Assembly: GCA_965232515.1 (NCBI GenBank) | Contig: CBDDPY010000002.1 | Location: forward strand, 4,416,001 to 4,480,000 | DNA length: 64,000 nt | Source of the DNA: Alphaproteobacteria bacterium | GTDB taxonomy: Bacteria > Pseudomonadota > Alphaproteobacteria > GCA-2731375 | Direction: 5' to 3' | Shown: one piece after another, positions 1 to 64,000 of the stretch | Position numbering within the stretch: position 1 is the first letter of the stretch | Layout: every line of letters starts with the position of its first letter | Translations under genes and position numbers: made by a program | Notes under the pieces: generated by a model | The model's database searches: none | Seen by the model: only the letters and a program-made list of their open reading frames with translations | What the model was told of the DNA's origin: nothing

Positions 1-173
1 GTTGCCGATACCGACGACGTCAAGACGTGCTTGCTGCATGAATTCCCACTCCGGCACAGGTGGGGGCGCAGTATAGAGCGGCGGAATCGCGGCACAAGCC
101 CGTCCGGGCCGGCGTCTGTACATCGGTCGTCGGGCCGTTCATAGTGCGCGCCGTCAATCAGGGACGCCGAACC

Positions 174-1580
174 ATGCCGACAGACCTTTACAAGCTGACC
201 GCCTGCGAGGCGGTCGATCTGCTGCAGCGCCGCGAGCTGTCGCCGAGCGACTTGATCGATGCCGCCGCGGCCCGGATCGAGGCCGTCGACGGTGCCGTCA
301 ATTCGCTGCCGACGCTGTGCCTGGACCGGGCCCGCGCCCAGGCTGACCGGCTGGCCGATGTCGCACCGCTCCACGGTCTGCCGATCGCGGTCAAGGATCT
401 GACCGACGTGGCCGGCGTGCGGACGACGCTCGGTTCGCCGATTTTTGCCGATCGCGTGCCGGACAGCTCGGGCGTCGTTGTCGAGGTGCTGGAGGCCCGC
501 GGCGCCAACGTGATCGCCAAAGCCAACACGCCGGAGTTCGGCGCCGGCGCAAACACGTTCAACGAGGTGTTCGGCGCCACCCGCAATCCCTGGGACACGC
601 GCAAGACCTGCGGCGGCTCCTCGGGCGGTTCCGCGGTGGCGCTGGCGACCGGCCAGGTCGCGCTCGCCACCGGCTCAGATTACGGCGGCTCGTTACGCAT
701 TCCGGCCTCGTTCTGCGGCATTGTCGGCTTCCGGCCGAGCCCGGGCTGCGTCCCGCACGGGCCGGGCGCGCTGCCGTTCCAGACCCAGGCCGTCGACGGC
801 CCGATGGCGCGCAACGTCGCCGACGTGGCCCTGATGCTGGATGCCATGGCCGGCCAGCATCGGCGCGATCCGATCTCGCGGCCGGCGCCGGCGACCTCCT
901 ACCGAGCGGCGGTGGCCGCGCCGTCGGCGCCGAAACGCATCGCCTGGAGCCCGGATCTGGGCATTGCCCCAGTCGATCCCGAGGTGCGCGACATTTGCGC
1001 CGAGGCGGCGGGCTGGTTCGCGCGGGACGGCGCCGAGGTGAGCGAGGCCTGCTTCGACCTGAGCGATGCCCGCGACATGTTCCGTACATTGCGCGCGGTG
1101 CAGTTCGCCTCCGGCTACACGGCGCTGCTTGAAAACCATCGCGATCAGCTCAAGCCGGAGGTGATCTGGAACATCGAAACCGGGTTGAACTTGACAGGCG
1201 CGGAAGTCTGCCAGGCTGAAGCCGCCCGTGGCGCGCTCTTTCATCGGGTGAGCGCCTTCTTCGACGATTACGACCTGCTGCTCTGCCCGGTCGTGATGAC
1301 GCCGCCGTTCGACGTCGAGATCCGCTATCTGTCGGAGTTCGGCGGTGTGACCTTCGAAAACTACGTCGACTGGCTGATGATGACCTTCGTGCTGACGCTG
1401 ACGGGCTGTCCGTCGCTGTCATTGCCATGCGGGTTTACCAGCGACGGTTTGCCGATCGGCCTGCAGATCCTGGGGCCGCCGCATGGCGAGGCCGAAATCC
1501 TGTCGGCCGCGGCGCTCTATGAGGCGGCGCACGACTTCGCCGCGCGGACGCCAATGGACCCCGTGGTCAGGCATGCCTGA
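174..1580 (+). CDS. Amidase (amidase signature family)
   Basis: GGSSGGSAVA and GSDYGGSLRIPAS motifs; start moved to the ATG at 174 (MPTDLY). Confidence 0.92.
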   Translation: MPTDLYKLTACEAVDLLQRRELSPSDLIDAAAARIEAVDGAVNSLPTLCLDRARAQADRLADVAPLHGLPIAVKDLTDVAGVRTTLGSPIFADRVPDSSGVVVEVLEARGANVIAKANTPEFGAGANTFNEVFGATRNPWDTRKTCGGSSGGSAVALATGQVALATGSDYGGSLRIPASFCGIVGFRPSPGCVPHGPGALPFQTQAVDGPMARNVADVALMLDAMAGQHRRDPISRPAPATSYRAAVAAPSAPKRIAWSPDLGIAPVDPEVRDICAEAAGWFARDGAEVSEACFDLSDARDMFRTLRAVQFASGYTALLENHRDQLKPEVIWNIETGLNLTGAEVCQAEAARGALFHRVSAFFDDYDLLLCPVVMTPPFDVEIRYLSEFGGVTFENYVDWLMMTFVLTLTGCPSLSLPCGFTSDGLPIGLQILGPPHGEAEILSAAALYEAAHDFAARTPMDPVVRHA

Positions 1581-1613
1581 TTTGCGGGTCCGGCTGGCAA
1601 AGCGGGGCCGGTC

Positions 1614-2318
1614 ATGATCGCCGCCGCGTTCATCAAGGCGGTCCAGCAGCTCGGCGATCCGCGCGTCCGCAAGGTGGTGATTCTGGGATTTCTCCTGGCC
1701 GCCGGACTGCTGCTCCTGTTGGCCGGCATCGCTAGCTATTTCGTCTCCGACGTCAGCATTGTCGACACAACGGATTGGCCGGCCTGGCTGGCCTGGGTTG
1801 ACGGTGCGCTGAAGACGATGGTTTTCCTGATCGGCATCGGCGTCTACATGGTGCTGTTTCCGGCGATCATGACCCTCTTCATCGGCGTGTTTTTGGAAGA
1901 CGTGGCCGATGCCGTCGAGGACCGGCACTATCCGAACGATCCGCAGGGACAGGCGGTGCCGGTGGCCACAAGTCTGGCATCGTCGATGCGGTTTCTGGGG
2001 GTGACGATCCTGCTGAATCTGGCGTCACTGCCGGTGCACGTGATCTTTCTGTTCTTCCCCCTGTTAAATCTCTTTCTTTTCTATGGGTTAAACGGTTATC
2101 TTCTGAGTCGAGAGTATTTTGAGCTCGTAACCCTCCGGCATATGAAGCCTCCGGCAATTCGGGCGTTGCGGCGGCTTCATCGGGGAACATTGCTGGCGAC
2201 CGGCGTGGTCATCGTGTTCTTGATGACGGTACCGCTGGTCAATCTGCTGGCGCCCGTCGTGGCAACTGCGGCCATGGTGCATGTCTACAAGCGGTTGGCG
2301 GCGCGGCAAACGAGCTAG
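1614..2318 (+). CDS. EI24/CysZ-like membrane protein
   Basis: Multi-TM; FLEDVADAVEDRHY, LNGYLLSREYFE and VPLVNLLAPV motifs. Confidence 0.85.
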   Translation: MIAAAFIKAVQQLGDPRVRKVVILGFLLAAGLLLLLAGIASYFVSDVSIVDTTDWPAWLAWVDGALKTMVFLIGIGVYMVLFPAIMTLFIGVFLEDVADAVEDRHYPNDPQGQAVPVATSLASSMRFLGVTILLNLASLPVHVIFLFFPLLNLFLFYGLNGYLLSREYFELVTLRHMKPPAIRALRRLHRGTLLATGVVIVFLMTVPLVNLLAPVVATAAMVHVYKRLAARQTS

Positions 2319-2506
2319 TCCTGTGTGCCCGGGGACGCGCGGCGGACGTTTTTGACGCCACTGCGGCGGAAAGTGATCGGCGATCGATAATTTTCCCTAT
2401 GTCCCGAATCGGTAACGCGTTATTGGTGTTTTTCGCCGATTACGTTACGGAAAGTCTTTTCCGGCGGTTTTTCGGCGTCCTGATCGGTTAACTGGATAGA
2501 ATCACC

Positions 2507-3091
2507 ATGTTCGGTCGTAAAAAGGATCAGAACGTTCCCACGACAGAGGTGCCGGCGACAACGCATGCCTCGGCATCCACCAAGGCACAGCAAACACAGG
2601 GAAGCAGCATGGCCAATTCGTCAGGCGACCGGCCGGCCGGTTCCGGCGGCTTCCGGCCGGAAATCGCCAGACGCGTCCCCGATCTGCCGGGCGCGTCGCG
2701 TTCCGCCGGCGATGATAATGAGGATGCGAAGAAGCTTATTGTCGGTCGCGAAATCGAGCTCAATGGCGAGATTACGACCTGCGATACGCTCGTTGTCGAA
2801 GGTAAGGTGACGGCCTCGTTGGGCCGGTGCCGGCGCATCGAGATCACCGATTCGGGGATCTTCAAGGGCGCGGCGGAGATCGATGAGGCGGAGATCAGCG
2901 GCCTGTTCGAAGGCGATCTGAAGGTCCGCGGTCAGCTGTTGCTGCGTGCGAGCGGCCGGATCAAGGGCGATGTCCGCTACGGCCGGCTGGAGATCGAGTC
3001 CGGTGGCGAGATCGTCGGCAACCTGGCGACGGTCGACGACGAGGCCGAGGCGCCGGCGGCGACGCCATTGGCCGCCGCCGAGGCGAGCTAG
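2507..3091 (+). CDS. Bactofilin (polymer-forming cytoskeletal protein)
   Basis: LIVGREIELNGEI...VEGKV...GRIKGDVRYGRLEIESGG beta-helix repeats. Confidence 0.9.
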   Translation: MFGRKKDQNVPTTEVPATTHASASTKAQQTQGSSMANSSGDRPAGSGGFRPEIARRVPDLPGASRSAGDDNEDAKKLIVGREIELNGEITTCDTLVVEGKVTASLGRCRRIEITDSGIFKGAAEIDEAEISGLFEGDLKVRGQLLLRASGRIKGDVRYGRLEIESGGEIVGNLATVDDEAEAPAATPLAAAEAS

Positions 3092-3108
3092 AGAGAGGTC
3101 AGGAACGT

Positions 3109-3603
3109 ATGGGTCGGACCGGGACGACCGTCGAGGCAATTGTTCATATCTGCAGGGCGCCGCGATTGCGGCGGAACCTGTTGCCGGTGATTCTGATCGC
3201 CGGACTTGCCGCTTGCGGCACGCCACGGCAATCCGCGACCGATCCGGCGCCCGGAGAGGCAACCGCCCCGACACGAACCGAGACCGAGACGCCGCGGCAG
3301 ACGGCGAAGCCAGCGCCGCCGGTGCTGCCCAGGCCCGATTCCAAGCGCATGATGGGTCTGAACAGGAACGATCTCGCCTCGCTGCTTGGCAGTCCGACGT
3401 TGCGGCGCGCCGACCCGCCGGCCGAGGTCTGGCAATATCGCGACAATGCCTGCGTGCTGCATGTCTTCCTGTATCAGGATCCCGTGAGCGGCGGTTATGC
3501 CGTGACCTATGTTGACACGGTGCAACGCGGCAGCCGCCTGCTCAGCAACGACGACTGCTTCGGCGCGATTCTGCAAACGGACGGCGCGGCCCGCGATAGC
3601 TGA
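3109..3603 (+). CDS. Putative lipoprotein (BamE/SmpA-like small domain)
   Basis: Lipobox LAAC; LLGSPTLRR...EVWQY motif; start uncertain. Confidence 0.7.
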   Translation: MGRTGTTVEAIVHICRAPRLRRNLLPVILIAGLAACGTPRQSATDPAPGEATAPTRTETETPRQTAKPAPPVLPRPDSKRMMGLNRNDLASLLGSPTLRRADPPAEVWQYRDNACVLHVFLYQDPVSGGYAVTYVDTVQRGSRLLSNDDCFGAILQTDGAARDS

Positions 3604-3622
3604 CGGTTGCGGCAGGCCGCGA

Positions 3623-4258
3623 TCAGGCCGTCGTCTTGCCCTTGAAACGGCAAAATTCCCGCACCACGCACGCCGCACAGTCCGGCTTGCGCGCCTTGCA
3701 AACATAGCGCCCGTGCAGAATCAGCCAGTGGTGCGCGTGCAGCCGATAGGCCTCGGGCACGACCTTCTCCAGCTTCTTCTCGACCGCCAGCGGCGTCTTT
3801 CCCGGCGCCAACCCGGTGCGGTTTGAGATGCGAAAAATGTGCGTATCGACGGCGATCGTCGGCACGCCGAACGCCATGTTCAAAACCACGTTGGCGGTTT
3901 TGCGGCCAACGCCCGGCAGCGCTTCCAACGCCTCCCTGTCCCGCGGCACGTCGCCGTCATGGTGTTCCAGCAGCGCCTGGCTGAGCGCGATGACGTTTTT
4001 GGCCTTGTTGTTGAACAGGCCGATGGTCTTGATGTGCTCCTTCAGCTTGGCCTCGCCGAGATCGAGCATCTTTTGCGGCGTGTCGGCGACGACGAACAGT
4101 TTCTTGGTGGCCTTGTTGACGCCGACATCGGTCGCCTGCGCCGACAGCACGACCGCGACCAGCAGGGTGTAGGCGTTGACGTAGTCCAGTTCGCCCTTCG
4201 GCTCCGGCCGCTCGGCCTTCAGCGCGGCAAAAAATCCTTCGATGTCGGCTTTCTTCAT
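3623..4258 (-). CDS. nth: Endonuclease III
   Basis: LSAQATDVGVN, LPGVGRKTANV HhH motif, C-terminal CKARKPDCAACVVREFC Fe-S motif. Confidence 0.97.
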   Translation of the reverse strand: MKKADIEGFFAALKAERPEPKGELDYVNAYTLLVAVVLSAQATDVGVNKATKKLFVVADTPQKMLDLGEAKLKEHIKTIGLFNNKAKNVIALSQALLEHHDGDVPRDREALEALPGVGRKTANVVLNMAFGVPTIAVDTHIFRISNRTGLAPGKTPLAVEKKLEKVVPEAYRLHAHHWLILHGRYVCKARKPDCAACVVREFCRFKGKTTA

Positions 4259-4336
4259 GGGCGCCGATCCTAGCCCGCGCCGGCGGGAGCGGCAAAGTCT
4301 CTGGTCCGTGTGGGCGGTGCGAGCTATTTTGTTGGC

Positions 4337-4840
4337 ATGGCAGAGAGCGATCCGACGGCCGAATCGCCGGCGCTTCACTTCAATGCGGTGCTGCAGCCGC
4401 ACCGCAGCCTCGGTCCGCGCGGATTCTATCTGCTGATGGGCTTCATCTGTGTCGTCAGTTTCGTCGCCGGGATCGCCTTCGCCCTGCAGGGCGCCTGGCC
4501 GGTATTCGGCTTCTTCGGTCTCGACGTGCTGGCGATCTACATCGCTTTCCGCCTGAGCTACCGCAGCGGCCGGCTGTTCGAGACCGTGCAGCTATCGGAC
4601 GAGCGGCTGACCGTTCAGCGCTGCTTTCCAAACGGCAGGAACCTGAGCTGGTCTTTTCCGGCGCATTGGGTGCGGGTCAAGTTGGAGTCCTGGGACGTGG
4701 GCAAGGGCGCCGTGCGACTTGCCAGCCACGGGCGAGACGTGGCCGTCGGCAGTTTTCTGACTGTCGAGGAACGGGCGGAGTTTGCCGACGCGCTGGAAGA
4801 TGCGCTGCGACGATTACGTACCCGGCCTTGGCCCGCCTGA
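4337..4840 (+). CDS. DUF2244 family membrane protein
   Basis: LQPHRSL, GAWPVFGFFGLD and GSFLTVEER motifs; usual position divergent from nth. Confidence 0.88.
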   Translation: MAESDPTAESPALHFNAVLQPHRSLGPRGFYLLMGFICVVSFVAGIAFALQGAWPVFGFFGLDVLAIYIAFRLSYRSGRLFETVQLSDERLTVQRCFPNGRNLSWSFPAHWVRVKLESWDVGKGAVRLASHGRDVAVGSFLTVEERAEFADALEDALRRLRTRPWPA

Positions 4841-4847
4841 GCCCGGC

Positions 4848-5654
4848 TTAGAACCCCAGCACGTCCGCCATCGAATAAAGCCCCGGCGGCTTGCCATGCA
4901 GCCACAGCGCGGCGCGCACGCCGCCCCGGGCGAAGATCGCCCGGTCGGTCGCCCGATGGGTGAGCTCGACACGCTCGTTGTCGGCCGCGAAGATCACCGA
5001 ATGCTCGCCGGCGACGTTGCCGCCGCGCAGCACGGCATAGCCGATATCGCCGCGCCGCCGCTCGCCGGTGATGCCGTCGCGGCCGCGGTCGGCCACGTCG
5101 TCGTGCGGTACGCGTCGGCCCTCGGCGGCGGCCTGGCCCAGCGCCAGCGCCGTGCCGGACGGTGCGTCGACCTTGTGTCTGTGGTGCATCTCCAGCACCT
5201 CGATGTCGAAATCGGGATCGAGCAGGCCGGCGACCTGGCGCGTGATCGCCAGCAGCACGTTGACGCCGACGCTCATGTTGGCGGCCCGGACGATGGCGGT
5301 CTTCTCGGCCGCCGACAGAATTGCCGCTTCCTGATCGGGTTCCAGTCCCGTGGTGCCGGCGATCAGGCCAGCGCCGGCATCGGCCGCCAGCGACGCATGC
5401 TCGGCGGTGGCGGCAGGCACCGTGAAATCGAGCACCACATCAACGTCGGCGAACATGGCCCTGGGGTCGTCGCCGACCGTCAGCCCCAGATCGCCGAGGC
5501 CAGCCAACGCGCCCAGGTCTTGGCCGACGGCCGCGTGTCCCGGCCGTTCCGTGCCGCCGCCGATCGCCGCGCCTTCGGTTTGGGCGATCCGCCGTAGCAG
5601 GTTCGTTCCCATACGGCCGGCGCAGCCGACCACGCCCATTCTCACATCCGTCAT
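4848..5654 (-). CDS. dapB: 4-hydroxy-tetrahydrodipicolinate reductase
   Basis: GCAGRMG and EMHHRHKVDAPSGTA motifs. Confidence 0.97.
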   Translation of the reverse strand: MTDVRMGVVGCAGRMGTNLLRRIAQTEGAAIGGGTERPGHAAVGQDLGALAGLGDLGLTVGDDPRAMFADVDVVLDFTVPAATAEHASLAADAGAGLIAGTTGLEPDQEAAILSAAEKTAIVRAANMSVGVNVLLAITRQVAGLLDPDFDIEVLEMHHRHKVDAPSGTALALGQAAAEGRRVPHDDVADRGRDGITGERRRGDIGYAVLRGGNVAGEHSVIFAADNERVELTHRATDRAIFARGGVRAALWLHGKPPGLYSMADVLGF

Positions 5655-5769
5655 CGCGCCCTCCCGTTCGGAATTGTCGCCAAGCGGATTGTAACCCCGG
5701 TACGACGGGGGCGACGTGGAAGAAATGCAGGACAGAAGTTTCGGCCGAACTGTCGCCGAAACCGACCGG

Positions 5770-6903
5770 TTATTCCGTCAGGTCGTCCCAGAGTTCCTTG
5801 ACCTTCTTGAAAAAGCCTTCGGTCTCCGGGCTGGTCTTCTCCTTGGTGCCGGCGTCCTCGAATTCCTTCAGCAGGTCTTTCTGCTTTTTCGTCATGTGGA
5901 CCGGCGTTTCAACCACGACCTGGATCATCATGTCGCCGAAGCCCTGGCCGCGCATATGGGGCATGCCCTTGCCGCGCAGCCGGAACTGCTTGCCGGTTTG
6001 GGTGCCGGCCGGGACCGTCACGTTGACCTGCTTGCCCTCCAGCGTCGGCACGGCGATGCTGCCGCCCAGCGCTGCCGTCACCATGGAGATGGGCACGCGG
6101 CAGGCGACCTGCGCGCCCTCGCGCCGGAAGATCGGGTGCGGCGCGACGCTGATAAAAATGTAGAGGTCGCCGGCCGGTCCGCCGCGCAGGCCCGCCTCGC
6201 CCTTGCCGGCGAGACGGATGCGGGTGCCGTCCTCGACGCCGGCCGGGATCGTCACGGCCAGCATGTTGTCTTTCTGCACGCGGCCCGCGCCGCCGCAGCT
6301 CTGGCAGGGCGTCTCGATGACCTGGCCGGCCCCGTGGCAGCTCGGACAGGTGCGTTCGATGGTGAAGAATCCCTGCTGCGCCCGGACCTTGCCGTAGCCC
6401 TGGCAGGTTGGACAGGTGGTCGGCTGCGAGCCGGCGGCCGCGCCGCTGCCGTGGCAGGCCTCGCAGGCCTCCGATGTCGGCACGCGGATCTGCGCCTTCT
6501 TGCCGTGATAGGCGTCGGCCAGATCGACTTCCAGGTTGTAGCGCAGGTCCGCGCCGCGGCTGGCACCGCTGCCGCCGCGCCGGCGGCCGCCGCCCATGAA
6601 CTCGCCGAACAGGTCGTCGAAGACGTCGGCGAAGCTGGAGGAGAAATCGAAGCCGGCTCCCGGTCCGGCGCCGTTACCGGCAAAGGCGGCGTGGCCGAAC
6701 TGGTCGTAAGCCTGCCGTTTTTCGTCGTCCGACAGGATCTCGTAGGCTTCAGAGACTTCCTTGAACTTTTGCTCGGCCGCGGTATCGCCCGGATTGCGGT
6801 CCGGGTGGTACTTCATCGCGAGTTTGCGGTAGGCCTTTTTGATATCGGCGGCCGACGCCGATCGTCCAACCCCAAGCAGCTCGTAAAAATCCGTACTGGC
6901 CAT
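5770..6903 (-). CDS. dnaJ: Chaperone DnaJ
   Basis: J-domain HPD; four CxxCxGxG repeats. Confidence 0.98.
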
Positions 6904-7010
6904 GGGTCGATGACCTTACAGAAGATACGTCCATAGGGCGATAGCCCGATCCGTCGGACCGGGCCTGGCCCCGACAACGCGAAACATGAACATGAGCCCC
7001 CGGCCTGCGA

Positions 7011-8960
<1,950 letters not shown>

Positions 8961-9060
8961 TGCCCATTACCTCCTGCGGCAGGTCTTCGCGGCCACATTG
9001 GCACCGCGTCGGACCCCCATGGTTTCTGCGGAAATTGCAGTATTCAAACACACGGGCGGT

Positions 9061-9089
9061 ATATAGGACCGGAATAGGTCCATCGCAAC
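9061..9089 (-). promoter_or_regulatory. Putative RpoH (sigma32) promoter of dnaKJ
   Basis: Minus strand reads GTTG-N18-CCTATAT, close to the alphaproteobacterial RpoH consensus CTTG-N17/18-CCTATAT, about 100 nt upstream of dnaK. Confidence 0.65.
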
Positions 9090-9161
9090 CGTCCGCGTTG
9101 CCATTTGGCTACAATCAGTTGCCATTCTGCTACATCCGGGCGCATCTGCCGTGGCCGGATG

Positions 9162-9869
9162 TCAGGCCTGGGTATCGACCTTGCTGCCGGCGGCGGCCGC
9201 ATCGTCGGCCGGCTCGGCTGCCTTGGCCTTGGCGACGACCACCATGGCGGCGCGCAGCAGCCGGTCGTGGATGGTGTAGCCGGTCTGCATGACCTGCACC
9301 ACGGTGCCCGGTGCGGCGCTGTCGTCCTCGATTTGCGTCATCGCCTGATGCAGGTTCGGGTCCAGTTTCTCACCAATTGGATTGACCGGCTTAACGCCGT
9401 GTTTTTCCAGAGTATTTTGCAGCTCACGCTCGGTCAGCTCGACGCCTTCCAGCAGGCTGGCGAGCTCCGGATTGCCGTCCCGGGCGTCGGCGGCCACGCT
9501 GTCGAGCGCCCGGCGCATGTTATCGGCCACGCCCAGCAGATCGCGGGCGAAATCGGCGATCGCGTACTTCCTCAGATCGTCGCGCTCGCGGTCGGTCCGG
9601 CGCCGCAGGTTCTCGGTCTCGGCCACGGCGCGCAGCAGCCGGTCGCGCAGGTCGGCGACCTCGGCGGTCAGCACCGCGACGTCGTCCGCGGCGACCTCGC
9701 CGGCATTGTCGGCAGCGTCGGCTTCCGGCTCCGGCTCCGCGGCAGCTTCGGCGACAGGATCGTCCGCCGGTTCCTCGACCGGCTTATCGGCGTCGGGCGC
9801 CGGCTCGGCTGGCGCGGCGGCCTCCTGCTCGGTTCGATCCGGCCGCTCGTTGTCGTGTTGGCTGATCAT
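9162..9869 (-). CDS. grpE: Nucleotide exchange factor GrpE
   Basis: [20 protein letters not shown] and [14 protein letters not shown] motifs. Confidence 0.97.
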
Positions 9870-9923
9870 CTGATCCTCAAACCTCGTTACGGTATATGGC
9901 GTGAAACCCCGGTATGGCGGTTG

Positions 9924-10982
9924 CTATCCCATCATCCGGCCGATCACCTGGGCGGTGTAGTCGACCATCGGGACGATACGCGCGTAATTAAGGTGTGTCG
10001 GGCCGATCACGCCGATGGCGCCGACGACCTTTTGGCGGCTGTCGCTGTAGGGCGCCACAATCAGCGACGATCCCGACATCGAGAACAGCTTGTTCTCCGA
10101 ACCGATGAAAATCCGCACGCCCTCGGCCTGATGCGTCAGGTCGAGCAGCTTGATCACCTCCTCGGCGTTCTCCAGGTCGTCGAACAGCCGGCGGATGCGC
10201 TCCAGGTCCTCGATGGCGTTGACGTCGTCGAGCAGGTTGGAATGTCCGCGCACGATCAGGGTCGCGCGTTCGTCGCCGCCCCACATGGCGAGGCCCTCCG
10301 CGACCACCTTGGCCGACAGTTCGTCCAGCTCGGCACGCTTTTGCTCGAGCTCGCCGGTGATTTCGCTGTGGGCCTCGGTCAGCGTCCGGCCGCGCAGTCG
10401 GGCATTCAGATAGTTGCCGGCCTCGATCAGCGCCGAGGGCGGCAGGCCGGCCGGCAGGTCGACGATCCGGTTTTCGACCATGCCGCCTTCGGTGACGGTG
10501 ACGACGATAGCGCGCTCGTCGCCAAGGGCGACGAACTCGATATGTTTCATCGCCGCTTCGCTCTTTGGCGCGATCACTACGCCGGCGCACTGTGACAGGC
10601 CGGATAGCAAGTCGGAGGCTTCGGCCAGAACCGTCTCGAGATTGCGACCGACCTGATGACAGCGGCCTTCGATCGAAGCCCGCTCTTCTTCCGTCAGATT
10701 GCCAATCTCCAGCAGACCGTCCACGAACAGGCGCAGACCCGCCTCGGTCGGCAGCCGACCGGCCGAGGTGTGTGGCGCGAACAGCAGGCCGGCCGCCTCG
10801 AGATCCGCCATCACATTGCGGATTGAGGCCGGCGACAGGCCGATATCGAGCCTGCGCGATAATGTGCGCGAGCCGACCGGACCGCCCGTCTCCATATAGG
10901 CGGCGACGATCTCGCTAAAGACGGCGCGGCTGCGCTCGTTCAGCTCGCTGATGATCGCGATCGATGGTCGTTCGACGGACAT
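9924..10982 (-). CDS. hrcA: Heat-inducible transcription repressor HrcA
   Basis: [21 protein letters not shown] and [10 protein letters not shown] motifs. Confidence 0.97.
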
Positions 10983-11169
10983 GTTTTCAATACGTGCCGA
11001 TTTCCATCGCCAACGTAGTAACGCCGTTGCACCACGTCAACGCAGCGGACGATCCGGACAGCCCCACGCTGGCCCCGCCCGCGATCGTCGGGCCCGGTCC
11101 GGGGTATCTCCTGGACGCGGTCGGTCCGGAACGCTAGAAACCCTGGTTCGTCATTGACAGGAGGTTGAG

Positions 11170-11889
11170 ATGCGTCCGTCAGGCCGCGCGCCGGATGAAT
11201 TGCGTCAGGTCGGAATGGAACCCGGCTTCTCCAAGCATGCCGAGGGATCCTGCCTGATCCGGTTCGGCGATACCCACGTGCTGTGCACCGCCAGCGTGAT
11301 CGACAGCGTGCCGCCCTGGATGCGCAATTCGGGCCGCGGCTGGGTGACGGCGGAGTACGGCATGCTGCCGCGGTCGACGAACCAGCGCACGGACCGCGAG
11401 GCCGCGCGCGGCCGGCAGTCCGGACGCACGCAGGAAATCCAGCGGCTGATCGGCCGCTCGCTGCGTGCGGTTACCGATCTGGAGGCCATCGGCGAGCGTC
11501 AGATCCGAGTCGACTGCGACGTGCTGCAGGCCGACGGCGGCACGCGGACGGCCGCGATCACCGGTTCCTGGGTCGCGCTGCGCCTGGCGTTTCAGTGGAT
11601 GCAGGACCAGGGGCTGATCGAGCGCATGCCGCTGACCGACCACGTCGCCGCTATTTCCTGCGGGCTGCATGGCGGCACGGCCGTGCTCGATCTGGACTAT
11701 GCGGAGGATTCAACCGCACAGGCGGACGCCAACTTCGTGCTGACCGGGTCCGGCGGCGTGGTCGAGATCCAAAGCACGGCCGAGGACTACCCATTCACGC
11801 GCGACGAGTTCAATGCCCTGCTCGATCTGGCGGAGGCCGGCATCGAGCAACTCGTGCATCTGCAGAAACGGACCCTCGGCCTTGACTGA
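11170..11889 (+). CDS. rph: Ribonuclease PH
   Basis: [28 protein letters not shown] and [12 protein letters not shown] motifs; GGAGG RBS. Confidence 0.98.
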
Positions 11890-12517
11890 CGCCGCCGTCA
11901 CGACGCGGCGGCGGTTCGCCGGCGACCGGCTGGTCGTCGCCAGCCACAATCCCGGCAAGGTCCGCGAGCTGGCCGATCTGTTGCGGCCGTTCGCGGTCGA
12001 CTGCGTCTCGGCCGGCGATCTGGGCCTGCCGGAACCGGAAGAGACCGGCACGACCTTCACCGCCAATGCCGAGCTGAAGGCGTTGGCCGCAACGACGGCG
12101 TCGGATCTGCCGGCGATCGCCGACGATTCCGGCCTGGAAGTGGCGGCCCTCGACGGCGACCCGGGCATCTATTCGGCGCGTTGGGCCGGGCCGGACAAGG
12201 ACTTCGCCTATGCCATGCAGCGGGTCGAAACGGCATTGCAGGCGGCTGGCGCCACCACGGCGGACCGGCGGCGGGCGAATTTCGCCTGCGCCCTGTCGCT
12301 CGCCTGGCCCGATGGCCATGTGGAATCCTTCTTCGGCCGCGTCGATGGCGTGCTGGTCTGGCCGCCGCGCGGCGACCGGGGCTTCGGCTACGATCCGATG
12401 TTCCTGCCCGACGGCCGCGAGCAGACCTTCGGCGAGATGGCGCCCGACGACAAGCACGCCATCAGTCATCGGGCGGTGGCGTTCCGGCTGCTGATCGATG
12501 CTTGTTTCGACGGCTGA
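11882..12517 (+). CDS. rdgB: dITP/XTP pyrophosphatase (RdgB/HAM1)
   Basis: [27 protein letters not shown] and ISHR motifs; TTG start inferred. Confidence 0.95.
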
Positions 12518-13694
12518 ACGGCGCGACACGGCGACGGCCGGCATGGATGCCGGTTTCGGGGTCTATGTGCATTGGCCGTTCTGCCTGTCGAAATGCCCCT
12601 ATTGCGATTTCAACAGCCATGTCCGCGAGTCGGTCGACCAGGCGCGCTGGCGCGCCGCGCTGCTGGCCGAAATCGATCACACCGCCGACCAGCTCGCCGG
12701 CCGCCGGGTCGACAGCATTTTCTTCGGTGGCGGCACGCCGTCGTTGATGCCGCCGGAAACGGTTGCCGGCGTGATCGATCGGATCGCCGCGCGTTGGCCA
12801 CTGGCCGACGACGTCGAGATCACGCTCGAGGCCAATCCGACCTCGGTCGAGGCAGCGCGTTTCGCGGCCGTGACGGCCGCCGGCGTGAACCGGATTTCGC
12901 TCGGCGTGCAGGCTCTGGACGCGGCGTCGCTGCGGTTCCTCGGCCGGCAACACGGCGTTGACGAGGCGCTGGCGGCGGTCGAGCTGGCGCGCCGGAATGC
13001 CGAGCGGATGTCGTTCGATCTGATCTATGCCCGACCCGGACAGAGCGTGGCCGATTGGCGGGCCGAGCTCGGCCGTGCCCTGACGCTCGCGGACGGGCAT
13101 CTGTCGCTCTATCAGCTCACCATCGAAGAGGGCACGGCATTCCATCTGGCCGTTGCCCGCGGGACGCTGAGCATGCCGGACGACGAAACCTGCGCCGAGC
13201 TGTACGAAACCACGCAGGCGATGTGCGCCGCCGCCGGGCTGCCGGCCTACGAGATTTCCAACCATGCCGCACCGGGTCAGGCATGCCGGCACAACCTGAT
13301 TTACTGGCGCGGCGGCGAGTATGCGGGCGTTGGTCCCGGCGCCCACGGCCGTGTCCGGCGCGGCGGCGTCTGGCGGGCGACGGCGCAGTCGCGCCGCCCC
13401 GAAGACTGGCTGGCCGCGGTGGAACGGATGGGCCATGCCACCGAGTCCGACGTTGCGGTCGGTACCGATACGCGCGCGGAAGAACGGCTGATGATGGGCT
13501 TGCGTTTGGCCGAGGGCGTCCACCTCGCGAGCTTCACGGCCGATATTGGCTGTGCTCTGCCGAAGTGGATCGGCGCGGCGCGGCTGGAGCCGTTGCTCGA
13601 TGACGGCTATCTCGCGCTCGATGACGCCCGACTGACGGCGACGCCGAAAGGGCGCCAAGTGCTCAATGCTCTACTGACGCGCCTGCTGGCTTGA
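12498..13694 (+). CDS. hemW: Radical SAM heme chaperone HemW
   Basis: [17 protein letters not shown] and YEISN motifs; true start may be 12543. Confidence 0.93.
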
Positions 13695-13698
13695 GATT

Positions 13699-13914
13699 TC
13701 AGCGCGGCGACCGGCCGGTCAGTGGTTGGCCGGTCAGCAGCGTCACGAGATGCGCGAGCATCAGGACGACCACGACCAGCGCGACGAATTGAATGGCACC
13801 GAACGGGATCAGCGGCGGGTTGCCGGGCAGGCGCGGCTGCCGGGATCGGTAGTTCGCCAAGCCGAAGGCGATCACGCCGACGGCGAGCACGATCAGCGTC
13901 GGCGCCAAGGGCAT
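13699..13914 (-). CDS. Small two-TM membrane protein
   Basis: Two hydrophobic helices; fills the gap between hemW and the lpoA-like gene. Confidence 0.7.
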   Translation of the reverse strand: MPLAPTLIVLAVGVIAFGLANYRSRQPRLPGNPPLIPFGAIQFVALVVVVLMLAHLVTLLTGQPLTGRSPR

Positions 13915-13919
13915 GCGGG

Positions 13920-15374
13920 TTAGTTCGTCAGCTCTTCGAAGGTGTCCGGCGGCGGGTCGACGACGCCAAAACCGTCGCTCTGAATCTGGATCACAGCCAG
14001 ACCGCGTTCGGCGACGCCATCCGGCCGGAACCGGAAGATACCGTCGTTGCCGGCGAAGCCGCTCGCGTTGGTCAGGGCATCGGTATCGAATGTCGGGCCG
14101 CCGGGCGTCTGCGACAGCACCGCGGCCAATGCCGCCGCGTCGTAGGCGACGCTGGCGATGCGGGGCGGCTTGCGGCCATAGACGGTCTCGAACCGCTGAC
14201 GGAAGACATTGCCGGCCGACGGTGGCGGACCGGCGAACCAGGCGCCGACCATCGCCGATTCGCGGCCGATCACGGGGTCATCCCAGAGTCCGGTGCCCAG
14301 CAGCCGCACTTCCGAAACGTCAATATCGTAATAGGGAAGCAACGGCGCCACCGACCTCAGAAGCTGTCCGCCCGCCGGCAGCATCACCGCGTCGAACCCG
14401 ACCTCGCCGACCGTGTCCCTGTTCTCCAGCCGGCGCAGCCGCCGCTGGGCCGCGGCGTCGCCCCGGGCCTGCAGCGCCTGGCGCTGGTCCAACAAGGCCT
14501 GGCGCCGGCCGGCGTAGCGCGCCAGGCGCTTGACCGCGTCGTCGGCATCGGCGCCATCGGCCGCGAAGTATTCCACCTGGGACAGTTCGCCGCCGAAGCG
14601 CGCCACGGCGTTTTCCAGCTCGCGCGCCACGGTCACGCCGTAGGGTGTTTCCGGCACGATGGCGGCGAAGCGGTAAAGACCCTGGGACACCGCGTAGCCG
14701 ACGACGCGTTCGACCTGCTGATTGGGCGCGAAACCCATCAAATAGACACCGTCGCCGGCCACGTTCCGGTCGGTGGAAAATGCGACCACGTTGATGCCGC
14801 GCTCCCGCGCGAGCGGCGCGACGGTCTCGACCGACTCGCGGAACAGCGGTCCCAGCAACAATTCGGCGCCCTCTTGCAGGGCGCTTGCCGCGGCGGCCTC
14901 CGCGCCTGCCGGCGTGCCCATGGTATCGCGCGGCAGGAGCACCAGCGAATCGTCGGCGATGTCGAACAGGGCCATCGATGCCGCGTCCAGCAACGCCCGG
15001 CCGAGTTCGGCATGCCGACCCGATAACGGCAGCAGCAGACCGACCTTGACCGGCGCGGCGCTCGCCGGCCGGGTCAGCACCGGCACTTCTTCGACGGTGA
15101 TATCGGGCGTCGTTGGCCGTACCGGCGCCGACGTCGTCGGCGCCGGCTCGAAACTTTCCTGCCGCAACACGCGCGGGTTGGCAACGGCGGTCTCCTGCGC
15201 CGGCGGCGCCGTCGCTGGTGTCGACGGTTGGGTTGGCGCTAAGGTCGTGGACTGGCAGGCGACGAGGGGCGCGGACAGGATGGCGATTGACAGCACGGCT
15301 GGGCGCGTGGCGATACGCAGGTTGGCAGCGTACGCCCATGACGCGCGCCTGACGCGGGTGAGATAACGGCGCAC
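13920..15374 (-). CDS. Penicillin-binding protein activator (LpoA/LppC-like lipoprotein)
   Basis: Lipobox LVAC, KVGLLLPLSG, LLLGPLF and GIFRFRPDG..ERGLAV motifs; divergent from rsmI; start uncertain. Confidence 0.88.
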   Translation of the reverse strand: MRRYLTRVRRASWAYAANLRIATRPAVLSIAILSAPLVACQSTTLAPTQPSTPATAPPAQETAVANPRVLRQESFEPAPTTSAPVRPTTPDITVEEVPVLTRPASAAPVKVGLLLPLSGRHAELGRALLDAASMALFDIADDSLVLLPRDTMGTPAGAEAAAASALQEGAELLLGPLFRESVETVAPLARERGINVVAFSTDRNVAGDGVYLMGFAPNQQVERVVGYAVSQGLYRFAAIVPETPYGVTVARELENAVARFGGELSQVEYFAADGADADDAVKRLARYAGRRQALLDQRQALQARGDAAAQRRLRRLENRDTVGEVGFDAVMLPAGGQLLRSVAPLLPYYDIDVSEVRLLGTGLWDDPVIGRESAMVGAWFAGPPPSAGNVFRQRFETVYGRKPPRIASVAYDAAALAAVLSQTPGGPTFDTDALTNASGFAGNDGIFRFRPDGVAERGLAVIQIQSDGFGVVDPPPDTFEELTN

Positions 15375-15376
15375 GA

Positions 15377-16294
15377 ATGTCCTCCTCGGGGCCCACTGGA
15401 GACGATCGCGAGTCTAGTCGCGGTCGAACCCGGCGTAAACCGGCGGCGCCGGATGTTGCGGCGTTGTCACCGGGGCTTTATCTCGTTGCGACGCCCATCG
15501 GCAATGCCCGCGATATCACATTGCGCGCGCTCGACGTGCTGGCGTCGGCCGACGTGATCGCCTGTGAAGACACGCGGGTTACGGCGAAGCTGCTGTCGAT
15601 CCATGGCATCGCCACGCCGACCACCGCCTATCACGAGCATAACGCACGGCGCGCCGGTCCGGCTTTGATCGAACGGATCGCCGGCGGCGCGGCCGTGGCC
15701 CTGGTGTCCGATGCCGGCACGCCGCTCGTATCCGATCCCGGCTACCGGTTGGTTCAGGCAGCCATCGCCGCCGACTTGGCCGTGACGCCCATTCCGGGTC
15801 CCTCGTCCGTGCTGGCGGCGTTGACCGTCGCCGGCCTGCCGACGGATCGGTTTCTGTTCGCGGGCTTTCTGCCGCCAAAGCGAACCGGCCGACGGCAGAT
15901 GCTGGCCGAGCTGGCGGCACTGCCGGCCACGCTGGTATTTCTCGAGACCGCGCCCCGTGTCGCGGCGTCGCTGGCCGACATGGCGGCGCAGCTTGGCGAC
16001 CGGCCGGCCGTCGTCGCGCGGGAGCTGACCAAGTTCTACGAAGAAGTGCGGCGCGACGGCTTGGCAGAACTGGCGGCGCACTATGCCGAAGCCGGCGCGC
16101 CGAAAGGCGAAATTGTCGTGTTGGTCGGTCCGCCGGCGCCCGAGACGGCCAGCGACGCGGAGGTCGACCGCGCCTTGGCCGAGGCGCTCGTCAACATGAG
16201 CGTCAAGGACGCTGCCGCCTCGGTCGCCGCGATGACCGGTTGGCCGCGGCGCGAGGTCTATCGTCGGGCGCTCGATCTCAGTGAAAAACAGTGA
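15377..16294 (+). CDS. rsmI: 16S rRNA C1402 2'-O-methyltransferase
   Basis: LYLVATPIGN, ACEDTRVT, VSDAGTPLVSDPG and RELTKFYEE motifs. Confidence 0.97.
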   Translation: MSSSGPTGDDRESSRGRTRRKPAAPDVAALSPGLYLVATPIGNARDITLRALDVLASADVIACEDTRVTAKLLSIHGIATPTTAYHEHNARRAGPALIERIAGGAAVALVSDAGTPLVSDPGYRLVQAAIAADLAVTPIPGPSSVLAALTVAGLPTDRFLFAGFLPPKRTGRRQMLAELAALPATLVFLETAPRVAASLADMAAQLGDRPAVVARELTKFYEEVRRDGLAELAAHYAEAGAPKGEIVVLVGPPAPETASDAEVDRALAEALVNMSVKDAAASVAAMTGWPRREVYRRALDLSEKQ

Positions 16295-16647
16295 GCAATC
16301 GTCGACGGGCGCGACGGGCCGGCCGCTGGGCCGAAACCGTCGGCGCCTGGCTGTTCCGGCTGAAGGGCTACCGAATTCTGGCGCGGGACTTCCGTGTGCC
16401 GGTCGGCGAGATCGATCTGCTGGCGCGGCGCGGCAGGGTGCTGGTCGCCGCCGAGGTGAAATGGCGGCCGTCGATGCGCGCGGGCGCCGAGGCGGTAACG
16501 CCGCGGCAACAGCGGCGTATCGCCCGCGCGGTCGAGGCCTATATCGCCCGGAATCCGGATCTGGCCGCCCTGAATGTGCGATTTGACGTAGTTCTAGTGG
16601 TTCCATGGCACCGACCACACCATATAATGGACGCTTGGCGACCGTGA
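16291..16647 (+). CDS. YraN family (UPF0102) protein
   Basis: GYRILAR, GEIDLLA, EVK and RFDVV motifs. Confidence 0.92.
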   Translation: MSNRRRARRAGRWAETVGAWLFRLKGYRILARDFRVPVGEIDLLARRGRVLVAAEVKWRPSMRAGAEAVTPRQQRRIARAVEAYIARNPDLAALNVRFDVVLVVPWHRPHHIMDAWRP

Positions 16648-16680
16648 TTCGGTCGAACGCAGCTCTGAGGACATCTGAAA

Positions 16681-17286
16681 ATGAAGCGATTCTACGGCTT
16701 GGCCGGCACCGTGCTGGCGATGATCGGATTGGCGCTTTCCACGACGGGTTGCCTTGAAATGGCCGTCGGCGCGACGGCCGCCGGCGGCGTGGCCGCGGCG
16801 CAGGAACGCAGCGTCGGCAGCGCCATCGACGACAAGACCCTGCTGGTCCGCGTGAACGAGAAACTTCTGCGCAAGGACGAGCGCCTGTTCGGTAAGGTCG
16901 ACGTGGACGTGCTCGAAGGCCGGGTGCTTTTGACCGGCGTCGTGCCGACGCCCGACGACCGCGTCGAGGCGGCGCGGCTGGCCTGGCAGGCCGATGGCGT
17001 GAAGGAAGTCCTGAACGAGCTTCAGGTCGACAACAAGACCGGCGTGCTCGATTTCGCCAAGGATAGCTGGATCACCACGCAGCTTCGCGCGAAGATGCTG
17101 GCCGACCGATATGTCTTCGACATCAACTACACGATCGATACGGTGAACGGCACGGTCTATGTCATGGGCATCGCGCAGAATCAGGCGGAGTTGGAGCGGG
17201 TGACCAACCATGCTCGAAACCTGAGCGGCGTGCAAAAGGTGATCAGCCACGCCAAGCTCAAGACCGACGCGTCGCGAGGCTCGTGA
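16681..17286 (+). CDS. BON-domain lipoprotein (DolP/YraP-like)
   Basis: Lipobox TTGC; two BON domains (EGRVLLTG; DSWITTQLRA...NGTVYVMG). Confidence 0.9.
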   Translation: MKRFYGLAGTVLAMIGLALSTTGCLEMAVGATAAGGVAAAQERSVGSAIDDKTLLVRVNEKLLRKDERLFGKVDVDVLEGRVLLTGVVPTPDDRVEAARLAWQADGVKEVLNELQVDNKTGVLDFAKDSWITTQLRAKMLADRYVFDINYTIDTVNGTVYVMGIAQNQAELERVTNHARNLSGVQKVISHAKLKTDASRGS

Positions 17287-18113
17287 ACGACGGCGGCTCA
17301 CTGGATGAGGTTTTGCGCGCCGTCGGCGATCAGGCCGACGCCGATATCGACATTGCCGGGACAGCCCTGGCGTTGGGCGGGCTCGACCGGCCCGGCGTGC
17401 CGCTCGCGCGCTACCAGGCTCATCTGGACGAGATTGGCCGCGACATAGCGACCGCTGCGCCGGACGATGCCGACGCGGCAACCGCCGCGGCGTCGTTGCG
17501 TGACGTGATGTCGGAAGAATACGGCTATCGCGGTGACGAGCAGACCTATGACGACATGCAGAACGCCAACCTGCTGCGCGTCATCGACCGGCGCAAGGGG
17601 CTTCCGGTGGCGCTCGCCATTCTCTATATGCATGCCGCCCGTCACCGCGGCTGGTCGATGTGGGGCCTGAATTTTCCGGCGCATTTCCTGGTCCGGCTCG
17701 AGGTCGACGGCGCGCGGCTGATCCTGGACCCGTTCCGTGGCGGCCGGGTCGTCGACACGCCCGACCTCAGGGAACTGCTGAAACGCCTGGCCGGCGACGG
17801 GGCCGAGCTGCGCAACGACTATTACCAGATCGTCGGCGATCGCGACGTCCTGCTGCGGCTGCAGAACAACATCAAGACCCGGGCGTTGCAGCAGAACGAC
17901 CTGGCCCGGGCGGTTGAGATCATCCGGCGGATGCTGCTGCTGGCGCCGCAACGGTACCGGCTCTATCGCGAGCTCGGCCTGATCGAGGCGCATGCCGGCA
18001 ACATGCAGAACGCGATTGCCGCCGCGGAGCGTTATGCCGCGCAGGCCATCGGCGACGCCGAGCGGCACGATGCCGCCATGCTGCTGCAAAAACTACGGTC
18101 GACCCTGAACTGA
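17283..18113 (+). CDS. SirB1/transglutaminase-like protein with TPR
   Basis: [23 protein letters not shown] and LDPF motifs. Confidence 0.9.
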
Positions 18114-18180
18114 CCCGGCCGCGTTTGACGCGCATGAGCCGGCATCTCATAGTGCCGGCGGACGAGTTGGAGAATCCGCC

Positions 18181-19146
18181 ATGAGCCTGGCCGTCGCCAT
18201 CCAGATGGACCCTATCGAGCCGATCGATATCGACGCCGACAGCACCTTCGCGCTGGCGTTGGAAGCGCAGAATCGCGGCCACGGCCTGTACCACTATCTG
18301 CCGAAGGATCTGAGCTTCAAGGCTGGCCGGGTGGTGGCCAAGGCGCGGCCGCTGACCGTGCGACGGGAGCCCGGCAACCATGCCGATCTCGGCGCCGTCG
18401 AGGCGATCGATCTGGCCGACGTCGACGTTGTGCTGATGCGCCAGGACCCGCCCTTCGACATGGCCTACATCACCGCGACGCACATTCTGGAGCATATCCA
18501 TCCCGAGACGTTGGTGGTGAATGACCCCGTGAATGTGCGCAACGCGCCCGAGAAGCTGTTCGTCACCCACTTTCCCGAGCTGATGCCGCCGACCTTGATC
18601 ACCGCCGATATGGACGAGGTCAGGGCGTTCCGCGACGCGCACAAGGACATCATCGTCAAGCCGCTCTACGGCAACGGCGGCGCCGGCGTGTTCCACATCG
18701 CGCCCGGCGACGAGAACCTGAACGCGCTGTTGGAAATGTTCACCCAGATCTCACGCGAGCCGGTGATCGTGCAGCGTTACCTGCCGGAAATCCGCCAGGG
18801 CGATCGGCGGGTGATCCTGATCGACGGCGAAGCCGCGGGCGCCATCAATCGGGTGCCGGCCGAGGGCGAGGCGCGCTCGAACATGCATGTCGGCGGCACG
18901 CCCCTGAAGTGGGAGATGACGCCGCGCGAGCACGAAATCTGCCACGCCATCGGCCCGGTGCTGCGGGAGCAGGGCCTGATCTTTGTGGGCATCGATGTGA
19001 TCGGCGACTACCTGACCGAGATCAACGTCACCTCGCCGACCGGCATCCAGGAGGTCGGCCGCTACGACGACAGCAACTTGGCCGGCCAGATCTGGGACGC
19101 GATCGAGCGCCGCTACCAGTCAACGCGCGGACATCCGGCGTCGTAG
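18181..19146 (+). CDS. gshB: Glutathione synthetase
   Basis: [19 protein letters not shown] and EINVTSPTG motifs. Confidence 0.98.
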
Positions 19147-19199
19147 GCCGGTTAGGCGATGGGGCGTGTCGCTAAGATATCCCGCCAATGGAACGAGCA

Positions 19200-19234
19200 T
19201 TGACATCGTCAACCTGAATTTGTAGTATATACTA
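19200..19234 (+). promoter_or_regulatory. Sigma70 promoter and palindromic operator of the TA operon
   Basis: TTGACA (19200-19205), 17-nt spacer, TAGTAT (19223-19228); perfect palindrome TAGTATATACTA at 19223-19234 overlaps the -10. Confidence 0.8.
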
Positions 19235-19258
19235 TATTATTGATTCGAAGGTCCGACC

Positions 19259-19504
19259 ATGCGCAGCATCTCCCTGATGAGCGCCAATCAGGAATTCTCG
19301 AAGCTCATCAAAGCGGTCGAGCAGGGCGAGGGTTTCGTCATCACCCGTCGCGGGCGTCCGATAGCGAAGCTGGTGCCGCATACCGCGGACAAGACGGAGG
19401 ATCCGGAATGGGCGGCCGCCTATCAGCGCATGCTGGCGCGGCTCGATGAAGGTGCGTCGCTGGGCGGCCTCAAGGTCGACCGCGACGAGCTCTATGACCG
19501 TTAG
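19259..19504 (+). CDS. Phd/YefM family antitoxin
   Basis: ANQEFSKLIKAVEQGEGFVITRRGRPIAKLVP. Confidence 0.92.
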   Translation: MRSISLMSANQEFSKLIKAVEQGEGFVITRRGRPIAKLVPHTADKTEDPEWAAAYQRMLARLDEGASLGGLKVDRDELYDR

Positions 19505-19952
19505 AGCCCGCTTTTCGCTCGATACGAACATTCTGGTCTATGCCGTCGATCGTGACGCGGCGGCGCGCCACCAGACGGCAAAGAGTGTCGTGGCACGCGC
19601 GGCCCTGCACGATTGCATCCTGACAGTCCAGGCCCTGGCCGAGTTCTTCCATGCGACGACGCGCAAGAACCTTCTAACGCCAACTGCCGCAGCCGACTTC
19701 GTGCGTGATTGGCTGTCGGTATTCGATACGGCATCGGCCGATCAGGCGGTGCTGGCCGAGGCGATGGAAGCCTTGCAATCGCACTCATTGTCCTTCTGGG
19801 ATGCCATGTTGTGGGCGACGGCGAAGCAGGCGGGCTGCGCCGCGATCCTCAGCGAGGACATGCAAGACGGCCGAAGGCTCGGCGGTGTCGAGATCATCAA
19901 CCCTTTCGCTCCGGCCGCGACAGACAGACTGACGCAATGGCTGGATCCCTGA
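19494..19952 (+). CDS. PIN-domain (VapC-like) toxin
   Basis: LDTNILVYA, QALAEF, SFWDA and LSEDMQ motifs; overlaps the antitoxin stop. Confidence 0.92.
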   Translation: MTVRARFSLDTNILVYAVDRDAAARHQTAKSVVARAALHDCILTVQALAEFFHATTRKNLLTPTAAADFVRDWLSVFDTASADQAVLAEAMEALQSHSLSFWDAMLWATAKQAGCAAILSEDMQDGRRLGGVEIINPFAPAATDRLTQWLDP

Positions 19953-19994
19953 TGGCGCTTGCGATCCGCTGGATATCCCGCCCCATCGTTTCCC

Positions 19995-20783
19995 ATGCCC
20001 TGGATTGACCTGAACCTGTTTGTCGGCGTGCCGGGCTGGGCCGTTGCCTGTGTGGTCGTGGCGCATTTCATCGGGTTCTTCATTCGCGGCGCTTTCGGGT
20101 TCGGGTCGAACATGCCGATCGTGCTGCTGACGACCTGGCTGCTGGGGCCGCATCACGCCATTCTGCTGGTCGTGCTGACGGCGTCGGCCGCGCAGGTGCA
20201 TCTGTTTCCACAGGGGCTGAAGACGGCGGACTGGCGGGTCACCCGTTCGCTGCTGGTCGGCCTGCTCGCCGGCACGGCGGCGGGGACCTGGCTGTTCACG
20301 CAGCTTCCGGCCAACTGGCTCACCTTGATCCTGGGGCTGCTGATCTCCGCCGTGGTGCTGATGGACCGGTTTCGGGTGTTGGACTGGCTGTCGGCGTCGG
20401 TCGATCTGCGGTCACTGCCGGTGACGACGTCGCTGTCGGTCACCTCAGGCGTCGTCGGCACGGTCAGCGGCGGTGGCGGGATCTATTTTCTGGTCTCCTA
20501 CCTGAAGCTCGCCTGCCCGACGCCGGACCTGTTGCGCGGCACCAATCTGGTGCTGTCCGGCCTGTTCATGATGGGCCGGTTGATCTTCGTCACGGCGGCC
20601 GGTCTGTTCACGCTCGAGCTGCTGGTCGAGGCCGTGCTGATCCTGCCGGCGGTCTTCCTCGGCACCTGGTCCGGCACACATTTCTTCCGCAGCGCGACGC
20701 CGCAGCGCTTCTATGCGGCGCTGCAAATGCTTCTGCTGGTGGCGGCGGCGGCGTTGATGGCGCGCGGGCTATATCGGATCTGA
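19995..20783 (+). CDS. TauE/SafE family (sulfite exporter) membrane protein
   Basis: GFFIRGAFGFG repeat; about 8 TM segments; start approximate. Confidence 0.85.
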   Translation: MPWIDLNLFVGVPGWAVACVVVAHFIGFFIRGAFGFGSNMPIVLLTTWLLGPHHAILLVVLTASAAQVHLFPQGLKTADWRVTRSLLVGLLAGTAAGTWLFTQLPANWLTLILGLLISAVVLMDRFRVLDWLSASVDLRSLPVTTSLSVTSGVVGTVSGGGGIYFLVSYLKLACPTPDLLRGTNLVLSGLFMMGRLIFVTAAGLFTLELLVEAVLILPAVFLGTWSGTHFFRSATPQRFYAALQMLLLVAAAALMARGLYRI

Positions 20784-20790
20784 TGTGCGG

Positions 20791-21540
20791 TCAGTGGACG
20801 GTCGTCAACACAAGCGGACCGCGTTTGGTGGCCACCAGCGTGTGCTCGTACTGCACCGTGCGAACGCCGGGCTCGGTGTGAAGCGTCCAGCCGTCATCAG
20901 CGACCTCGACCCAGTCGGCCGCGGTCGAGAGAAACGGCTCGATGGTGAAGACCAGACCGTCGTGCATCACGCGCGCGTCCCGCGGCTCGAACCAGGTCGG
21001 GATCTCGCCCGGCGCCTCGTGCAGGGCGCGGCCGACGCCGTGGCTGGCGAGGTTGCGGATCAGCTTGTAGCCGTGCCGGCCGGCGAAGCGCTCGACCCGG
21101 CGGCCAATCTCGTTCAGGGGCTGGCCGGATTTGACGGCGCGGATGCCTGCCCAAAGGGCGCGCTTGCCGTTGCGGCAGAGCGCCTTTACCTCGCGCGTCA
21201 CCGGCGGCACAGCGAAGCTGGCGCCGGTATCTGCGAACAAGCCGTTCTTCTCGGCCGAGACGTCGATGTTGACGAGATCGCCGGCCGTGATCACGCGGTC
21301 GCCGGGAATGCCGTGCGCCACCTCTTCGTTGACGCTGATGCAGGTGGCGCCGGGAAAGCCGTAGCTGAGCTCCGGCGCCGAACGGGCGCCGGCGGCGTCC
21401 AGCAACCCGCGGCCGATGACGTCGAGCTCGGCCGTCGTCATGCCCGGCTCCAGCGCCCGGCCCATGGCCTGCAGAACCTGCGCCACGATCCGGCCGATCC
21501 CGCGCAAGCCGGCGAGTTCTTCCTCATTCGAGATGGTCAT
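20791..21540 (-). CDS. map: Type I methionine aminopeptidase
   Basis: CISVNEEVAHGIP, NIDVS, DTG, HGVG, FTIEPF and QYEHT motifs. Confidence 0.95.
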   Translation of the reverse strand: MTISNEEELAGLRGIGRIVAQVLQAMGRALEPGMTTAELDVIGRGLLDAAGARSAPELSYGFPGATCISVNEEVAHGIPGDRVITAGDLVNIDVSAEKNGLFADTGASFAVPPVTREVKALCRNGKRALWAGIRAVKSGQPLNEIGRRVERFAGRHGYKLIRNLASHGVGRALHEAPGEIPTWFEPRDARVMHDGLVFTIEPFLSTAADWVEVADDGWTLHTEPGVRTVQYEHTLVATKRGPLVLTTVH

Positions 21541-21553
21541 CCGATGATCTCCG

Positions 21554-22372
21554 TCACTCCGCGTCGGTGACGCCGACCCGCAGGCGCACCAGATAGCGGG
21601 CGTCGCCACCGGTCGCCAGGAAGGTCGCCGCCTGATCTTCGGTGTCGACCAGCGTCGCATCGTTCAGCGCCCGCCATTCGGCAGTCGGCCCGTAGGCGCC
21701 CTGCGTCACCCGCACGAACACCAGGCCGATCGCCTGATCGCCGCCGTCGGTGATCTCGGATGCGATCGTGCCGGCGGTTTTCGTTGCCGTAATGACCGCC
21801 TCGTCGAAGGGGGCGTCGCCGCTGCCGGCGAGGTCGGCGGCCGCCTGCCGCCAGACGTTGGCGGCGATGTCGCCGTCATCCTGCTCGGCGATGGCCAGCA
21901 GCACGCTGGCGCTTTCGCCCGAGGCCAGCGCGCCTTGCCAGACAGCGAGGCTGCGCAACTGTTGCTCGCGCGCTTGCATGTTGCGGCAGACGAAGGACGG
22001 CTTGCCTTTCCGGGCGCCGGCGGTGCAGCGGAAGGACGAGGTGAAGCGCGAGACCTTGTCCAGGCTGTCGAAGCGCAGCTTGTCGCCGTCGCCGAGGCCG
22101 TTGCGCTCGCCCAGGAAGAAGGCGCCGTCCGCCGGCGCGCGGGCGGCCTGGGCCTGCCCTGCTGTGCCGCCGGCATGGATCAAATAAATTTCGTCGCGCT
22201 CGGCCTTGGCGCGGCCGATCTTGATCGTGCCGTCGGCCGGCGCCGTGCCGCCGTGCTCGGTCGCGTATTCGACCGCGATCTCGTCGACAATCAGCCAGAC
22301 CGGCACGCCCTCGGCGGCAACGCTGTTCGCCGCGGTCAGGACAAGGCCGGCGGCCATCAGAATTCCGCGCAT
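21554..22372 (-). CDS. Secreted hypothetical protein
   Basis: Signal peptide MRGILMAAGLVLTAANSVAA; host-like codon usage. Confidence 0.7.
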   Translation of the reverse strand: MRGILMAAGLVLTAANSVAAEGVPVWLIVDEIAVEYATEHGGTAPADGTIKIGRAKAERDEIYLIHAGGTAGQAQAARAPADGAFFLGERNGLGDGDKLRFDSLDKVSRFTSSFRCTAGARKGKPSFVCRNMQAREQQLRSLAVWQGALASGESASVLLAIAEQDDGDIAANVWRQAAADLAGSGDAPFDEAVITATKTAGTIASEITDGGDQAIGLVFVRVTQGAYGPTAEWRALNDATLVDTEDQAATFLATGGDARYLVRLRVGVTDAE

Positions 22373-22598
22373 CCCACATCCCCACTGTTTCGATGAAAGT
22401 TTACCTGAGCCCACGTCACGCTCGCCAGTTCGGGCATTGGCCGGGCCGATACACAACTTCTGTCTGTTCGGCACTGGTACGCCGTGCCGATCTCGTAACG
22501 GAACATTCACCAAATCCGTTAACCGAGCGCTGTCGGGAAATACGACAGGCCGTGCGCACGGCATCGGGCAAGGTGTTGAAATCGTTGCGCGGCCGCTC

Positions 22599-22614
22599 TG
22601 GTACGGTTGCTGCT
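22599..22614 (+). promoter_or_regulatory. Putative sigma54 promoter
   Basis: TGGTACGGTTGCTGCT gives GG-N10-GC spacing; IHF-like sequence AAGGTGTTGAAA just upstream. Confidence 0.5.
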
Positions 22615-22673
22615 GATATCGGAAGCACCAATCGGTCCCATGGGTTTTGCGTTGGTCAACGGGAGTGTCGTCC

Positions 22674-22808
22674 ATGTCGAAGTTTACCGGTTCCCACCGT
22701 CGGTCCCTCGCCCGAGTCGAGCAGGATATCTGGCTCGGTCCGATCCTGATGGGCTTCGGCCTGACCATGGGCGTCGTGCTTTTGATCGCCATCGTGACGA
22801 CGGGCTGA
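22674..22808 (+). CDS. 44-aa single-TM small protein (absent from ORF track)
   Basis: GGGAG RBS; translates MSKFTGSHRRSLARVEQDIWLGPILMGFGLTMGVVLLIAIVTTG*. Confidence 0.6.
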   Translation: MSKFTGSHRRSLARVEQDIWLGPILMGFGLTMGVVLLIAIVTTG

Positions 22809-22911
22809 TACGCCCGACCTGCCTGGGTCCGCATGGCGCCGGGCTTGGCCCTGCGCGCGGAACCTGTCTAAATAGCCCCGCAATTCGCGTTCATTGGCGG
22901 GGGTCGGGCGC

Positions 22912-23952
22912 ATGACGGCGCATGTCGGCACGGTAGCGTTCCTGGGCATCGAGGCGGTGCCCGTCGACGTGCAGGCGCAGATGGCGGGCGGCCTGCCCGC
23001 CTTCAATGTCGTCGGTCTGCCGGACAAGGCGGTGGCGGAATCGCGCGAGCGGGTCCGCGCCGCGCTCGGCGCTATCGGCCTGGCGCTGCCGCCGAAACGC
23101 ATCACCGTCAATCTCGCCCCGGCCGACCTGCCGAAAGAAGGCAGCCATTTCGATCTGCCGATCGCGCTCGCCCTGCTGCTGACCATGGGCGTGCTGCCGG
23201 CGGACGAGCTCGAGGGCTTCATCGCGCTCGGCGAACTGTCGCTCGACGGCGCGCTGGCGCCGGTCGCCGGCGTGTTGCCGGCAGCGATGACAGCCGTCGC
23301 CCGCGACCAGGGCCTGATCTGTCCGCAGGCGCAGGGGCCGGAAGCGGCCTGGGCGCGGGATCTGCGCGTGCTGGCGCCGGCCAACCTCTTGGCCCTGATC
23401 AATCACTTCAAGGGCAGCCAGGTCCTTGGCCAGCCCGAGCCGGCGTTGAGTGACGACGATACGGGTGGCCTGCCCGATCTGCGCGACATCAAGGGCCAGG
23501 AAGCGGCGAAGCGCGCGCTCGAGGTCGCGGCCAGCGGCGGCCACAACCTGCTGATGGTTGGGCCGCCGGGCGCCGGCAAGTCGATGCTGGCCGAGCGCAT
23601 GGCCGGGCTGCTGCCGCCGATGGACGCGACGGAAGCGCTCGAGGCGTCGATGATCGCCAGCGTCGCTGGGCTGCTGCAGGGCGGCCGGATCTCGCGCCGC
23701 CGGCCCTATCGCAACCCGCACCATTCGGCCTCGATGCCGGCGCTGGTCGGCGGCGGCCAGCGGGCCCGGCCCGGCGAGGTCAGCCTCGCGCACAATGGCG
23801 TCCTGTTCCTGGACGAGCTGCCCGAGTTCAACCGCCCTGTGCTGGAGGCCCTGCGCCAACCCCTCGAATCCGGCGAGGCCGTGGTCGCCCGCGCCAACGC
23901 CCATGTCAGCTATCCCGCCCGCTTTCAGCTGCTGGCGGCGATGAACCCGTGA
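22912..23952 (+). pseudogene. comM: ComM/YifB Mg-chelatase-like AAA+ ATPase, 5' part, truncated by island insertion
   Basis: [44 protein letters not shown] and FLDELPEF motifs; stops at AAMNP* where CPCG and a further C-terminal region are expected. Confidence 0.95.
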
Positions 23953-25478
23953 GGTGGCGTTGCCTTTCCACCATCAGTTTGGATGGAAGTGCTATCTGTT
24001 TGGTGAGGCACGTGGATTTGGTTCTGCGGAACGGTTGGCATGTGGCAGAACGTTATGGATATTTCGCCTGCTCCGATCTCGATGCGCTCGGTGATCGCCT
24101 CGACGACACGGCGTTTGTCGTCATGTGCAAGGCCGTCCCACTTAGCGTAAAGGTCCTTTGCATCGGCAATGACTTGATCTGACGAGAAGTACTGGACGTT
24201 CAGAAAATCGCGTTCGGCTTGGAGCGTCGGTATCTGCCTGTCTAACGCGGATTGCCGTTCCTCGAGTGCCTTGTAGCGCTTTCCAAATCCGTCTTTCGTC
24301 ATGCCGTCTGCCATATAGAGATCGTAGAGCTTGTCCATCTCCTTGTGGACGCGCTCGCGGTCCTCTTCGAGCGAGGCAAGCCGCGCATTCATTTCGTTCA
24401 GCGTGGTGTCGGCGTTGTTGAGGTATTCCGAGAGAAGCTCGTCGGAGGTGAAGAGGTTTTGGAGTTGCTGGTGAAAGACCGCTTCGAGATCGGCAACCGG
24501 GATCTTATTGCGGCAGTCATAGCAGACATACTTCGGCGTGTTGCTCGGGACGTACATCTTGTGGCCGCAGGTGCAATAGGTGAGACCGGTGAAGAGGTGG
24601 ATCGGCTTACGACCGCGCGTGCTTCGTTTCTTTTTTTGCTCGTCGATGATGGTGTTGCAGGCCTCCCAGACTTCTTCCGAGACGATCGCGGGCGCAGGGG
24701 TCGTCACCCATTCGTCTTCGGGTTTGAGCTCCCACGCCCTATTCTGCCCCGTGCTTTTGGTGTAGTTCGCCCGCCGCTCTCCCTTAGCGGTGGGATCCCG
24801 CAGGAGCCGCTCCACGGTCGTGTCTGAAAATTTGGCCCCTCTGCGGGTCCGATACCCCTCCTCGTTCATGAGGCGTGCAACGGTCTTCATGCGCCGATGT
24901 TCAAGAAACAGTTCATAGAGGCGCTTACGGATGGGAGCCTCCTGCGGGTCGAGCACGAGTTCCTGGTTTTCCCACCGGTAGCCGAATGAGGCCTGTCCGC
25001 CGAGGTTCTTGCCGAGCTTGGCGCGAACCGGAACCGAGGCGGCGACGCGCTCGGCGATTTCCTCTCGCTCCCACGTCGCCATTGCAGCGAGCATGGTGAA
25101 AAAGAGCCGTCCGGCGGGCGTACTCGTGTCGATCGATTCACCGAGGGAAATGAGGTCTGCATCGTACTCACGGAAGGTATCGGCAAAATCGAGGAGTTCG
25201 CGGGTGTTTCGTGCAAGCCGCGCCAGCTTGCTGAAGATGAGCCCGGTGATATGCCCGCGCTCGATATCGTCCAGCATGCGCCAGGCTTCCGGATGTGCGG
25301 ATACGCTTTTCCCGCTTACACCGGAGAGATTATAGACTTCGCCTACGCGCCAGCCTTTCGCGTCAGCGTAGTGCCGTGCGCGCTGTTCGTGGTGCTCCGG
25401 ACTTTCGCCACGAGCCTGATCTTCAGTCGAAACGCGAATCCAGATACCAACGCTTTTTGAAGGTAATTGAGGTTTCAT
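23925..25478 (-). CDS. Large serine recombinase (island integrase)
   Basis: WIRVSTEDQ catalytic Ser, [24 protein letters not shown], zinc ribbon CTCG...YVCYDC, coiled coil. Confidence 0.95.
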
Positions 25479-26308
25479 CACCCGCCATTGCAAGATCGCG
25501 ATGCTACTCTTGCGAGCATACATCGAGCCCTCAAAAAGAACGGAGTATTTTGTTTATTGATCTGATTTTAAATTTAGTTCTAATAATATTCTACAATAAG
25601 ATATATACTAAGGTCAATATTGAAATGGAAAAATCTTCAAATTTTAAATTTTTCGCTAATCACTTAAATTTCGTAGTTCAAACTAAAAACCATATATTTT
25701 ATCTAAATATAAAATAATCGATTTTTGCTCTTTATACCTATGGTGATTTAAGAACATAATTTTCGATCAATATTTATGTGTCGAAACTTCCATTGGAAAT
25801 AATTGAATTTCAAACTTCTGATAAGAGAAGAAGGAAATAATTATATCAAAATCGATTTTGGATTGACTTCCACTGCAACTGGGCCCAACACAATGTTGGA
25901 GAATGTCGTTATCATCATAATTCGAAATTAAATTTTCTCATTTGGGATTGGTGTAGCACAAACACATCGCATCAGATGAGGCTCAGATGGAAGGTCCCGG
26001 CATCGTCGGACCACACGCCGCGCATGGAGCGCTACGGTAGGGAATTGACGTAAGGGCCACAGATTCCGGGGTCGGTTGAACTTGGTTAGTCATCGGATTG
26101 GAGGCACTCCCAACTGCGCACTATAGCCATCAACTGCAATATAGCAGAAGATCGGAGCGATAACTCGCGGAAAAGTAACAATCATCGTTTGGGATGCAAT
26201 CAAATGCAACACCGCTAAGCCGTCCAAGGCAGAATCTCATAGACCAAACTGGCACAGGTTGTTAACTTTTGTGTCCGTTCCGTGACCTTCTGCAGCCTCC
26301 TGACGACT

Positions 26309-27379
26309 ATGCATGTAATGTACCTCGACGAGTTTGGGCATCCTGGCAAATATAGCGCGAAGGGGCCTAGCAAATCAGAGACGCCTGTCTTTGGCTATGG
26401 TGGCTTCATCATGCCAGCGGATAGCGTGGCCGCGTTCGCAACTCAATTCTTTGATCTCAAGATTCACGCTTGTCGAAATATGCTTCTAGGTAAGTGGACT
26501 TATCAATCTAAGAGAGAAAACAAATCTCACAATAAGGACAAACAAGACAAATTACATCGTCAAATGAACCAAATTAGGAGGATGAGAGGCGACGAAATTA
26601 TTAGGGACAAGCACATGCGACATATAAATGCCAAATACGAAGTCAAGGGGCATGATGTATTTTCAAGACCTTATTTATTGAAGTTATTGAGGGAGAAAAA
26701 CTCCAACAAACAAAACTCAAAAATTAAGCTGCGTCGTTATTTAAGGCTTTCCCAATGGTTTCTTGAGATCCTTATTCAAAATGGTGGAGAGATATTCTTT
26801 TTTGGATACGATAAGAGAAGGTTTAAATGGGATGATCTTAATGAACCACATTTGGATTTAATAAACCCCGTTCTCGAAAGAGCTTTTCGGTACGCTCAAA
26901 GCAACAACACCACAATTTCTTTGTATTTTGACAGACATGATACGGATGAGGTCGGTGAATCTCTTGTTGGAGATAAACACCGCCGGCGAATTCGCGGATA
27001 TTCAGTAGGGCGAATAGACTTAGCAAGAAAAATTATTTTATCTCGCCGATTTTATGAACAAATAACTGAACCGGTAGTCATGCTGAAATCTGAGAGATCA
27101 CAATGTATTCAAGCTGCAGACTGGATTTGTTACATGCTTTCTCAAACAATGCCCTACAAATGCGGTCACAAAAACTACAAAAGCTACGAAGCATACCACA
27201 ACCATTTCGAAAGGTTCCTTTTCTCGAATGTATCTCGCTTTAGCGAATTTGGTTTCATTGGTGGAAAGTCCTACGGACACTACCTGCAGGGCGAGCTGGA
27301 TTTGGGTGAGGATACGGAGGATCTGGCGCGCAACCGGGCGTCGGCGCGTCGCCAGCGCCCTTATCATCGTTTTGGCTGA
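26309..27379 (+). CDS. DUF3800 domain protein (RNase H-like fold)
   Basis: N-terminal YLDEFG, FGYGGF and YEVKG motifs, C-terminal IQAADW; low GC. Confidence 0.85.
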   Translation: MHVMYLDEFGHPGKYSAKGPSKSETPVFGYGGFIMPADSVAAFATQFFDLKIHACRNMLLGKWTYQSKRENKSHNKDKQDKLHRQMNQIRRMRGDEIIRDKHMRHINAKYEVKGHDVFSRPYLLKLLREKNSNKQNSKIKLRRYLRLSQWFLEILIQNGGEIFFFGYDKRRFKWDDLNEPHLDLINPVLERAFRYAQSNNTTISLYFDRHDTDEVGESLVGDKHRRRIRGYSVGRIDLARKIILSRRFYEQITEPVVMLKSERSQCIQAADWICYMLSQTMPYKCGHKNYKSYEAYHNHFERFLFSNVSRFSEFGFIGGKSYGHYLQGELDLGEDTEDLARNRASARRQRPYHRFG

Positions 27380-27518
27380 TTAGCCGTGTTGTTGTGGGGT
27401 CAATGGTTATTGATATGCCTGACTTTGCAAATTTTATGTGGATTCGTCGCTTGAGTACGATGGCTACGACCAGCACACTTGCTGCCGCACCAATTGCGAC
27501 TACAATGTCTGTCAACAT
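27255..27518 (-). CDS. Small single-TM protein overlapping the DUF3800 3' end
   Basis: Strong RBS GAGGAGG before the ATG at 27518; MLTDIVVAIGAAASVLVVAIVLKRR. Confidence 0.55.
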   Translation of the reverse strand: MLTDIVVAIGAAASVLVVAIVLKRRIHIKFAKSGISITIDPTTTRLISQNDDKGAGDAPTPGCAPDPPYPHPNPARPAGSVRRTFHQ

Positions 27519-28128
27519 CTCTGCCTCCTCTGCCAAATAGGCAAAAAGAGAGAGGCATGGTATGCAGTTAAGCAAAAGCCGCTGCAATATGACATTGTCA
27601 TATATAACAGCGGCTTTCGACTGATGCGCAGAGATGTTGGGATTTTTATCCCTCACTCTGCCGCCCGTTGAGACTGGTTCGCGTTCAGTCGAGGCTTTGC
27701 CTCACAACGATCCCCAATCAAGCGCGCAAATATATAATTGCAGTCCGTGGCGAGTCAAGCATTGTGAGTGCATACCTGATATGATGGTAACGCATGCCAA
27801 TCTCAATGCAACCCATTTATCCACAGCAACTGACGCAGCAGCTAGTGCGTCACAATCAACACGCGTTGTTCTCGAGAAACGGTTGACTGAGCAATCGATC
27901 CGAAACATCGTTCGACAGGATCACGAACCAGTTCTTTGTAGACTGGTATCGCACTTCTACTGCCCAGCCTGAGAAACCGCCAATCTCCTAGTCGGACGTT
28001 TTTTAAACCTTTCCAAGAAAAAACAGAATTATCCATCAATATAGACATTATATTTGAAACATTAAGGTATTATTTGTTCTAAGTTATAATAATTCTACGT
28101 ATAGGAACTATTGTAATAATTAAACAGT

Positions 28129-28818
28129 ATGAGCTATTCTGTTCGGCACGATCATCATATGTCAATACCCTCCAATTCTCACAATATGGGAGGGAATACT
28201 TGCGTGTCGTTTACGTATGATGATTCTGGCAATCGCAAGTATGCAACCGTAAAGGAACGTCGGCTGTTCCTGCGTGCTGCCAAGAACCATGCTTCGCTTC
28301 AGGTGTACACGTTCTGTTTGGCGCTTGCGCTCACAGGCGCACGGATCTCCGAGATCTTGGCTCTTACGCCTCGCCAGATCGACCTTGAAGCCGGCGTCGT
28401 TGTTATTCAGAGCCTTAAGAAGCGGAAGCGCGAAACAGCCGTTTATCGTGCGGTCCCCATTCCGCCGGATGTCCTCGAGAAACTCGATGCGGCACACGGC
28501 ATCAGCGCTGCTCGAAAGGACGAAGCGCGCCGGGATACCCGCATCTGGCCGTGGTGCAGGACAACTGCTTGGAAGCGGGTCAAAGAGGTTATGCAGGCAG
28601 CGGGTATTACCGGGCTGCAAGCTAGCCCTAAAGGGCTCCGCCACGGCTTTGCGGTGGGCGCATTGGTCGCCGGCGTTCCGGAAATAACAGTGATGCGATG
28701 GCTTGGGCATGCACGACTTGAAACCACGATGATCTACACCGAAACCATCGGCGCGGAGGCTCAAGCGATCGCGAAGCGGATGTGGGAGCCGCTCCTGCAA
28801 AACGATCTCCTCTCGTAA
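28129..28818 (+). CDS. Short tyrosine recombinase/resolvase (catalytic domain only)
   Basis: TGARISE, KGLRHGFA and WLGHARLETTMIY motifs; start probably downstream of 28129. Confidence 0.9.
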   Translation: MSYSVRHDHHMSIPSNSHNMGGNTCVSFTYDDSGNRKYATVKERRLFLRAAKNHASLQVYTFCLALALTGARISEILALTPRQIDLEAGVVVIQSLKKRKRETAVYRAVPIPPDVLEKLDAAHGISAARKDEARRDTRIWPWCRTTAWKRVKEVMQAAGITGLQASPKGLRHGFAVGALVAGVPEITVMRWLGHARLETTMIYTETIGAEAQAIAKRMWEPLLQNDLLS

Positions 28819-28851
28819 ACAAAATAGCTCATTCTGTTCACAAAAGCGTTA

Positions 28852-28875
28852 GGACCCCCAAGCAGGTGGGGGTCC
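28852..28875. repeat. Perfect 9-bp inverted repeat
   Basis: GGACCCCCA-N6-TGGGGGTCC. Confidence 0.7.
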
Positions 28876-28899
28876 ACTGCGCCAAAGAGGGGTCAGACT

Positions 28900-29340
28900 A
28901 TGCTCAGGACATTTGTTGCTGCGACTGTTCTCATCGCGTCAGCATCGCTGATCGGATGCCAAACAGCGAAGCAACCGGCTCCATTGCCGGAGAACATCTC
29001 AATTCAAGACGCTCCTGCCTCGCTTTCCGAGAAGCACGCGGCCTTCCTCGGACGATGGCACGGGCGCTGGGGCGGCACGCTCGACGGATACCTCGTGGTG
29101 ACAAGCATGACGCCGCCGACTGCTGAGGTCATTTATGCCTGGGGGACCAATCAATATGTCAAGGAACCAGGCTGGATCAAAAGGACCGCGACACTTGATG
29201 GCGACAGTCTCATCGTCCCCATAACTGATGACGGTGAGAGGAAGGCTGTCTACACGATGAACGGGGACGGTACCCTTGCTGGCGTCTACACACGTCCTGG
29301 CGTGCGGAGTGATGCAGTGCTTATGTGTGAAACCTGCTGA
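28900..29340 (+). CDS. Lipoprotein, beta-rich
   Basis: Lipobox LIGC; FLGRWHGRW motif. Confidence 0.75.
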   Translation: MLRTFVAATVLIASASLIGCQTAKQPAPLPENISIQDAPASLSEKHAAFLGRWHGRWGGTLDGYLVVTSMTPPTAEVIYAWGTNQYVKEPGWIKRTATLDGDSLIVPITDDGERKAVYTMNGDGTLAGVYTRPGVRSDAVLMCETC

Positions 29341-29472
29341 TAGCTGTTTACGCTCGATTTTTTTGGAGTAGCGGCGCGCCTAACGTGACCGTCCCGTTTC
29401 GATAAGGTATTGGACGAGCCAGTTTGGTCAGCCACACCTTCGCGATTGCCCCTCCACTGGTGCTCGGGAAGG

Positions 29473-29505
29473 AAAAAACCGCCCTGGCATTGGGCCAGGG
29501 CGGTT
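29473..29505 (-). terminator. Rho-independent terminator after DUF3768
   Basis: 12-bp stem AACCGCCCTGGC/GCCAGGGCGGTT followed by a U-tract on the minus strand. Confidence 0.85.
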
Positions 29506-29592
29506 GACGGACCGTGGGATGATCGATCGAGGCGGTAAGCTCATGCATTCAGCGAGCGTCATCGATTCCAAGGCCAGTAGCGCTTCGGTGTC

Positions 29593-29916
29593 TCAATACT
29601 CCTCCGAGAGCATTACCGTAAGCACACGCGTCGTCACGTTCGGGTCGGACGGATCCGGTGAACCATTGCACATGTCTGTGTCGTAATAGTCGATCTTCCA
29701 GAAGAACGTCCGGCCTGTGTGCTCGAAAGAGCCGAAGTCGTGCTCCCCGTGGGGATCGTTACCCTCGTCGAACGCGCCGAAGGTCGCAACCTTGCGGAGG
29801 ATCATCGCCTGCACGTCCGTGGGCAGGGCGTTCACCCCTGCTGTCACCACGACGCGGCCGCCGGCGAAGGTCGTGCGGAGGGCGTCGTTGAGTTCGCGGA
29901 TGCGCTCCGTGCTCAT
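29593..29916 (-). CDS. DUF3768 domain protein
   Basis: IRELNDALR, NDPHGEHDFG, FWKIDYYD and TTRVLTVMLSEEY motifs. Confidence 0.93.
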   Translation of the reverse strand: MSTERIRELNDALRTTFAGGRVVVTAGVNALPTDVQAMILRKVATFGAFDEGNDPHGEHDFGSFEHTGRTFFWKIDYYDTDMCNGSPDPSDPNVTTRVLTVMLSEEY

Positions 29917-30131
29917 ATCAGCCCCGCCAGGATCAGCGCCGGCTTCATCGCATTGGCGCCGCAGCTCTCGCAGTAGCCGTGGCCCTGGTCCGGTTCCATC
30001 TCCGCGGTCGCACCGCAGATCGTGCAGATCGCAGGGCTGACGCTGTCGAACAGGCTCGCTTGCAACAGACAGTCGAGACTGGCAAAACCCTCGGCCTCTA
30101 CGAGCCGGGAAAGAGCCTCTTGGTTAGTCAT
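29913..30131 (-). CDS. Small zinc-ribbon protein
   Basis: CTIC...EPDQ..GYCESC; GAGGAGG RBS; overlaps the DUF3768 start. Confidence 0.8.
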   Translation of the reverse strand: MTNQEALSRLVEAEGFASLDCLLQASLFDSVSPAICTICGATAEMEPDQGHGYCESCGANAMKPALILAGLI

Positions 30132-30269
30132 GGTCTCCTCCTCGCTATCGACGCCCTGGAATGAGGCGCCGAGCGGCGGGGACGAGCGGTTGGCCCGACG
30201 AACCCTAAAAGGACCGCCCGGGCACAGTGCGCGCCGGGCGGGCGGCAGACCTGGTGCTGCCAAAGAACG

Positions 30270-31196
30270 TCATTGCGGGATCGGAAGCCGGCGTGGCTTC
30301 TTCTGTTCTTCGCGAAAGCGGCCCACGAACCTGGCGGCCGCGCTGGCCTTGCTGGCAGCCGTGAAGACTGCGCGTTTGTCCGACTTCAACACCTTGAGCC
30401 AATGCGCGATATAGGCTGCGTGATCGACCCGCGGCGTGTTTGTGATCGAAAGCTCGGCGCAGAGAAATGCAGCGCCCAACTCCGCAACCAGCTCTTCCAT
30501 GGCGTAGGCATCGCTCCCAAACTGTCCGGCAAGATCACGGTCCAAACGCGTTGGATGCGATGTCCAATGCGTGAGCTCATGCAGCAGCGTGGCGTAGTAG
30601 CCTTCTGTTGCAGAGGTTGTGGTGGTTCCAGTAAAGCGCGGACGGGCGGGCATGATGATGTAGTCGTCCGATGGGACGTAAGCAGCTTCCGCGCCGCCAT
30701 GACGGATGTCGGCACCCGTTGCAGCAACGACCGCGTCTGCTTCTTCGATGGTCTCGATCGGATCAGGACCCGTTGCAAAGGGTGTTTGCCAACCATGGAC
30801 CTGATCAGCATTGAACACCCAGGACGTTCGGGCCATGAGATAGCGCTCCTCGGTGGTCTCTCCCGTTGCTTCATCCCAGACGTCTTTGGTCATCTCCTTG
30901 TAGAAGACGATAATGCTTGCCTTCTCGCCTCGCATCACCTGGGCGTTCAGGTTTTGCCATTGCCGGTATGTCGCCCAATAGTCGGAGAAGAACGCGTGCT
31001 GTGACGCGGAGGCCCAGAGCGAGATGATGTTGACGCCTAGGTAAGGCTTTCCGGTCTCAGCGTTCGTTGGTCGCGCGAGACTGGCCCCGGTGTGGTGCCA
31101 GGGCATCTCGAATGTGGGTGCGCCGCGCTCGATCGCCGCGACAATGTGCTCGGTGATCTTGCTGTACACGTCACGGCGCTTGGTCTTGTCGTCCAT
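30270..31196 (-). CDS. ardC: ArdC-family antirestriction ssDNA-binding/zincin protein
   Basis: MPW, Y.GVN, WATYRQW, VFNADQ, LHELTHW and EELVAELG motifs. Confidence 0.92.
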   Translation of the reverse strand: MDDKTKRRDVYSKITEHIVAAIERGAPTFEMPWHHTGASLARPTNAETGKPYLGVNIISLWASASQHAFFSDYWATYRQWQNLNAQVMRGEKASIIVFYKEMTKDVWDEATGETTEERYLMARTSWVFNADQVHGWQTPFATGPDPIETIEEADAVVAATGADIRHGGAEAAYVPSDDYIIMPARPRFTGTTTTSATEGYYATLLHELTHWTSHPTRLDRDLAGQFGSDAYAMEELVAELGAAFLCAELSITNTPRVDHAAYIAHWLKVLKSDKRAVFTAASKASAAARFVGRFREEQKKPRRLPIPQ

Positions 31197-31268
31197 TGCC
31201 ACCTCCTCTGCAGGGCAGGAACACCGACGGGTTCGGTGCTCCTGGCCGCAGCCGAGGCGGCCGGTGGC

Positions 31269-31787
31269 TCAGGCGGCTTTTTTCGTCCGTGACCGGTGGA
31301 AATGGGTGAGTACGAGTGCTGCGGCATCAAAGATGCCCATACGTCGATCTTCAGGCGTCCAAAGCTTGCGTTTCTCGGGCAGCAGTGGTGAGAGCTCCTC
31401 GTAGAGACGAGCGATCTCTACAGCGATCTCATGCTTATTCGACGCACCAATACGTGCGAACGCCGTAAGGATCTCGGCCCGCGAATAGCATTTGAGCGCA
31501 ACGTGGTGGATGGCGGATTGTCGCGCGATTGCCCGGATGAGGCGCGTGATGCGCTTCCCCTTATGTGAGCCGGCGCCAGCGGGATTCTCAAGCACCACGA
31601 GGTCCGGCTCGAACCACGTGAGGAGCGCGTCAAACTGCTTCAGGTTGTCGGACTGCTCTCGGCTCGGGATGTGCTTGACGCCCCAATCGATGAGCCGGAG
31701 CGGTCCTTCAAAGATCGCGAAGCCGAATCCATGGGTCGTCGGGAACACCCCGACGGTGCGACGTACCCCTTTTTGTCTATGTATCAT
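31269..31787 (-). CDS. RuvC/RNase H-like fold protein
   Basis: GVFPTTHGFGFAIFE, PDLVVLE, NKHEIA and FDAAAL pattern; first catalytic Asp absent. Confidence 0.6.
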   Translation of the reverse strand: MIHRQKGVRRTVGVFPTTHGFGFAIFEGPLRLIDWGVKHIPSREQSDNLKQFDALLTWFEPDLVVLENPAGAGSHKGKRITRLIRAIARQSAIHHVALKCYSRAEILTAFARIGASNKHEIAVEIARLYEELSPLLPEKRKLWTPEDRRMGIFDAAALVLTHFHRSRTKKAA

Positions 31788-32134
31788 TGACTTGGTGCGG
31801 ACCGTGGATCATCCATGATGCGCCGCAACGCCGAAAGCTTACGCTCGAGTTGTGGCGAAGGCTCGCGGAGCTCAAGCTGCGCATAGAGGATGTGGGCCCG
31901 CTCGATGATGGCTAATTCGACCTCGTCGTACACGCCGGCAAAGAGATCTGACACGGGCGCCTTGAACAGCACCTCGTAGGCAAGCGCTGTCTTGAGCAGC
32001 GGTTTTAGCTGCGCGAGTTCGTGCCGGGAAACAGTCTTGTTGCCCCGCCAGCCGAACAAGAACGCGACCTCTGTTTGTGAGAGGCCGGTTCGTTTGCGGA
32101 AGGTACGCAGATAAGTCTTGAGACGGCGTGACAT
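31784..32134 (-). CDS. XRE-family HTH protein
   Basis: LRTFRKRTGLSQTEVAFL...VSRHE...P. Confidence 0.85.
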   Translation of the reverse strand: MSRRLKTYLRTFRKRTGLSQTEVAFLFGWRGNKTVSRHELAQLKPLLKTALAYEVLFKAPVSDLFAGVYDEVELAIIERAHILYAQLELREPSPQLERKLSALRRIMDDPRSAPSQ

Positions 32135-32288
32135 ACGACGTGAACGTCCCGTGCGAGCGCTGATTCCCGCGTGAGACTGGCTGTAGCGTAAGCGTTCGGA
32201 CGAATCTGTCGTAGACACAGCAATGAGCACGAATGGTCCCATTGTACCTTCTAGACACAGCGGCATATCCGTTTCGCTATGTGCAGCA

Positions 32289-32412
32289 GTGGATATCGGG
32301 GACGTTGGGGACGTTGCCCGAGGTAGCAGAACACGCCTTAGGCTGGACCATCCGCAGCGTCGATTGCTGTCGCATCCCCTGGGAGGACGTCCCCCAAATC
32401 CCCGATGTCCAC
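32289..32412. repeat. Inverted arrays of 9-bp iterons (putative origin)
   Basis: GTGGATATC GGGGACGTT GGGGACGT at 32289-32314 versus minus-strand GTGGACATC GGGGATTTG GGGGACGT at 32387-32412; 22/26 identical. Confidence 0.75.
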
Positions 32413-33741
32413 CTGCGTATCAGTGATCGGTTCGGTCGCTCTATCGACGCCGTATCGTCGATAGAGCGCAGGGAGTTTTGGCAATTCGCTCGGTGGGATG
32501 ACGAAATTGCCTTGGCTTTTGCGGGTCGAAAGCCCGAGCCGCTGGCGAACGATTGAGCCGATCGATTTAGCGCTCATGGTGCCGTAGGTTTCGCCATGTT
32601 CGGCTATGAAGGCCGATGCGATGTCTTTCATGGGCAGCACGCGTCTACCCTGTTCGTCAAGCAGGCTTTGAATGACCGCGAGGACCTCTGCCTCCATGGC
32701 GAGTGCGCGGTCTAAGCCCAGTCCGTCGCTGTACTCGCGGGCGATCCAATGCAGCTCTTCACGCATTGAGGGATCGGCGACCGCAAGAAGCGGCGCAAAT
32801 ATCTGCCGCAGACGAGGTTCGATGGACGGATCGTCGAGCAATAGGCTCGCATCGAATGTGCCGTAGTTTCGAAACCGGTAGAGCAGGAGCTTGTTGCGCA
32901 TAGCGAGCGCTTCATCCTGATAGTCGGACGGCAGACTGATCGGAATGTCGTCGCGCAACTCCCCGCCGCGCATGTCTTCCGTCAAGAAACGGCTCTCGAG
33001 CGCTCGATCGTCGTAACTCCCGCGGGTTGCAAGCACCTTCGGGCCGAACACATGAAAAGCGCGCGGGTTGAACTCGCGCTCGCGGGTGATCTCGGTACGA
33101 AGAACCGGCAAGCCGCGTACGTTGCCGTTGTTCAGGATCTTGACGATCTCTGACTTCTCATCACTGAACCGGAAGTCGCCCTCATCAAGGATTAGTGTGC
33201 CTCGAAACGCATCAAGCGTATGGAAAATCGGCGATATGGTGGATGCGCCACTTGCAAAAATCGGCTTGTAGCAAAGTGCGCCCACGGTGAGCAGAAAGCG
33301 CGTTTTGCCACTCCCGAAATCACCGCGCAGGCGCATATATGGCAGCTCGTTGAAGCAGTCGTGGACCCACGAGAGCAGCACGTAAAGACTGGTGAGTCGC
33401 TCAAAGCGAGGCGCCACGTCGACATAGCGGTGGATGTACCGTCGCACATCATCGAGGAGCGCCGACGTCGCGCCATATTCCTCCGGTCGCGAGGGTAAGA
33501 GCACAACGCGGTTTGCAATGAGGTTGTTGCTCGGTGTGTACGGGACGAAGCTAGCACCATCTGGCGCAGCAACTTCATGCTCGATACGCCAGCTGTTGCC
33601 ACTCCACACGGCGAAGCAGGTGCGCTTTTTCGTTGGATCGTAGAGGAGTTCGACGATACGACCGTCGTCGAGTACCGAGGAGACAGTTGGGCGGTGTTTG
33701 TGTGCGTCGGCAGTTTTTTGAGTTGGCTTTCTGTCAGGCAT
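32338..33741 (-). CDS. P-loop ATPase, probable replication helicase-type protein
   Basis: Walker A GDFGSGKT, Walker B LILDEGD, FGPKVLA and ALESR motifs; iterons overlap its 3' end. Confidence 0.7.
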   Translation of the reverse strand: MPDRKPTQKTADAHKHRPTVSSVLDDGRIVELLYDPTKKRTCFAVWSGNSWRIEHEVAAPDGASFVPYTPSNNLIANRVVLLPSRPEEYGATSALLDDVRRYIHRYVDVAPRFERLTSLYVLLSWVHDCFNELPYMRLRGDFGSGKTRFLLTVGALCYKPIFASGASTISPIFHTLDAFRGTLILDEGDFRFSDEKSEIVKILNNGNVRGLPVLRTEITREREFNPRAFHVFGPKVLATRGSYDDRALESRFLTEDMRGGELRDDIPISLPSDYQDEALAMRNKLLLYRFRNYGTFDASLLLDDPSIEPRLRQIFAPLLAVADPSMREELHWIAREYSDGLGLDRALAMEAEVLAVIQSLLDEQGRRVLPMKDIASAFIAEHGETYGTMSAKSIGSIVRQRLGLSTRKSQGNFVIPPSELPKLPALYRRYGVDRATEPITDTQVDIGDLGDVLPGDATAIDAADGPA

Positions 33742-33948
33742 ATGTTGCAAGCGCAACCAGGTCGCGCCGTCTGACCAGCGTACCCGACCGGTCGAAAACT
33801 GACAGAACGCACTAGACGGCGCCCATGACCTAAGCAGCCACTGCTCATCCTAGAGCGTTAAGACTAGCGCCAGCGGGAGGAATTAAGGACCGCCATGAGC
33901 CCAATCCCGCAAGCACCGTAAACCGAGCTAACTGAATGCCGATCCAGC

Positions 33949-35316
33949 CTAGTCGCCGAAGCGAATGTCCATGCCGGAGACGACCTGATCGCTTGTGTAC
34001 TCGACCACCGAAATAGGTGTTTGCCGGGGATCGAGTAAGGTGATGCGATCGCCGGAGTTGTTCAGCGGCATGTCGAATGTCGTCATGACGACCCTCAGTT
34101 CGCCATTGGCCGGAACGCTACCCGCGAGCATGAATTCATTGCCGGCCCGATCCCGGAGCCGCCAACCGTCAATCGTCACCGCATGTCCGCCGGCATTGCC
34201 AAGCGTGACCGCCTCGTTGCCAGCATCCTGTCCGTCCGGATTGGGCAGGAGAGCGACAATGCGCGGGGCGCCGGAAGCGGGCGGCGGTTCCGCTGTCACT
34301 GCGCCAAGTGTGAAGTCGGCAAAAACCGGCAGATGATCTGATGCCCGGTTGGAATTGTTGCCGCGCACGGCAACGGCATTGTCGAAAACCGCAGCGGACC
34401 CCTGCTCATAATTGGCGAGCATCGTGGGCGAAACGTAGATGTGGTCGAACATAATGTCGCCGGTGTTCTGGTTCGTCCCGCGCGCGTCATGATTGCGCTG
34501 GCGGCTGTTGGGGTCGATCGTATTCACCCGCATCCCATCCGGTGTCAGTTCGTTCGTCTTGCGCCCAAAGCTGACATGACCCAGAGCGAATAGTGGCTCG
34601 GCAAGATTGATCATGAACGGACCGGGCGTCTCTTCCATCCCGGCCGGCGCGTTGGGGTCGCCAGTTTCAAGGATATTGGCGGACCGGTCGTCCGGCGAGT
34701 CGTTGCAATCGCATACATAGATGATCTTGTTCCCGTCGATTTCAGGCTCCAGTGCCTGGACAAGCCGGGACGCGGCCAGTTCGCGCCGGGCGTCCGTGGT
34801 GGCGCGGCCGCCGAACCTGGATTTCGTATGATTGACAAGCAAGGTGAAGCGGTCGCTGCCATCAGGCAGCTCGATTTCCAGCCGCAGCACGTCCCGCCGG
34901 TCGGGAAAGGCCGCCGAATCACTGCTGGCCGGAAACAAGAATTGTTCGTCATCCGCATCGAGGTCGGCACCGAAGTTGAGGATGCGGAATGGCCGTCGGA
35001 CGACGGCAGCAACGTCCTGCGGCTCGCCGCTATCGTCGTCAATCACGATGTGCCAGTCGGTTGGCGGAAAGAGCAGCTCAAGCGCGTCGCGGTCGGCGAT
35101 TTCCTGCAGGCCGATCACATCGGCCCCCAAGAGCTCGACTACGTCTCGCAACTTCGTGAGGCGATCGCCCTGCTGGTCCACGCCAGTGCTTAGGAACTTG
35201 ATATTGTAAGTGGCGATCCTTACCGACTGCTCCGCCAATGACGATGACGCTGCAAACAGTGGTAAGAGTGTGGCGGCAAGGATAAATGACGGTAGAAAAA
35301 TGGCGCGGGTTTGCAT
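33949..35316 (-). CDS. Secreted endonuclease/exonuclease/phosphatase with C-terminal lamin-tail domain
   Basis: Signal peptide; IATYNI, DVIGLQEI, DCND, FDHIYVS and SDHLPV motifs; LTD LLPNPDGQD..NEAVTL..IDGWRLRD. Confidence 0.88.
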   Translation of the reverse strand: MQTRAIFLPSFILAATLLPLFAASSSLAEQSVRIATYNIKFLSTGVDQQGDRLTKLRDVVELLGADVIGLQEIADRDALELLFPPTDWHIVIDDDSGEPQDVAAVVRRPFRILNFGADLDADDEQFLFPASSDSAAFPDRRDVLRLEIELPDGSDRFTLLVNHTKSRFGGRATTDARRELAASRLVQALEPEIDGNKIIYVCDCNDSPDDRSANILETGDPNAPAGMEETPGPFMINLAEPLFALGHVSFGRKTNELTPDGMRVNTIDPNSRQRNHDARGTNQNTGDIMFDHIYVSPTMLANYEQGSAAVFDNAVAVRGNNSNRASDHLPVFADFTLGAVTAEPPPASGAPRIVALLPNPDGQDAGNEAVTLGNAGGHAVTIDGWRLRDRAGNEFMLAGSVPANGELRVVMTTFDMPLNNSGDRITLLDPRQTPISVVEYTSDQVVSGMDIRFGD

Positions 35317-35705
35317 TGCATTCTTGCTCCCGGATTTCCACCAGACGTAATCATTCCGATATCGTATCAAACCCAAACTTGTATCTATTATGGCAATCAA
35401 AGCGTCGTTGGCTTGGCGGCATGCGCGATGAGACTTGGCTCGCGGTATCGCATGCAAGTGTGTTACGCAAGGCTTCGTTCTCCATCTAGCGTGTTCCTAA
35501 TGACACTGAGGGGTACCTGATGCAAAAAGAATCTTGGGCGCCTGCAAGAGGATTTACGGCATCAGCCACCCGGACCTAAAGCGTCGGCGCTATTTGCGAC
35601 ACGGGATCTACAGGAATATGAGTGCGACCCTCGCGGACTTGGCCGAGGACGCGCCCTCGACGACCTTTTGTTGTTGGCACGCTCGCGGTAAGCGGGGTAA
35701 TTGCT

Positions 35706-36143
35706 CTACCGTGGTGCCTGTTCCGTGATCAACTCGATCTCCAGTAGTTCCTTGGCTGTAGGCCGTCGGCGCGCGCCGCCTGCCTCGATCCAAATTTTCA
35801 GGGTGATCGGTCCCTCCACCACGCTCTGCGGCAAGCGAATGGGGGGATGCGTGCTTTCGCTCTGCCGCGCAGCCTGGCCGAACGGCATAACGCGACCCAG
35901 GGGGTTTCCTTGCGCATCGGCGATAACCATGATGGCGTCGCCGAGCAGTGGTCCCGTTCGGACCCGAAGCCATAGGGTTTCGTAGTGCCCGAGCGGCCGC
36001 ACGGGGATCAGGGTGCGAGTCACGTAGCTTTGCGACACGGTCGTGGAATTGGCCTCTGACTTGGCCGAACTCGTGGCAACCGGGCTGAACGCCATGATGA
36101 CGCCCGCTAGACTTGTCCCGAATACGACCCAGCCAAGCCGCAC
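35706..36143 (-). CDS. Secreted hypothetical protein (tyrosinase operon)
   Basis: Signal peptide; starts 2 nt after the tyrosinase stop. Confidence 0.7.
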   Translation of the reverse strand: MRLGWVVFGTSLAGVIMAFSPVATSSAKSEANSTTVSQSYVTRTLIPVRPLGHYETLWLRVRTGPLLGDAIMVIADAQGNPLGRVMPFGQAARQSESTHPPIRLPQSVVEGPITLKIWIEAGGARRRPTAKELLEIELITEQAPR

Positions 36144-36145
36144 TC

Positions 36146-37720
36146 TCAGAATGCCCCTATCGAGACCGCGTTCAGTTTGCCCGTCCCGATGTTCCTGGAT
36201 TCAAGCGCCGAGCCGCCGGCCGTGCTTCGTGCCGCCAGCACAACGTCGAGCTCCTGACCCGACGTCAGTGCGTTCTGCTGGCGAAGGCGACGGACCGTAT
36301 CGGTAATCCCGACGGTAAAGGAAGACGTCATGTCCTTATGGTGGAGTTCGCCGAAGAAGCTAACGCTGCCAGCAAAATTCGCGCTCCTCACGTCTGGCTT
36401 GATCTCCTGGCCCTTGGGACTAACGAAAATGTCGAATACCACATCGCTCGTCTGATCCGGCGGCGTGATCGTCACCGTTGCGAAGAAACGCCGATCCTCG
36501 TCGGCAGCCATGCGCTCGGCTAAACCAGTGGGTAGTGCGACGGCTGATCGCGCCGCAGTCTCAATTCCAAAAGCGACCGCGGTATTGCTGGTAGTAGCCG
36601 AGGGGGTATCGCCAGTTGCAAGTGGGACCTGTATCACGTCCTCTCCGGTTCCAGGTTCGTAATCGTAGCCAAACGACTCGACATTGAAATAATCACCTGC
36701 TGACACTAGCGACGTCGGATTGCCCGCGCGATCGTGAAAGAACAAGAACGGCTCGGCTGCGAAGACGGTGACCTGCGAGCCGTCCGGCCCGGTCGGCTGA
36801 CCTTTCACCTGCTGCTTGCGAGTCCAGACGTCCCACAAGCGATCGATGTTACAGTGATGCATGAAGAATATCGGATCAACAGGTGATAGGAAATCACCCA
36901 TAAAGCCACTGAGATCACCGTGAACAAGGTTATGCGGCTGATCTTCCAAGATCGCGTAGTCCCCGGCGAACCCGTGATGACTTGTCGTCACTGCAGTCTC
37001 GAACGCGTGACTCCCATCTGTCTCGACGTAGCGTTCCGGCGCCAGAAGATCTTTGATTACAGGCTCCTTCACGGCCAGATCAGCGAACACCAGTTCCGGG
37101 TTTCTCTGCGTTGGCCGTCTCGTTTGGCCCTGTGGAAAGAAAACGGATTCGGCGTCATTCCAAAGTGCCTGGAAGTTCGGATAGCGACGGACCGTCTGCT
37201 GTGCGCGCTGGCCAGGCGAGAGACCGTCCCAGTAGGCCTCGAGCGCGGGCCGAAACTGGTCCCGGAATGTCGCGACATCGGGCACGAAAGCCGAATTGTT
37301 GGGATCGAGCACGTCGTCCCAGAAGGCCGCGGGAACTGCCGGCTCTTTGGTCCAGTCCCAGAACGGCAGCGCGAAATCGTTCACTCCAGTGAGCTCACGA
37401 CATATCTGCTCGATCCAACCAAGGTAGCCACGGTGCCAAACCAGAAACCACCAATTGCCGTGGGGACAATCCATCAGATGCGTGAACGCGTAGCGGTACC
37501 AGTTGCGTGGATCGGTCGGCGGCAACTCGAGCATGGCCTTGACCGCCGTCTTGTAGGTCGCAAGATCTTTCGCGACGTTAGGCCCCTGGAGGCTCTTGCG
37601 CGTGTGTTTGGCTGCCGAATAGGCGAACGTATTCGGAAAGCTGACTGCCAAGCTGGCCGCGGCGCTCGTGGTCAGGAAGCCACGCCGAGACAGTCGGCCA
37701 AATTGCCCTGTGGATCGCAT
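36146..37720 (-). CDS. Tat-exported tyrosinase with C-terminal domain
   Basis: SRRGFL Tat motif; CuA H..DCPHGNWWFLVWHR; CuB PHNLVH...DPIFFMHHCNIDRLW. Confidence 0.93.
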   Translation of the reverse strand: MRSTGQFGRLSRRGFLTTSAAASLAVSFPNTFAYSAAKHTRKSLQGPNVAKDLATYKTAVKAMLELPPTDPRNWYRYAFTHLMDCPHGNWWFLVWHRGYLGWIEQICRELTGVNDFALPFWDWTKEPAVPAAFWDDVLDPNNSAFVPDVATFRDQFRPALEAYWDGLSPGQRAQQTVRRYPNFQALWNDAESVFFPQGQTRRPTQRNPELVFADLAVKEPVIKDLLAPERYVETDGSHAFETAVTTSHHGFAGDYAILEDQPHNLVHGDLSGFMGDFLSPVDPIFFMHHCNIDRLWDVWTRKQQVKGQPTGPDGSQVTVFAAEPFLFFHDRAGNPTSLVSAGDYFNVESFGYDYEPGTGEDVIQVPLATGDTPSATTSNTAVAFGIETAARSAVALPTGLAERMAADEDRRFFATVTITPPDQTSDVVFDIFVSPKGQEIKPDVRSANFAGSVSFFGELHHKDMTSSFTVGITDTVRRLRQQNALTSGQELDVVLAARSTAGGSALESRNIGTGKLNAVSIGAF

Positions 37721-37830
37721 TACCAGTCCCCTTTCCCTTGCAAAACGCCCGATTCACTTCCGACCGGACAACTTCCTGGTATGTGGTACGGCCAGTCTCG
37801 GCGATCGTCGCGGTGTCGTCCGCGCAGACG

Positions 37831-38232
37831 TCACCGTTGCCGCACCGCGTACCAGGACGCCACAAAGCCGGCTTCGGCCTGGCCATTAGAGTGCGGCTCG
37901 GTCCGCACAATGGTGCCGACGATTGCGTCGACCTGGTCGACCCCGTTCGGCCAGTTCGGCACGACGAAGCCGAGATAATCGTAGACCCAGGTCTCCTCGC
38001 TGATGTCGCCACGGCCCTGGAACCGGATGCTAGTCGGATCCCCCTTGGCGACAGTGCCGCTCAGCGCTAGCGACCAGCTACTTCCGCCGAGCATTCCACC
38101 GATCGTGCCTGGCTCGGGCTGGGTCAGCTCCAAGGTACCCATGCCGAACCGCAGATCGTTGAAAGGTATGGCAAGATCCGAATTGTTGATCAGGCTGCGA
38201 TAGCTCCAGGTGCCTTCGAAGGAAACGGTCAT
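37831..38232 (-). CDS. Small beta-barrel protein (avidin-like pattern)
   Basis: FEGTWSYRS followed by alternating strand pattern; GGAG RBS. Confidence 0.65.
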   Translation of the reverse strand: MTVSFEGTWSYRSLINNSDLAIPFNDLRFGMGTLELTQPEPGTIGGMLGGSSWSLALSGTVAKGDPTSIRFQGRGDISEETWVYDYLGFVVPNWPNGVDQVDAIVGTIVRTEPHSNGQAEAGFVASWYAVRQR

Positions 38233-38268
38233 AGCGGTCTCCAATCTTCCTTCACACGCTGGGAAAGG

Positions 38269-40359
38269 TTAGCGATGCGTAGCTACAATGCCGCCCTTGC
38301 CGTCGGGCAGGGCGATGCGCACGTTCTGCATCATGCCTCGGTCCTCGTGGTCGAGGATGTGACAGTGCAGGACGAAGTCTCCAATGTACCGCCGGTAGTG
38401 CATGCGGACGCGGATGCGATACGGCGTTCGCGTCGCGCCGCGGCGCTCTTGAGTCACGAACAACGTGTCCTTCCAGGTTCCCTTGAGCCGCGCGTAGGGC
38501 GACGTGTTGTCGGGCTCGTAGCCGCTGACATCCCTTCCGTCAGCGTCCAAGATCTCGACGATCTGAAACGGGTTGACATGTATGTGGAAAGGATGGCCAC
38601 CCAGAAAGGAGCGCAGTTCCCAGTCGTCGATGTTGCCGAGGATGAGGTTGCGATCGATGCGATCGGGGTCGTAGGACTGTGGGTCCTTGAGGCCCCCCTG
38701 CGCGTTCAGCGCGCCGATCTGAAAAACCGGGCCATTGGGGCCGCCACGTATCACGAAGCCGAGTGTATGCTCGAGTTGGGGACTGCGCGCCAGCAAGGAA
38801 TCGTGCGGCTGAAAGGCCGCCAAGCCTAGCCGCTGCTCGAGATCGGCTACGATGCGATCATGCAGGTCGACAGGCATGAAAAGGCGTGCCGCTTCGATCA
38901 ATCGTTGTTTGATGTATTCCGCCGGCGTGGCATTGCCGATTCCGGCGCCAGGCCCCACCTCGACGAAGCCCATGAGCTTTCGACTCTTGGTCTCCTGAGC
39001 GACTGTGTCGACGTCGACCGCATCGGCATCAACGATGCAGTAGGTTCCGGGCTCGGGAAACACCATAAGCAGGTCCTCTCGGTAGCCCGGATGCATATGG
39101 CTCTTGTCTTGCGTGACCAGTCGGTCGCGTGTCAGGCCGTCCGTGGCAAGCGAGAGCTGCTGTGCTGTTGCGCCGCTGCAATTGGCATCCACGAAGGCAG
39201 ATTGCGCATCGGACGTCACGGCAGTGTAAGCTGTTGCCGAAGCCACAACCGTGGAGGGTGCAGACAGCTTCTTGAATTCCAGCGTGATCGAATCGCGCAC
39301 GCCGGCGTGTATCAGTCGCCATCGTTCGATTTGCCCGGCAATCGAAGTATTGAAGGTTGGAACGACGCGGCCATTGATGCTGGTGTACCGGCCCGAGGAG
39401 CTCCATAGCCCAGGGCCGAACTGATCGTACCGCTCGATCGTTCCGACCTCACCTGGATCGCAGATCCACGTACCGGCCGCATCGGTCTTTATCGGGCCGC
39501 CCTCGATTTCTCGACATGCATAAGGAATCTGCTGAAACAGCAAGACACGTTCCGGGATGGCCGTGCCGTCGGCATTCCTCAGCAGTGTATCCACATCACC
39601 GGTGCCGTCCGCTGTCGGCAGTCGGTCGCCGCGAATGATCAGGGCGCCTGCCATTCCGCTGGATACCTGAAGCGCCGTGGAACCATGCAGATGCGGGTGG
39701 TACCAGAACGTGCCTGCAGGATGGTCCGCGGGGATGTTGTACTCGTACGTGAAGCTGACGTTTGGCAGAATTCGGATCAATACATTGTCGGAATTGCCTG
39801 AGGGATTCACCCAGAGGCCATGAGTGTGCATGTTCGTTGAGTTAAAGCAGTGGGGCGTGTTGACGTCTCCACCTCCCTGACAAGAACGATCGTTAGCGGG
39901 CAGTTTGTTGTTGAGTGTAAGACGAAACGTTTCGCCCGGCCGCAGGTTCACTGTAGGTGCCACGAAAGGCACATTCAGATCGACGCCGTCTCCCTGGTAC
40001 GACCGTAGTCTTACCTTGTCGAACTGACCCGTTCTGGGATTGAAGATCTGCCCTTCTGTGTAGCGGATATCGACGTTCCAGGCGACTTCGCCGCCCCTTG
40101 CTTCCAGCCCGGTCGCCTTCGGTGCAGCAACACTAGCCAGCTCTGCGTCGAGTCGCCGGGCTGCCGCCAATGGTATAAGTCGGGCGCTCGACGGATTGCC
40201 AATGGCCACGTCGGCCGGATGCACATTTTCTGCGACTGCTGACCCGCAAAATCCGGTCATGACGATACCGACCACAATGCCAAGCCGCGTGCTTGATCGT
40301 CTCGGTGGCCTCCGGCCATCGCGCACTGAAGCATATACTGGTAGCAGTTTCACCGACAT
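38269..40359 (-). CDS. Exported multicopper oxidase (laccase-like)
   Basis: All four Cu motifs present: HTHG, WYHPHLHG, HPFHIH, HCHILDHEDRGMM; N-terminal signal. Confidence 0.94.
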   Translation of the reverse strand: MSVKLLPVYASVRDGRRPPRRSSTRLGIVVGIVMTGFCGSAVAENVHPADVAIGNPSSARLIPLAAARRLDAELASVAAPKATGLEARGGEVAWNVDIRYTEGQIFNPRTGQFDKVRLRSYQGDGVDLNVPFVAPTVNLRPGETFRLTLNNKLPANDRSCQGGGDVNTPHCFNSTNMHTHGLWVNPSGNSDNVLIRILPNVSFTYEYNIPADHPAGTFWYHPHLHGSTALQVSSGMAGALIIRGDRLPTADGTGDVDTLLRNADGTAIPERVLLFQQIPYACREIEGGPIKTDAAGTWICDPGEVGTIERYDQFGPGLWSSSGRYTSINGRVVPTFNTSIAGQIERWRLIHAGVRDSITLEFKKLSAPSTVVASATAYTAVTSDAQSAFVDANCSGATAQQLSLATDGLTRDRLVTQDKSHMHPGYREDLLMVFPEPGTYCIVDADAVDVDTVAQETKSRKLMGFVEVGPGAGIGNATPAEYIKQRLIEAARLFMPVDLHDRIVADLEQRLGLAAFQPHDSLLARSPQLEHTLGFVIRGGPNGPVFQIGALNAQGGLKDPQSYDPDRIDRNLILGNIDDWELRSFLGGHPFHIHVNPFQIVEILDADGRDVSGYEPDNTSPYARLKGTWKDTLFVTQERRGATRTPYRIRVRMHYRRYIGDFVLHCHILDHEDRGMMQNVRIALPDGKGGIVATHR

Positions 40360-40703
40360 GCTCCCCTCTGCGCCGCGTTAGCCTAACGTTTGCAGGGCCA
40401 GTGAGCTCCGGTTTCGGCGACCTACGAAGATGTACCGCCATTCATGGTAGCGCGAATCAAAAATATACACTATGTATCTATTGTTGTAAATTCGTCAGTG
40501 CCACCGATCGAAACATGAATTTTCAGGGGTACGCATTGGCGAAGTTGTTCGTGTCTGGAGCGCGCGGGAGTTGGATCACCACAGTCTGTCCGACCGCTGC
40601 CTCCAATGACCGGCACCGGCTTCAACAAGTTCGTTTCCACGTTGTGACGGACCGGTAGCTATGTACGTTCCGAAACAAGAAGCTCTCAAACCGCCCACTT
40701 CCG

Positions 40704-40784
40704 CCCGGGATTTGAGTGACTGGTAGCAAACTAGGCTCTGGAACCCGTGAGGTCGCAAAAATCCAAATCCTGCCCCCGCAACCA
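40704..40784 (+). pseudogene. Degenerate tRNA-fMet remnant
   Basis: 3' CAAATCCTGCCCCCGCAACCA matches the initiator-tRNA 3' end; TGGTAGC, AGGCTC and AACCC..AGGTCG traces remain; anticodon, T-loop and acceptor pairing are broken. Confidence 0.7.
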
Positions 40785-41054
40785 CATCCGGTCGTGCCCC
40801 GTCCAGTCCGGCCACATTCTAGGATTTCTGGCCAACTGACTGCCCATTGATCGAGTTCTATCGTTGGAGATTCGGATTTCTTCTTCGAGAGTCCGAGGTC
40901 GCATCAAGGCTTACCGGTGGTGCCGTGTTCGTGCGGTGTCCTCAGCCGGTAAATGACATGCGTTGGTGGAGCAACGCTAGGTGATAGGCTTGTAGAGGCT
41001 TTACGGCAGTGTGGGCAGCACCATGCTGCTGTTCAAAATCTGAAATCTCCGATG

Positions 41055-44000
41055 CTAAGCCAGAGCGACGCCGACGTGGTCGAGCGCGCCGTTTTCCCGC
41101 ATCGACTGCACGATCGCCTGTATGGAGGTGCCAAATGATCTGCGGCGCTCGGTGCCCTGGTGCAGGGCGACGATATTCATGTCGGCGTCGAAGCAAGGTG
41201 CCCCCGCCAAGCCCGGTGCCGTGTCGGCGTTATAGAAAATTCGCGTCTCTGCCTGGTCGATTTCAGTGATACCGCGGCTGGCAAAAGTGACATGCAAGGG
41301 GTTTCCGTTCGAGTGATGCAAAATCAGCAGCTGTTTATAGACGCGCGGTTGGCCGAGGCTGCCCATCAGGTCGAACCAGTGACGTCGCGACAGCTCCATT
41401 GATGCTCCGAACTCAGGTAAGGTCTCCATTTCCAGGACCGGCTCGTCGCCGGGGTGGCCGTCAACACGCACAAGCAGATAGGCAAGGTGCCACCGGTCGC
41501 TCGCATCGTCGTCGTTGTGTCTGGAGACGTCGACGAACGAGTAATCCTGACCCTTGAATGTGTGTCGATCCGTACCTCCGTCCGCTCTGATATCGAACAC
41601 GAACTCCAGGTCGTTCGCCCGCGAAAAATCAGACAGATGCTGGATCGCAGCGTGAGACGTGAACACTAGATCAGGCCCGACGAGTAGGCCCGTGGCAACT
41701 GGTTCTCCTCGAACGTCGATACGGCAGAGCTGTCTGGCGACAGCGGCGACTTTAGACTGCAGCTCTTCCTGAGAGAGCATGCTCGACAACTGTGCCATTC
41801 GCTCCAGCTCCTTCTGCTGATAGCGAACGACACCGGTCTCCAACTCGTTCGCGATCCTGAGTAGCTCGCCGTCTGATGGCCGGAGCTGTGCCGCCATGTC
41901 GACTAGATTTTCGAGCCAACCTTCTTGATTGGCCATCTGCAGTAGCCCGAAGACCTGTACAGGCGGGGGATTGTTTAGCGATACGATCGATTCCAGGCTT
42001 CGACCCGTGGCGAAAACCAGCAGCCGCAGTTCGTCGAGCGAAAATGCCCGGACGAAGATGCTGCTTATGTCAGTCAAGCGCCGGCCGCGGCCAACTGCCC
42101 GGCTCCACCAGCTGCGAACTGTATGCATTGGCTCAGTCGTTTGCGCGCGCTTGGATCGCGGCTGCGTCTTGCGTAACTCACCAACTGCAACCTCGAGAAA
42201 CTTGTTGGCATGGGCTAGACCGAATTTCGAGAACGCGTCGTTCAGCACGACTGGCACTAGGGTCATCAAACCAACGAACAGCCCCTGCCAGGTGGCGTTC
42301 AGGGACTGTTGCGGAGAAATCGACACGGACCGGGCGACTACCCCGGGCTTCTCGCCCTGCGACTCGGACACCTTCTGGTCGTACTCGCTCATGGCGCGTC
42401 CAAGTCGCCGGCGTCCGGGTTCGGACACTGCTTCGAGTACACCACCCCTAATGCCGGCCAGAACGACCCTCGGCTCGTCGGCCCCGATGCCAATGATCGC
42501 CCGCTTGACGAGATCGGCGTGCGTCGTGAGTTGCTCGTCGGACATCACAAACACCGCCTCCGCAAGCCTGTCACTGTTTACCGATAGGATCTTTTCGTCC
42601 TTTAGCTCGGAGGCCCATTCGAACTTGAGTAGCGCGATCTCGAGCGATTTACGCACATCCTCGCGATCGACGGCGATCCGCTGCGCCTGAGACAATAAGC
42701 CGCGTGCCTCATCGTAGTCACCCAGCTCGTAGGCGACTTTGGCCGAGATGAGTTGCAACGCGACCCGATAGCCGCTTGCCGCCGTTGACGGCAGGGACGC
42801 AAGGCCGCGACTGGCGACAGCCCCAGCCTCTTCCGGTTCCCCGGTCTTGAGCAGCAGTTCGGCCTCGTCGACATATAGCCAGCTGCCTGCCGATCGATCT
42901 TTACGCTCGCGTAGGATCTGCAGCCTTTTTTCGGGCGAGGCCTCCTCCTTCGCCCGCCTTCTGGCATCGGATTCCCAGGTCGCCAGAGACGCGGCGCGGC
43001 GCAGCTCCCTCGGCACGTCCTCACCCATGAGTGATAAGAACAGTGCCTTGCTCTGCAGCGGCAACTCCTCTTCTACGCCCGCCAGATACTGGTCAATCCC
43101 GGCTACGTTCCATCGATCGCGAACCGACTGCTCGTCGTCCCCACGGGCCAGCCGGTGATAGATCTCCTCTGCCCGTAGCCGCGGTCTCTCTTGATCGTCC
43201 GAATGGTCCGAGGCCGTGGTGTAGTAGTCGATCGCCTGGTCGAGGACCTCACCGAGCCTGTCCACGTCCAGGTCCCGCATTAGATCGAGTAGCGCCTGTC
43301 GGACTTCCGGTCTCGGGTAGATCTCTGCAGCGTCCTCATGGTTCGCCGAGAACAGATCGATCGCACTCCGCAGCTTCTCGAACAGTTCCAGTCCGGCCGC
43401 ATCGCTGAGAACGCCCGTATCCAGAGACGGGGCCAGCACTTTACTGACGATGTCGGCGTCAATTACCCGAAGCAGCAGCGCCGGTCCGGCGACGCCTTGC
43501 ACGTCCTTGTCCTCGATATGATCGAGGTAGCGCGTGATCAGCTGGTTCTGGATGCGCCCGGCCTGCAACTCGGACCAGAACTGCTCGTCCAGGGCCGCCG
43601 TTCCCTGTTCCTGGCGTTGCTTCCAAACCGCCACAGCCACCCTGAGGGTCAGGGGACTCACACCAGCGTCGTCTTCGTCCATGCGGCGTGCCACCCGACC
43701 AGCCAGATCGGAGGGAAAGCCGCCGTCGGAGAGATATTCGACGGCGAACTTCCGTTTCAGGCCCTTGAGCTCCAGCTTGTCGGTCTTTAGGTCGAATTCC
43801 GCCAGCGCGTAGCTGTCCTCGTCCGGATTCCTGCCGATCGGTGCACGGCCCGCAATGATGAGACGTAGATAGGGATGGGTCTCCTGCAAGCTGTCCACGA
43901 ATCGCCAGAATGCCGAAATCGACTCGCGGTCGCTGAATCGCGCCTTTTCGAAGGTATCGAGGAACAAGAGATAAGGCCTTTCACTGAGGGAATTCGCCTC

Positions 44001-45017
44001 AAGCATCTTGGCGAACTCTCTGACCATGTGCGGCAGCAATTCCAGCATCACGGTTTGTCGCTGTCGCTCGGCCGAGAGTCCGCCAAGCGCGGCCGTCCTT
44101 GTCGACTGCATGACGGCTGCCCGCCATGATTGTCGCAGGCCCGAGAACGTCGGACCGAAATCCGGATACTGAATCTCTAGCTGGCGCAGGGCCTCGTACA
44201 GGATAGCGTGCGGTTGCTGTGGTGAGAGCTTCGTCCGGTCGAAATCAATGTAAGTGAACGGTAGCCGGCCCTCGTCGAGCGCCCGGGCATGGTCGAGTAT
44301 GAACCTGGCGATTAGGGTTGACTTGCCCATGCCGCCCGGGCCGAACAGCATGATAGGTGGCTTCTCGTGCAGGCTGAACACTTGGCGGAACGTCCTGGAG
44401 ATCAATTCCGTGACGGAACTGGTTTCCTGCACGCCCACGTAGTCGGCGAGACTGGCCAGTTCCTCGACCCGTCCCTTGAAGTTCTCCCCAGCAAGATCGT
44501 GAAACGGCTTAAGAAAATTGAGTATGGCGATGCGTTTCTTGATCACCTCCATTGCCGGCATGCCGTCGGTGCTCTCCGAAAACAACTGCCGAACGCTCCA
44601 CAACTCCGACAGCTGTCCGAGATCGTCGCTGTCGGTGGTCAACGCACCGTCGACGATATCCCCAATGGTCTTGCCGAGGGGATCGGCGCGGCTCGAGCCG
44701 ACGGAGTCGAGCGTATGCTGGATCTTGTCCACAGAGTCCAGCTGCTTCAGGACGCTCTTCCGCGTCGAAGGTCGCAGGCTCCAACGTTGCGTCTGCCCTT
44801 CGTAGACTGGTCGCGACAGATCCAGCAGCTCGTTCACCTCGCTCGGGTCGGCCGGACTAAGCTCATCAACCGAAAAGCTCGACAACACTGCCGCGCGCTC
44901 GAACATCGCGCTGAACTTCGGCTCGCCGTACTTGTTGGGCTCGAAGGCACGGCTCTCGCTCAGCTTCCTTGCAGCCGCCTGAAGGATCCTGCGACGATCG
45001 ATGCCAGCAGTACTCAT
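41055..45017 (-). CDS. STAND-type NTPase - helical/TPR region - EAD1 - inactive trypsin-like domain
   Basis: FKGRVEEL, GPGGMGKST, LLFLDTFE, IIAGR and SPLTL motifs; EAD1 (RAFSLDELRLL...QEGWLENLV..RP); trypsin fold with triad changed to Ala. Confidence 0.85.
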   Translation of the reverse strand: MSTAGIDRRRILQAAARKLSESRAFEPNKYGEPKFSAMFERAAVLSSFSVDELSPADPSEVNELLDLSRPVYEGQTQRWSLRPSTRKSVLKQLDSVDKIQHTLDSVGSSRADPLGKTIGDIVDGALTTDSDDLGQLSELWSVRQLFSESTDGMPAMEVIKKRIAILNFLKPFHDLAGENFKGRVEELASLADYVGVQETSSVTELISRTFRQVFSLHEKPPIMLFGPGGMGKSTLIARFILDHARALDEGRLPFTYIDFDRTKLSPQQPHAILYEALRQLEIQYPDFGPTFSGLRQSWRAAVMQSTRTAALGGLSAERQRQTVMLELLPHMVREFAKMLEANSLSERPYLLFLDTFEKARFSDRESISAFWRFVDSLQETHPYLRLIIAGRAPIGRNPDEDSYALAEFDLKTDKLELKGLKRKFAVEYLSDGGFPSDLAGRVARRMDEDDAGVSPLTLRVAVAVWKQRQEQGTAALDEQFWSELQAGRIQNQLITRYLDHIEDKDVQGVAGPALLLRVIDADIVSKVLAPSLDTGVLSDAAGLELFEKLRSAIDLFSANHEDAAEIYPRPEVRQALLDLMRDLDVDRLGEVLDQAIDYYTTASDHSDDQERPRLRAEEIYHRLARGDDEQSVRDRWNVAGIDQYLAGVEEELPLQSKALFLSLMGEDVPRELRRAASLATWESDARRRAKEEASPEKRLQILRERKDRSAGSWLYVDEAELLLKTGEPEEAGAVASRGLASLPSTAASGYRVALQLISAKVAYELGDYDEARGLLSQAQRIAVDREDVRKSLEIALLKFEWASELKDEKILSVNSDRLAEAVFVMSDEQLTTHADLVKRAIIGIGADEPRVVLAGIRGGVLEAVSEPGRRRLGRAMSEYDQKVSESQGEKPGVVARSVSISPQQSLNATWQGLFVGLMTLVPVVLNDAFSKFGLAHANKFLEVAVGELRKTQPRSKRAQTTEPMHTVRSWWSRAVGRGRRLTDISSIFVRAFSLDELRLLVFATGRSLESIVSLNNPPPVQVFGLLQMANQEGWLENLVDMAAQLRPSDGELLRIANELETGVVRYQQKELERMAQLSSMLSQEELQSKVAAVARQLCRIDVRGEPVATGLLVGPDLVFTSHAAIQHLSDFSRANDLEFVFDIRADGGTDRHTFKGQDYSFVDVSRHNDDDASDRWHLAYLLVRVDGHPGDEPVLEMETLPEFGASMELSRRHWFDLMGSLGQPRVYKQLLILHHSNGNPLHVTFASRGITEIDQAETRIFYNADTAPGLAGAPCFDADMNIVALHQGTERRRSFGTSIQAIVQSMRENGALDHVGVALA

Positions 45018-46141
45018 GCCCCGTCTCCCTGAATAACGGCTTGCGCCTTGCGCTCCAGGGCGTCGGCCAGCGCTTGCATCTGGCCGCCTTTTCCGGGATC
45101 TATGTTGCGCAAAAGCTCGTTCGCATCTTCCGCGATTCTGTCTACCTGTTCCTGTTCCCCCAAGCTCTCATACTTGGCCGCGTCGACTTGCAGCAGGAAC
45201 GCGCCGAGTTCATTGTAGAGCTCTACCGCATATTGGGGATCGGTTAGATCTTTTGTTTCGTCCTGATGCCTGCGCACGGCGTGGCCTTCGAAATCCTCGT
45301 CGTTGTAGTCGAGCAGCAACAGCCGGACGGCGGTCAGGTTGTTTCCAACCCTGTCTATCAGGTCGTCGATCAGCAGCCTGGCGCTATGAGCGACCGGCCC
45401 CTCGTTGAAACCGTCGATGATCACCCAGTAGATCCGCTCCGACCCGGACAGTGCACCCGTCAGCCATGAGCCCACATTCTTGGCCCAAGTCGACGCCTGC
45501 TCCTTCTGTTCCGAAAAGTCGGCCTGATACTTCTCTGGCAGTTCAATTTCTTGAATCTGGTTGACGATTTCGGTAATGACATGCCACCCATCTGTCAGCA
45601 TGGTGTTTGGTTCAGCCTTGCTTGGCGCAAGATCGACCCAGACCACGTCGAATACATCGGTGCCTTCCTGATCCCTGGCGCTCGCCACATGGTAGACGAG
45701 CTCTTTGCTGTAGGTCTTACCCGTACCGCTGCCCCCCGTGACGGTCAGAATGCGCCGACCGGGCTTATTGAAGTGATTGGCGATCGTGCGGAACTGCTTG
45801 CGGCCGAGGAACGGCAGCAGGCCTGGTAACAGGTAGTGCTCATGACACGGCGCCGCCATCCCCACATCATCGGGAGCCATCGAGTCGAGGATCGCCTTGA
45901 TGTCCTTGAATGACTGCTGGTTGGGCCTGTCTTCGAGCAGAACATCAATCAGATCCTCCAGCCACGCCTTCATAATGGCATCATCGACCACGAACTGCGC
46001 TACCTCCGGCATGGCTGTTTCCGGCACGATATTCCTCAACGTTCGTTCGATCTTGCGGAGTGTGCGACTCAAGTCCGAGTAAGTGTAATGGGCGGCAATG
46101 CCATCTATTAAAGTAACTTGCTCTCGACCAGTCAGTCTCAT
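45014..46141 (-). CDS. EAD1 plus truncated STAND-like P-loop protein
   Basis: N-terminal LTGREQ...KAWLEDLI..RP; PFLGR, GGSGTGKT and WVIIDGF motifs. Confidence 0.8.
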   Translation of the reverse strand: MRLTGREQVTLIDGIAAHYTYSDLSRTLRKIERTLRNIVPETAMPEVAQFVVDDAIMKAWLEDLIDVLLEDRPNQQSFKDIKAILDSMAPDDVGMAAPCHEHYLLPGLLPFLGRKQFRTIANHFNKPGRRILTVTGGSGTGKTYSKELVYHVASARDQEGTDVFDVVWVDLAPSKAEPNTMLTDGWHVITEIVNQIQEIELPEKYQADFSEQKEQASTWAKNVGSWLTGALSGSERIYWVIIDGFNEGPVAHSARLLIDDLIDRVGNNLTAVRLLLLDYNDEDFEGHAVRRHQDETKDLTDPQYAVELYNELGAFLLQVDAAKYESLGEQEQVDRIAEDANELLRNIDPGKGGQMQALADALERKAQAVIQGDGA

Positions 46142-46147
46142 GGCGGG

Positions 46148-47269
46148 TCACTCACAGGGCCGGTTCAGCAGGTCGAGTTTGCCGCGCTTCTGCAGTAGGG
46201 CCCGTATAGCCTTGAACGGAACGAACTGGTTGTAGATAGCTGCGCGGCCCAGATCGGGATCGGTACCGTTGTGCAGGCCGACTAGCTTCCACCGGATATC
46301 GAAGCACGGTGCGCCCGAGGATCCTCCCAGCGTCGCGGTTCGGTGTCTTACCCTAGTGTCGTTGGGGTTGCGTTCGATCACCGATTTCGTGCGGTGGGCG
46401 ACTTTCACGACGCCACCTGCTGGGTGCTGCACGATGGTAATCGGCGCATCCTCACCCGGAATCAGAGGATTCGCTTCCAGGTCTATCCAGCCGCGCCGGC
46501 TGTTGGCCGTCGCGGCCTCGTCGGTGCCCGCCTTGCTCTGCACCGGTAGGCATCCGACCGGCGTGTCCAGCCGTAGTAGTGCGTAGTCCAATTCCTCGTC
46601 ACTGGTCGCCGGCGCATTATCGCTCGCGATCAGGTCCCTGGCGCTGGAGGGCGCGTGATCGAGCAGCGGCTCGGCGGCGAGCTTATGTGTGACGCCCTCA
46701 TTCAGGGTGATGCCGTCCTCGTTCAGTTTGTAGTCGAACCTGACATTTACGTCGAAAAAAACGGCTGCCGTAGGGGGCTTGACGATCTTCTCGATCACGT
46801 GGAAGTTCGTCATGACGATATCCGGTCCCAACAAAAAACCGGTTCCGTTGACCGTGTTGCCGGAGTTCGTCTTGTAGTTAATTTGGCAAACCTTCTTTAT
46901 CAAACCGCCCACCACTGCCCAGTCGAGCAGGCTTCCTTCGTCCTTGTAGAAGCGCTCCAGCGCCTGTCGATCCTCGCTTTCCATGCTGAGGCCAAGTCCA
47001 AGGTCGGCAATCAGCTTCGCGAAGTTCGCGTAACCAGGGCGCGCCTCAGAGCAGGCCAGCACTAGATCGTCCAGCCAGCCGGTCATCTCGGCGTTTTCAA
47101 TGACGGCCTGCACCATGACCGACATCGCGTCCGACGAGGTTATCGTGTTGAGCCTCCTATCCAGGCGTCGTCGCAGCATTAACGAAAGGCTGTCCTCGGT
47201 GAACAGATCAACCAAGCCGTCGTGCAACAGTGTGAACTGCGGGCCTTTTAGCTGGACATAGGCAGTCAT
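46148..47269 (-). CDS. EAD1 plus trypsin-like serine protease (intact triad)
   Basis: EAD1 LKGPQF...AEMTGWLDDLV..RP; TNFHV, LDYALL, TLGGSSGAP and VGLH motifs. Confidence 0.88.
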   Translation of the reverse strand: MTAYVQLKGPQFTLLHDGLVDLFTEDSLSLMLRRRLDRRLNTITSSDAMSVMVQAVIENAEMTGWLDDLVLACSEARPGYANFAKLIADLGLGLSMESEDRQALERFYKDEGSLLDWAVVGGLIKKVCQINYKTNSGNTVNGTGFLLGPDIVMTNFHVIEKIVKPPTAAVFFDVNVRFDYKLNEDGITLNEGVTHKLAAEPLLDHAPSSARDLIASDNAPATSDEELDYALLRLDTPVGCLPVQSKAGTDEAATANSRRGWIDLEANPLIPGEDAPITIVQHPAGGVVKVAHRTKSVIERNPNDTRVRHRTATLGGSSGAPCFDIRWKLVGLHNGTDPDLGRAAIYNQFVPFKAIRALLQKRGKLDLLNRPCE

Positions 47270-47288
47270 CGGCAACCGCTCACCAAAA

Positions 47289-48380
47289 TCAATGCATCGC
47301 CAGCTGCTCGCGGATCTTCGCGACAACGTGCGCATAATTCTGCTGCCGCGAAACGCCGGCAAAGTGCATTCCTACGCAGACGTCGCCGGCACCCTCGAAT
47401 AGAAAAACAGTCGAGCCGGAGTTGCCGCCCAGCGTCGAGGCATCGTGGCTCATAATCCAAGCTTCGTCATCGCCCTCAAGCTCACCTGGACCGGCCTTAG
47501 TCTTGCCCGGCGCCCAACGCTTCCAACCAAATGTATTCGCGAAAATATCGGCCAACACGTCCCTGTCCTCGAACAGCGGCCGAGCTGGATACCCGATAAC
47601 ATAAACCTTGCGGTCCGCACCGATCGTTGATGACGGATCCGCAAGCGGGATGTTCGGGGGGAAGTTGTCATCGGTCTCGCACTGCAGCAGGGCCAAATCC
47701 AGGCGTTCGAAATTCACCTCGCCTCTAATCGGCATCGGCCCGGCGTAGAGCACCCGTGTAATTGTGTAGCCCGGCTCGATGTCGCGTTCAAACTCATGGC
47801 TGAAGTTGATCTCTACATCTGGGTGGATCGTCCAGCTCGTCGTGCCGGCTTGGCCCGGATGCTCGGCTCCGACCGCCTCGAGCACATGCCGGTTGGTCGC
47901 AATCACGCCAGGGGCAACTACAAAGCCTGTTCCGGAGAACTTTTGAGTGGCGGTCGGGTCATTGATCCTGCCGACCGATCGCGTCACCGAATTGATGCGC
48001 TCATGGTGCATCTGCGCATCGCCATGCCAAGTTCCTAGAACGGATCGTCGCAACGGAATCGAGTTGTCCTGAACGAATACGGCCGGCCTGGAACCATCGG
48101 TCAGTATGACTGCCTCGAGGCCCTTGACCTCGTCGTCGGATAGCGCGGACTCTGGACCTTCGCTGGACAGCCTCTGCATCCCGCTTCTGGCGTTCGCGAG
48201 CAGATGTTTTGCCCGATCGGCGTCGACCGCATCGGTTCCGACCGTTGTGATCGCTCGCTCGAGTGCTCCCAGGGAATCTGCAATTCGCTCGGCGCTCAAG
48301 TCCAGACCGTTGTTAGTGCTCTCGAGCGCGGCGTTGCTGTTTCCACCGAGCAGCTTCAGGTAATAGTCTGAAGTGTTCAT
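47289..48380 (-). CDS. Trypsin-like serine protease with N-terminal pro-region
   Basis: GTGF, TNRHV, LDLALL, STLGGNSGS and VGMHF motifs; start reset to MNTSDYY. Confidence 0.88.
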   Translation of the reverse strand: MNTSDYYLKLLGGNSNAALESTNNGLDLSAERIADSLGALERAITTVGTDAVDADRAKHLLANARSGMQRLSSEGPESALSDDEVKGLEAVILTDGSRPAVFVQDNSIPLRRSVLGTWHGDAQMHHERINSVTRSVGRINDPTATQKFSGTGFVVAPGVIATNRHVLEAVGAEHPGQAGTTSWTIHPDVEINFSHEFERDIEPGYTITRVLYAGPMPIRGEVNFERLDLALLQCETDDNFPPNIPLADPSSTIGADRKVYVIGYPARPLFEDRDVLADIFANTFGWKRWAPGKTKAGPGELEGDDEAWIMSHDASTLGGNSGSTVFLFEGAGDVCVGMHFAGVSRQQNYAHVVAKIREQLAMH

Positions 48381-48792
48381 AACATCAAAGTCTCTATCGA
48401 ACTTGGCTGCGGCGCGCTGGTCAAGAACGCATTGCAGGATGTATGGCCTTGAACCGCTCGACTGGCCCCAACTGGGGCCTCCGGCGGAATTTCGCTCCAC
48501 TGGGATTGGATCGAATGTCGCAACCTTCCCAGCAAGCGATTGGATGCAATAAGCACCTATTTGTCTCGAACCGGGCCTGGAAGGCTTTTTGCGCCGTTCC
48601 GAGCGGCAGCTTCGATAATGAACAACACCATCTCGGACGGCAACATCAGGCGCCGTGGCTGGAAAGACCAGGTCCTCAACTCCTCCTACTACCATCTGTC
48701 TTTGGTTTGAATAGAAAGTGATGCTAACATACTTAAAGAAGGTTGCATAACCTACGGAACTTATCTCAAAAGAAGAACGAATTGGGGCGAAG

Positions 48793-50346
48793 ATGCGCTA
48801 TTCGTCGCTCGCACTGGTTTTCGCCCTATTCTCGGGAGAGGTTTTCGCCTCGGACTCGCCTGCTCCGGAACTTAGTATCGTCAACGCCGGCAGCGGCGGC
48901 TTCTCGTTGAGCCGGTCGATCAGTCGTTTTGAACACGCATTTATCATCGAGTCGAAGAACAAGTCCGGCGTCGCTGACCTGCATATCGAAGTTCCTGACT
49001 TTGTGGGGCCGGACGGTGTGATCGCCGAGACCAAAGTCACGGTCGACGGGAAACCGCTGACGGCAAAGGACCGATTTTCCATCGAAGGGCTGAACGACCT
49101 ACGCTTGACAGTCTCCGCGGCGCTGACGCAGTCCGGCGGCTACGAGACGTCGATCACTCTCATTTATGGAGAGACGCGAAAATCGACACCCATCAAGGTA
49201 AGCCGTACGCGAAACCCACTCGACCTTGCCATCGAGAGCGCCGGCACCGCCGTCGGCAGCACGTGGACGATAAGACCTGCAAGCGTTGACCTTTGGCTAA
49301 CGGTCGTGGTGGGTGGCCGCACGGTCGTACTGGAGAAACCTGCTATTCGAAATCTGACTCGCAAGAGCGGCAGCGACGACTTGAGTGCAGATTTTGCAGG
49401 TCTGCGGTTTGCGCTGTCCGATCAATCCAGTCCCGTCTGGCCGATGGCACTGGATCCAGCTTCCGCGCAGAGCATCAGAGTAACGGTCGATGGCCTCACG
49501 TCGCCAGGCACATACCAGGGGACTCTAATCTTCCCGTCTCGAGATCATACAGCCGCCGAAGCATCATTCAGCTTGAATATCCGCCGGGCCTGGTTTGAAG
49601 CCGCCGCTGTCATTGCCTTCGGTTTGCTCGTTTCGCTCGGCTTGCGGCATTTGCAGGAGAACGTTCAGCCCAGGCTGCGCCAGCAGGTCGATGTACTGAA
49701 CCTCCTTGTGAGGCTCAGGCGCTCACTGGCGCAGGAGCGTCAGTTGACGAAGGAAGACCAGGACCTGATAACCGCCGTGGAAGATCGACTCTCCCAACTC
49801 TATGCCGACCTGCGCGTCACCGGTATCGAGCAAGCCGATGACATCGTCGACGAGATTGCGGCGAAGCTGCCGCTCATCCCCACATGGATCAACATCAATG
49901 TCGAAATCCGCACGCTGCCGGAGGAAAAGCGTCGACCTCTGCATAAGGAGTTGATGGAGATCGGACAGGTCATCTCGGAGGAGGGCACAAGCACGGACCA
50001 GATCAAGTCCGCATCTGCTCAGTTGAATAGCCTAAAGGCGAAGGTTGCCGCTGCCGCTAAGCAATCGGCCGCAGAATCGGTGGGCGATCTGCCAATGGAG
50101 CAGATCGAACTGGAGAAGCTCTCCGCCCTCGCCCGGGTCAAACGCAGCGAAATCACATTCAACCTTGCGATACTGGGCATTGCGATCGTATTGGGCCTGT
50201 ATCTGCTCTGGTCGTCGAACTCGACCTGGGGGACGCCAGGGGACCTGTTCGTCGCGTTCCTCTGGGGTCTTGGCTTGCATACAATAACCGCAAAACAGAA
50301 GTTCGAAGGCCTAGGAGATCTCGCTGGCCGCTTTAGCAAGCCCTGA
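48793..50346 (+). CDS. Membrane protein: signal peptide, beta-rich ectodomain, TM, helical bundle, C-terminal TM pair
   Basis: Hydropathy pattern read from the translation. Confidence 0.8.
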   Translation: MRYSSLALVFALFSGEVFASDSPAPELSIVNAGSGGFSLSRSISRFEHAFIIESKNKSGVADLHIEVPDFVGPDGVIAETKVTVDGKPLTAKDRFSIEGLNDLRLTVSAALTQSGGYETSITLIYGETRKSTPIKVSRTRNPLDLAIESAGTAVGSTWTIRPASVDLWLTVVVGGRTVVLEKPAIRNLTRKSGSDDLSADFAGLRFALSDQSSPVWPMALDPASAQSIRVTVDGLTSPGTYQGTLIFPSRDHTAAEASFSLNIRRAWFEAAAVIAFGLLVSLGLRHLQENVQPRLRQQVDVLNLLVRLRRSLAQERQLTKEDQDLITAVEDRLSQLYADLRVTGIEQADDIVDEIAAKLPLIPTWININVEIRTLPEEKRRPLHKELMEIGQVISEEGTSTDQIKSASAQLNSLKAKVAAAAKQSAAESVGDLPMEQIELEKLSALARVKRSEITFNLAILGIAIVLGLYLLWSSNSTWGTPGDLFVAFLWGLGLHTITAKQKFEGLGDLAGRFSKP

Positions 50347-50667
50347 CTGCCCAAAAAAACCGAGCGCTGCATCATGCCGGACGCAATGCCCGATGCTGCC
50401 AGAATGGACCAGCACGCGCTGTATTCGGACGCCTCCTGTGCACGGCGCAGACTGAAAGATATCCCAAATCGGCGACGAGCACGATTCGCTATCCAAATCG
50501 AGTTAGGGATCCTCCATAATTAGGCCCGGTGAAGCTATTATTTGCATACGATTCAGGCTCATCTAAGGAGGCCAGCACTCGATAAATGCCTCTTTGCCCT
50601 GGCCTGTGCTGCAGACAAGCTGCCACGCGGATCAGCTGTACTTGCGCGAAAAACCCGCATACTGAGG

Positions 50668-50940
50668 CTATAGAGCCGAAGTCACCTTCAGAACGACTAC
50701 ATCACCCAGATCGTCACCAGAGGTGTCGATCTCCATTTGTCCATAGCGTTCCCCTTCGGCATTTGCACCAATCACGAATTTGCCCTCGGGCAGGCACAGT
50801 TGCACAAATCCACCACTGTCAGCGGCAAGAGCGATCTCGGGGAAGGCGACGCTGCTACGCACGACCGAGACGAAGGCACCCTCCATGGGCACCCCCATCT
50901 CATTCACAATTCGGAAAAGGACAAGCTTTCCATTACTCAT
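50668..50940 (-). CDS. Small carboxypeptidase-regulatory-like (transthyretin-fold) protein
   Basis: IVNEMGVPMEGAFV...ADSGGF..LPEGKF pattern; 4-nt overlap with the protease gene. Confidence 0.75.
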   Translation of the reverse strand: MSNGKLVLFRIVNEMGVPMEGAFVSVVRSSVAFPEIALAADSGGFVQLCLPEGKFVIGANAEGERYGQMEIDTSGDDLGDVVVLKVTSAL

Positions 50941-51866
50941 CCGTGGTTGTTAGCTGTGTTGTCCGTGCTGATCCAGTCGGTAATTTGATCAAACACCTCC
51001 GGAATAATTCTCGGCGCGGAGTTTGCTGTTATGCCAAGGCTGAATGGTGTGCCGCCCGTCCCGTAGGCGTGGATAGCGACCACTACTGGCGGACCGTCTG
51101 TCTTCTCATGAATCCAAACCGGAGCCCCCGACTGCCCGCCAAATGTGTCGATGTCGTAAAAGACACGCCGCTCCGTGACATGCAAGACCCGATTGGCATG
51201 GAAGTATTGCTGACGACCGCCGCCGCGGTCGGCTGGATAGCCGCTGATATTGACCAGATGACTCTCCAGGTCCGACGGTGGAATGGTAGCGAAGCCGAAA
51301 AACCCGGTTTGCTCGCCTAGGGGTTCGTCTAGATGAATGCAGCCAATATCGAAATCTGGATCGGCGTCATTGACCCAACGATCGAGCGAAGAGAAGCGTG
51401 TGGCCACTGCCGTAGCGAAGGGAAAATCATCCTCGTCGCGTCCCGCACTGATTTCGATACGCTCGGCCCAACCGCCAAAAAAACCCTGGTGGTGTACGCA
51501 ATGGCCGGCCGTAACAATGGTTTGAGGTCCGGCCATCCAACCTGTGCCGATTGCACCCCCACCTCCAGGACCTATCAAACGCAGCGCACAGATCATTCGC
51601 CATGGATGCAGTTCGGTTTCCAACACGCGTTGGCGATCATCTAAGCCAATGACGCTCTCGAGTGCGCCGCCGCCAGGCGCAAAGCGGGGCTCGATTCGGC
51701 TTTCGCTTTTGCCGACGCGACGAAAAGCTCGCAGGGCGCGGGAATCGCCCTGCGGGGCCGACCCGGATTCACCAGCGTGGTCCTTTCGATCAGATGCTGC
51801 CGTGGCCGTTACGCTTTCTAGCGCCGCTTCGGCTACCGGCTTATGGACAGTATTCAATTTCACCAT
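50937..51866 (-). CDS. V8/glutamyl endopeptidase-like serine protease
   Basis: LESVIGLDDR, TAGHCV, DFDIG, DTFGGQSGAP and AIH motifs; GGAGG RBS; no signal peptide. Confidence 0.92.
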   Translation of the reverse strand: MVKLNTVHKPVAEAALESVTATAASDRKDHAGESGSAPQGDSRALRAFRRVGKSESRIEPRFAPGGGALESVIGLDDRQRVLETELHPWRMICALRLIGPGGGGAIGTGWMAGPQTIVTAGHCVHHQGFFGGWAERIEISAGRDEDDFPFATAVATRFSSLDRWVNDADPDFDIGCIHLDEPLGEQTGFFGFATIPPSDLESHLVNISGYPADRGGGRQQYFHANRVLHVTERRVFYDIDTFGGQSGAPVWIHEKTDGPPVVVAIHAYGTGGTPFSLGITANSAPRIIPEVFDQITDWISTDNTANNHG

Positions 51867-51961
51867 AGGACTCTCCTCCATTCTGCGGTTTCATGGAAGC
51901 ATGGGGATGATCTTATTGGCGTAAGCTCGGGATCCGATGCTTTCGGAACTGCTGTCCACAA

Positions 51962-52885
51962 CTAAGATGTGACATTGTCGATCGCCGCCGCAAATAGTCC
52001 GCTGATGGTGGCGTAGCCAGCATCTGTCGGATGCAGTTCGTCGTACCACTCGTCGTCGGGAACCGCGCCGCGACAATCGATGTAAATGACCTTCTCTGGA
52101 AACTCCGCGGCAAGATCGGCAAGCGCCAAGTTTAAGCGATCGACAATGACTCGGATAATGTCGCGCTGCAGTGCACTGTCCTTGATCCCAAGTTCCTCCA
52201 TCGGAGCCCCAAGCCAGCGGCCCGAATCGGGGATGGCGTGGTCATAGCCCTGGCACAGAGCCTTGAGCGCCGGAAACGGTTCCGTTACGCGGCGAAACAA
52301 TTCGCGATAGAGTTGAACGATTCCCGTCAAGAACGGCGCAAAGTTCTCGTTCAGATATGCCTCTGCAGGGCGGTCCGGCTCGAAGGAGCGCAGATAGGTC
52401 TTGAGGTTGCCGCCACCGAGAAGGTCGTTTCCACCGCCGCTTATCAAGAACAGCTCTGCCTGTTCGCGTTCGATGGACCGCACCATCTCCCTCTGCTGCA
52501 ACATGTCCTGCAGCAGATCGCCGGCCGCGCCGAGGCTGAATATGGCGTAGCGTTCGAAGAGATGATCGACCACATCGTCAAGTAAGAGTGGAAATTGGAA
52601 CCAGGAATCGCCTTCGGACACGATCCTCAGTAGAGACTGGTCCTCTTGGATGCGCCGGCGATACCGAATCTGCCGCCGCCAGCGGGAAATCCCATTGAGC
52701 GATCCGAGCAGGAGGGCCGCCTCCTCGGGCCCTTCCTTCACCGCTTCGCGCCTTACGATGATTTGCGGCGCGAACGCGCGAGACTCGCCTTCGTTGACCT
52801 CAACAAAGGGCCGGAGATTCTTCTCTGGCACAGCCGGATCGAGAAGCATTCTCTCCAGTTCCCTGACTGAAATCTTTTCTGTCAT
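51962..52885 (-). CDS. SGNH/GDSL hydrolase
   Basis: EGDSWF, SGGGND and DELHPT motifs. Confidence 0.88.
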   Translation of the reverse strand: MTEKISVRELERMLLDPAVPEKNLRPFVEVNEGESRAFAPQIIVRREAVKEGPEEAALLLGSLNGISRWRRQIRYRRRIQEDQSLLRIVSEGDSWFQFPLLLDDVVDHLFERYAIFSLGAAGDLLQDMLQQREMVRSIEREQAELFLISGGGNDLLGGGNLKTYLRSFEPDRPAEAYLNENFAPFLTGIVQLYRELFRRVTEPFPALKALCQGYDHAIPDSGRWLGAPMEELGIKDSALQRDIIRVIVDRLNLALADLAAEFPEKVIYIDCRGAVPDDEWYDELHPTDAGYATISGLFAAAIDNVTS

Positions 52886-53361
52886 CGCGAAACATTCCAG
52901 CGAAAATCGAAATGGTCCAATGGGCTGTCAGCGCGATCAATGATTCATGTCACCGGGTCGCCTAATGGGCGTCTAGGCGCAGCAGGGACAGACGCTGGGC
53001 AGCGCCATGGTCGACACCCAATGACACTCCGCGCTCCGGATGTCTGGCCCCTATTTCACTTTCTGATTGAGTGAAACAAGTATCTTCAATCAACTACTCA
53101 GGGGCTTGTTAGATGATAATGAAGCTATTTTACGCAATCCATGCACATTGTGCTACCAAAAATAGATCTTTGCGCAGTACAAGTTTCGATTTTAAGGTTC
53201 TCCATTCCGTTGGCAACTCAGGGCACGGTTAGATCCTGTGACGGATTGCGGCCGAAGAGAGCTCCACTATCTGTTCGTAATCGGCGATGATCGCGATGAC
53301 ACAGCCGAACAGAAACGCAATCCCAACTTAAGCCGACCTAGCGAGTCTCGGCGATTTCCGC

Positions 53362-54981
53362 TCAGCAATTGACGGTACTGGTGCCTGCATCCTCAATTTC
53401 GACCCGAGTGTCCTCTAATAGAATGCGGAAATCCGAAATCAAACGGTTCCAATATTTGTACACGAGGTGGACCATTCGGGACTTTGAGCCTCTCGAAGTC
53501 CATATCAGCTCGTAACAGAGCCCTGTTTTCGCGGTTCCAAACCCTGTTTCCCGAGAGTGTGGTATCCCCTCCGGAAAGATCACCTTCTCGAACCATCGGC
53601 GTTGCGCTACCGGCAGGGTGTGCCAATTGCGGGGGTAGCTCTCGATCCGTTTCGCCGTCTTCTTCGCTACAGTTGGCAGATCGTATTGAACTGCCTCTGC
53701 CCGCTCGGCGCTTTGCCGGATTTCACTGATAGACTCGCCGATCGCCTGCTTGCGTGACAGGAACTCTTCGTCTGTCAGGAGGCCCTGGGCTCTCATGTCG
53801 ATGAGCATATCCAGTCTGCTCTCCAGTTCAGAGAGGCGCTTGGCACTTGATCGGCTTGCTTGCATCGCTGCGCTTTGTCGATAGTCCCAGACGTGTTGAA
53901 CGGCTTCCACAAAGACATTGAGCATGGCGCCCGTCGGCGTGTGCTTTAGGACCAGGTCGGTGAATTCGGCTTCTAGCCGTTTCTTCGGCACGCCCTTGCC
54001 GTAAGCCGGGCATCGCGTCTTGGCGCAATGGTAGTAGGCGTAGCGGCCTCCATTCCCGCGTGACCAGCTACCCGTTAGGGGTCCGCGACAGGATGCACAG
54101 CGCACGGTGCGTCGCAGCGGGAAATCTGGATGCTCGGCGGCTCGGCGCATCTTGGGACGCGGCTTGCCGGAGCGCAGGTGCTGAACCTGCTCGAACTCCA
54201 CCGCGGTGAGCATGGCCTTGTGCTTTGCGGCGAACTCTTCGCCGGTCCAGGGATTTGCGATGATGCCGGCATAAAACTTGTTGCACAGGATGCGGTCGAC
54301 CTGCTGGTTGTAGAGCCGCTTGCCGTTGAGCGTGCGCAGGCCCCACTCGTTTCCGAGCCGGGCAAGCTCCGCTGTGCTACAGATTCCCTCGTCGAGGCAG
54401 GTGCGGAAAAGGCGCTGGACGAGCGCGAAGCGTTCAGGATCTGGCTGGTCTGGTGCAAGCTTCTTGAGACCCTGGGCGCGACTTCGACCGCAGAGATAGC
54501 CGAGCGGCGGCTGCCAGGGGTAGATGCCGGCCTCGATCTTTGCAGCCATGCCCCGGATGACGCGTTCGCGCCGGATGCAATTATCGATTTCGGCCTGTAG
54601 GGCCGTGAAGGTCTCGTAAACGCGGCTTGAGAGCGAGTCCCGGTCGTCGAGGGATGTCTCAGTGGCGGAATGGATGGCGATGCCTTGCTCGCTCAGTGTC
54701 CGCTTGATGTAGTAGTAGTCCATTTGGTTCCGGCTCAACCGGTCCAGCTTCCAGACGATGAGGGCGTCGATCTTGCGCCTGCGAGCAGCGCAGTGCCGCA
54801 TGAGCTCCTGCAGCTGGGGCCGGTCGGCGAATTTTGCGCTCTCTCCTCTCTCCTCGAACATCGCGACGACGGCCATGCCCTTGTTGTTGGCATAGCGAAG
54901 ACAGTCCTCGCGCTGAAAGTCGAGCGAGGTTCCCTCCACCTGCTCGTCTGAGCTGACTCGGGTGTAGATGATTGCGTTCAT
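53362..54981 (-). CDS. Large serine recombinase (second)
   Basis: YTRVSSDEQ, GESAK, KLDRLSRN, PPLGY and CASC...YYHC...C motifs, coiled coil. Confidence 0.95.
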   Translation of the reverse strand: MNAIIYTRVSSDEQVEGTSLDFQREDCLRYANNKGMAVVAMFEERGESAKFADRPQLQELMRHCAARRRKIDALIVWKLDRLSRNQMDYYYIKRTLSEQGIAIHSATETSLDDRDSLSSRVYETFTALQAEIDNCIRRERVIRGMAAKIEAGIYPWQPPLGYLCGRSRAQGLKKLAPDQPDPERFALVQRLFRTCLDEGICSTAELARLGNEWGLRTLNGKRLYNQQVDRILCNKFYAGIIANPWTGEEFAAKHKAMLTAVEFEQVQHLRSGKPRPKMRRAAEHPDFPLRRTVRCASCRGPLTGSWSRGNGGRYAYYHCAKTRCPAYGKGVPKKRLEAEFTDLVLKHTPTGAMLNVFVEAVQHVWDYRQSAAMQASRSSAKRLSELESRLDMLIDMRAQGLLTDEEFLSRKQAIGESISEIRQSAERAEAVQYDLPTVAKKTAKRIESYPRNWHTLPVAQRRWFEKVIFPEGIPHSRETGFGTAKTGLCYELIWTSRGSKSRMVHLVYKYWNRLISDFRILLEDTRVEIEDAGTSTVNC

Positions 54982-55021
54982 AGGATTAGTGAGGACGTTC
55001 GGAGGGCGCGCGTTAGCAGCG

Positions 55022-55273
55022 TCAGTTGCCCTCAAAGTCCCTGGGATCATTATACGTCCACTCGCCGCGCAGTTCCAATTCCCACAGCTCAATCGCAAGT
55101 TCGGCCAGTTCGTAGGCCGCTCTGCGGAACTCCTCCGCGTCGGTGTCCGACATGTCAGGCAGCCCGGCAAGCTCACGCACACGGTCGAGCGAAAGCAGGG
55201 TCATTTGCGGCGGCGTAGCCGTGCCATCCATTCGAGCTGTAGGCAAATCCTTGGATCGTTTGCTCGTGGTCAT
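55022..55273 (-). CDS. Small helical protein upstream of the recombinase
   Basis: LLSLDRVRELAGLPDMSDTDAEEFRRAAYELAELAIELW; start uncertain. Confidence 0.6.
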   Translation of the reverse strand: MTTSKRSKDLPTARMDGTATPPQMTLLSLDRVRELAGLPDMSDTDAEEFRRAAYELAELAIELWELELRGEWTYNDPRDFEGN

Positions 55274-55337
55274 GATGAAAAAAGGAGAGGCCGATCGCTC
55301 GGCCCCTGAAGGGAACTATTGGACAGATGTTGCTCGG

Positions 55338-57212
55338 CTACTCGGCAGCATTGGCGACCCGCGTAGTTTGGCGCAACGGCTCCGGCAGCCAACGCTTGCC
55401 AGTCAGCAGCTCCTCGGCCCTGAGCGCCATGGCGTCTTTCTTCAGCCGCTCGATATTCTCGGCAGCTTGCGGTGTCACCGCCTCGGACACTGCCGCAAGG
55501 ATGAGTGCCTTTGGCACTCGCGAGAAATAGCTCTCCCGGGTGGGCTCCCACCATTTCGCCATGTCGAGCCCAATGGCTTCGGCGATGAGCTCACTTTCGG
55601 TCTGGCGTTCGGGGGTTATGCCCGCGTGGCGCCGGTGCACGACGTCCAGTGTGACCGCGATGCAGAACGCGAGTAGCTTTGCGCGCGTAGCACCGCATTG
55701 AGCCGCGAGCCAGGTCCACAGCTCTTCAAGGGCCGGCAGCTTCTCTTGTAGACGCTGCCGTCGCTTTGCAAGAGCCACGGCAGCCTTGCTCTCGCCAATG
55801 CCTTCGGCCGACAGCCTCAGGTCGGAAGAAACCGGTTGGATGCTGACGCATCCATCCCGCAGCTCTCCGTAGAAGACGGACCGCACGAGCGTATACAGAA
55901 GCGCCGTGAGGGCGACGTCCGAACGTTCGGCCAAGGCCTCTCGCAACGCCGCTGTGCGATGCGCGGATAGATCCTCCCGTAGCGCTTCGGAAAGCGTGGG
56001 TTGCGACACGCCGTTCGCATCCTTCTTTCTCTTCGGCTTTTGCTGACCACTAGCTGCTTCGGGGTTTCCCGAATCGTTGGGCTTGATCAATCCACCTGTG
56101 ATCGACAGCAGGCCTTGGTAGTCGAGCGAGATGAACACGCCAGCACAGGCCTTTGCCTCGTCGCTCCACTGCAGCCTTCGCTCAGACAGTGCGTTGATCT
56201 CGGCCTGGATGCGATCAAGCTCTGCTGCGATTTCTGCTGGCGGCTCATCGTCGAGTTTGGCGATTATGGCATCGTGCTGCTCGCAGAGCTCTTCGAGCCT
56301 GCCATCTCCTTCTTCCGTCAGACCGCCCAGGTCGGGCGGAACGCGGCGGAAGCGTGTCAGCGCCTCGTAACTGGTCTCGACAGCAGTCTCCACCCAGGCC
56401 CAGCCTTCCGGGCCGAGCTTCTCGGCCTCGGCTGCCAACTTTTCCGCAACCAGACGGTTCAGCAGGACACTGTCGGCGAAGTAGCCGCCATCCTCCGAAT
56501 CGAAGAGATCGCGGATTACGGTGCCGCCAGCGGCCTCGTAGGCCGCAATGCCGACAAACTTGGCGCGCCGGTCGTTGGCATGCACGAGCGACTGAGTGAG
56601 GGCGTGCCGGATCGACTGTGGTTGGCGCTGATAAGCCGGCGTGTCGAACCAGACCCGCTCCTGCGCCTCGTGGTCGTCGGTGATGGTGAAGGCGACGAGC
56701 TGATCGAGCCCCATGTCGCCGTGCCGATAGACGTCCATCAGCTTCGGACTGACCGCGGCAAGCTTCAGCCGCTGCCGCACCATGCTCTCGGAGATCCCGA
56801 AGCGGGCGGCGATGTCCTCGATGCTGTGTCCCACCGTCTGCAGCTTCGAGAAGGCCTCGAACTGGTCGGCGGGATGCAGCGGCGTGCGGACCGCATTCTC
56901 CGCGAGCGAAACTTCGACCGCATCGTCCTCGTCAAGCACCAGACACAGCACGGGGGCGTCTTTGGCGATACGCTTACGCTTGGCGAGCAGCTTCAAAGCT
57001 GCAAGGCGGCGACCGCCAGCGACCACCTCGTACATAGGCTGGCTGTCATTCGTCTTGCTGGCACATTGGCGGACGGTGAGGTTTTGCAGCAGGCCGTGCG
57101 CGGCAATGCTTGCGGCCAGCTCCTCGATATTCGCCTTTGGATTGGTCTTGCGGACATTGGTGCGGGATCGCTGCAACTGGCACAGCGGCACCGTGACGAG
57201 CTTCTGGGTCAC
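55338..57212 (-). CDS. ParB/Spo0J N-terminal domain protein (long plasmid/ICE type)
   Basis: NVRK, ELAASIAAHGLLQNL, VAGGRRL, SLAEN and LHPADQ motifs; C-terminal WLPEPLR. Confidence 0.9.
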   Translation of the reverse strand: MTQKLVTVPLCQLQRSRTNVRKTNPKANIEELAASIAAHGLLQNLTVRQCASKTNDSQPMYEVVAGGRRLAALKLLAKRKRIAKDAPVLCLVLDEDDAVEVSLAENAVRTPLHPADQFEAFSKLQTVGHSIEDIAARFGISESMVRQRLKLAAVSPKLMDVYRHGDMGLDQLVAFTITDDHEAQERVWFDTPAYQRQPQSIRHALTQSLVHANDRRAKFVGIAAYEAAGGTVIRDLFDSEDGGYFADSVLLNRLVAEKLAAEAEKLGPEGWAWVETAVETSYEALTRFRRVPPDLGGLTEEGDGRLEELCEQHDAIIAKLDDEPPAEIAAELDRIQAEINALSERRLQWSDEAKACAGVFISLDYQGLLSITGGLIKPNDSGNPEAASGQQKPKRKKDANGVSQPTLSEALREDLSAHRTAALREALAERSDVALTALLYTLVRSVFYGELRDGCVSIQPVSSDLRLSAEGIGESKAAVALAKRRQRLQEKLPALEELWTWLAAQCGATRAKLLAFCIAVTLDVVHRRHAGITPERQTESELIAEAIGLDMAKWWEPTRESYFSRVPKALILAAVSEAVTPQAAENIERLKKDAMALRAEELLTGKRWLPEPLRQTTRVANAAE

Positions 57213-57446
57213 AGGCGTTCTCCTGATCGGATTGTGTGGAAGGGCGCCGAAGGTCTCCGGACAGCTGTGTCATGCTGACGAGGATGTGCCGATCGAGTCG
57301 GTGTGGCGCCGGGATTGCGGACCTGCAAAGAACAGGTGCCGCCGTTCATTCTCGGTCAGGAAGAGCATGCGCCGTAGAGGGCGGAATGCGGCTTTGATGC
57401 CCTATGCACGTTTCTCATTCGCCCGACCGCGCCCTGGCATGATGGA

Positions 57447-58670
57447 GTGATGAATGGAGGCTCCGGCAACGACATCACTTACTTCGCACGCACAAACTTC
57501 CGTGGCGGCGGTCGCCTGGTTGGCATTAGACCCGCCGATCGCCTAAGCCACGTCTACGTCATCGGAAAGACCGGTACCGGAAAGTCCACCTTGCTTGAGA
57601 CGATGATCCGTCAGGACATTGCGCGCGGTGACGGCGTTGCCCTCATTGATCCGCACGGGGATCTTGCGGAGCGCGTGGCACGCGCTATGGCGGTACATCG
57701 CCCTGACAGCCTGATCTACGTAAATACGCCGGATAGCGCGCAACCGTACGGCTACAATCCGCTCACGCACGTCTCCGAAATTCATCGATCTCGTGCCGCC
57801 TCAGGGCTCCTGGAAATTTTCCGCAAGCAGTGGGATGCCCGCTCTTGGGGAGCGCGCATGGAGCATATTTTGCGGCACGCGATCTTGGCGCTTCTTGAAG
57901 AAAAGCGTGCGACGCTCTCGGATATCCAGCGATTACTAACGGATAAACGGTATCGAAGAGCCCTTGCGGCGCGCCTTAGCAACCCGCAGGTGCAAACGTT
58001 CTGGCGGCACGAGTACGAACGGTATTCCTACCGTTACCGAGCCGAGGCGATCGCTCCCATTCAGAACAAGATCGGGACGTATCTTGCCGATCTGCGGCTC
58101 GCCCGCTTTCTGACCAATTCAGAGAAACCGCTTCGCATGCGCCGCATCATGGACGAGGGCCGTGTGCTTCTTGTGAACCTCTCGAAGGGTGAGGTTGGCG
58201 AAGACACGTCGAACCTGCTTGGCGGTGTTCTCGTGACGGCGATTGGTCTTGCCGCGTTCAGCCGGGCCGGCACAGCACTGTCCGCACGCCGTCGGTTCTT
58301 CCTCTATGTGGACGAATTCCAGACATTCACCACGCTCTCGTTTGCCACCATGATCTCGGAATTGCGGAAGTACGGCGTCGGCCTGGTGCTCGCGCACCAG
58401 TATCTCGACCAGCTGGATCCTGCCGTACGGGCCGCCGTGATTGGCAATGCCGGCACGCTGATTTCCTTCCGTTTGGGGGCGGACGACGCCGCATTTGTCG
58501 CCCGGGAGCTCGCGCCTCGGTTTGCGGCAAACGACGTGCTCCACCTCCCGAATCACGACGTCTACGTCCGGCTAGCGATTGATGGCGCGCCTTCACAGCC
58601 GTTTAGCGCGACAACCATACCTTTTCTTTCACAGCAACAAACTTGTCCCCTTGTATCGTTTCGCAGCTAA
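57447..58670 (+). CDS. TraD/TrwB/HerA-like ATPase (soluble)
   Basis: HVYVIGKTGTGKST, IDPHGD, LYVDEFQ, RKY, AHQY..QL, GNAGTLISFR and PFSATT motifs. Confidence 0.88.
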   Translation: MMNGGSGNDITYFARTNFRGGGRLVGIRPADRLSHVYVIGKTGTGKSTLLETMIRQDIARGDGVALIDPHGDLAERVARAMAVHRPDSLIYVNTPDSAQPYGYNPLTHVSEIHRSRAASGLLEIFRKQWDARSWGARMEHILRHAILALLEEKRATLSDIQRLLTDKRYRRALAARLSNPQVQTFWRHEYERYSYRYRAEAIAPIQNKIGTYLADLRLARFLTNSEKPLRMRRIMDEGRVLLVNLSKGEVGEDTSNLLGGVLVTAIGLAAFSRAGTALSARRRFFLYVDEFQTFTTLSFATMISELRKYGVGLVLAHQYLDQLDPAVRAAVIGNAGTLISFRLGADDAAFVARELAPRFAANDVLHLPNHDVYVRLAIDGAPSQPFSATTIPFLSQQQTCPLVSFRS

Positions 58671-58924
58671 ACAGATTGATGATCTCTCGTCGGAACCACA
58701 AAAGGGTCGACACGGGTGCATGGCTCCAAAGTTTGATCCGATCGCTAGCCGTTTCGGGAGGCTGTTTTTGTTTGATTTCTTGGTGAAATTTAGGGTATCT
58801 GCCCCGCGCATGTGAGTCTTTCCCAACGAACTTTCAGGGTTTTTGGGTAATGAGCCGCTTTGCGAAAACTGCTTATTTTGTGCCATTGCAACGTGACTCA
58901 AAATGAATCATATTGATTCATAGC

Positions 58925-59104
58925 ATGACTGAGATCGACGGCTCATCCACCAAGAAAGCGGTGCATACAAGATTGGACAGAGGAACCTACGAGAGGCTCG
59001 TGGCCTTAGCCAACGATAGACACAGTTCGTTGTCGCGGATCATACGGCTCGCAATCAATGCGTATCTTGAGCAAGCCTCTGCCGAGCAATCCGAATCCAG
59101 ATGA
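58925..59104 (+). CDS. Ribbon-helix-helix (CopG-like) regulator
   Basis: VHTRLD..TYERLVALA...SLSRIIRLAINAYL. Confidence 0.8.
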   Translation: MTEIDGSSTKKAVHTRLDRGTYERLVALANDRHSSLSRIIRLAINAYLEQASAEQSESR

Positions 59105-59189
59105 GGATCCCATTTGGCAGGTGGTGTGGACAGCTATCGTTGCCCAATCAGTTTCGGAATAATACACTGAAAAGAACAGACACATTCCA

Positions 59190-60281
59190 ATGAACACACT
59201 CGAATTGATTAAGAGTAGACGATCTGTGTCCGCCTATAGAGATAGCGGTGTTAATACTGAAGAAGCTGATGCTGGCCTCAGCAAAATCGTTTCTCGAATA
59301 AAGCAAACGTGGCCACGCTCTGGTGATGGTCAGGTAAAACTCGATATCGGGATGTTTGCAAATGTGCTTGATATTGGGGGTATGGGTATTGCAATTTGTA
59401 CTGATGGTGTCGGATCGAAGACGATTATTGCCCAAATGATGGACAAATATGACACGATCGGTATCGATTGTGTTGCAATGAATGTAAACGACTTGATTTG
59501 TGTCGGAGCAAGGCCAACAACACTTGTTGACTACATTGCGATTGAACATGCAACAGAATCAGTGCTCGATGGTATCGCGGCGGGTCTATGCGCCGGCGCG
59601 GCATCGGCAAGAATTTCAATATCTGGTGGTGAGATCGCACAATTGAAAGACATAGTGCACGGATTTGATCTCGTAGGTACCTGCATCGGTCATGTCGATT
59701 TAGATAAGATTGTTATTGGACAAGACGTTCGTGAAGGTGACGTTGTCATCGGAATCCGAAGCAACGGCGTGCATAGCAATGGGTTGTCGCTCGCTCGTAA
59801 GGCGTTTTTCGAAAACAACGACTACAAAATCTCTCACAAATTCAGCGAACTAGACTGCACGCTCGGAGAAGAGCTTCTCAAGCCAACTTATATTTATGTG
59901 CAAGAAACGATGGAGCTTCTAAAGGATTTTCAGTCCGTTAAAGCGCTCGTCAACATTACAAGTGATGGATTTCTCAACCTTACGCGCGTGGCGTCAGATG
60001 TCGGCTATATCATCGAACATCTCCCAGAGCCGCATCCAATTTTCTCGCTCATCCAAGACTTCGCATCTGTCGATGATACGGAGATGTTTGAGGTATTCAA
60101 CATGGGTATCGGGTTTTGCGTCGTTGTTGATCCTGCAGCGGTGGGAAAGACACTATCAGTACTAGAGGCGCACGGTCGGGACGCGTCGGTCATTGGATAC
60201 GCGGTCTCGGACGCCGAGAAATTGGTACGCATCCCGCAGTACCGGCTTGAGGGCAAAGGCAAAAAATTCTGCAAGAAGTAG
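59190..60281 (+). CDS. purM: Divergent AIR synthase (PurM family)
   Basis: YRDSGVN, TDGVGSK, DCVAMNVNDL, GGE, HSNG and FNMGIG motifs; HITGGG replaced by NITSDG. Confidence 0.88.
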   Translation: MNTLELIKSRRSVSAYRDSGVNTEEADAGLSKIVSRIKQTWPRSGDGQVKLDIGMFANVLDIGGMGIAICTDGVGSKTIIAQMMDKYDTIGIDCVAMNVNDLICVGARPTTLVDYIAIEHATESVLDGIAAGLCAGAASARISISGGEIAQLKDIVHGFDLVGTCIGHVDLDKIVIGQDVREGDVVIGIRSNGVHSNGLSLARKAFFENNDYKISHKFSELDCTLGEELLKPTYIYVQETMELLKDFQSVKALVNITSDGFLNLTRVASDVGYIIEHLPEPHPIFSLIQDFASVDDTEMFEVFNMGIGFCVVVDPAAVGKTLSVLEAHGRDASVIGYAVSDAEKLVRIPQYRLEGKGKKFCKK

Positions 60282-60306
60282 CAGTCTTAGCTTGTCAGTC
60301 TTCGAT

Positions 60307-60666
60307 ATGGAGCGCGAACAGGTAGAGAAAGAACTCCAGACGCTCCTTGACGACTTGGCGGCACTTCGAACATCCGCTGACAGTGAAATTACTGAAGCAT
60401 TTGTGAATTGGCATAATCGACTCTCTACACTGATTAAGGCGAGATACGGCGAACAGTCGTCTGTATATGAAGATTTTGCTGCCATTGATATTGAGGCACC
60501 GCCGGAGCTACTCGACCGGGCCCAGCAGGCAATAGGTCCGCTCGTCGACGCGGTAAGCGAGAAAACTGCATCAGAAATTACGAATGATGCGGCTCAAACG
60601 TTTCGCGACAAACGTCTGCAAGACTACGAAGAATTCATTCGAGGACTCCTTATTACGCTACGATAA
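60307..60666 (+). CDS. Helical hypothetical protein
   Basis: ORF directly after purM; ATG at 60307. Confidence 0.6.
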   Translation: MEREQVEKELQTLLDDLAALRTSADSEITEAFVNWHNRLSTLIKARYGEQSSVYEDFAAIDIEAPPELLDRAQQAIGPLVDAVSEKTASEITNDAAQTFRDKRLQDYEEFIRGLLITLR

Positions 60667-60872
60667 TCGGCACATGGCCGCCTTTTGACCACGATTGCCT
60701 GATTGATAGTGCCGACGCGGCCCCGAAGCGCCACCCCGTGTCATCACGAACGTCCGCAACTGCGTAGAAAATGTGGAGGAGTATGCACCTAATGGATGCA
60801 TACTCGACATAGTTGCTGTATGCTAATCGATCACTACCACGGTGCTGGGGGCCACGAAGGAGACAAAGCGCC

Positions 60873-61253
60873 ATGAAACTGCTGCTTCGACGCGATCAAA
60901 AGAAAGGCCTCATTGGCGGCAAGGTGACGTTTACGCTTGATGCGCGGGCGGATCTATCCGAGGACGAGCAGGACCGCATCAGGACGTACAAGATGGGCGA
61001 GACGCTGCTCTACACCAAGTACGAGGTGACCGACAAAGGCAGCGGGCTCCTCGGCATGGCCGGACGACTGGCGTTCAAGGCCATGAATGTGTCGGTCACG
61101 GTCAACGATCTGGTCAAAGGCAAGCACATCGAATGCAAGGACATCGTCGAGATGTGCGCCGTCGAAGAGCAGATCGTGGAGGCTAGCAAGACCTTCAAGG
61201 AGGTGCTCGAAGCGGCGTCAACGTTCGGCGGCGAACAGATCGTCGAACTCTAG
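60873..61253 (+). CDS. Hypothetical protein
   Basis: AGGAGA RBS; MKLLLRRDQKKG...; strong coding-like codon bias. Confidence 0.8.
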   Translation: MKLLLRRDQKKGLIGGKVTFTLDARADLSEDEQDRIRTYKMGETLLYTKYEVTDKGSGLLGMAGRLAFKAMNVSVTVNDLVKGKHIECKDIVEMCAVEEQIVEASKTFKEVLEAASTFGGEQIVEL

Positions 61254-61262
61254 GTTTGTGCC

Positions 61263-64000
61263 GTGCCGGGCCGCACGGACGACGTGTTTGATGATTTTGT
61301 GCGGCTCTTTGTCGGCCTCACAGTCGGGGCGGTCGCGCTCCTGTTATTCGCACTCCGACCCGTCGTTTTTGTTGTCGGCCTCGTCTCGAAACCGCTGGCG
61401 GCCCGCCTCACGTACCATCTTCGGCCGTCGTTCTCACGCAAAGAAGTGCGGGAAACGCACGCGCTCTTGAACGAGGCAGCCGCTGCCTACCAGGCCTCCT
61501 TCCTCGCAGAGCAACCGCCTGACGATCTCCTCGCCGACATCCTTGTTGAGATCCGCGCTCGTTGCGACGAGCCACAACCATCGAACGATATTCTGCTTAG
61601 TTTTGCCGATGTCATCTACGGGCTCATGATGGAAGAGGGCTGGTGGGAGCTCCCGGCAATCGACGGAGAGCTCGAACGCACGCTCGAGGAGGGCATGCAC
61701 CTTCGCAACCATCTGCGGCATCAGAAACGCTTGTTCACGGAAGCGCCGGACCTCTTCGAGGTGTGGTCGGAGAAGCTCATTCGGATCGGGGTCGGGTTAC
61801 TGGCGTACCTGCCGAACGAGGGAGAGAGCAGTGATGACGAAGACGGGACAGCGTCGCACCTCTCCGTTCCGCTCGTTGATCTTGCGGACAATCCAGCGGA
61901 GATGATTGAACGCCTCGTCGTTACGTTCTTTGACGACGATGTGACGGACACGGGCTTGTTCGCCGACATGCGTACCCGGCTCGATGCCAATGCGCTCATC
62001 GCATCCGGCATTGATCCAACGGAGCGTCATCGATCAACCAAACGCATCCAATTGCCGACCGATTTGCATAAAACGCCGCCCACGGATCTTGTGCACACGT
62101 ACCTGCGCGCAACGGCGTTTGAGCACTTCTTCCTTACGGACGTCGCCTTTGAACTGCCTCCGTCAGTGCTGTTTGAGCATGCCCTCGTACTCGGCGGCAC
62201 GGGCCACGGGAAGACAACCTTTCTGAAGTCACAGATCCACACGCATTTGGTAGAGGCCCTGAACACGCCCTGCTCCATCGTGGTGATCGATAGCCAGGGC
62301 GACCTCATCAACACCATTGCTCACCTGTCACTGTTCAGCCCGCACGCAGAGAACAACCTCTCGGACAGGTTCCTGCTCATTGATCCCAACGACGTCGAGC
62401 ATCCGATCTCGCTCAACATGTTCGACATCAACGTCAAGCGCCTCAAGGGCTACTCGGCGCTTGAGCGCGAGCGCGTCCTCAACGGCGCCATCGACATGTA
62501 TGAGTACCTCTTTGGGGCGCTGCTCGGTGCTGAACTGACGCAAAAGCAGGGCGTGGTGTTTCGCTACCTCGCGCGGCTCATGCTTGCGATCCCGCAGGCG
62601 AACATCCAAACCCTGCGTGAGGTTCTAGAAGACGGACGCCCGTACAAGCCCTACATGGCGGAGCTTACCGGTTCGTCACGAAAATTCTTTGAAACCCAGT
62701 TCTTTCATCCCTCGTTCAACGCCACCAAGACCCAGATGCTTCGTCGCCTTTGGGGCGTGCTCGCGAACCCGACGTTTGAGCGCATGTTCTCAAGCCCGGT
62801 GAACAAGGTCGACCTGTTTGACGCGATGAACGAAGGCAAGATCATCCTCATCAACACAGCGAAGGACTTATTGAAGCAAGAGGGCTGTGAAATCCTCGGC
62901 CGGTTTTTCATCGCGATGATCGCGCAGGCCGCCATGCAGCGTTCGGTCCTGCCGAAAGCCGAGCGGACCAACACGTACGTCTTTGTGGATGAGGCGCACG
63001 AATACTTTGACGAACGGCTTGAGACCATCCTCAACCAAGCCCGCAAGTACAATGTCGGCATCACGCTGTGCGCGCAGAACCTAGGGCAATTCCCGAGCGG
63101 TCTTGAACAAACGGTCATGTCATCAACAACGACGAAGTTCGCCGGTGGCGTCAGTTCGAGAGACGCGCGCGTATTGGCGCCTGAGATGCGGACTGAATCC
63201 GAGTTCCTGCAGTCGATGCGCAAGCGTACCGGCGAAACAGAGTTTGCCTGCTACATCCGCAACGTAACACCACGTGCCATCCGGGTCGGGATTCCACTTG
63301 GCGCGGTTGACGACCTCCCGACAGTCGAGGCTGCCGAGTTTGATGAGCTCCTCGAGCAGAACCGCAGGCGCTACTGCATGTCTGCAGACGAAATCGAACG
63401 TGCAATGCACGAACCACGTCTGACAATCGTTGAGGACGAGGAGCTTGCAACTCCCGACGACGAAGACCACACGGTTTCGCCGCTCGGTAGCGACGAAGAA
63501 CAGCCCGACGCAGCGGAGTCTGAGGCGGCAACACCGGCGCCCCCCGGCGAGGACGCAGAGCGCCGCATTCAAGATTCACTCGAGGCCTCTGATCGGGAAC
63601 CCGTCCACAAACGCCGGCCTGTTCTGAAAACGCCGCGGCCACAGGGCAAGGGCGGTCGAAAGCACCAGATGCTTCAACAAGAACTGCACCAGGCTGCCCA
63701 GGCGCGCGGCTACTACAGTGTGATCGAAAAGCGAATCGGCGGGACGACTGAAAGTGTTGACGTCGCCTTGGAGCGCGGCGGCTATACCATTGCGTGTGAG
63801 GTGTCGGTCACCACGGCGCCCGAACACGAGCAGAAGAATGTGGCCAAGTGCCTTGCCGCCGGCTTCCACGAAGTGCTGGTGATCTCGTCAAACAAGAAGC
63901 ACTTGCAGCGGCTCCGACGCCACATTTCCGAGAGTCTCAGCGAGGACGAGCGCTCGCGCGTCTTGTTCCTTGCGCCCCTTGAGGTGCTGCCGCATCTTGA
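61263..64000 (+). CDS. TraD/coupling-protein-like ATPase with C-terminal PD-(D/E)xK-like domain (3' partial, absent from ORF track)
   Basis: Manual translation: N-terminal TM, GGTGHGKT (62193), IDSQGD, FVDEAH, QARKY, acidic linker, then VDVALERGGYTIACEVSV; no stop before the window end. Confidence 0.85.
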   Translation, partial: MPGRTDDVFDDFVRLFVGLTVGAVALLLFALRPVVFVVGLVSKPLAARLTYHLRPSFSRKEVRETHALLNEAAAAYQASFLAEQPPDDLLADILVEIRARCDEPQPSNDILLSFADVIYGLMMEEGWWELPAIDGELERTLEEGMHLRNHLRHQKRLFTEAPDLFEVWSEKLIRIGVGLLAYLPNEGESSDDEDGTASHLSVPLVDLADNPAEMIERLVVTFFDDDVTDTGLFADMRTRLDANALIASGIDPTERHRSTKRIQLPTDLHKTPPTDLVHTYLRATAFEHFFLTDVAFELPPSVLFEHALVLGGTGHGKTTFLKSQIHTHLVEALNTPCSIVVIDSQGDLINTIAHLSLFSPHAENNLSDRFLLIDPNDVEHPISLNMFDINVKRLKGYSALERERVLNGAIDMYEYLFGALLGAELTQKQGVVFRYLARLMLAIPQANIQTLREVLEDGRPYKPYMAELTGSSRKFFETQFFHPSFNATKTQMLRRLWGVLANPTFERMFSSPVNKVDLFDAMNEGKIILINTAKDLLKQEGCEILGRFFIAMIAQAAMQRSVLPKAERTNTYVFVDEAHEYFDERLETILNQARKYNVGITLCAQNLGQFPSGLEQTVMSSTTTKFAGGVSSRDARVLAPEMRTESEFLQSMRKRTGETEFACYIRNVTPRAIRVGIPLGAVDDLPTVEAAEFDELLEQNRRRYCMSADEIERAMHEPRLTIVEDEELATPDDEDHTVSPLGSDEEQPDAAESEAATPAPPGEDAERRIQDSLEASDREPVHKRRPVLKTPRPQGKGGRKHQMLQQELHQAAQARGYYSVIEKRIGGTTESVDVALERGGYTIACEVSVTTAPEHEQKNVAKCLAAGFHEVLVISSNKKHLQRLRRHISESLSEDERSRVLFLAPLEVLPHL

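Follow-up and report, generated by a model that had tools for sequence, protein, structure and literature searches.

A catalytic triad-less trypsin-fold domain following EAD1 in a STAND-type NTPase encoded beside an intact EAD1-trypsin

Gene organization and domain architecture of the operon

The window, i.e., the whole 64,000-nucleotide stretch of DNA analyzed here, contains a four-gene operon (Table 1) in which the gene encoding the trypsin-like protease P0004 is followed by genes encoding an EAD1-trypsin (P0002), an EAD1-small NTPase (P0003) and, in the last position, the STAND-type NTPase P0001. Spacing is tight, with gaps of 6 and 19 nt and a 4-nt overlap between the stop of P0003 and the start of P0001. 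The His-Asp-Ser triad of P0002 is intact. P0004 carries the motifs TNRHV, LDLALL and GGNSGS and matches the PADLOC model PDLC03010 ("nacht"; E = 8.8e-34). A scan of the genome detected four EAD1 copies, of which three are encoded in this operon and score above the cut-off of 24.2 bits; a neighboring effector gene thus bears a second EAD in addition to that of P0001.

Table 1. Features of the operon and of P0001 (positions are those of the window)
Feature	Coordinates	Strand	Basis
P0004 gene, trypsin-like protease without EAD1, 468 aa, first of the operon	47289..48695	-	Trypsin_2, 52.5 bits
P0002 gene, active-type EAD1-trypsin, 373 aa from ATG	46148..47269 (/47362)	-	EAD1, 54.8 bits; Trypsin_2, 55.3 bits
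P0003 gene, EAD1 + small P-loop NTPase, 375 aa	45014..46141	-	EAD1, residues 1-83 (28.8 bits); NPHP3_N, residues 112-275 (26.6 bits)
P0001 gene, STAND-type NTPase, 1320 aa	41055..45017	-	Intact ORF and translation
P0001 N-terminal domain, residues 1-205	44403..45017	-	Family-conserved, mostly helical, one beta-hairpin
P0001 P-loop NTPase core, residues 207-373	43899..44399	-	Pfam AAA_16, 33.7 bits (cut-off, 32.6)
P0001 EAD1 adaptor, residues 983-1059	41841..42071	-	PF19955, E = 2.8e-7, 31.4 bits (cut-off, 24.2)
P0001 trypsin-fold pseudoprotease, Pfam envelope 1108-1285, fold to about 1300	41163..41696	-	Trypsin_2, BLASTP, AF2, Foldseek
Ala1123 (codon GCT), catalytic His column	41649..41651	-	Scripted mapping and alignment
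Ala1179 (codon GCC), catalytic Asp column	41481..41483	-	Scripted mapping and alignment
Ala1271 (codon GCG), catalytic Ser column	41205..41207	-	Scripted mapping and alignment

P0001 consists, in this order, of a conserved N-terminal domain, a P-loop NTPase, a helical/TPR-like region, EAD1 and a pseudo-trypsin. Its family was represented by a full-length alignment (A1) of 31 members with 19 to 35% (most 25 to 35%) identity to P0001. The NTPase core contains a Walker A motif (GPGGMGKS) and a Walker B-type motif (LDTFE), and residues G228, G229, G231, K232, S233, D354, T355 and E357 show little or no variation in A1. As the P-loop with both Walker motifs is followed by a helical/repeat sensor region, P0001 was classified as a STAND NTPase; matches to Pfam NACHT, nSTAND6 and TPR are weak and fall below the respective cut-offs. 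The N-terminal domain was modeled by AF2 with a pLDDT of 86.5 and a pTM of 0.72. No effector fold was recognized in it, Foldseek returned no PDB match at an E value of ≤0.001, and the best score of an Atlas search (0.76) is a lead only.

The operon sits on a low-GC island together with two serine recombinase genes. With the query used, none of 60 other genomes searched (32 of the same family and 28 of the same class) gave a match, in keeping with a gene carried on an island. Neither MoxR nor vWA families were detected in the four operon proteins and the ten neighbors scanned, which places the locus outside the vWA-MoxR systems. Likewise, no gene for a substrate of the MBL, Pepco or EACC1 type was recognized in the operon by Pfam and PADLOC scans. 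Counts from a promoter/terminator scan were at the level of shuffled sequence and are uninformative.

Homology, fold, and catalytic residues of the P0001 C terminus

Residues 1020 to 1290 of P0001 align with residues 82 to 368 of P0002 over 292 columns (BLASTP E = 4e-21, 26% identity), a resemblance that far exceeds chance. This homology had been proposed in an earlier note on the same DNA, as had the replacement of all three triad residues by Ala. Scripted mapping placed the three Ala codons exactly where the note had put them (Table 1), opposite the P0002 motifs TNFHVI (A1123), LDYALL (A1179) and GGSSGAP (A1271), and the reading frame is intact over all 1,320 codons. The domain thus shares homology and fold with the Trypsin_2 peptidases (PA clan, S1 type) but lacks their His-Asp-Ser triad, and it is therefore best described as a non-peptidase homologue (pseudoprotease), not as an active member. 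Its Trypsin_2 score of 18.9 bits falls under the Pfam cut-off of 27.6, and the precomputed domain listing of P0001 omits it, so this architecture is easily missed in annotation.

With a 78-row alignment, AF2 modeled EAD1 and the pseudoprotease with a pLDDT of 90 and a pTM of 0.88. The model suggests that the C-terminal 340 residues of P0001 form one compact EAD1 + trypsin-fold unit, which is part of an overall explanation that we regard as evenly balanced between true and false. In Foldseek searches, the modeled unit was recognized as a chymotrypsin fold, with the Glu-specific S1B proteases Esp/V8 and HtrA as the nearest structures (E about 1e-10) and FAM111A proteases also among the top matches. 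A profile of the family (alignment A2) matched V8 glutamyl endopeptidase in the PDB with an E value of 1.8e-13 and, at 3e-4, the anti-sigma sensor chain of RsgI9 (7sjy). The S1B proteases V8/Esp and the staphylococcal Spl and exfoliative proteases are hence its nearest neighbors among solved structures and in the profile search, and both sides share the Thr and His of the C-terminal motif of V8 type. However, identity is only about 13%, and those proteins are secreted active enzymes, whereas the P0001 domain is cytoplasmic, fused and triad-less.

Triad loss, conservation, and genomic context in the family

Loss of the triad is frequent among the long homologues. Among the best 150 of 2,168 HMMER matches, which were aligned for this comparison, the triad was degenerate in 34 and gapped in 2 of the 40 proteins of at least 1,000 aa, so that 36 of 40 lack at least one triad residue and 4 read HDS; in the same set, 62 of the 78 proteins no longer than 400 aa read HDS. 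These calls come from automatic alignments of divergent sequences and stop-to-stop ORFs, and the counts here and below were obtained from related, and hence non-independent, sequences. The earlier note had named intact triads in close homologues as the mark of strain-specific decay. The nearest relatives, P0006, P0007 and P0009 (52 to 79% identity), are all without the triad (the nearest relatives read A/G/-, T/G/A and -/-/A), and P0005, a full-length homologue at 25% identity, reads S/G/E.

The pattern of loss varies within the family. His, Asp and Ser are retained in 36%, 37% and 40%, respectively, of 53 fused domains, and all eight combinations of kept and lost residues are present, including 5 domains that still read HDS; some family members may thus be active. 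Gly is frequent at the Asp column, as is Ala at the Ser column, whereas Ala at the Asp column occurs in the row from the window only. Judged by these columns, the triple Ala is one state among many and nothing special. The loss of different residues in different lineages fits relaxed selection on catalysis with retention of the fold. As all eight combinations occur, the pattern points to relaxed selection and provides no evidence for a selected loss of activity. The earlier note's reading of selected inactivation rather than decay therefore holds in its second half only: the intact frame, the triad-less relatives and the core-like conservation described below argue against decay, while the eight combinations and the five HDS domains lend no support to selected inactivation.

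Conservation of the fold is high, and the earlier note had described the flanking structural motifs as kept. Fold-defining columns are kept in 91 to 100% of the 53 fused domains (L1112, F1141, G1156, R1212 and G1272, 100%; H1286, 91%). The note's further claim that the putative S1 residues are kept was borne out for T1266 (79%) and H1286, but other columns have been reduced relative to the active paralogues: N1294 falls from 98% to 23% and H1287 from 80% to 26%, and G1289 and Q1234, which are near-invariant in the active paralogues, are also less frequent. Mean pairwise identity in the NTPase family is 0.353 for the pseudoprotease, compared to 0.385 for the NTPase core, 0.308 for EAD1 and 0.224 for the TPR-like part. 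The pseudoprotease also contributes five of the nine columns that are invariant in A1. Constraint was gauged from such column and region conservation instead of dN/dS: neither of two metagenome scans, run with the single protein and with alignment A4, recovered DNA of close relatives, the 52 to 79% identical relatives are protein fragments only, and protein distances among the loci are about 0.8 or more.

In a domain tree, 38 of the 51 rows labeled as fused when the tree was built fall into one 49-row group that includes the dead domain of the window (two further rows were relabeled as fused afterwards, giving the 53 domains above), and P0002 groups with the stand-alone proteins. This tree came from a quick search, and its deep branches are weakly supported. 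As the two domains belong to separate groups, the dead domain appears not to be a recent copy of its neighbor. Taken together with the alignments, this indicates that the dead module is old and not a decaying gene.

Relatives of P0001 were found 337 times in species-representative (one-per-species) genomes, spread over Acidobacteriota, Actinomycetota, Chloroflexota, Bacteroidota, Myxococcota and Pseudomonadota. An HMM scan of stop-to-stop ORFs covered the 80 loci retained. Thirteen NTPase ORFs in these loci carry a fused EAD1 + trypsin, of which 12 are degenerate and 1 reads HDS (L010). An intact stand-alone EAD1-trypsin is encoded in the locus of 12 of the 13; the remaining one (L074) is located at the edge of a contig. 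An EAD1-only ORF equivalent to P0003 likewise accompanies 12 of 13, and the triple EAD1 arrangement is found beside 12 of the 13 ORFs (12 loci). In contrast, all 12 NTPases fused to a trypsin without EAD1, which are all Streptomyces-type, keep HDS. L016, in which the fused trypsin reads DPA and EAD1 was not detected, was left out of both groups. Neither EAD1 nor trypsin was found in 52 of the 82 NTPase ORFs, although 23 of these 52 are still located beside an EAD1-trypsin, and 3 ORFs end in EAD1 only. The module is therefore dispensable in many relatives, as far as these ORFs indicate, and it would modulate the system, not define it.

Possible roles of the pseudoprotease and relation to known systems

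We consider the chances about equal that the dead domain and the stand-alone EAD1-trypsin effector are old paralogues, as the homologue comparison suggests, and that purifying selection keeps the dead domain for a non-catalytic job. As the genomic context pairs it with an intact EAD1-trypsin, this domain is most likely a docking or regulatory partner of the active protease recruited in trans, to which it is predicted to bind. The helical/TPR region would sense a signal and trigger NTP-dependent oligomerization of the NTPase, by which the EAD1-pseudoprotease units would become clustered. Homotypic EAD1 contacts could then recruit the active EAD1-trypsin and the EAD1-NTPase, and the dead protease, cleaving nothing itself, would serve as a same-shaped partner that templates or gates assembly of the active protease. 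Homology, fold, triad loss, retention across the family and the presence of an intact EAD1-trypsin alongside were established directly; binding and the direction of regulation are what we infer.

A role as a partner is not favored by every observation. To our knowledge, trypsin-fold proteases, unlike caspases, generally do not need to dimerize for activity, which counts against it. A complex of P0002 (373 aa, alignment A3) and the EAD1-pseudoprotease unit (346 aa, alignment A2) was predicted once; its score, 0.00 where the mark was 0.32, counts neither way. As a hint of co-evolution, the similarity of cognate EAD1 and protease domains was compared with that of non-cognate ones, with mixed results: the EAD1 pair of the window ranks 15 of 39, and for 6 of 13 fused EAD1 domains, 5 or fewer of the 38 to 39 non-cognate partners are as similar as the cognate one. 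Cognate pairs are thus not consistently closer in sequence than non-cognate ones, and similarity lends the partnership no support.

Among the alternatives, the one that survives best, although we think it improbable, is that the dead protease acts as a ligand or peptide sensor whose retained cleft takes up a peptide of phage or host origin, perhaps with an acidic residue in it, and which signals to the NTPase without binding the active protease. Retention of T1266 and H1286, opposite which the profile match places the Thr/His pair of the V8-type motif, is in line with this, that pair presumably being the S1 determinants of the Glu-specific S1B proteases. So is the match to RsgI9 chain 7sjy, which we take to be a protease-like sensor domain, and so is the location of the pseudoprotease at the C-terminal end, where the sensors of STAND proteins are usually found. 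Moreover, "merely peptide-binding domains" is one reading that Kaur et al. (2020; PMC7159879) offer for inactive trypsin domains. However, the cleft-side columns N1294, H1287, G1289 and Q1234 are among those lost in the fused domains, and EAD1, an effector-recruiting adaptor, always precedes the dead domain. As relatives carry an active trypsin in the corresponding place at the C terminus (HDS in 12 of 12), this appears to be the effector end of the protein and not the sensor end.

Somewhat less probable still is a dead copy that acts as a dominant-negative brake, occupying the EAD1 and/or protease interface of the active EAD1-trypsin at rest and holding it off as long as the NTPase has no trigger, or that serves to decoy protease inhibitors of phages. 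A brake would be found in the same context as a partner, both in the locus survey and in column conservation, and the tight coupling of the operon genes would suit it. A dominant-negative action has also been raised for the inactive trypsin domains of vWA-MoxR systems (PMC7159879). Restraint is not separated from activation by these data, many related systems run without the dead domain, and for the decoy version there is neither a candidate inhibitor nor a sign of fast-evolving surface positions.

We find it unlikely, more so than a brake, that the dead domain merely survives from a fused effector of the ancestor, stabilizing the C-terminal fold or the packing of EAD1 and having no specific partner. 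The pTM of the modeled unit suggests that EAD1 and the protease fold do pack together, the catalytic residues drift in all combinations and the domain is missing from many relatives. Against this stand its conservation at about the level of the NTPase core, above that of EAD1 and the TPR-like part, and the share of the invariant full-length columns within it; furthermore, a pure spacer should shrink or vanish where EAD1-only C termini exist, as in the three ORFs mentioned above. That the domain is still a hydrolase through non-canonical residues is most improbable. The His next to the His column (H1122), which the earlier note had considered as a residue that might rebuild a catalytic site, together with the conserved H1286, could be seen in its favor. 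However, H1122 occupies the variable x column of TNxHV (Y, F or H in active relatives), and on the alignment it was rejected as a catalytic His that had moved. Ala stands in the Asp column and also in the nucleophile column, where the sequence reads G-L-A-G-A-P and offers neither Ser nor Thr nor Cys at or beside that column, and close relatives vary at these positions.

The preferred reading, a partner of the active protease, resembles an arrangement in animals, where cFLIP(L) combines an adaptor domain (DED) with a pseudo-protease paralogue and acts with procaspase-8. Both there and here, the active protease has as its neighbor a pseudo-protease paralogue equipped with an adaptor that the two have in common. 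However, the fold of the P0001 domain is that of trypsin and not of a caspase, and its adaptor is EAD1 and not DED, so the likeness is one of logic and is drawn from gene architecture. By this analogy, the dead copy might co-assemble with the live EAD1-trypsin and set an activation threshold, a bacterial counterpart of cFLIP/caspase-8 logic built from unrelated parts, which we put forward tentatively as a less than even prospect. If true, the rule by which triads are dead in fusions via EAD1 and live in direct fusions would represent a route taken repeatedly in evolution, from a cis effector to a trans effector plus a cis pseudo-enzyme regulator. In animals, pseudoenzymes acting as regulators of their active paralogues have a central place in cell-death and immune signaling, and we know of few worked examples in bacterial immunity; the dead domain is a candidate for such a regulator, and its family is widespread. 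The family moreover offers a natural three-way comparison of NTPases with a directly fused live trypsin, with EAD1 only and with EAD1 plus a dead trypsin, the latter two usually having a live EAD1-trypsin gene alongside, so the role of the dead copy is directly testable by deleting or swapping domains.

Inactive trypsin domains in bacterial conflict systems have already been published: inactive trypsin and caspase domains occupy the effector position of vWA-MoxR ternary systems, where those of the trypsin type were proposed as dominant-negative regulators or peptide binders (Kaur, Burroughs, Iyer and Aravind, 2020, eLife, PMC7159879). These systems share with the P0001 operon the conflict-operon setting, trypsin folds devoid of catalytic residues, the use of EAD adaptors and the same range of proposed roles. 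They differ in that the carrier P0001 is an active-type P-loop STAND NTPase and not a vWA protein, has no MoxR or vWA gene in its operon or among the ten neighbors scanned, and bears its dead domain behind EAD1, paired in the operon with an intact EAD1-trypsin paralogue. The architecture of P0001 was not found in the accessible text of that paper, whose Figure 1-source data may list it, and the literature searched yielded no characterization of a P0001-type family.

EADs have been proposed to be homotypic coupling adaptors (PMC7159879), and EAD-coupled STAND systems with trypsin-like effectors, in which the NTPase and a neighboring peptidase bear the same EAD, are likewise predicted to work by homotypic recruitment (PMC7159879, PMC8195603, PMC10907252). 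However, the NTPases described in the accessible parts of these papers carry the adaptor only, whereas P0001 carries the adaptor and a dead copy of the effector fold. In Avs2/Avs4-type proteins, a STAND NTPase is also coupled to a trypsin fold in an anti-phage type operon. Such STAND-fused trypsin-like proteases act as oligomers, which form on activation, and cleave latent effectors (bioRxiv 10.1101/2025.11.14.688446). In contrast to the fused copy of P0001, which is non-catalytic and whose active counterpart is encoded by a separate gene, the fused Avs-type protease is catalytically required, as the accessible text of the same preprint reports that the catalytic-serine mutant S151A abolishes toxicity.

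Trypsin-fold domain of P0001

The C-terminal part of the STAND NTPase P0001, encoded by an intact open reading frame (ORF), aligned with the neighbouring EAD1-trypsin P0002 by BLASTP (E 4e-21; 26% identity across 292 columns). Script mapping and this alignment placed Ala at each of the three triad columns (His, Asp and Ser) and reproduced exactly the coordinates that the earlier note had assigned to a triple-Ala pseudoprotease. The EAD1 plus protease unit was modelled by AlphaFold2 from a 78-row alignment (pLDDT 90, pTM 0.88), and its Foldseek neighbours were Esp/V8 glutamyl endopeptidases, HtrA and FAM111A (E ~1e-10); likewise, the family profile matched V8 protease (E 1.8e-13). Therefore, the triad-less trypsin-fold domain is real and far beyond chance. 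The N-terminal 205 residues were also predicted to fold confidently (pLDDT 86.5), with no solved-structure match found for them, and no further effector was evident within the NTPase.

Features of P0001, its operon and the surrounding region
Feature	Position	Strand	Remarks
Serine recombinase gene, large	23925-25523	minus
ORF	32338-33756	minus	472 aa; no Pfam match (scanned against Pfam only)
Tyrosinase	36146-37720	minus	immediately downstream of NTPase gene, with next row
Two-domain multicopper oxidase	38269-40359	minus
P0001, last operon gene	41055-45017	minus	STAND NTPase with dead domain; 1320 aa
P0001 P-loop NTPase, AAA_16/STAND type	residues 207-373		Pfam 33.7 bits, cut-off 32.6
P0001 TPR-type matches	residues ~710-790		Pfam, weak
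P0001 EAD1	residues 983-1059		Pfam 31.4 bits, cut-off 24.2
P0001 Trypsin_2	residues 1108-1285		Pfam 18.9 bits, under cut-off 27.6
Ala1123, His column	41649-41651	minus
Ala1179, Asp column	41481-41483	minus
Ala1271, Ser column	41205-41207	minus
P0003	45014-46141	minus	EAD1 + small P-loop NTPase
P0002	46148-47269	minus	EAD1-trypsin, intact His-Asp-Ser triad
P0004, first operon gene	47289-48695	minus	468 aa; trypsin-like without EAD1, triad motifs present
ORF	48793-50346	plus	517 aa; divergent from operon start; no Pfam, PADLOC or NCBIfam match
Trypsin-like protein (Trypsin_2/Trypsin) and adjacent GDSL lipase-like protein	50937-52885	minus	trypsin-like protein 314 aa; outside operon
Serine recombinase gene, large	53362-55182	minus
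ParB_N/sigma-70-region-4 protein	55338-57212	minus

Residual activity of this domain is very unlikely. The nucleophile turn (G-L-A-G-A-P) offers no alternative nucleophile, and H1122 was rejected as a displaced catalytic His, as it occupies the x of the TNxHV motif, a position filled by Y, F or H among active relatives. The suggestion that the S1 pocket is kept held in part: among 53 homologues with the trypsin domain fused to the NTPase, T1266 was retained in 79% and H1286 in 91%, but N1294 fell from 98% in active paralogues to 23%, and H1287, G1289 and Q1234, near-invariant in active paralogues, were also lower.

Triad loss and constraint among homologues

In a full HMMER search of 1.84 billion representatives, 2168 matches reached E <= 0.001, the best 150 of which were aligned and examined. 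Triad loss proved to be conserved among the NTPase fusions of this set: the triad was degenerate in 34 of the 40 proteins of at least 1000 aa (NTPase fusions; 2 gapped, 4 intact). Proteins of at most 400 aa numbered 78 (62 intact, 14 degenerate, 2 gapped), several of the degenerate ones being fragments. The nearest relatives in this set, all fragments, shared 79, 58 and 53% identity by HMMER (71, 58 and 52% in alignment A4, which includes them) and carried A/G/-, T/G/A and -/-/A in the triad columns. A full-length homologue with 25% identity had S/G/E and the same C-terminal GVALA ending as P0001. Strain-specific decay is excluded by the degenerate triads of these relatives. The closest fragment, P0006 (171 aa), presents the later domain segment before the earlier part, an order suggestive of an artefact in a short contig, either of assembly or of circular permutation.

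Across the 53 fused domains, His, Asp and Ser were present in 36, 37 and 40%, compared with 100% in 101 intact stand-alone proteins, while fold columns were 91 to 100% conserved. Mean pairwise identity within the NTPase family was 0.385 for the NTPase core, 0.353 for the pseudoprotease, 0.308 for EAD1 and 0.224 for the TPR-like region, and five of nine invariant columns in the full-length alignment (A1) lay inside the pseudoprotease. All eight patterns of triad retention occurred (18 rows lost all three residues, 5 kept all), which indicates that catalysis became dispensable and drifted with the fold under selection. The earlier proposal of selected inactivation rather than decay is supported as to decay, but these patterns do not demonstrate selection for inactivation itself. 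As Ala at the Asp column is confined to the row of P0001 among fused rows, the triple-Ala state is idiosyncratic.

A quick maximum-likelihood search on 168 EAD1-trypsin units gave a tree in which one 49-row group, including the dead domain of P0001, took in 38 of 51 fused rows; two rows later reclassified as fused bring the number to the 53 given above. P0002 was placed with stand-alone proteins (98% SH-aLRT with P0107). Despite weak deep branches, the dead copy is an old paralogue rather than a recently made copy of P0002.

C-terminal architecture and proposed role

From A1 (31 full-length homologues), 337 relatives were identified among one-per-species genomes and the best 80 loci kept. HMMs derived from A1 and from 63 intact stand-alone proteins were used to scan stop-to-stop ORFs, and 82 NTPase ORFs from outside the window were typed by their same-ORF C-terminus. 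Thirteen carried EAD1 plus trypsin, 12 of them degenerate and one intact (L010); an intact stand-alone EAD1-trypsin lay beside 12 of the 13 (the exception, L074, is at a contig edge), and 12 of the 13 loci held an EAD1-only ORF. Another 13 carried trypsin without detected EAD1: 12 were intact, Streptomyces-type, each with a further intact non-EAD trypsin alongside, and one (L016) was DPA with an EAD1-trypsin neighbour. No fused triad occurred with EAD1-only C-termini (n = 3; intact EAD1-trypsin in two loci) or with neither domain (n = 52; 23 adjoin an EAD1-trypsin). Therefore, the dead triad accompanies EAD1 in cis plus a live EAD1-trypsin in trans, and direct fusions are live, these rows being related rather than independent. 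In the Streptomyces-type fusions (L047, L051, L058, L060, L062-L064, L070-L073 and L081) the same NTPase core leads straight into an intact trypsin domain, and the second trypsin gene comes after it; these loci provide a natural control in which the fused domain is live. On one Thermoanaerobaculia contig (L011) the three-gene module is complete twice, in tandem, one NTPase having the order EAD1-pseudotrypsin-EAD1; 200 to 260 additional residues follow the pseudoprotease at L003:10815-12641 and L046:10911-12533.

[quoted passage not shown] Drawing on these points, we propose that a signal would cause P0001 to oligomerise and cluster its EAD1-pseudoprotease units, EAD1 would recruit the live EAD1-trypsin and the EAD1-NTPase, and the dead domain may serve as a partner for docking or gating. 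Less probable alternatives for the dead domain are a sensor that binds peptides, a brake or decoy and nothing more, and a structural relic. What is shown for the P0001 module is its homology and fold, the lost catalysis, its retention and its context, and from these we infer the function of the dead domain as a partner.

The two closest described cases are the inactive trypsin domains of vWA-MoxR systems (PMC7159879) and the Aravind group's EAD-coupled STAND systems; the P0001 locus has a dead effector copy in addition, behind the adaptor. No description of such a copy was found in the literature searched, though supplementary tables may list it. The triad loss is solidly observed and the pattern across the family is useful; the concept would surprise a specialist moderately, not highly.

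Operon and genomic island

The four genes run head to tail in the order P0004-P0002-P0003-P0001, separated by 19 nt, 6 nt and then a 4-nt overlap, and three of the four EAD1 matches in the genome lie here. No MoxR or vWA gene was present among operon proteins and scanned neighbours. GC content dropped from ~0.67-0.70 at 1-24 kb to 0.46-0.62 over the rest of the window (24000-64000), large serine recombinase genes are present, and the query was absent from 60 related genomes searched; therefore, the low-GC region carrying the operon looks like an integrated mobile island. P0004 matched the PADLOC model 'nacht' (PDLC03010; E 8.8e-34), and many related loci have a similar non-EAD trypsin gene after the NTPase (e.g., L014, L019, L024 and L033).
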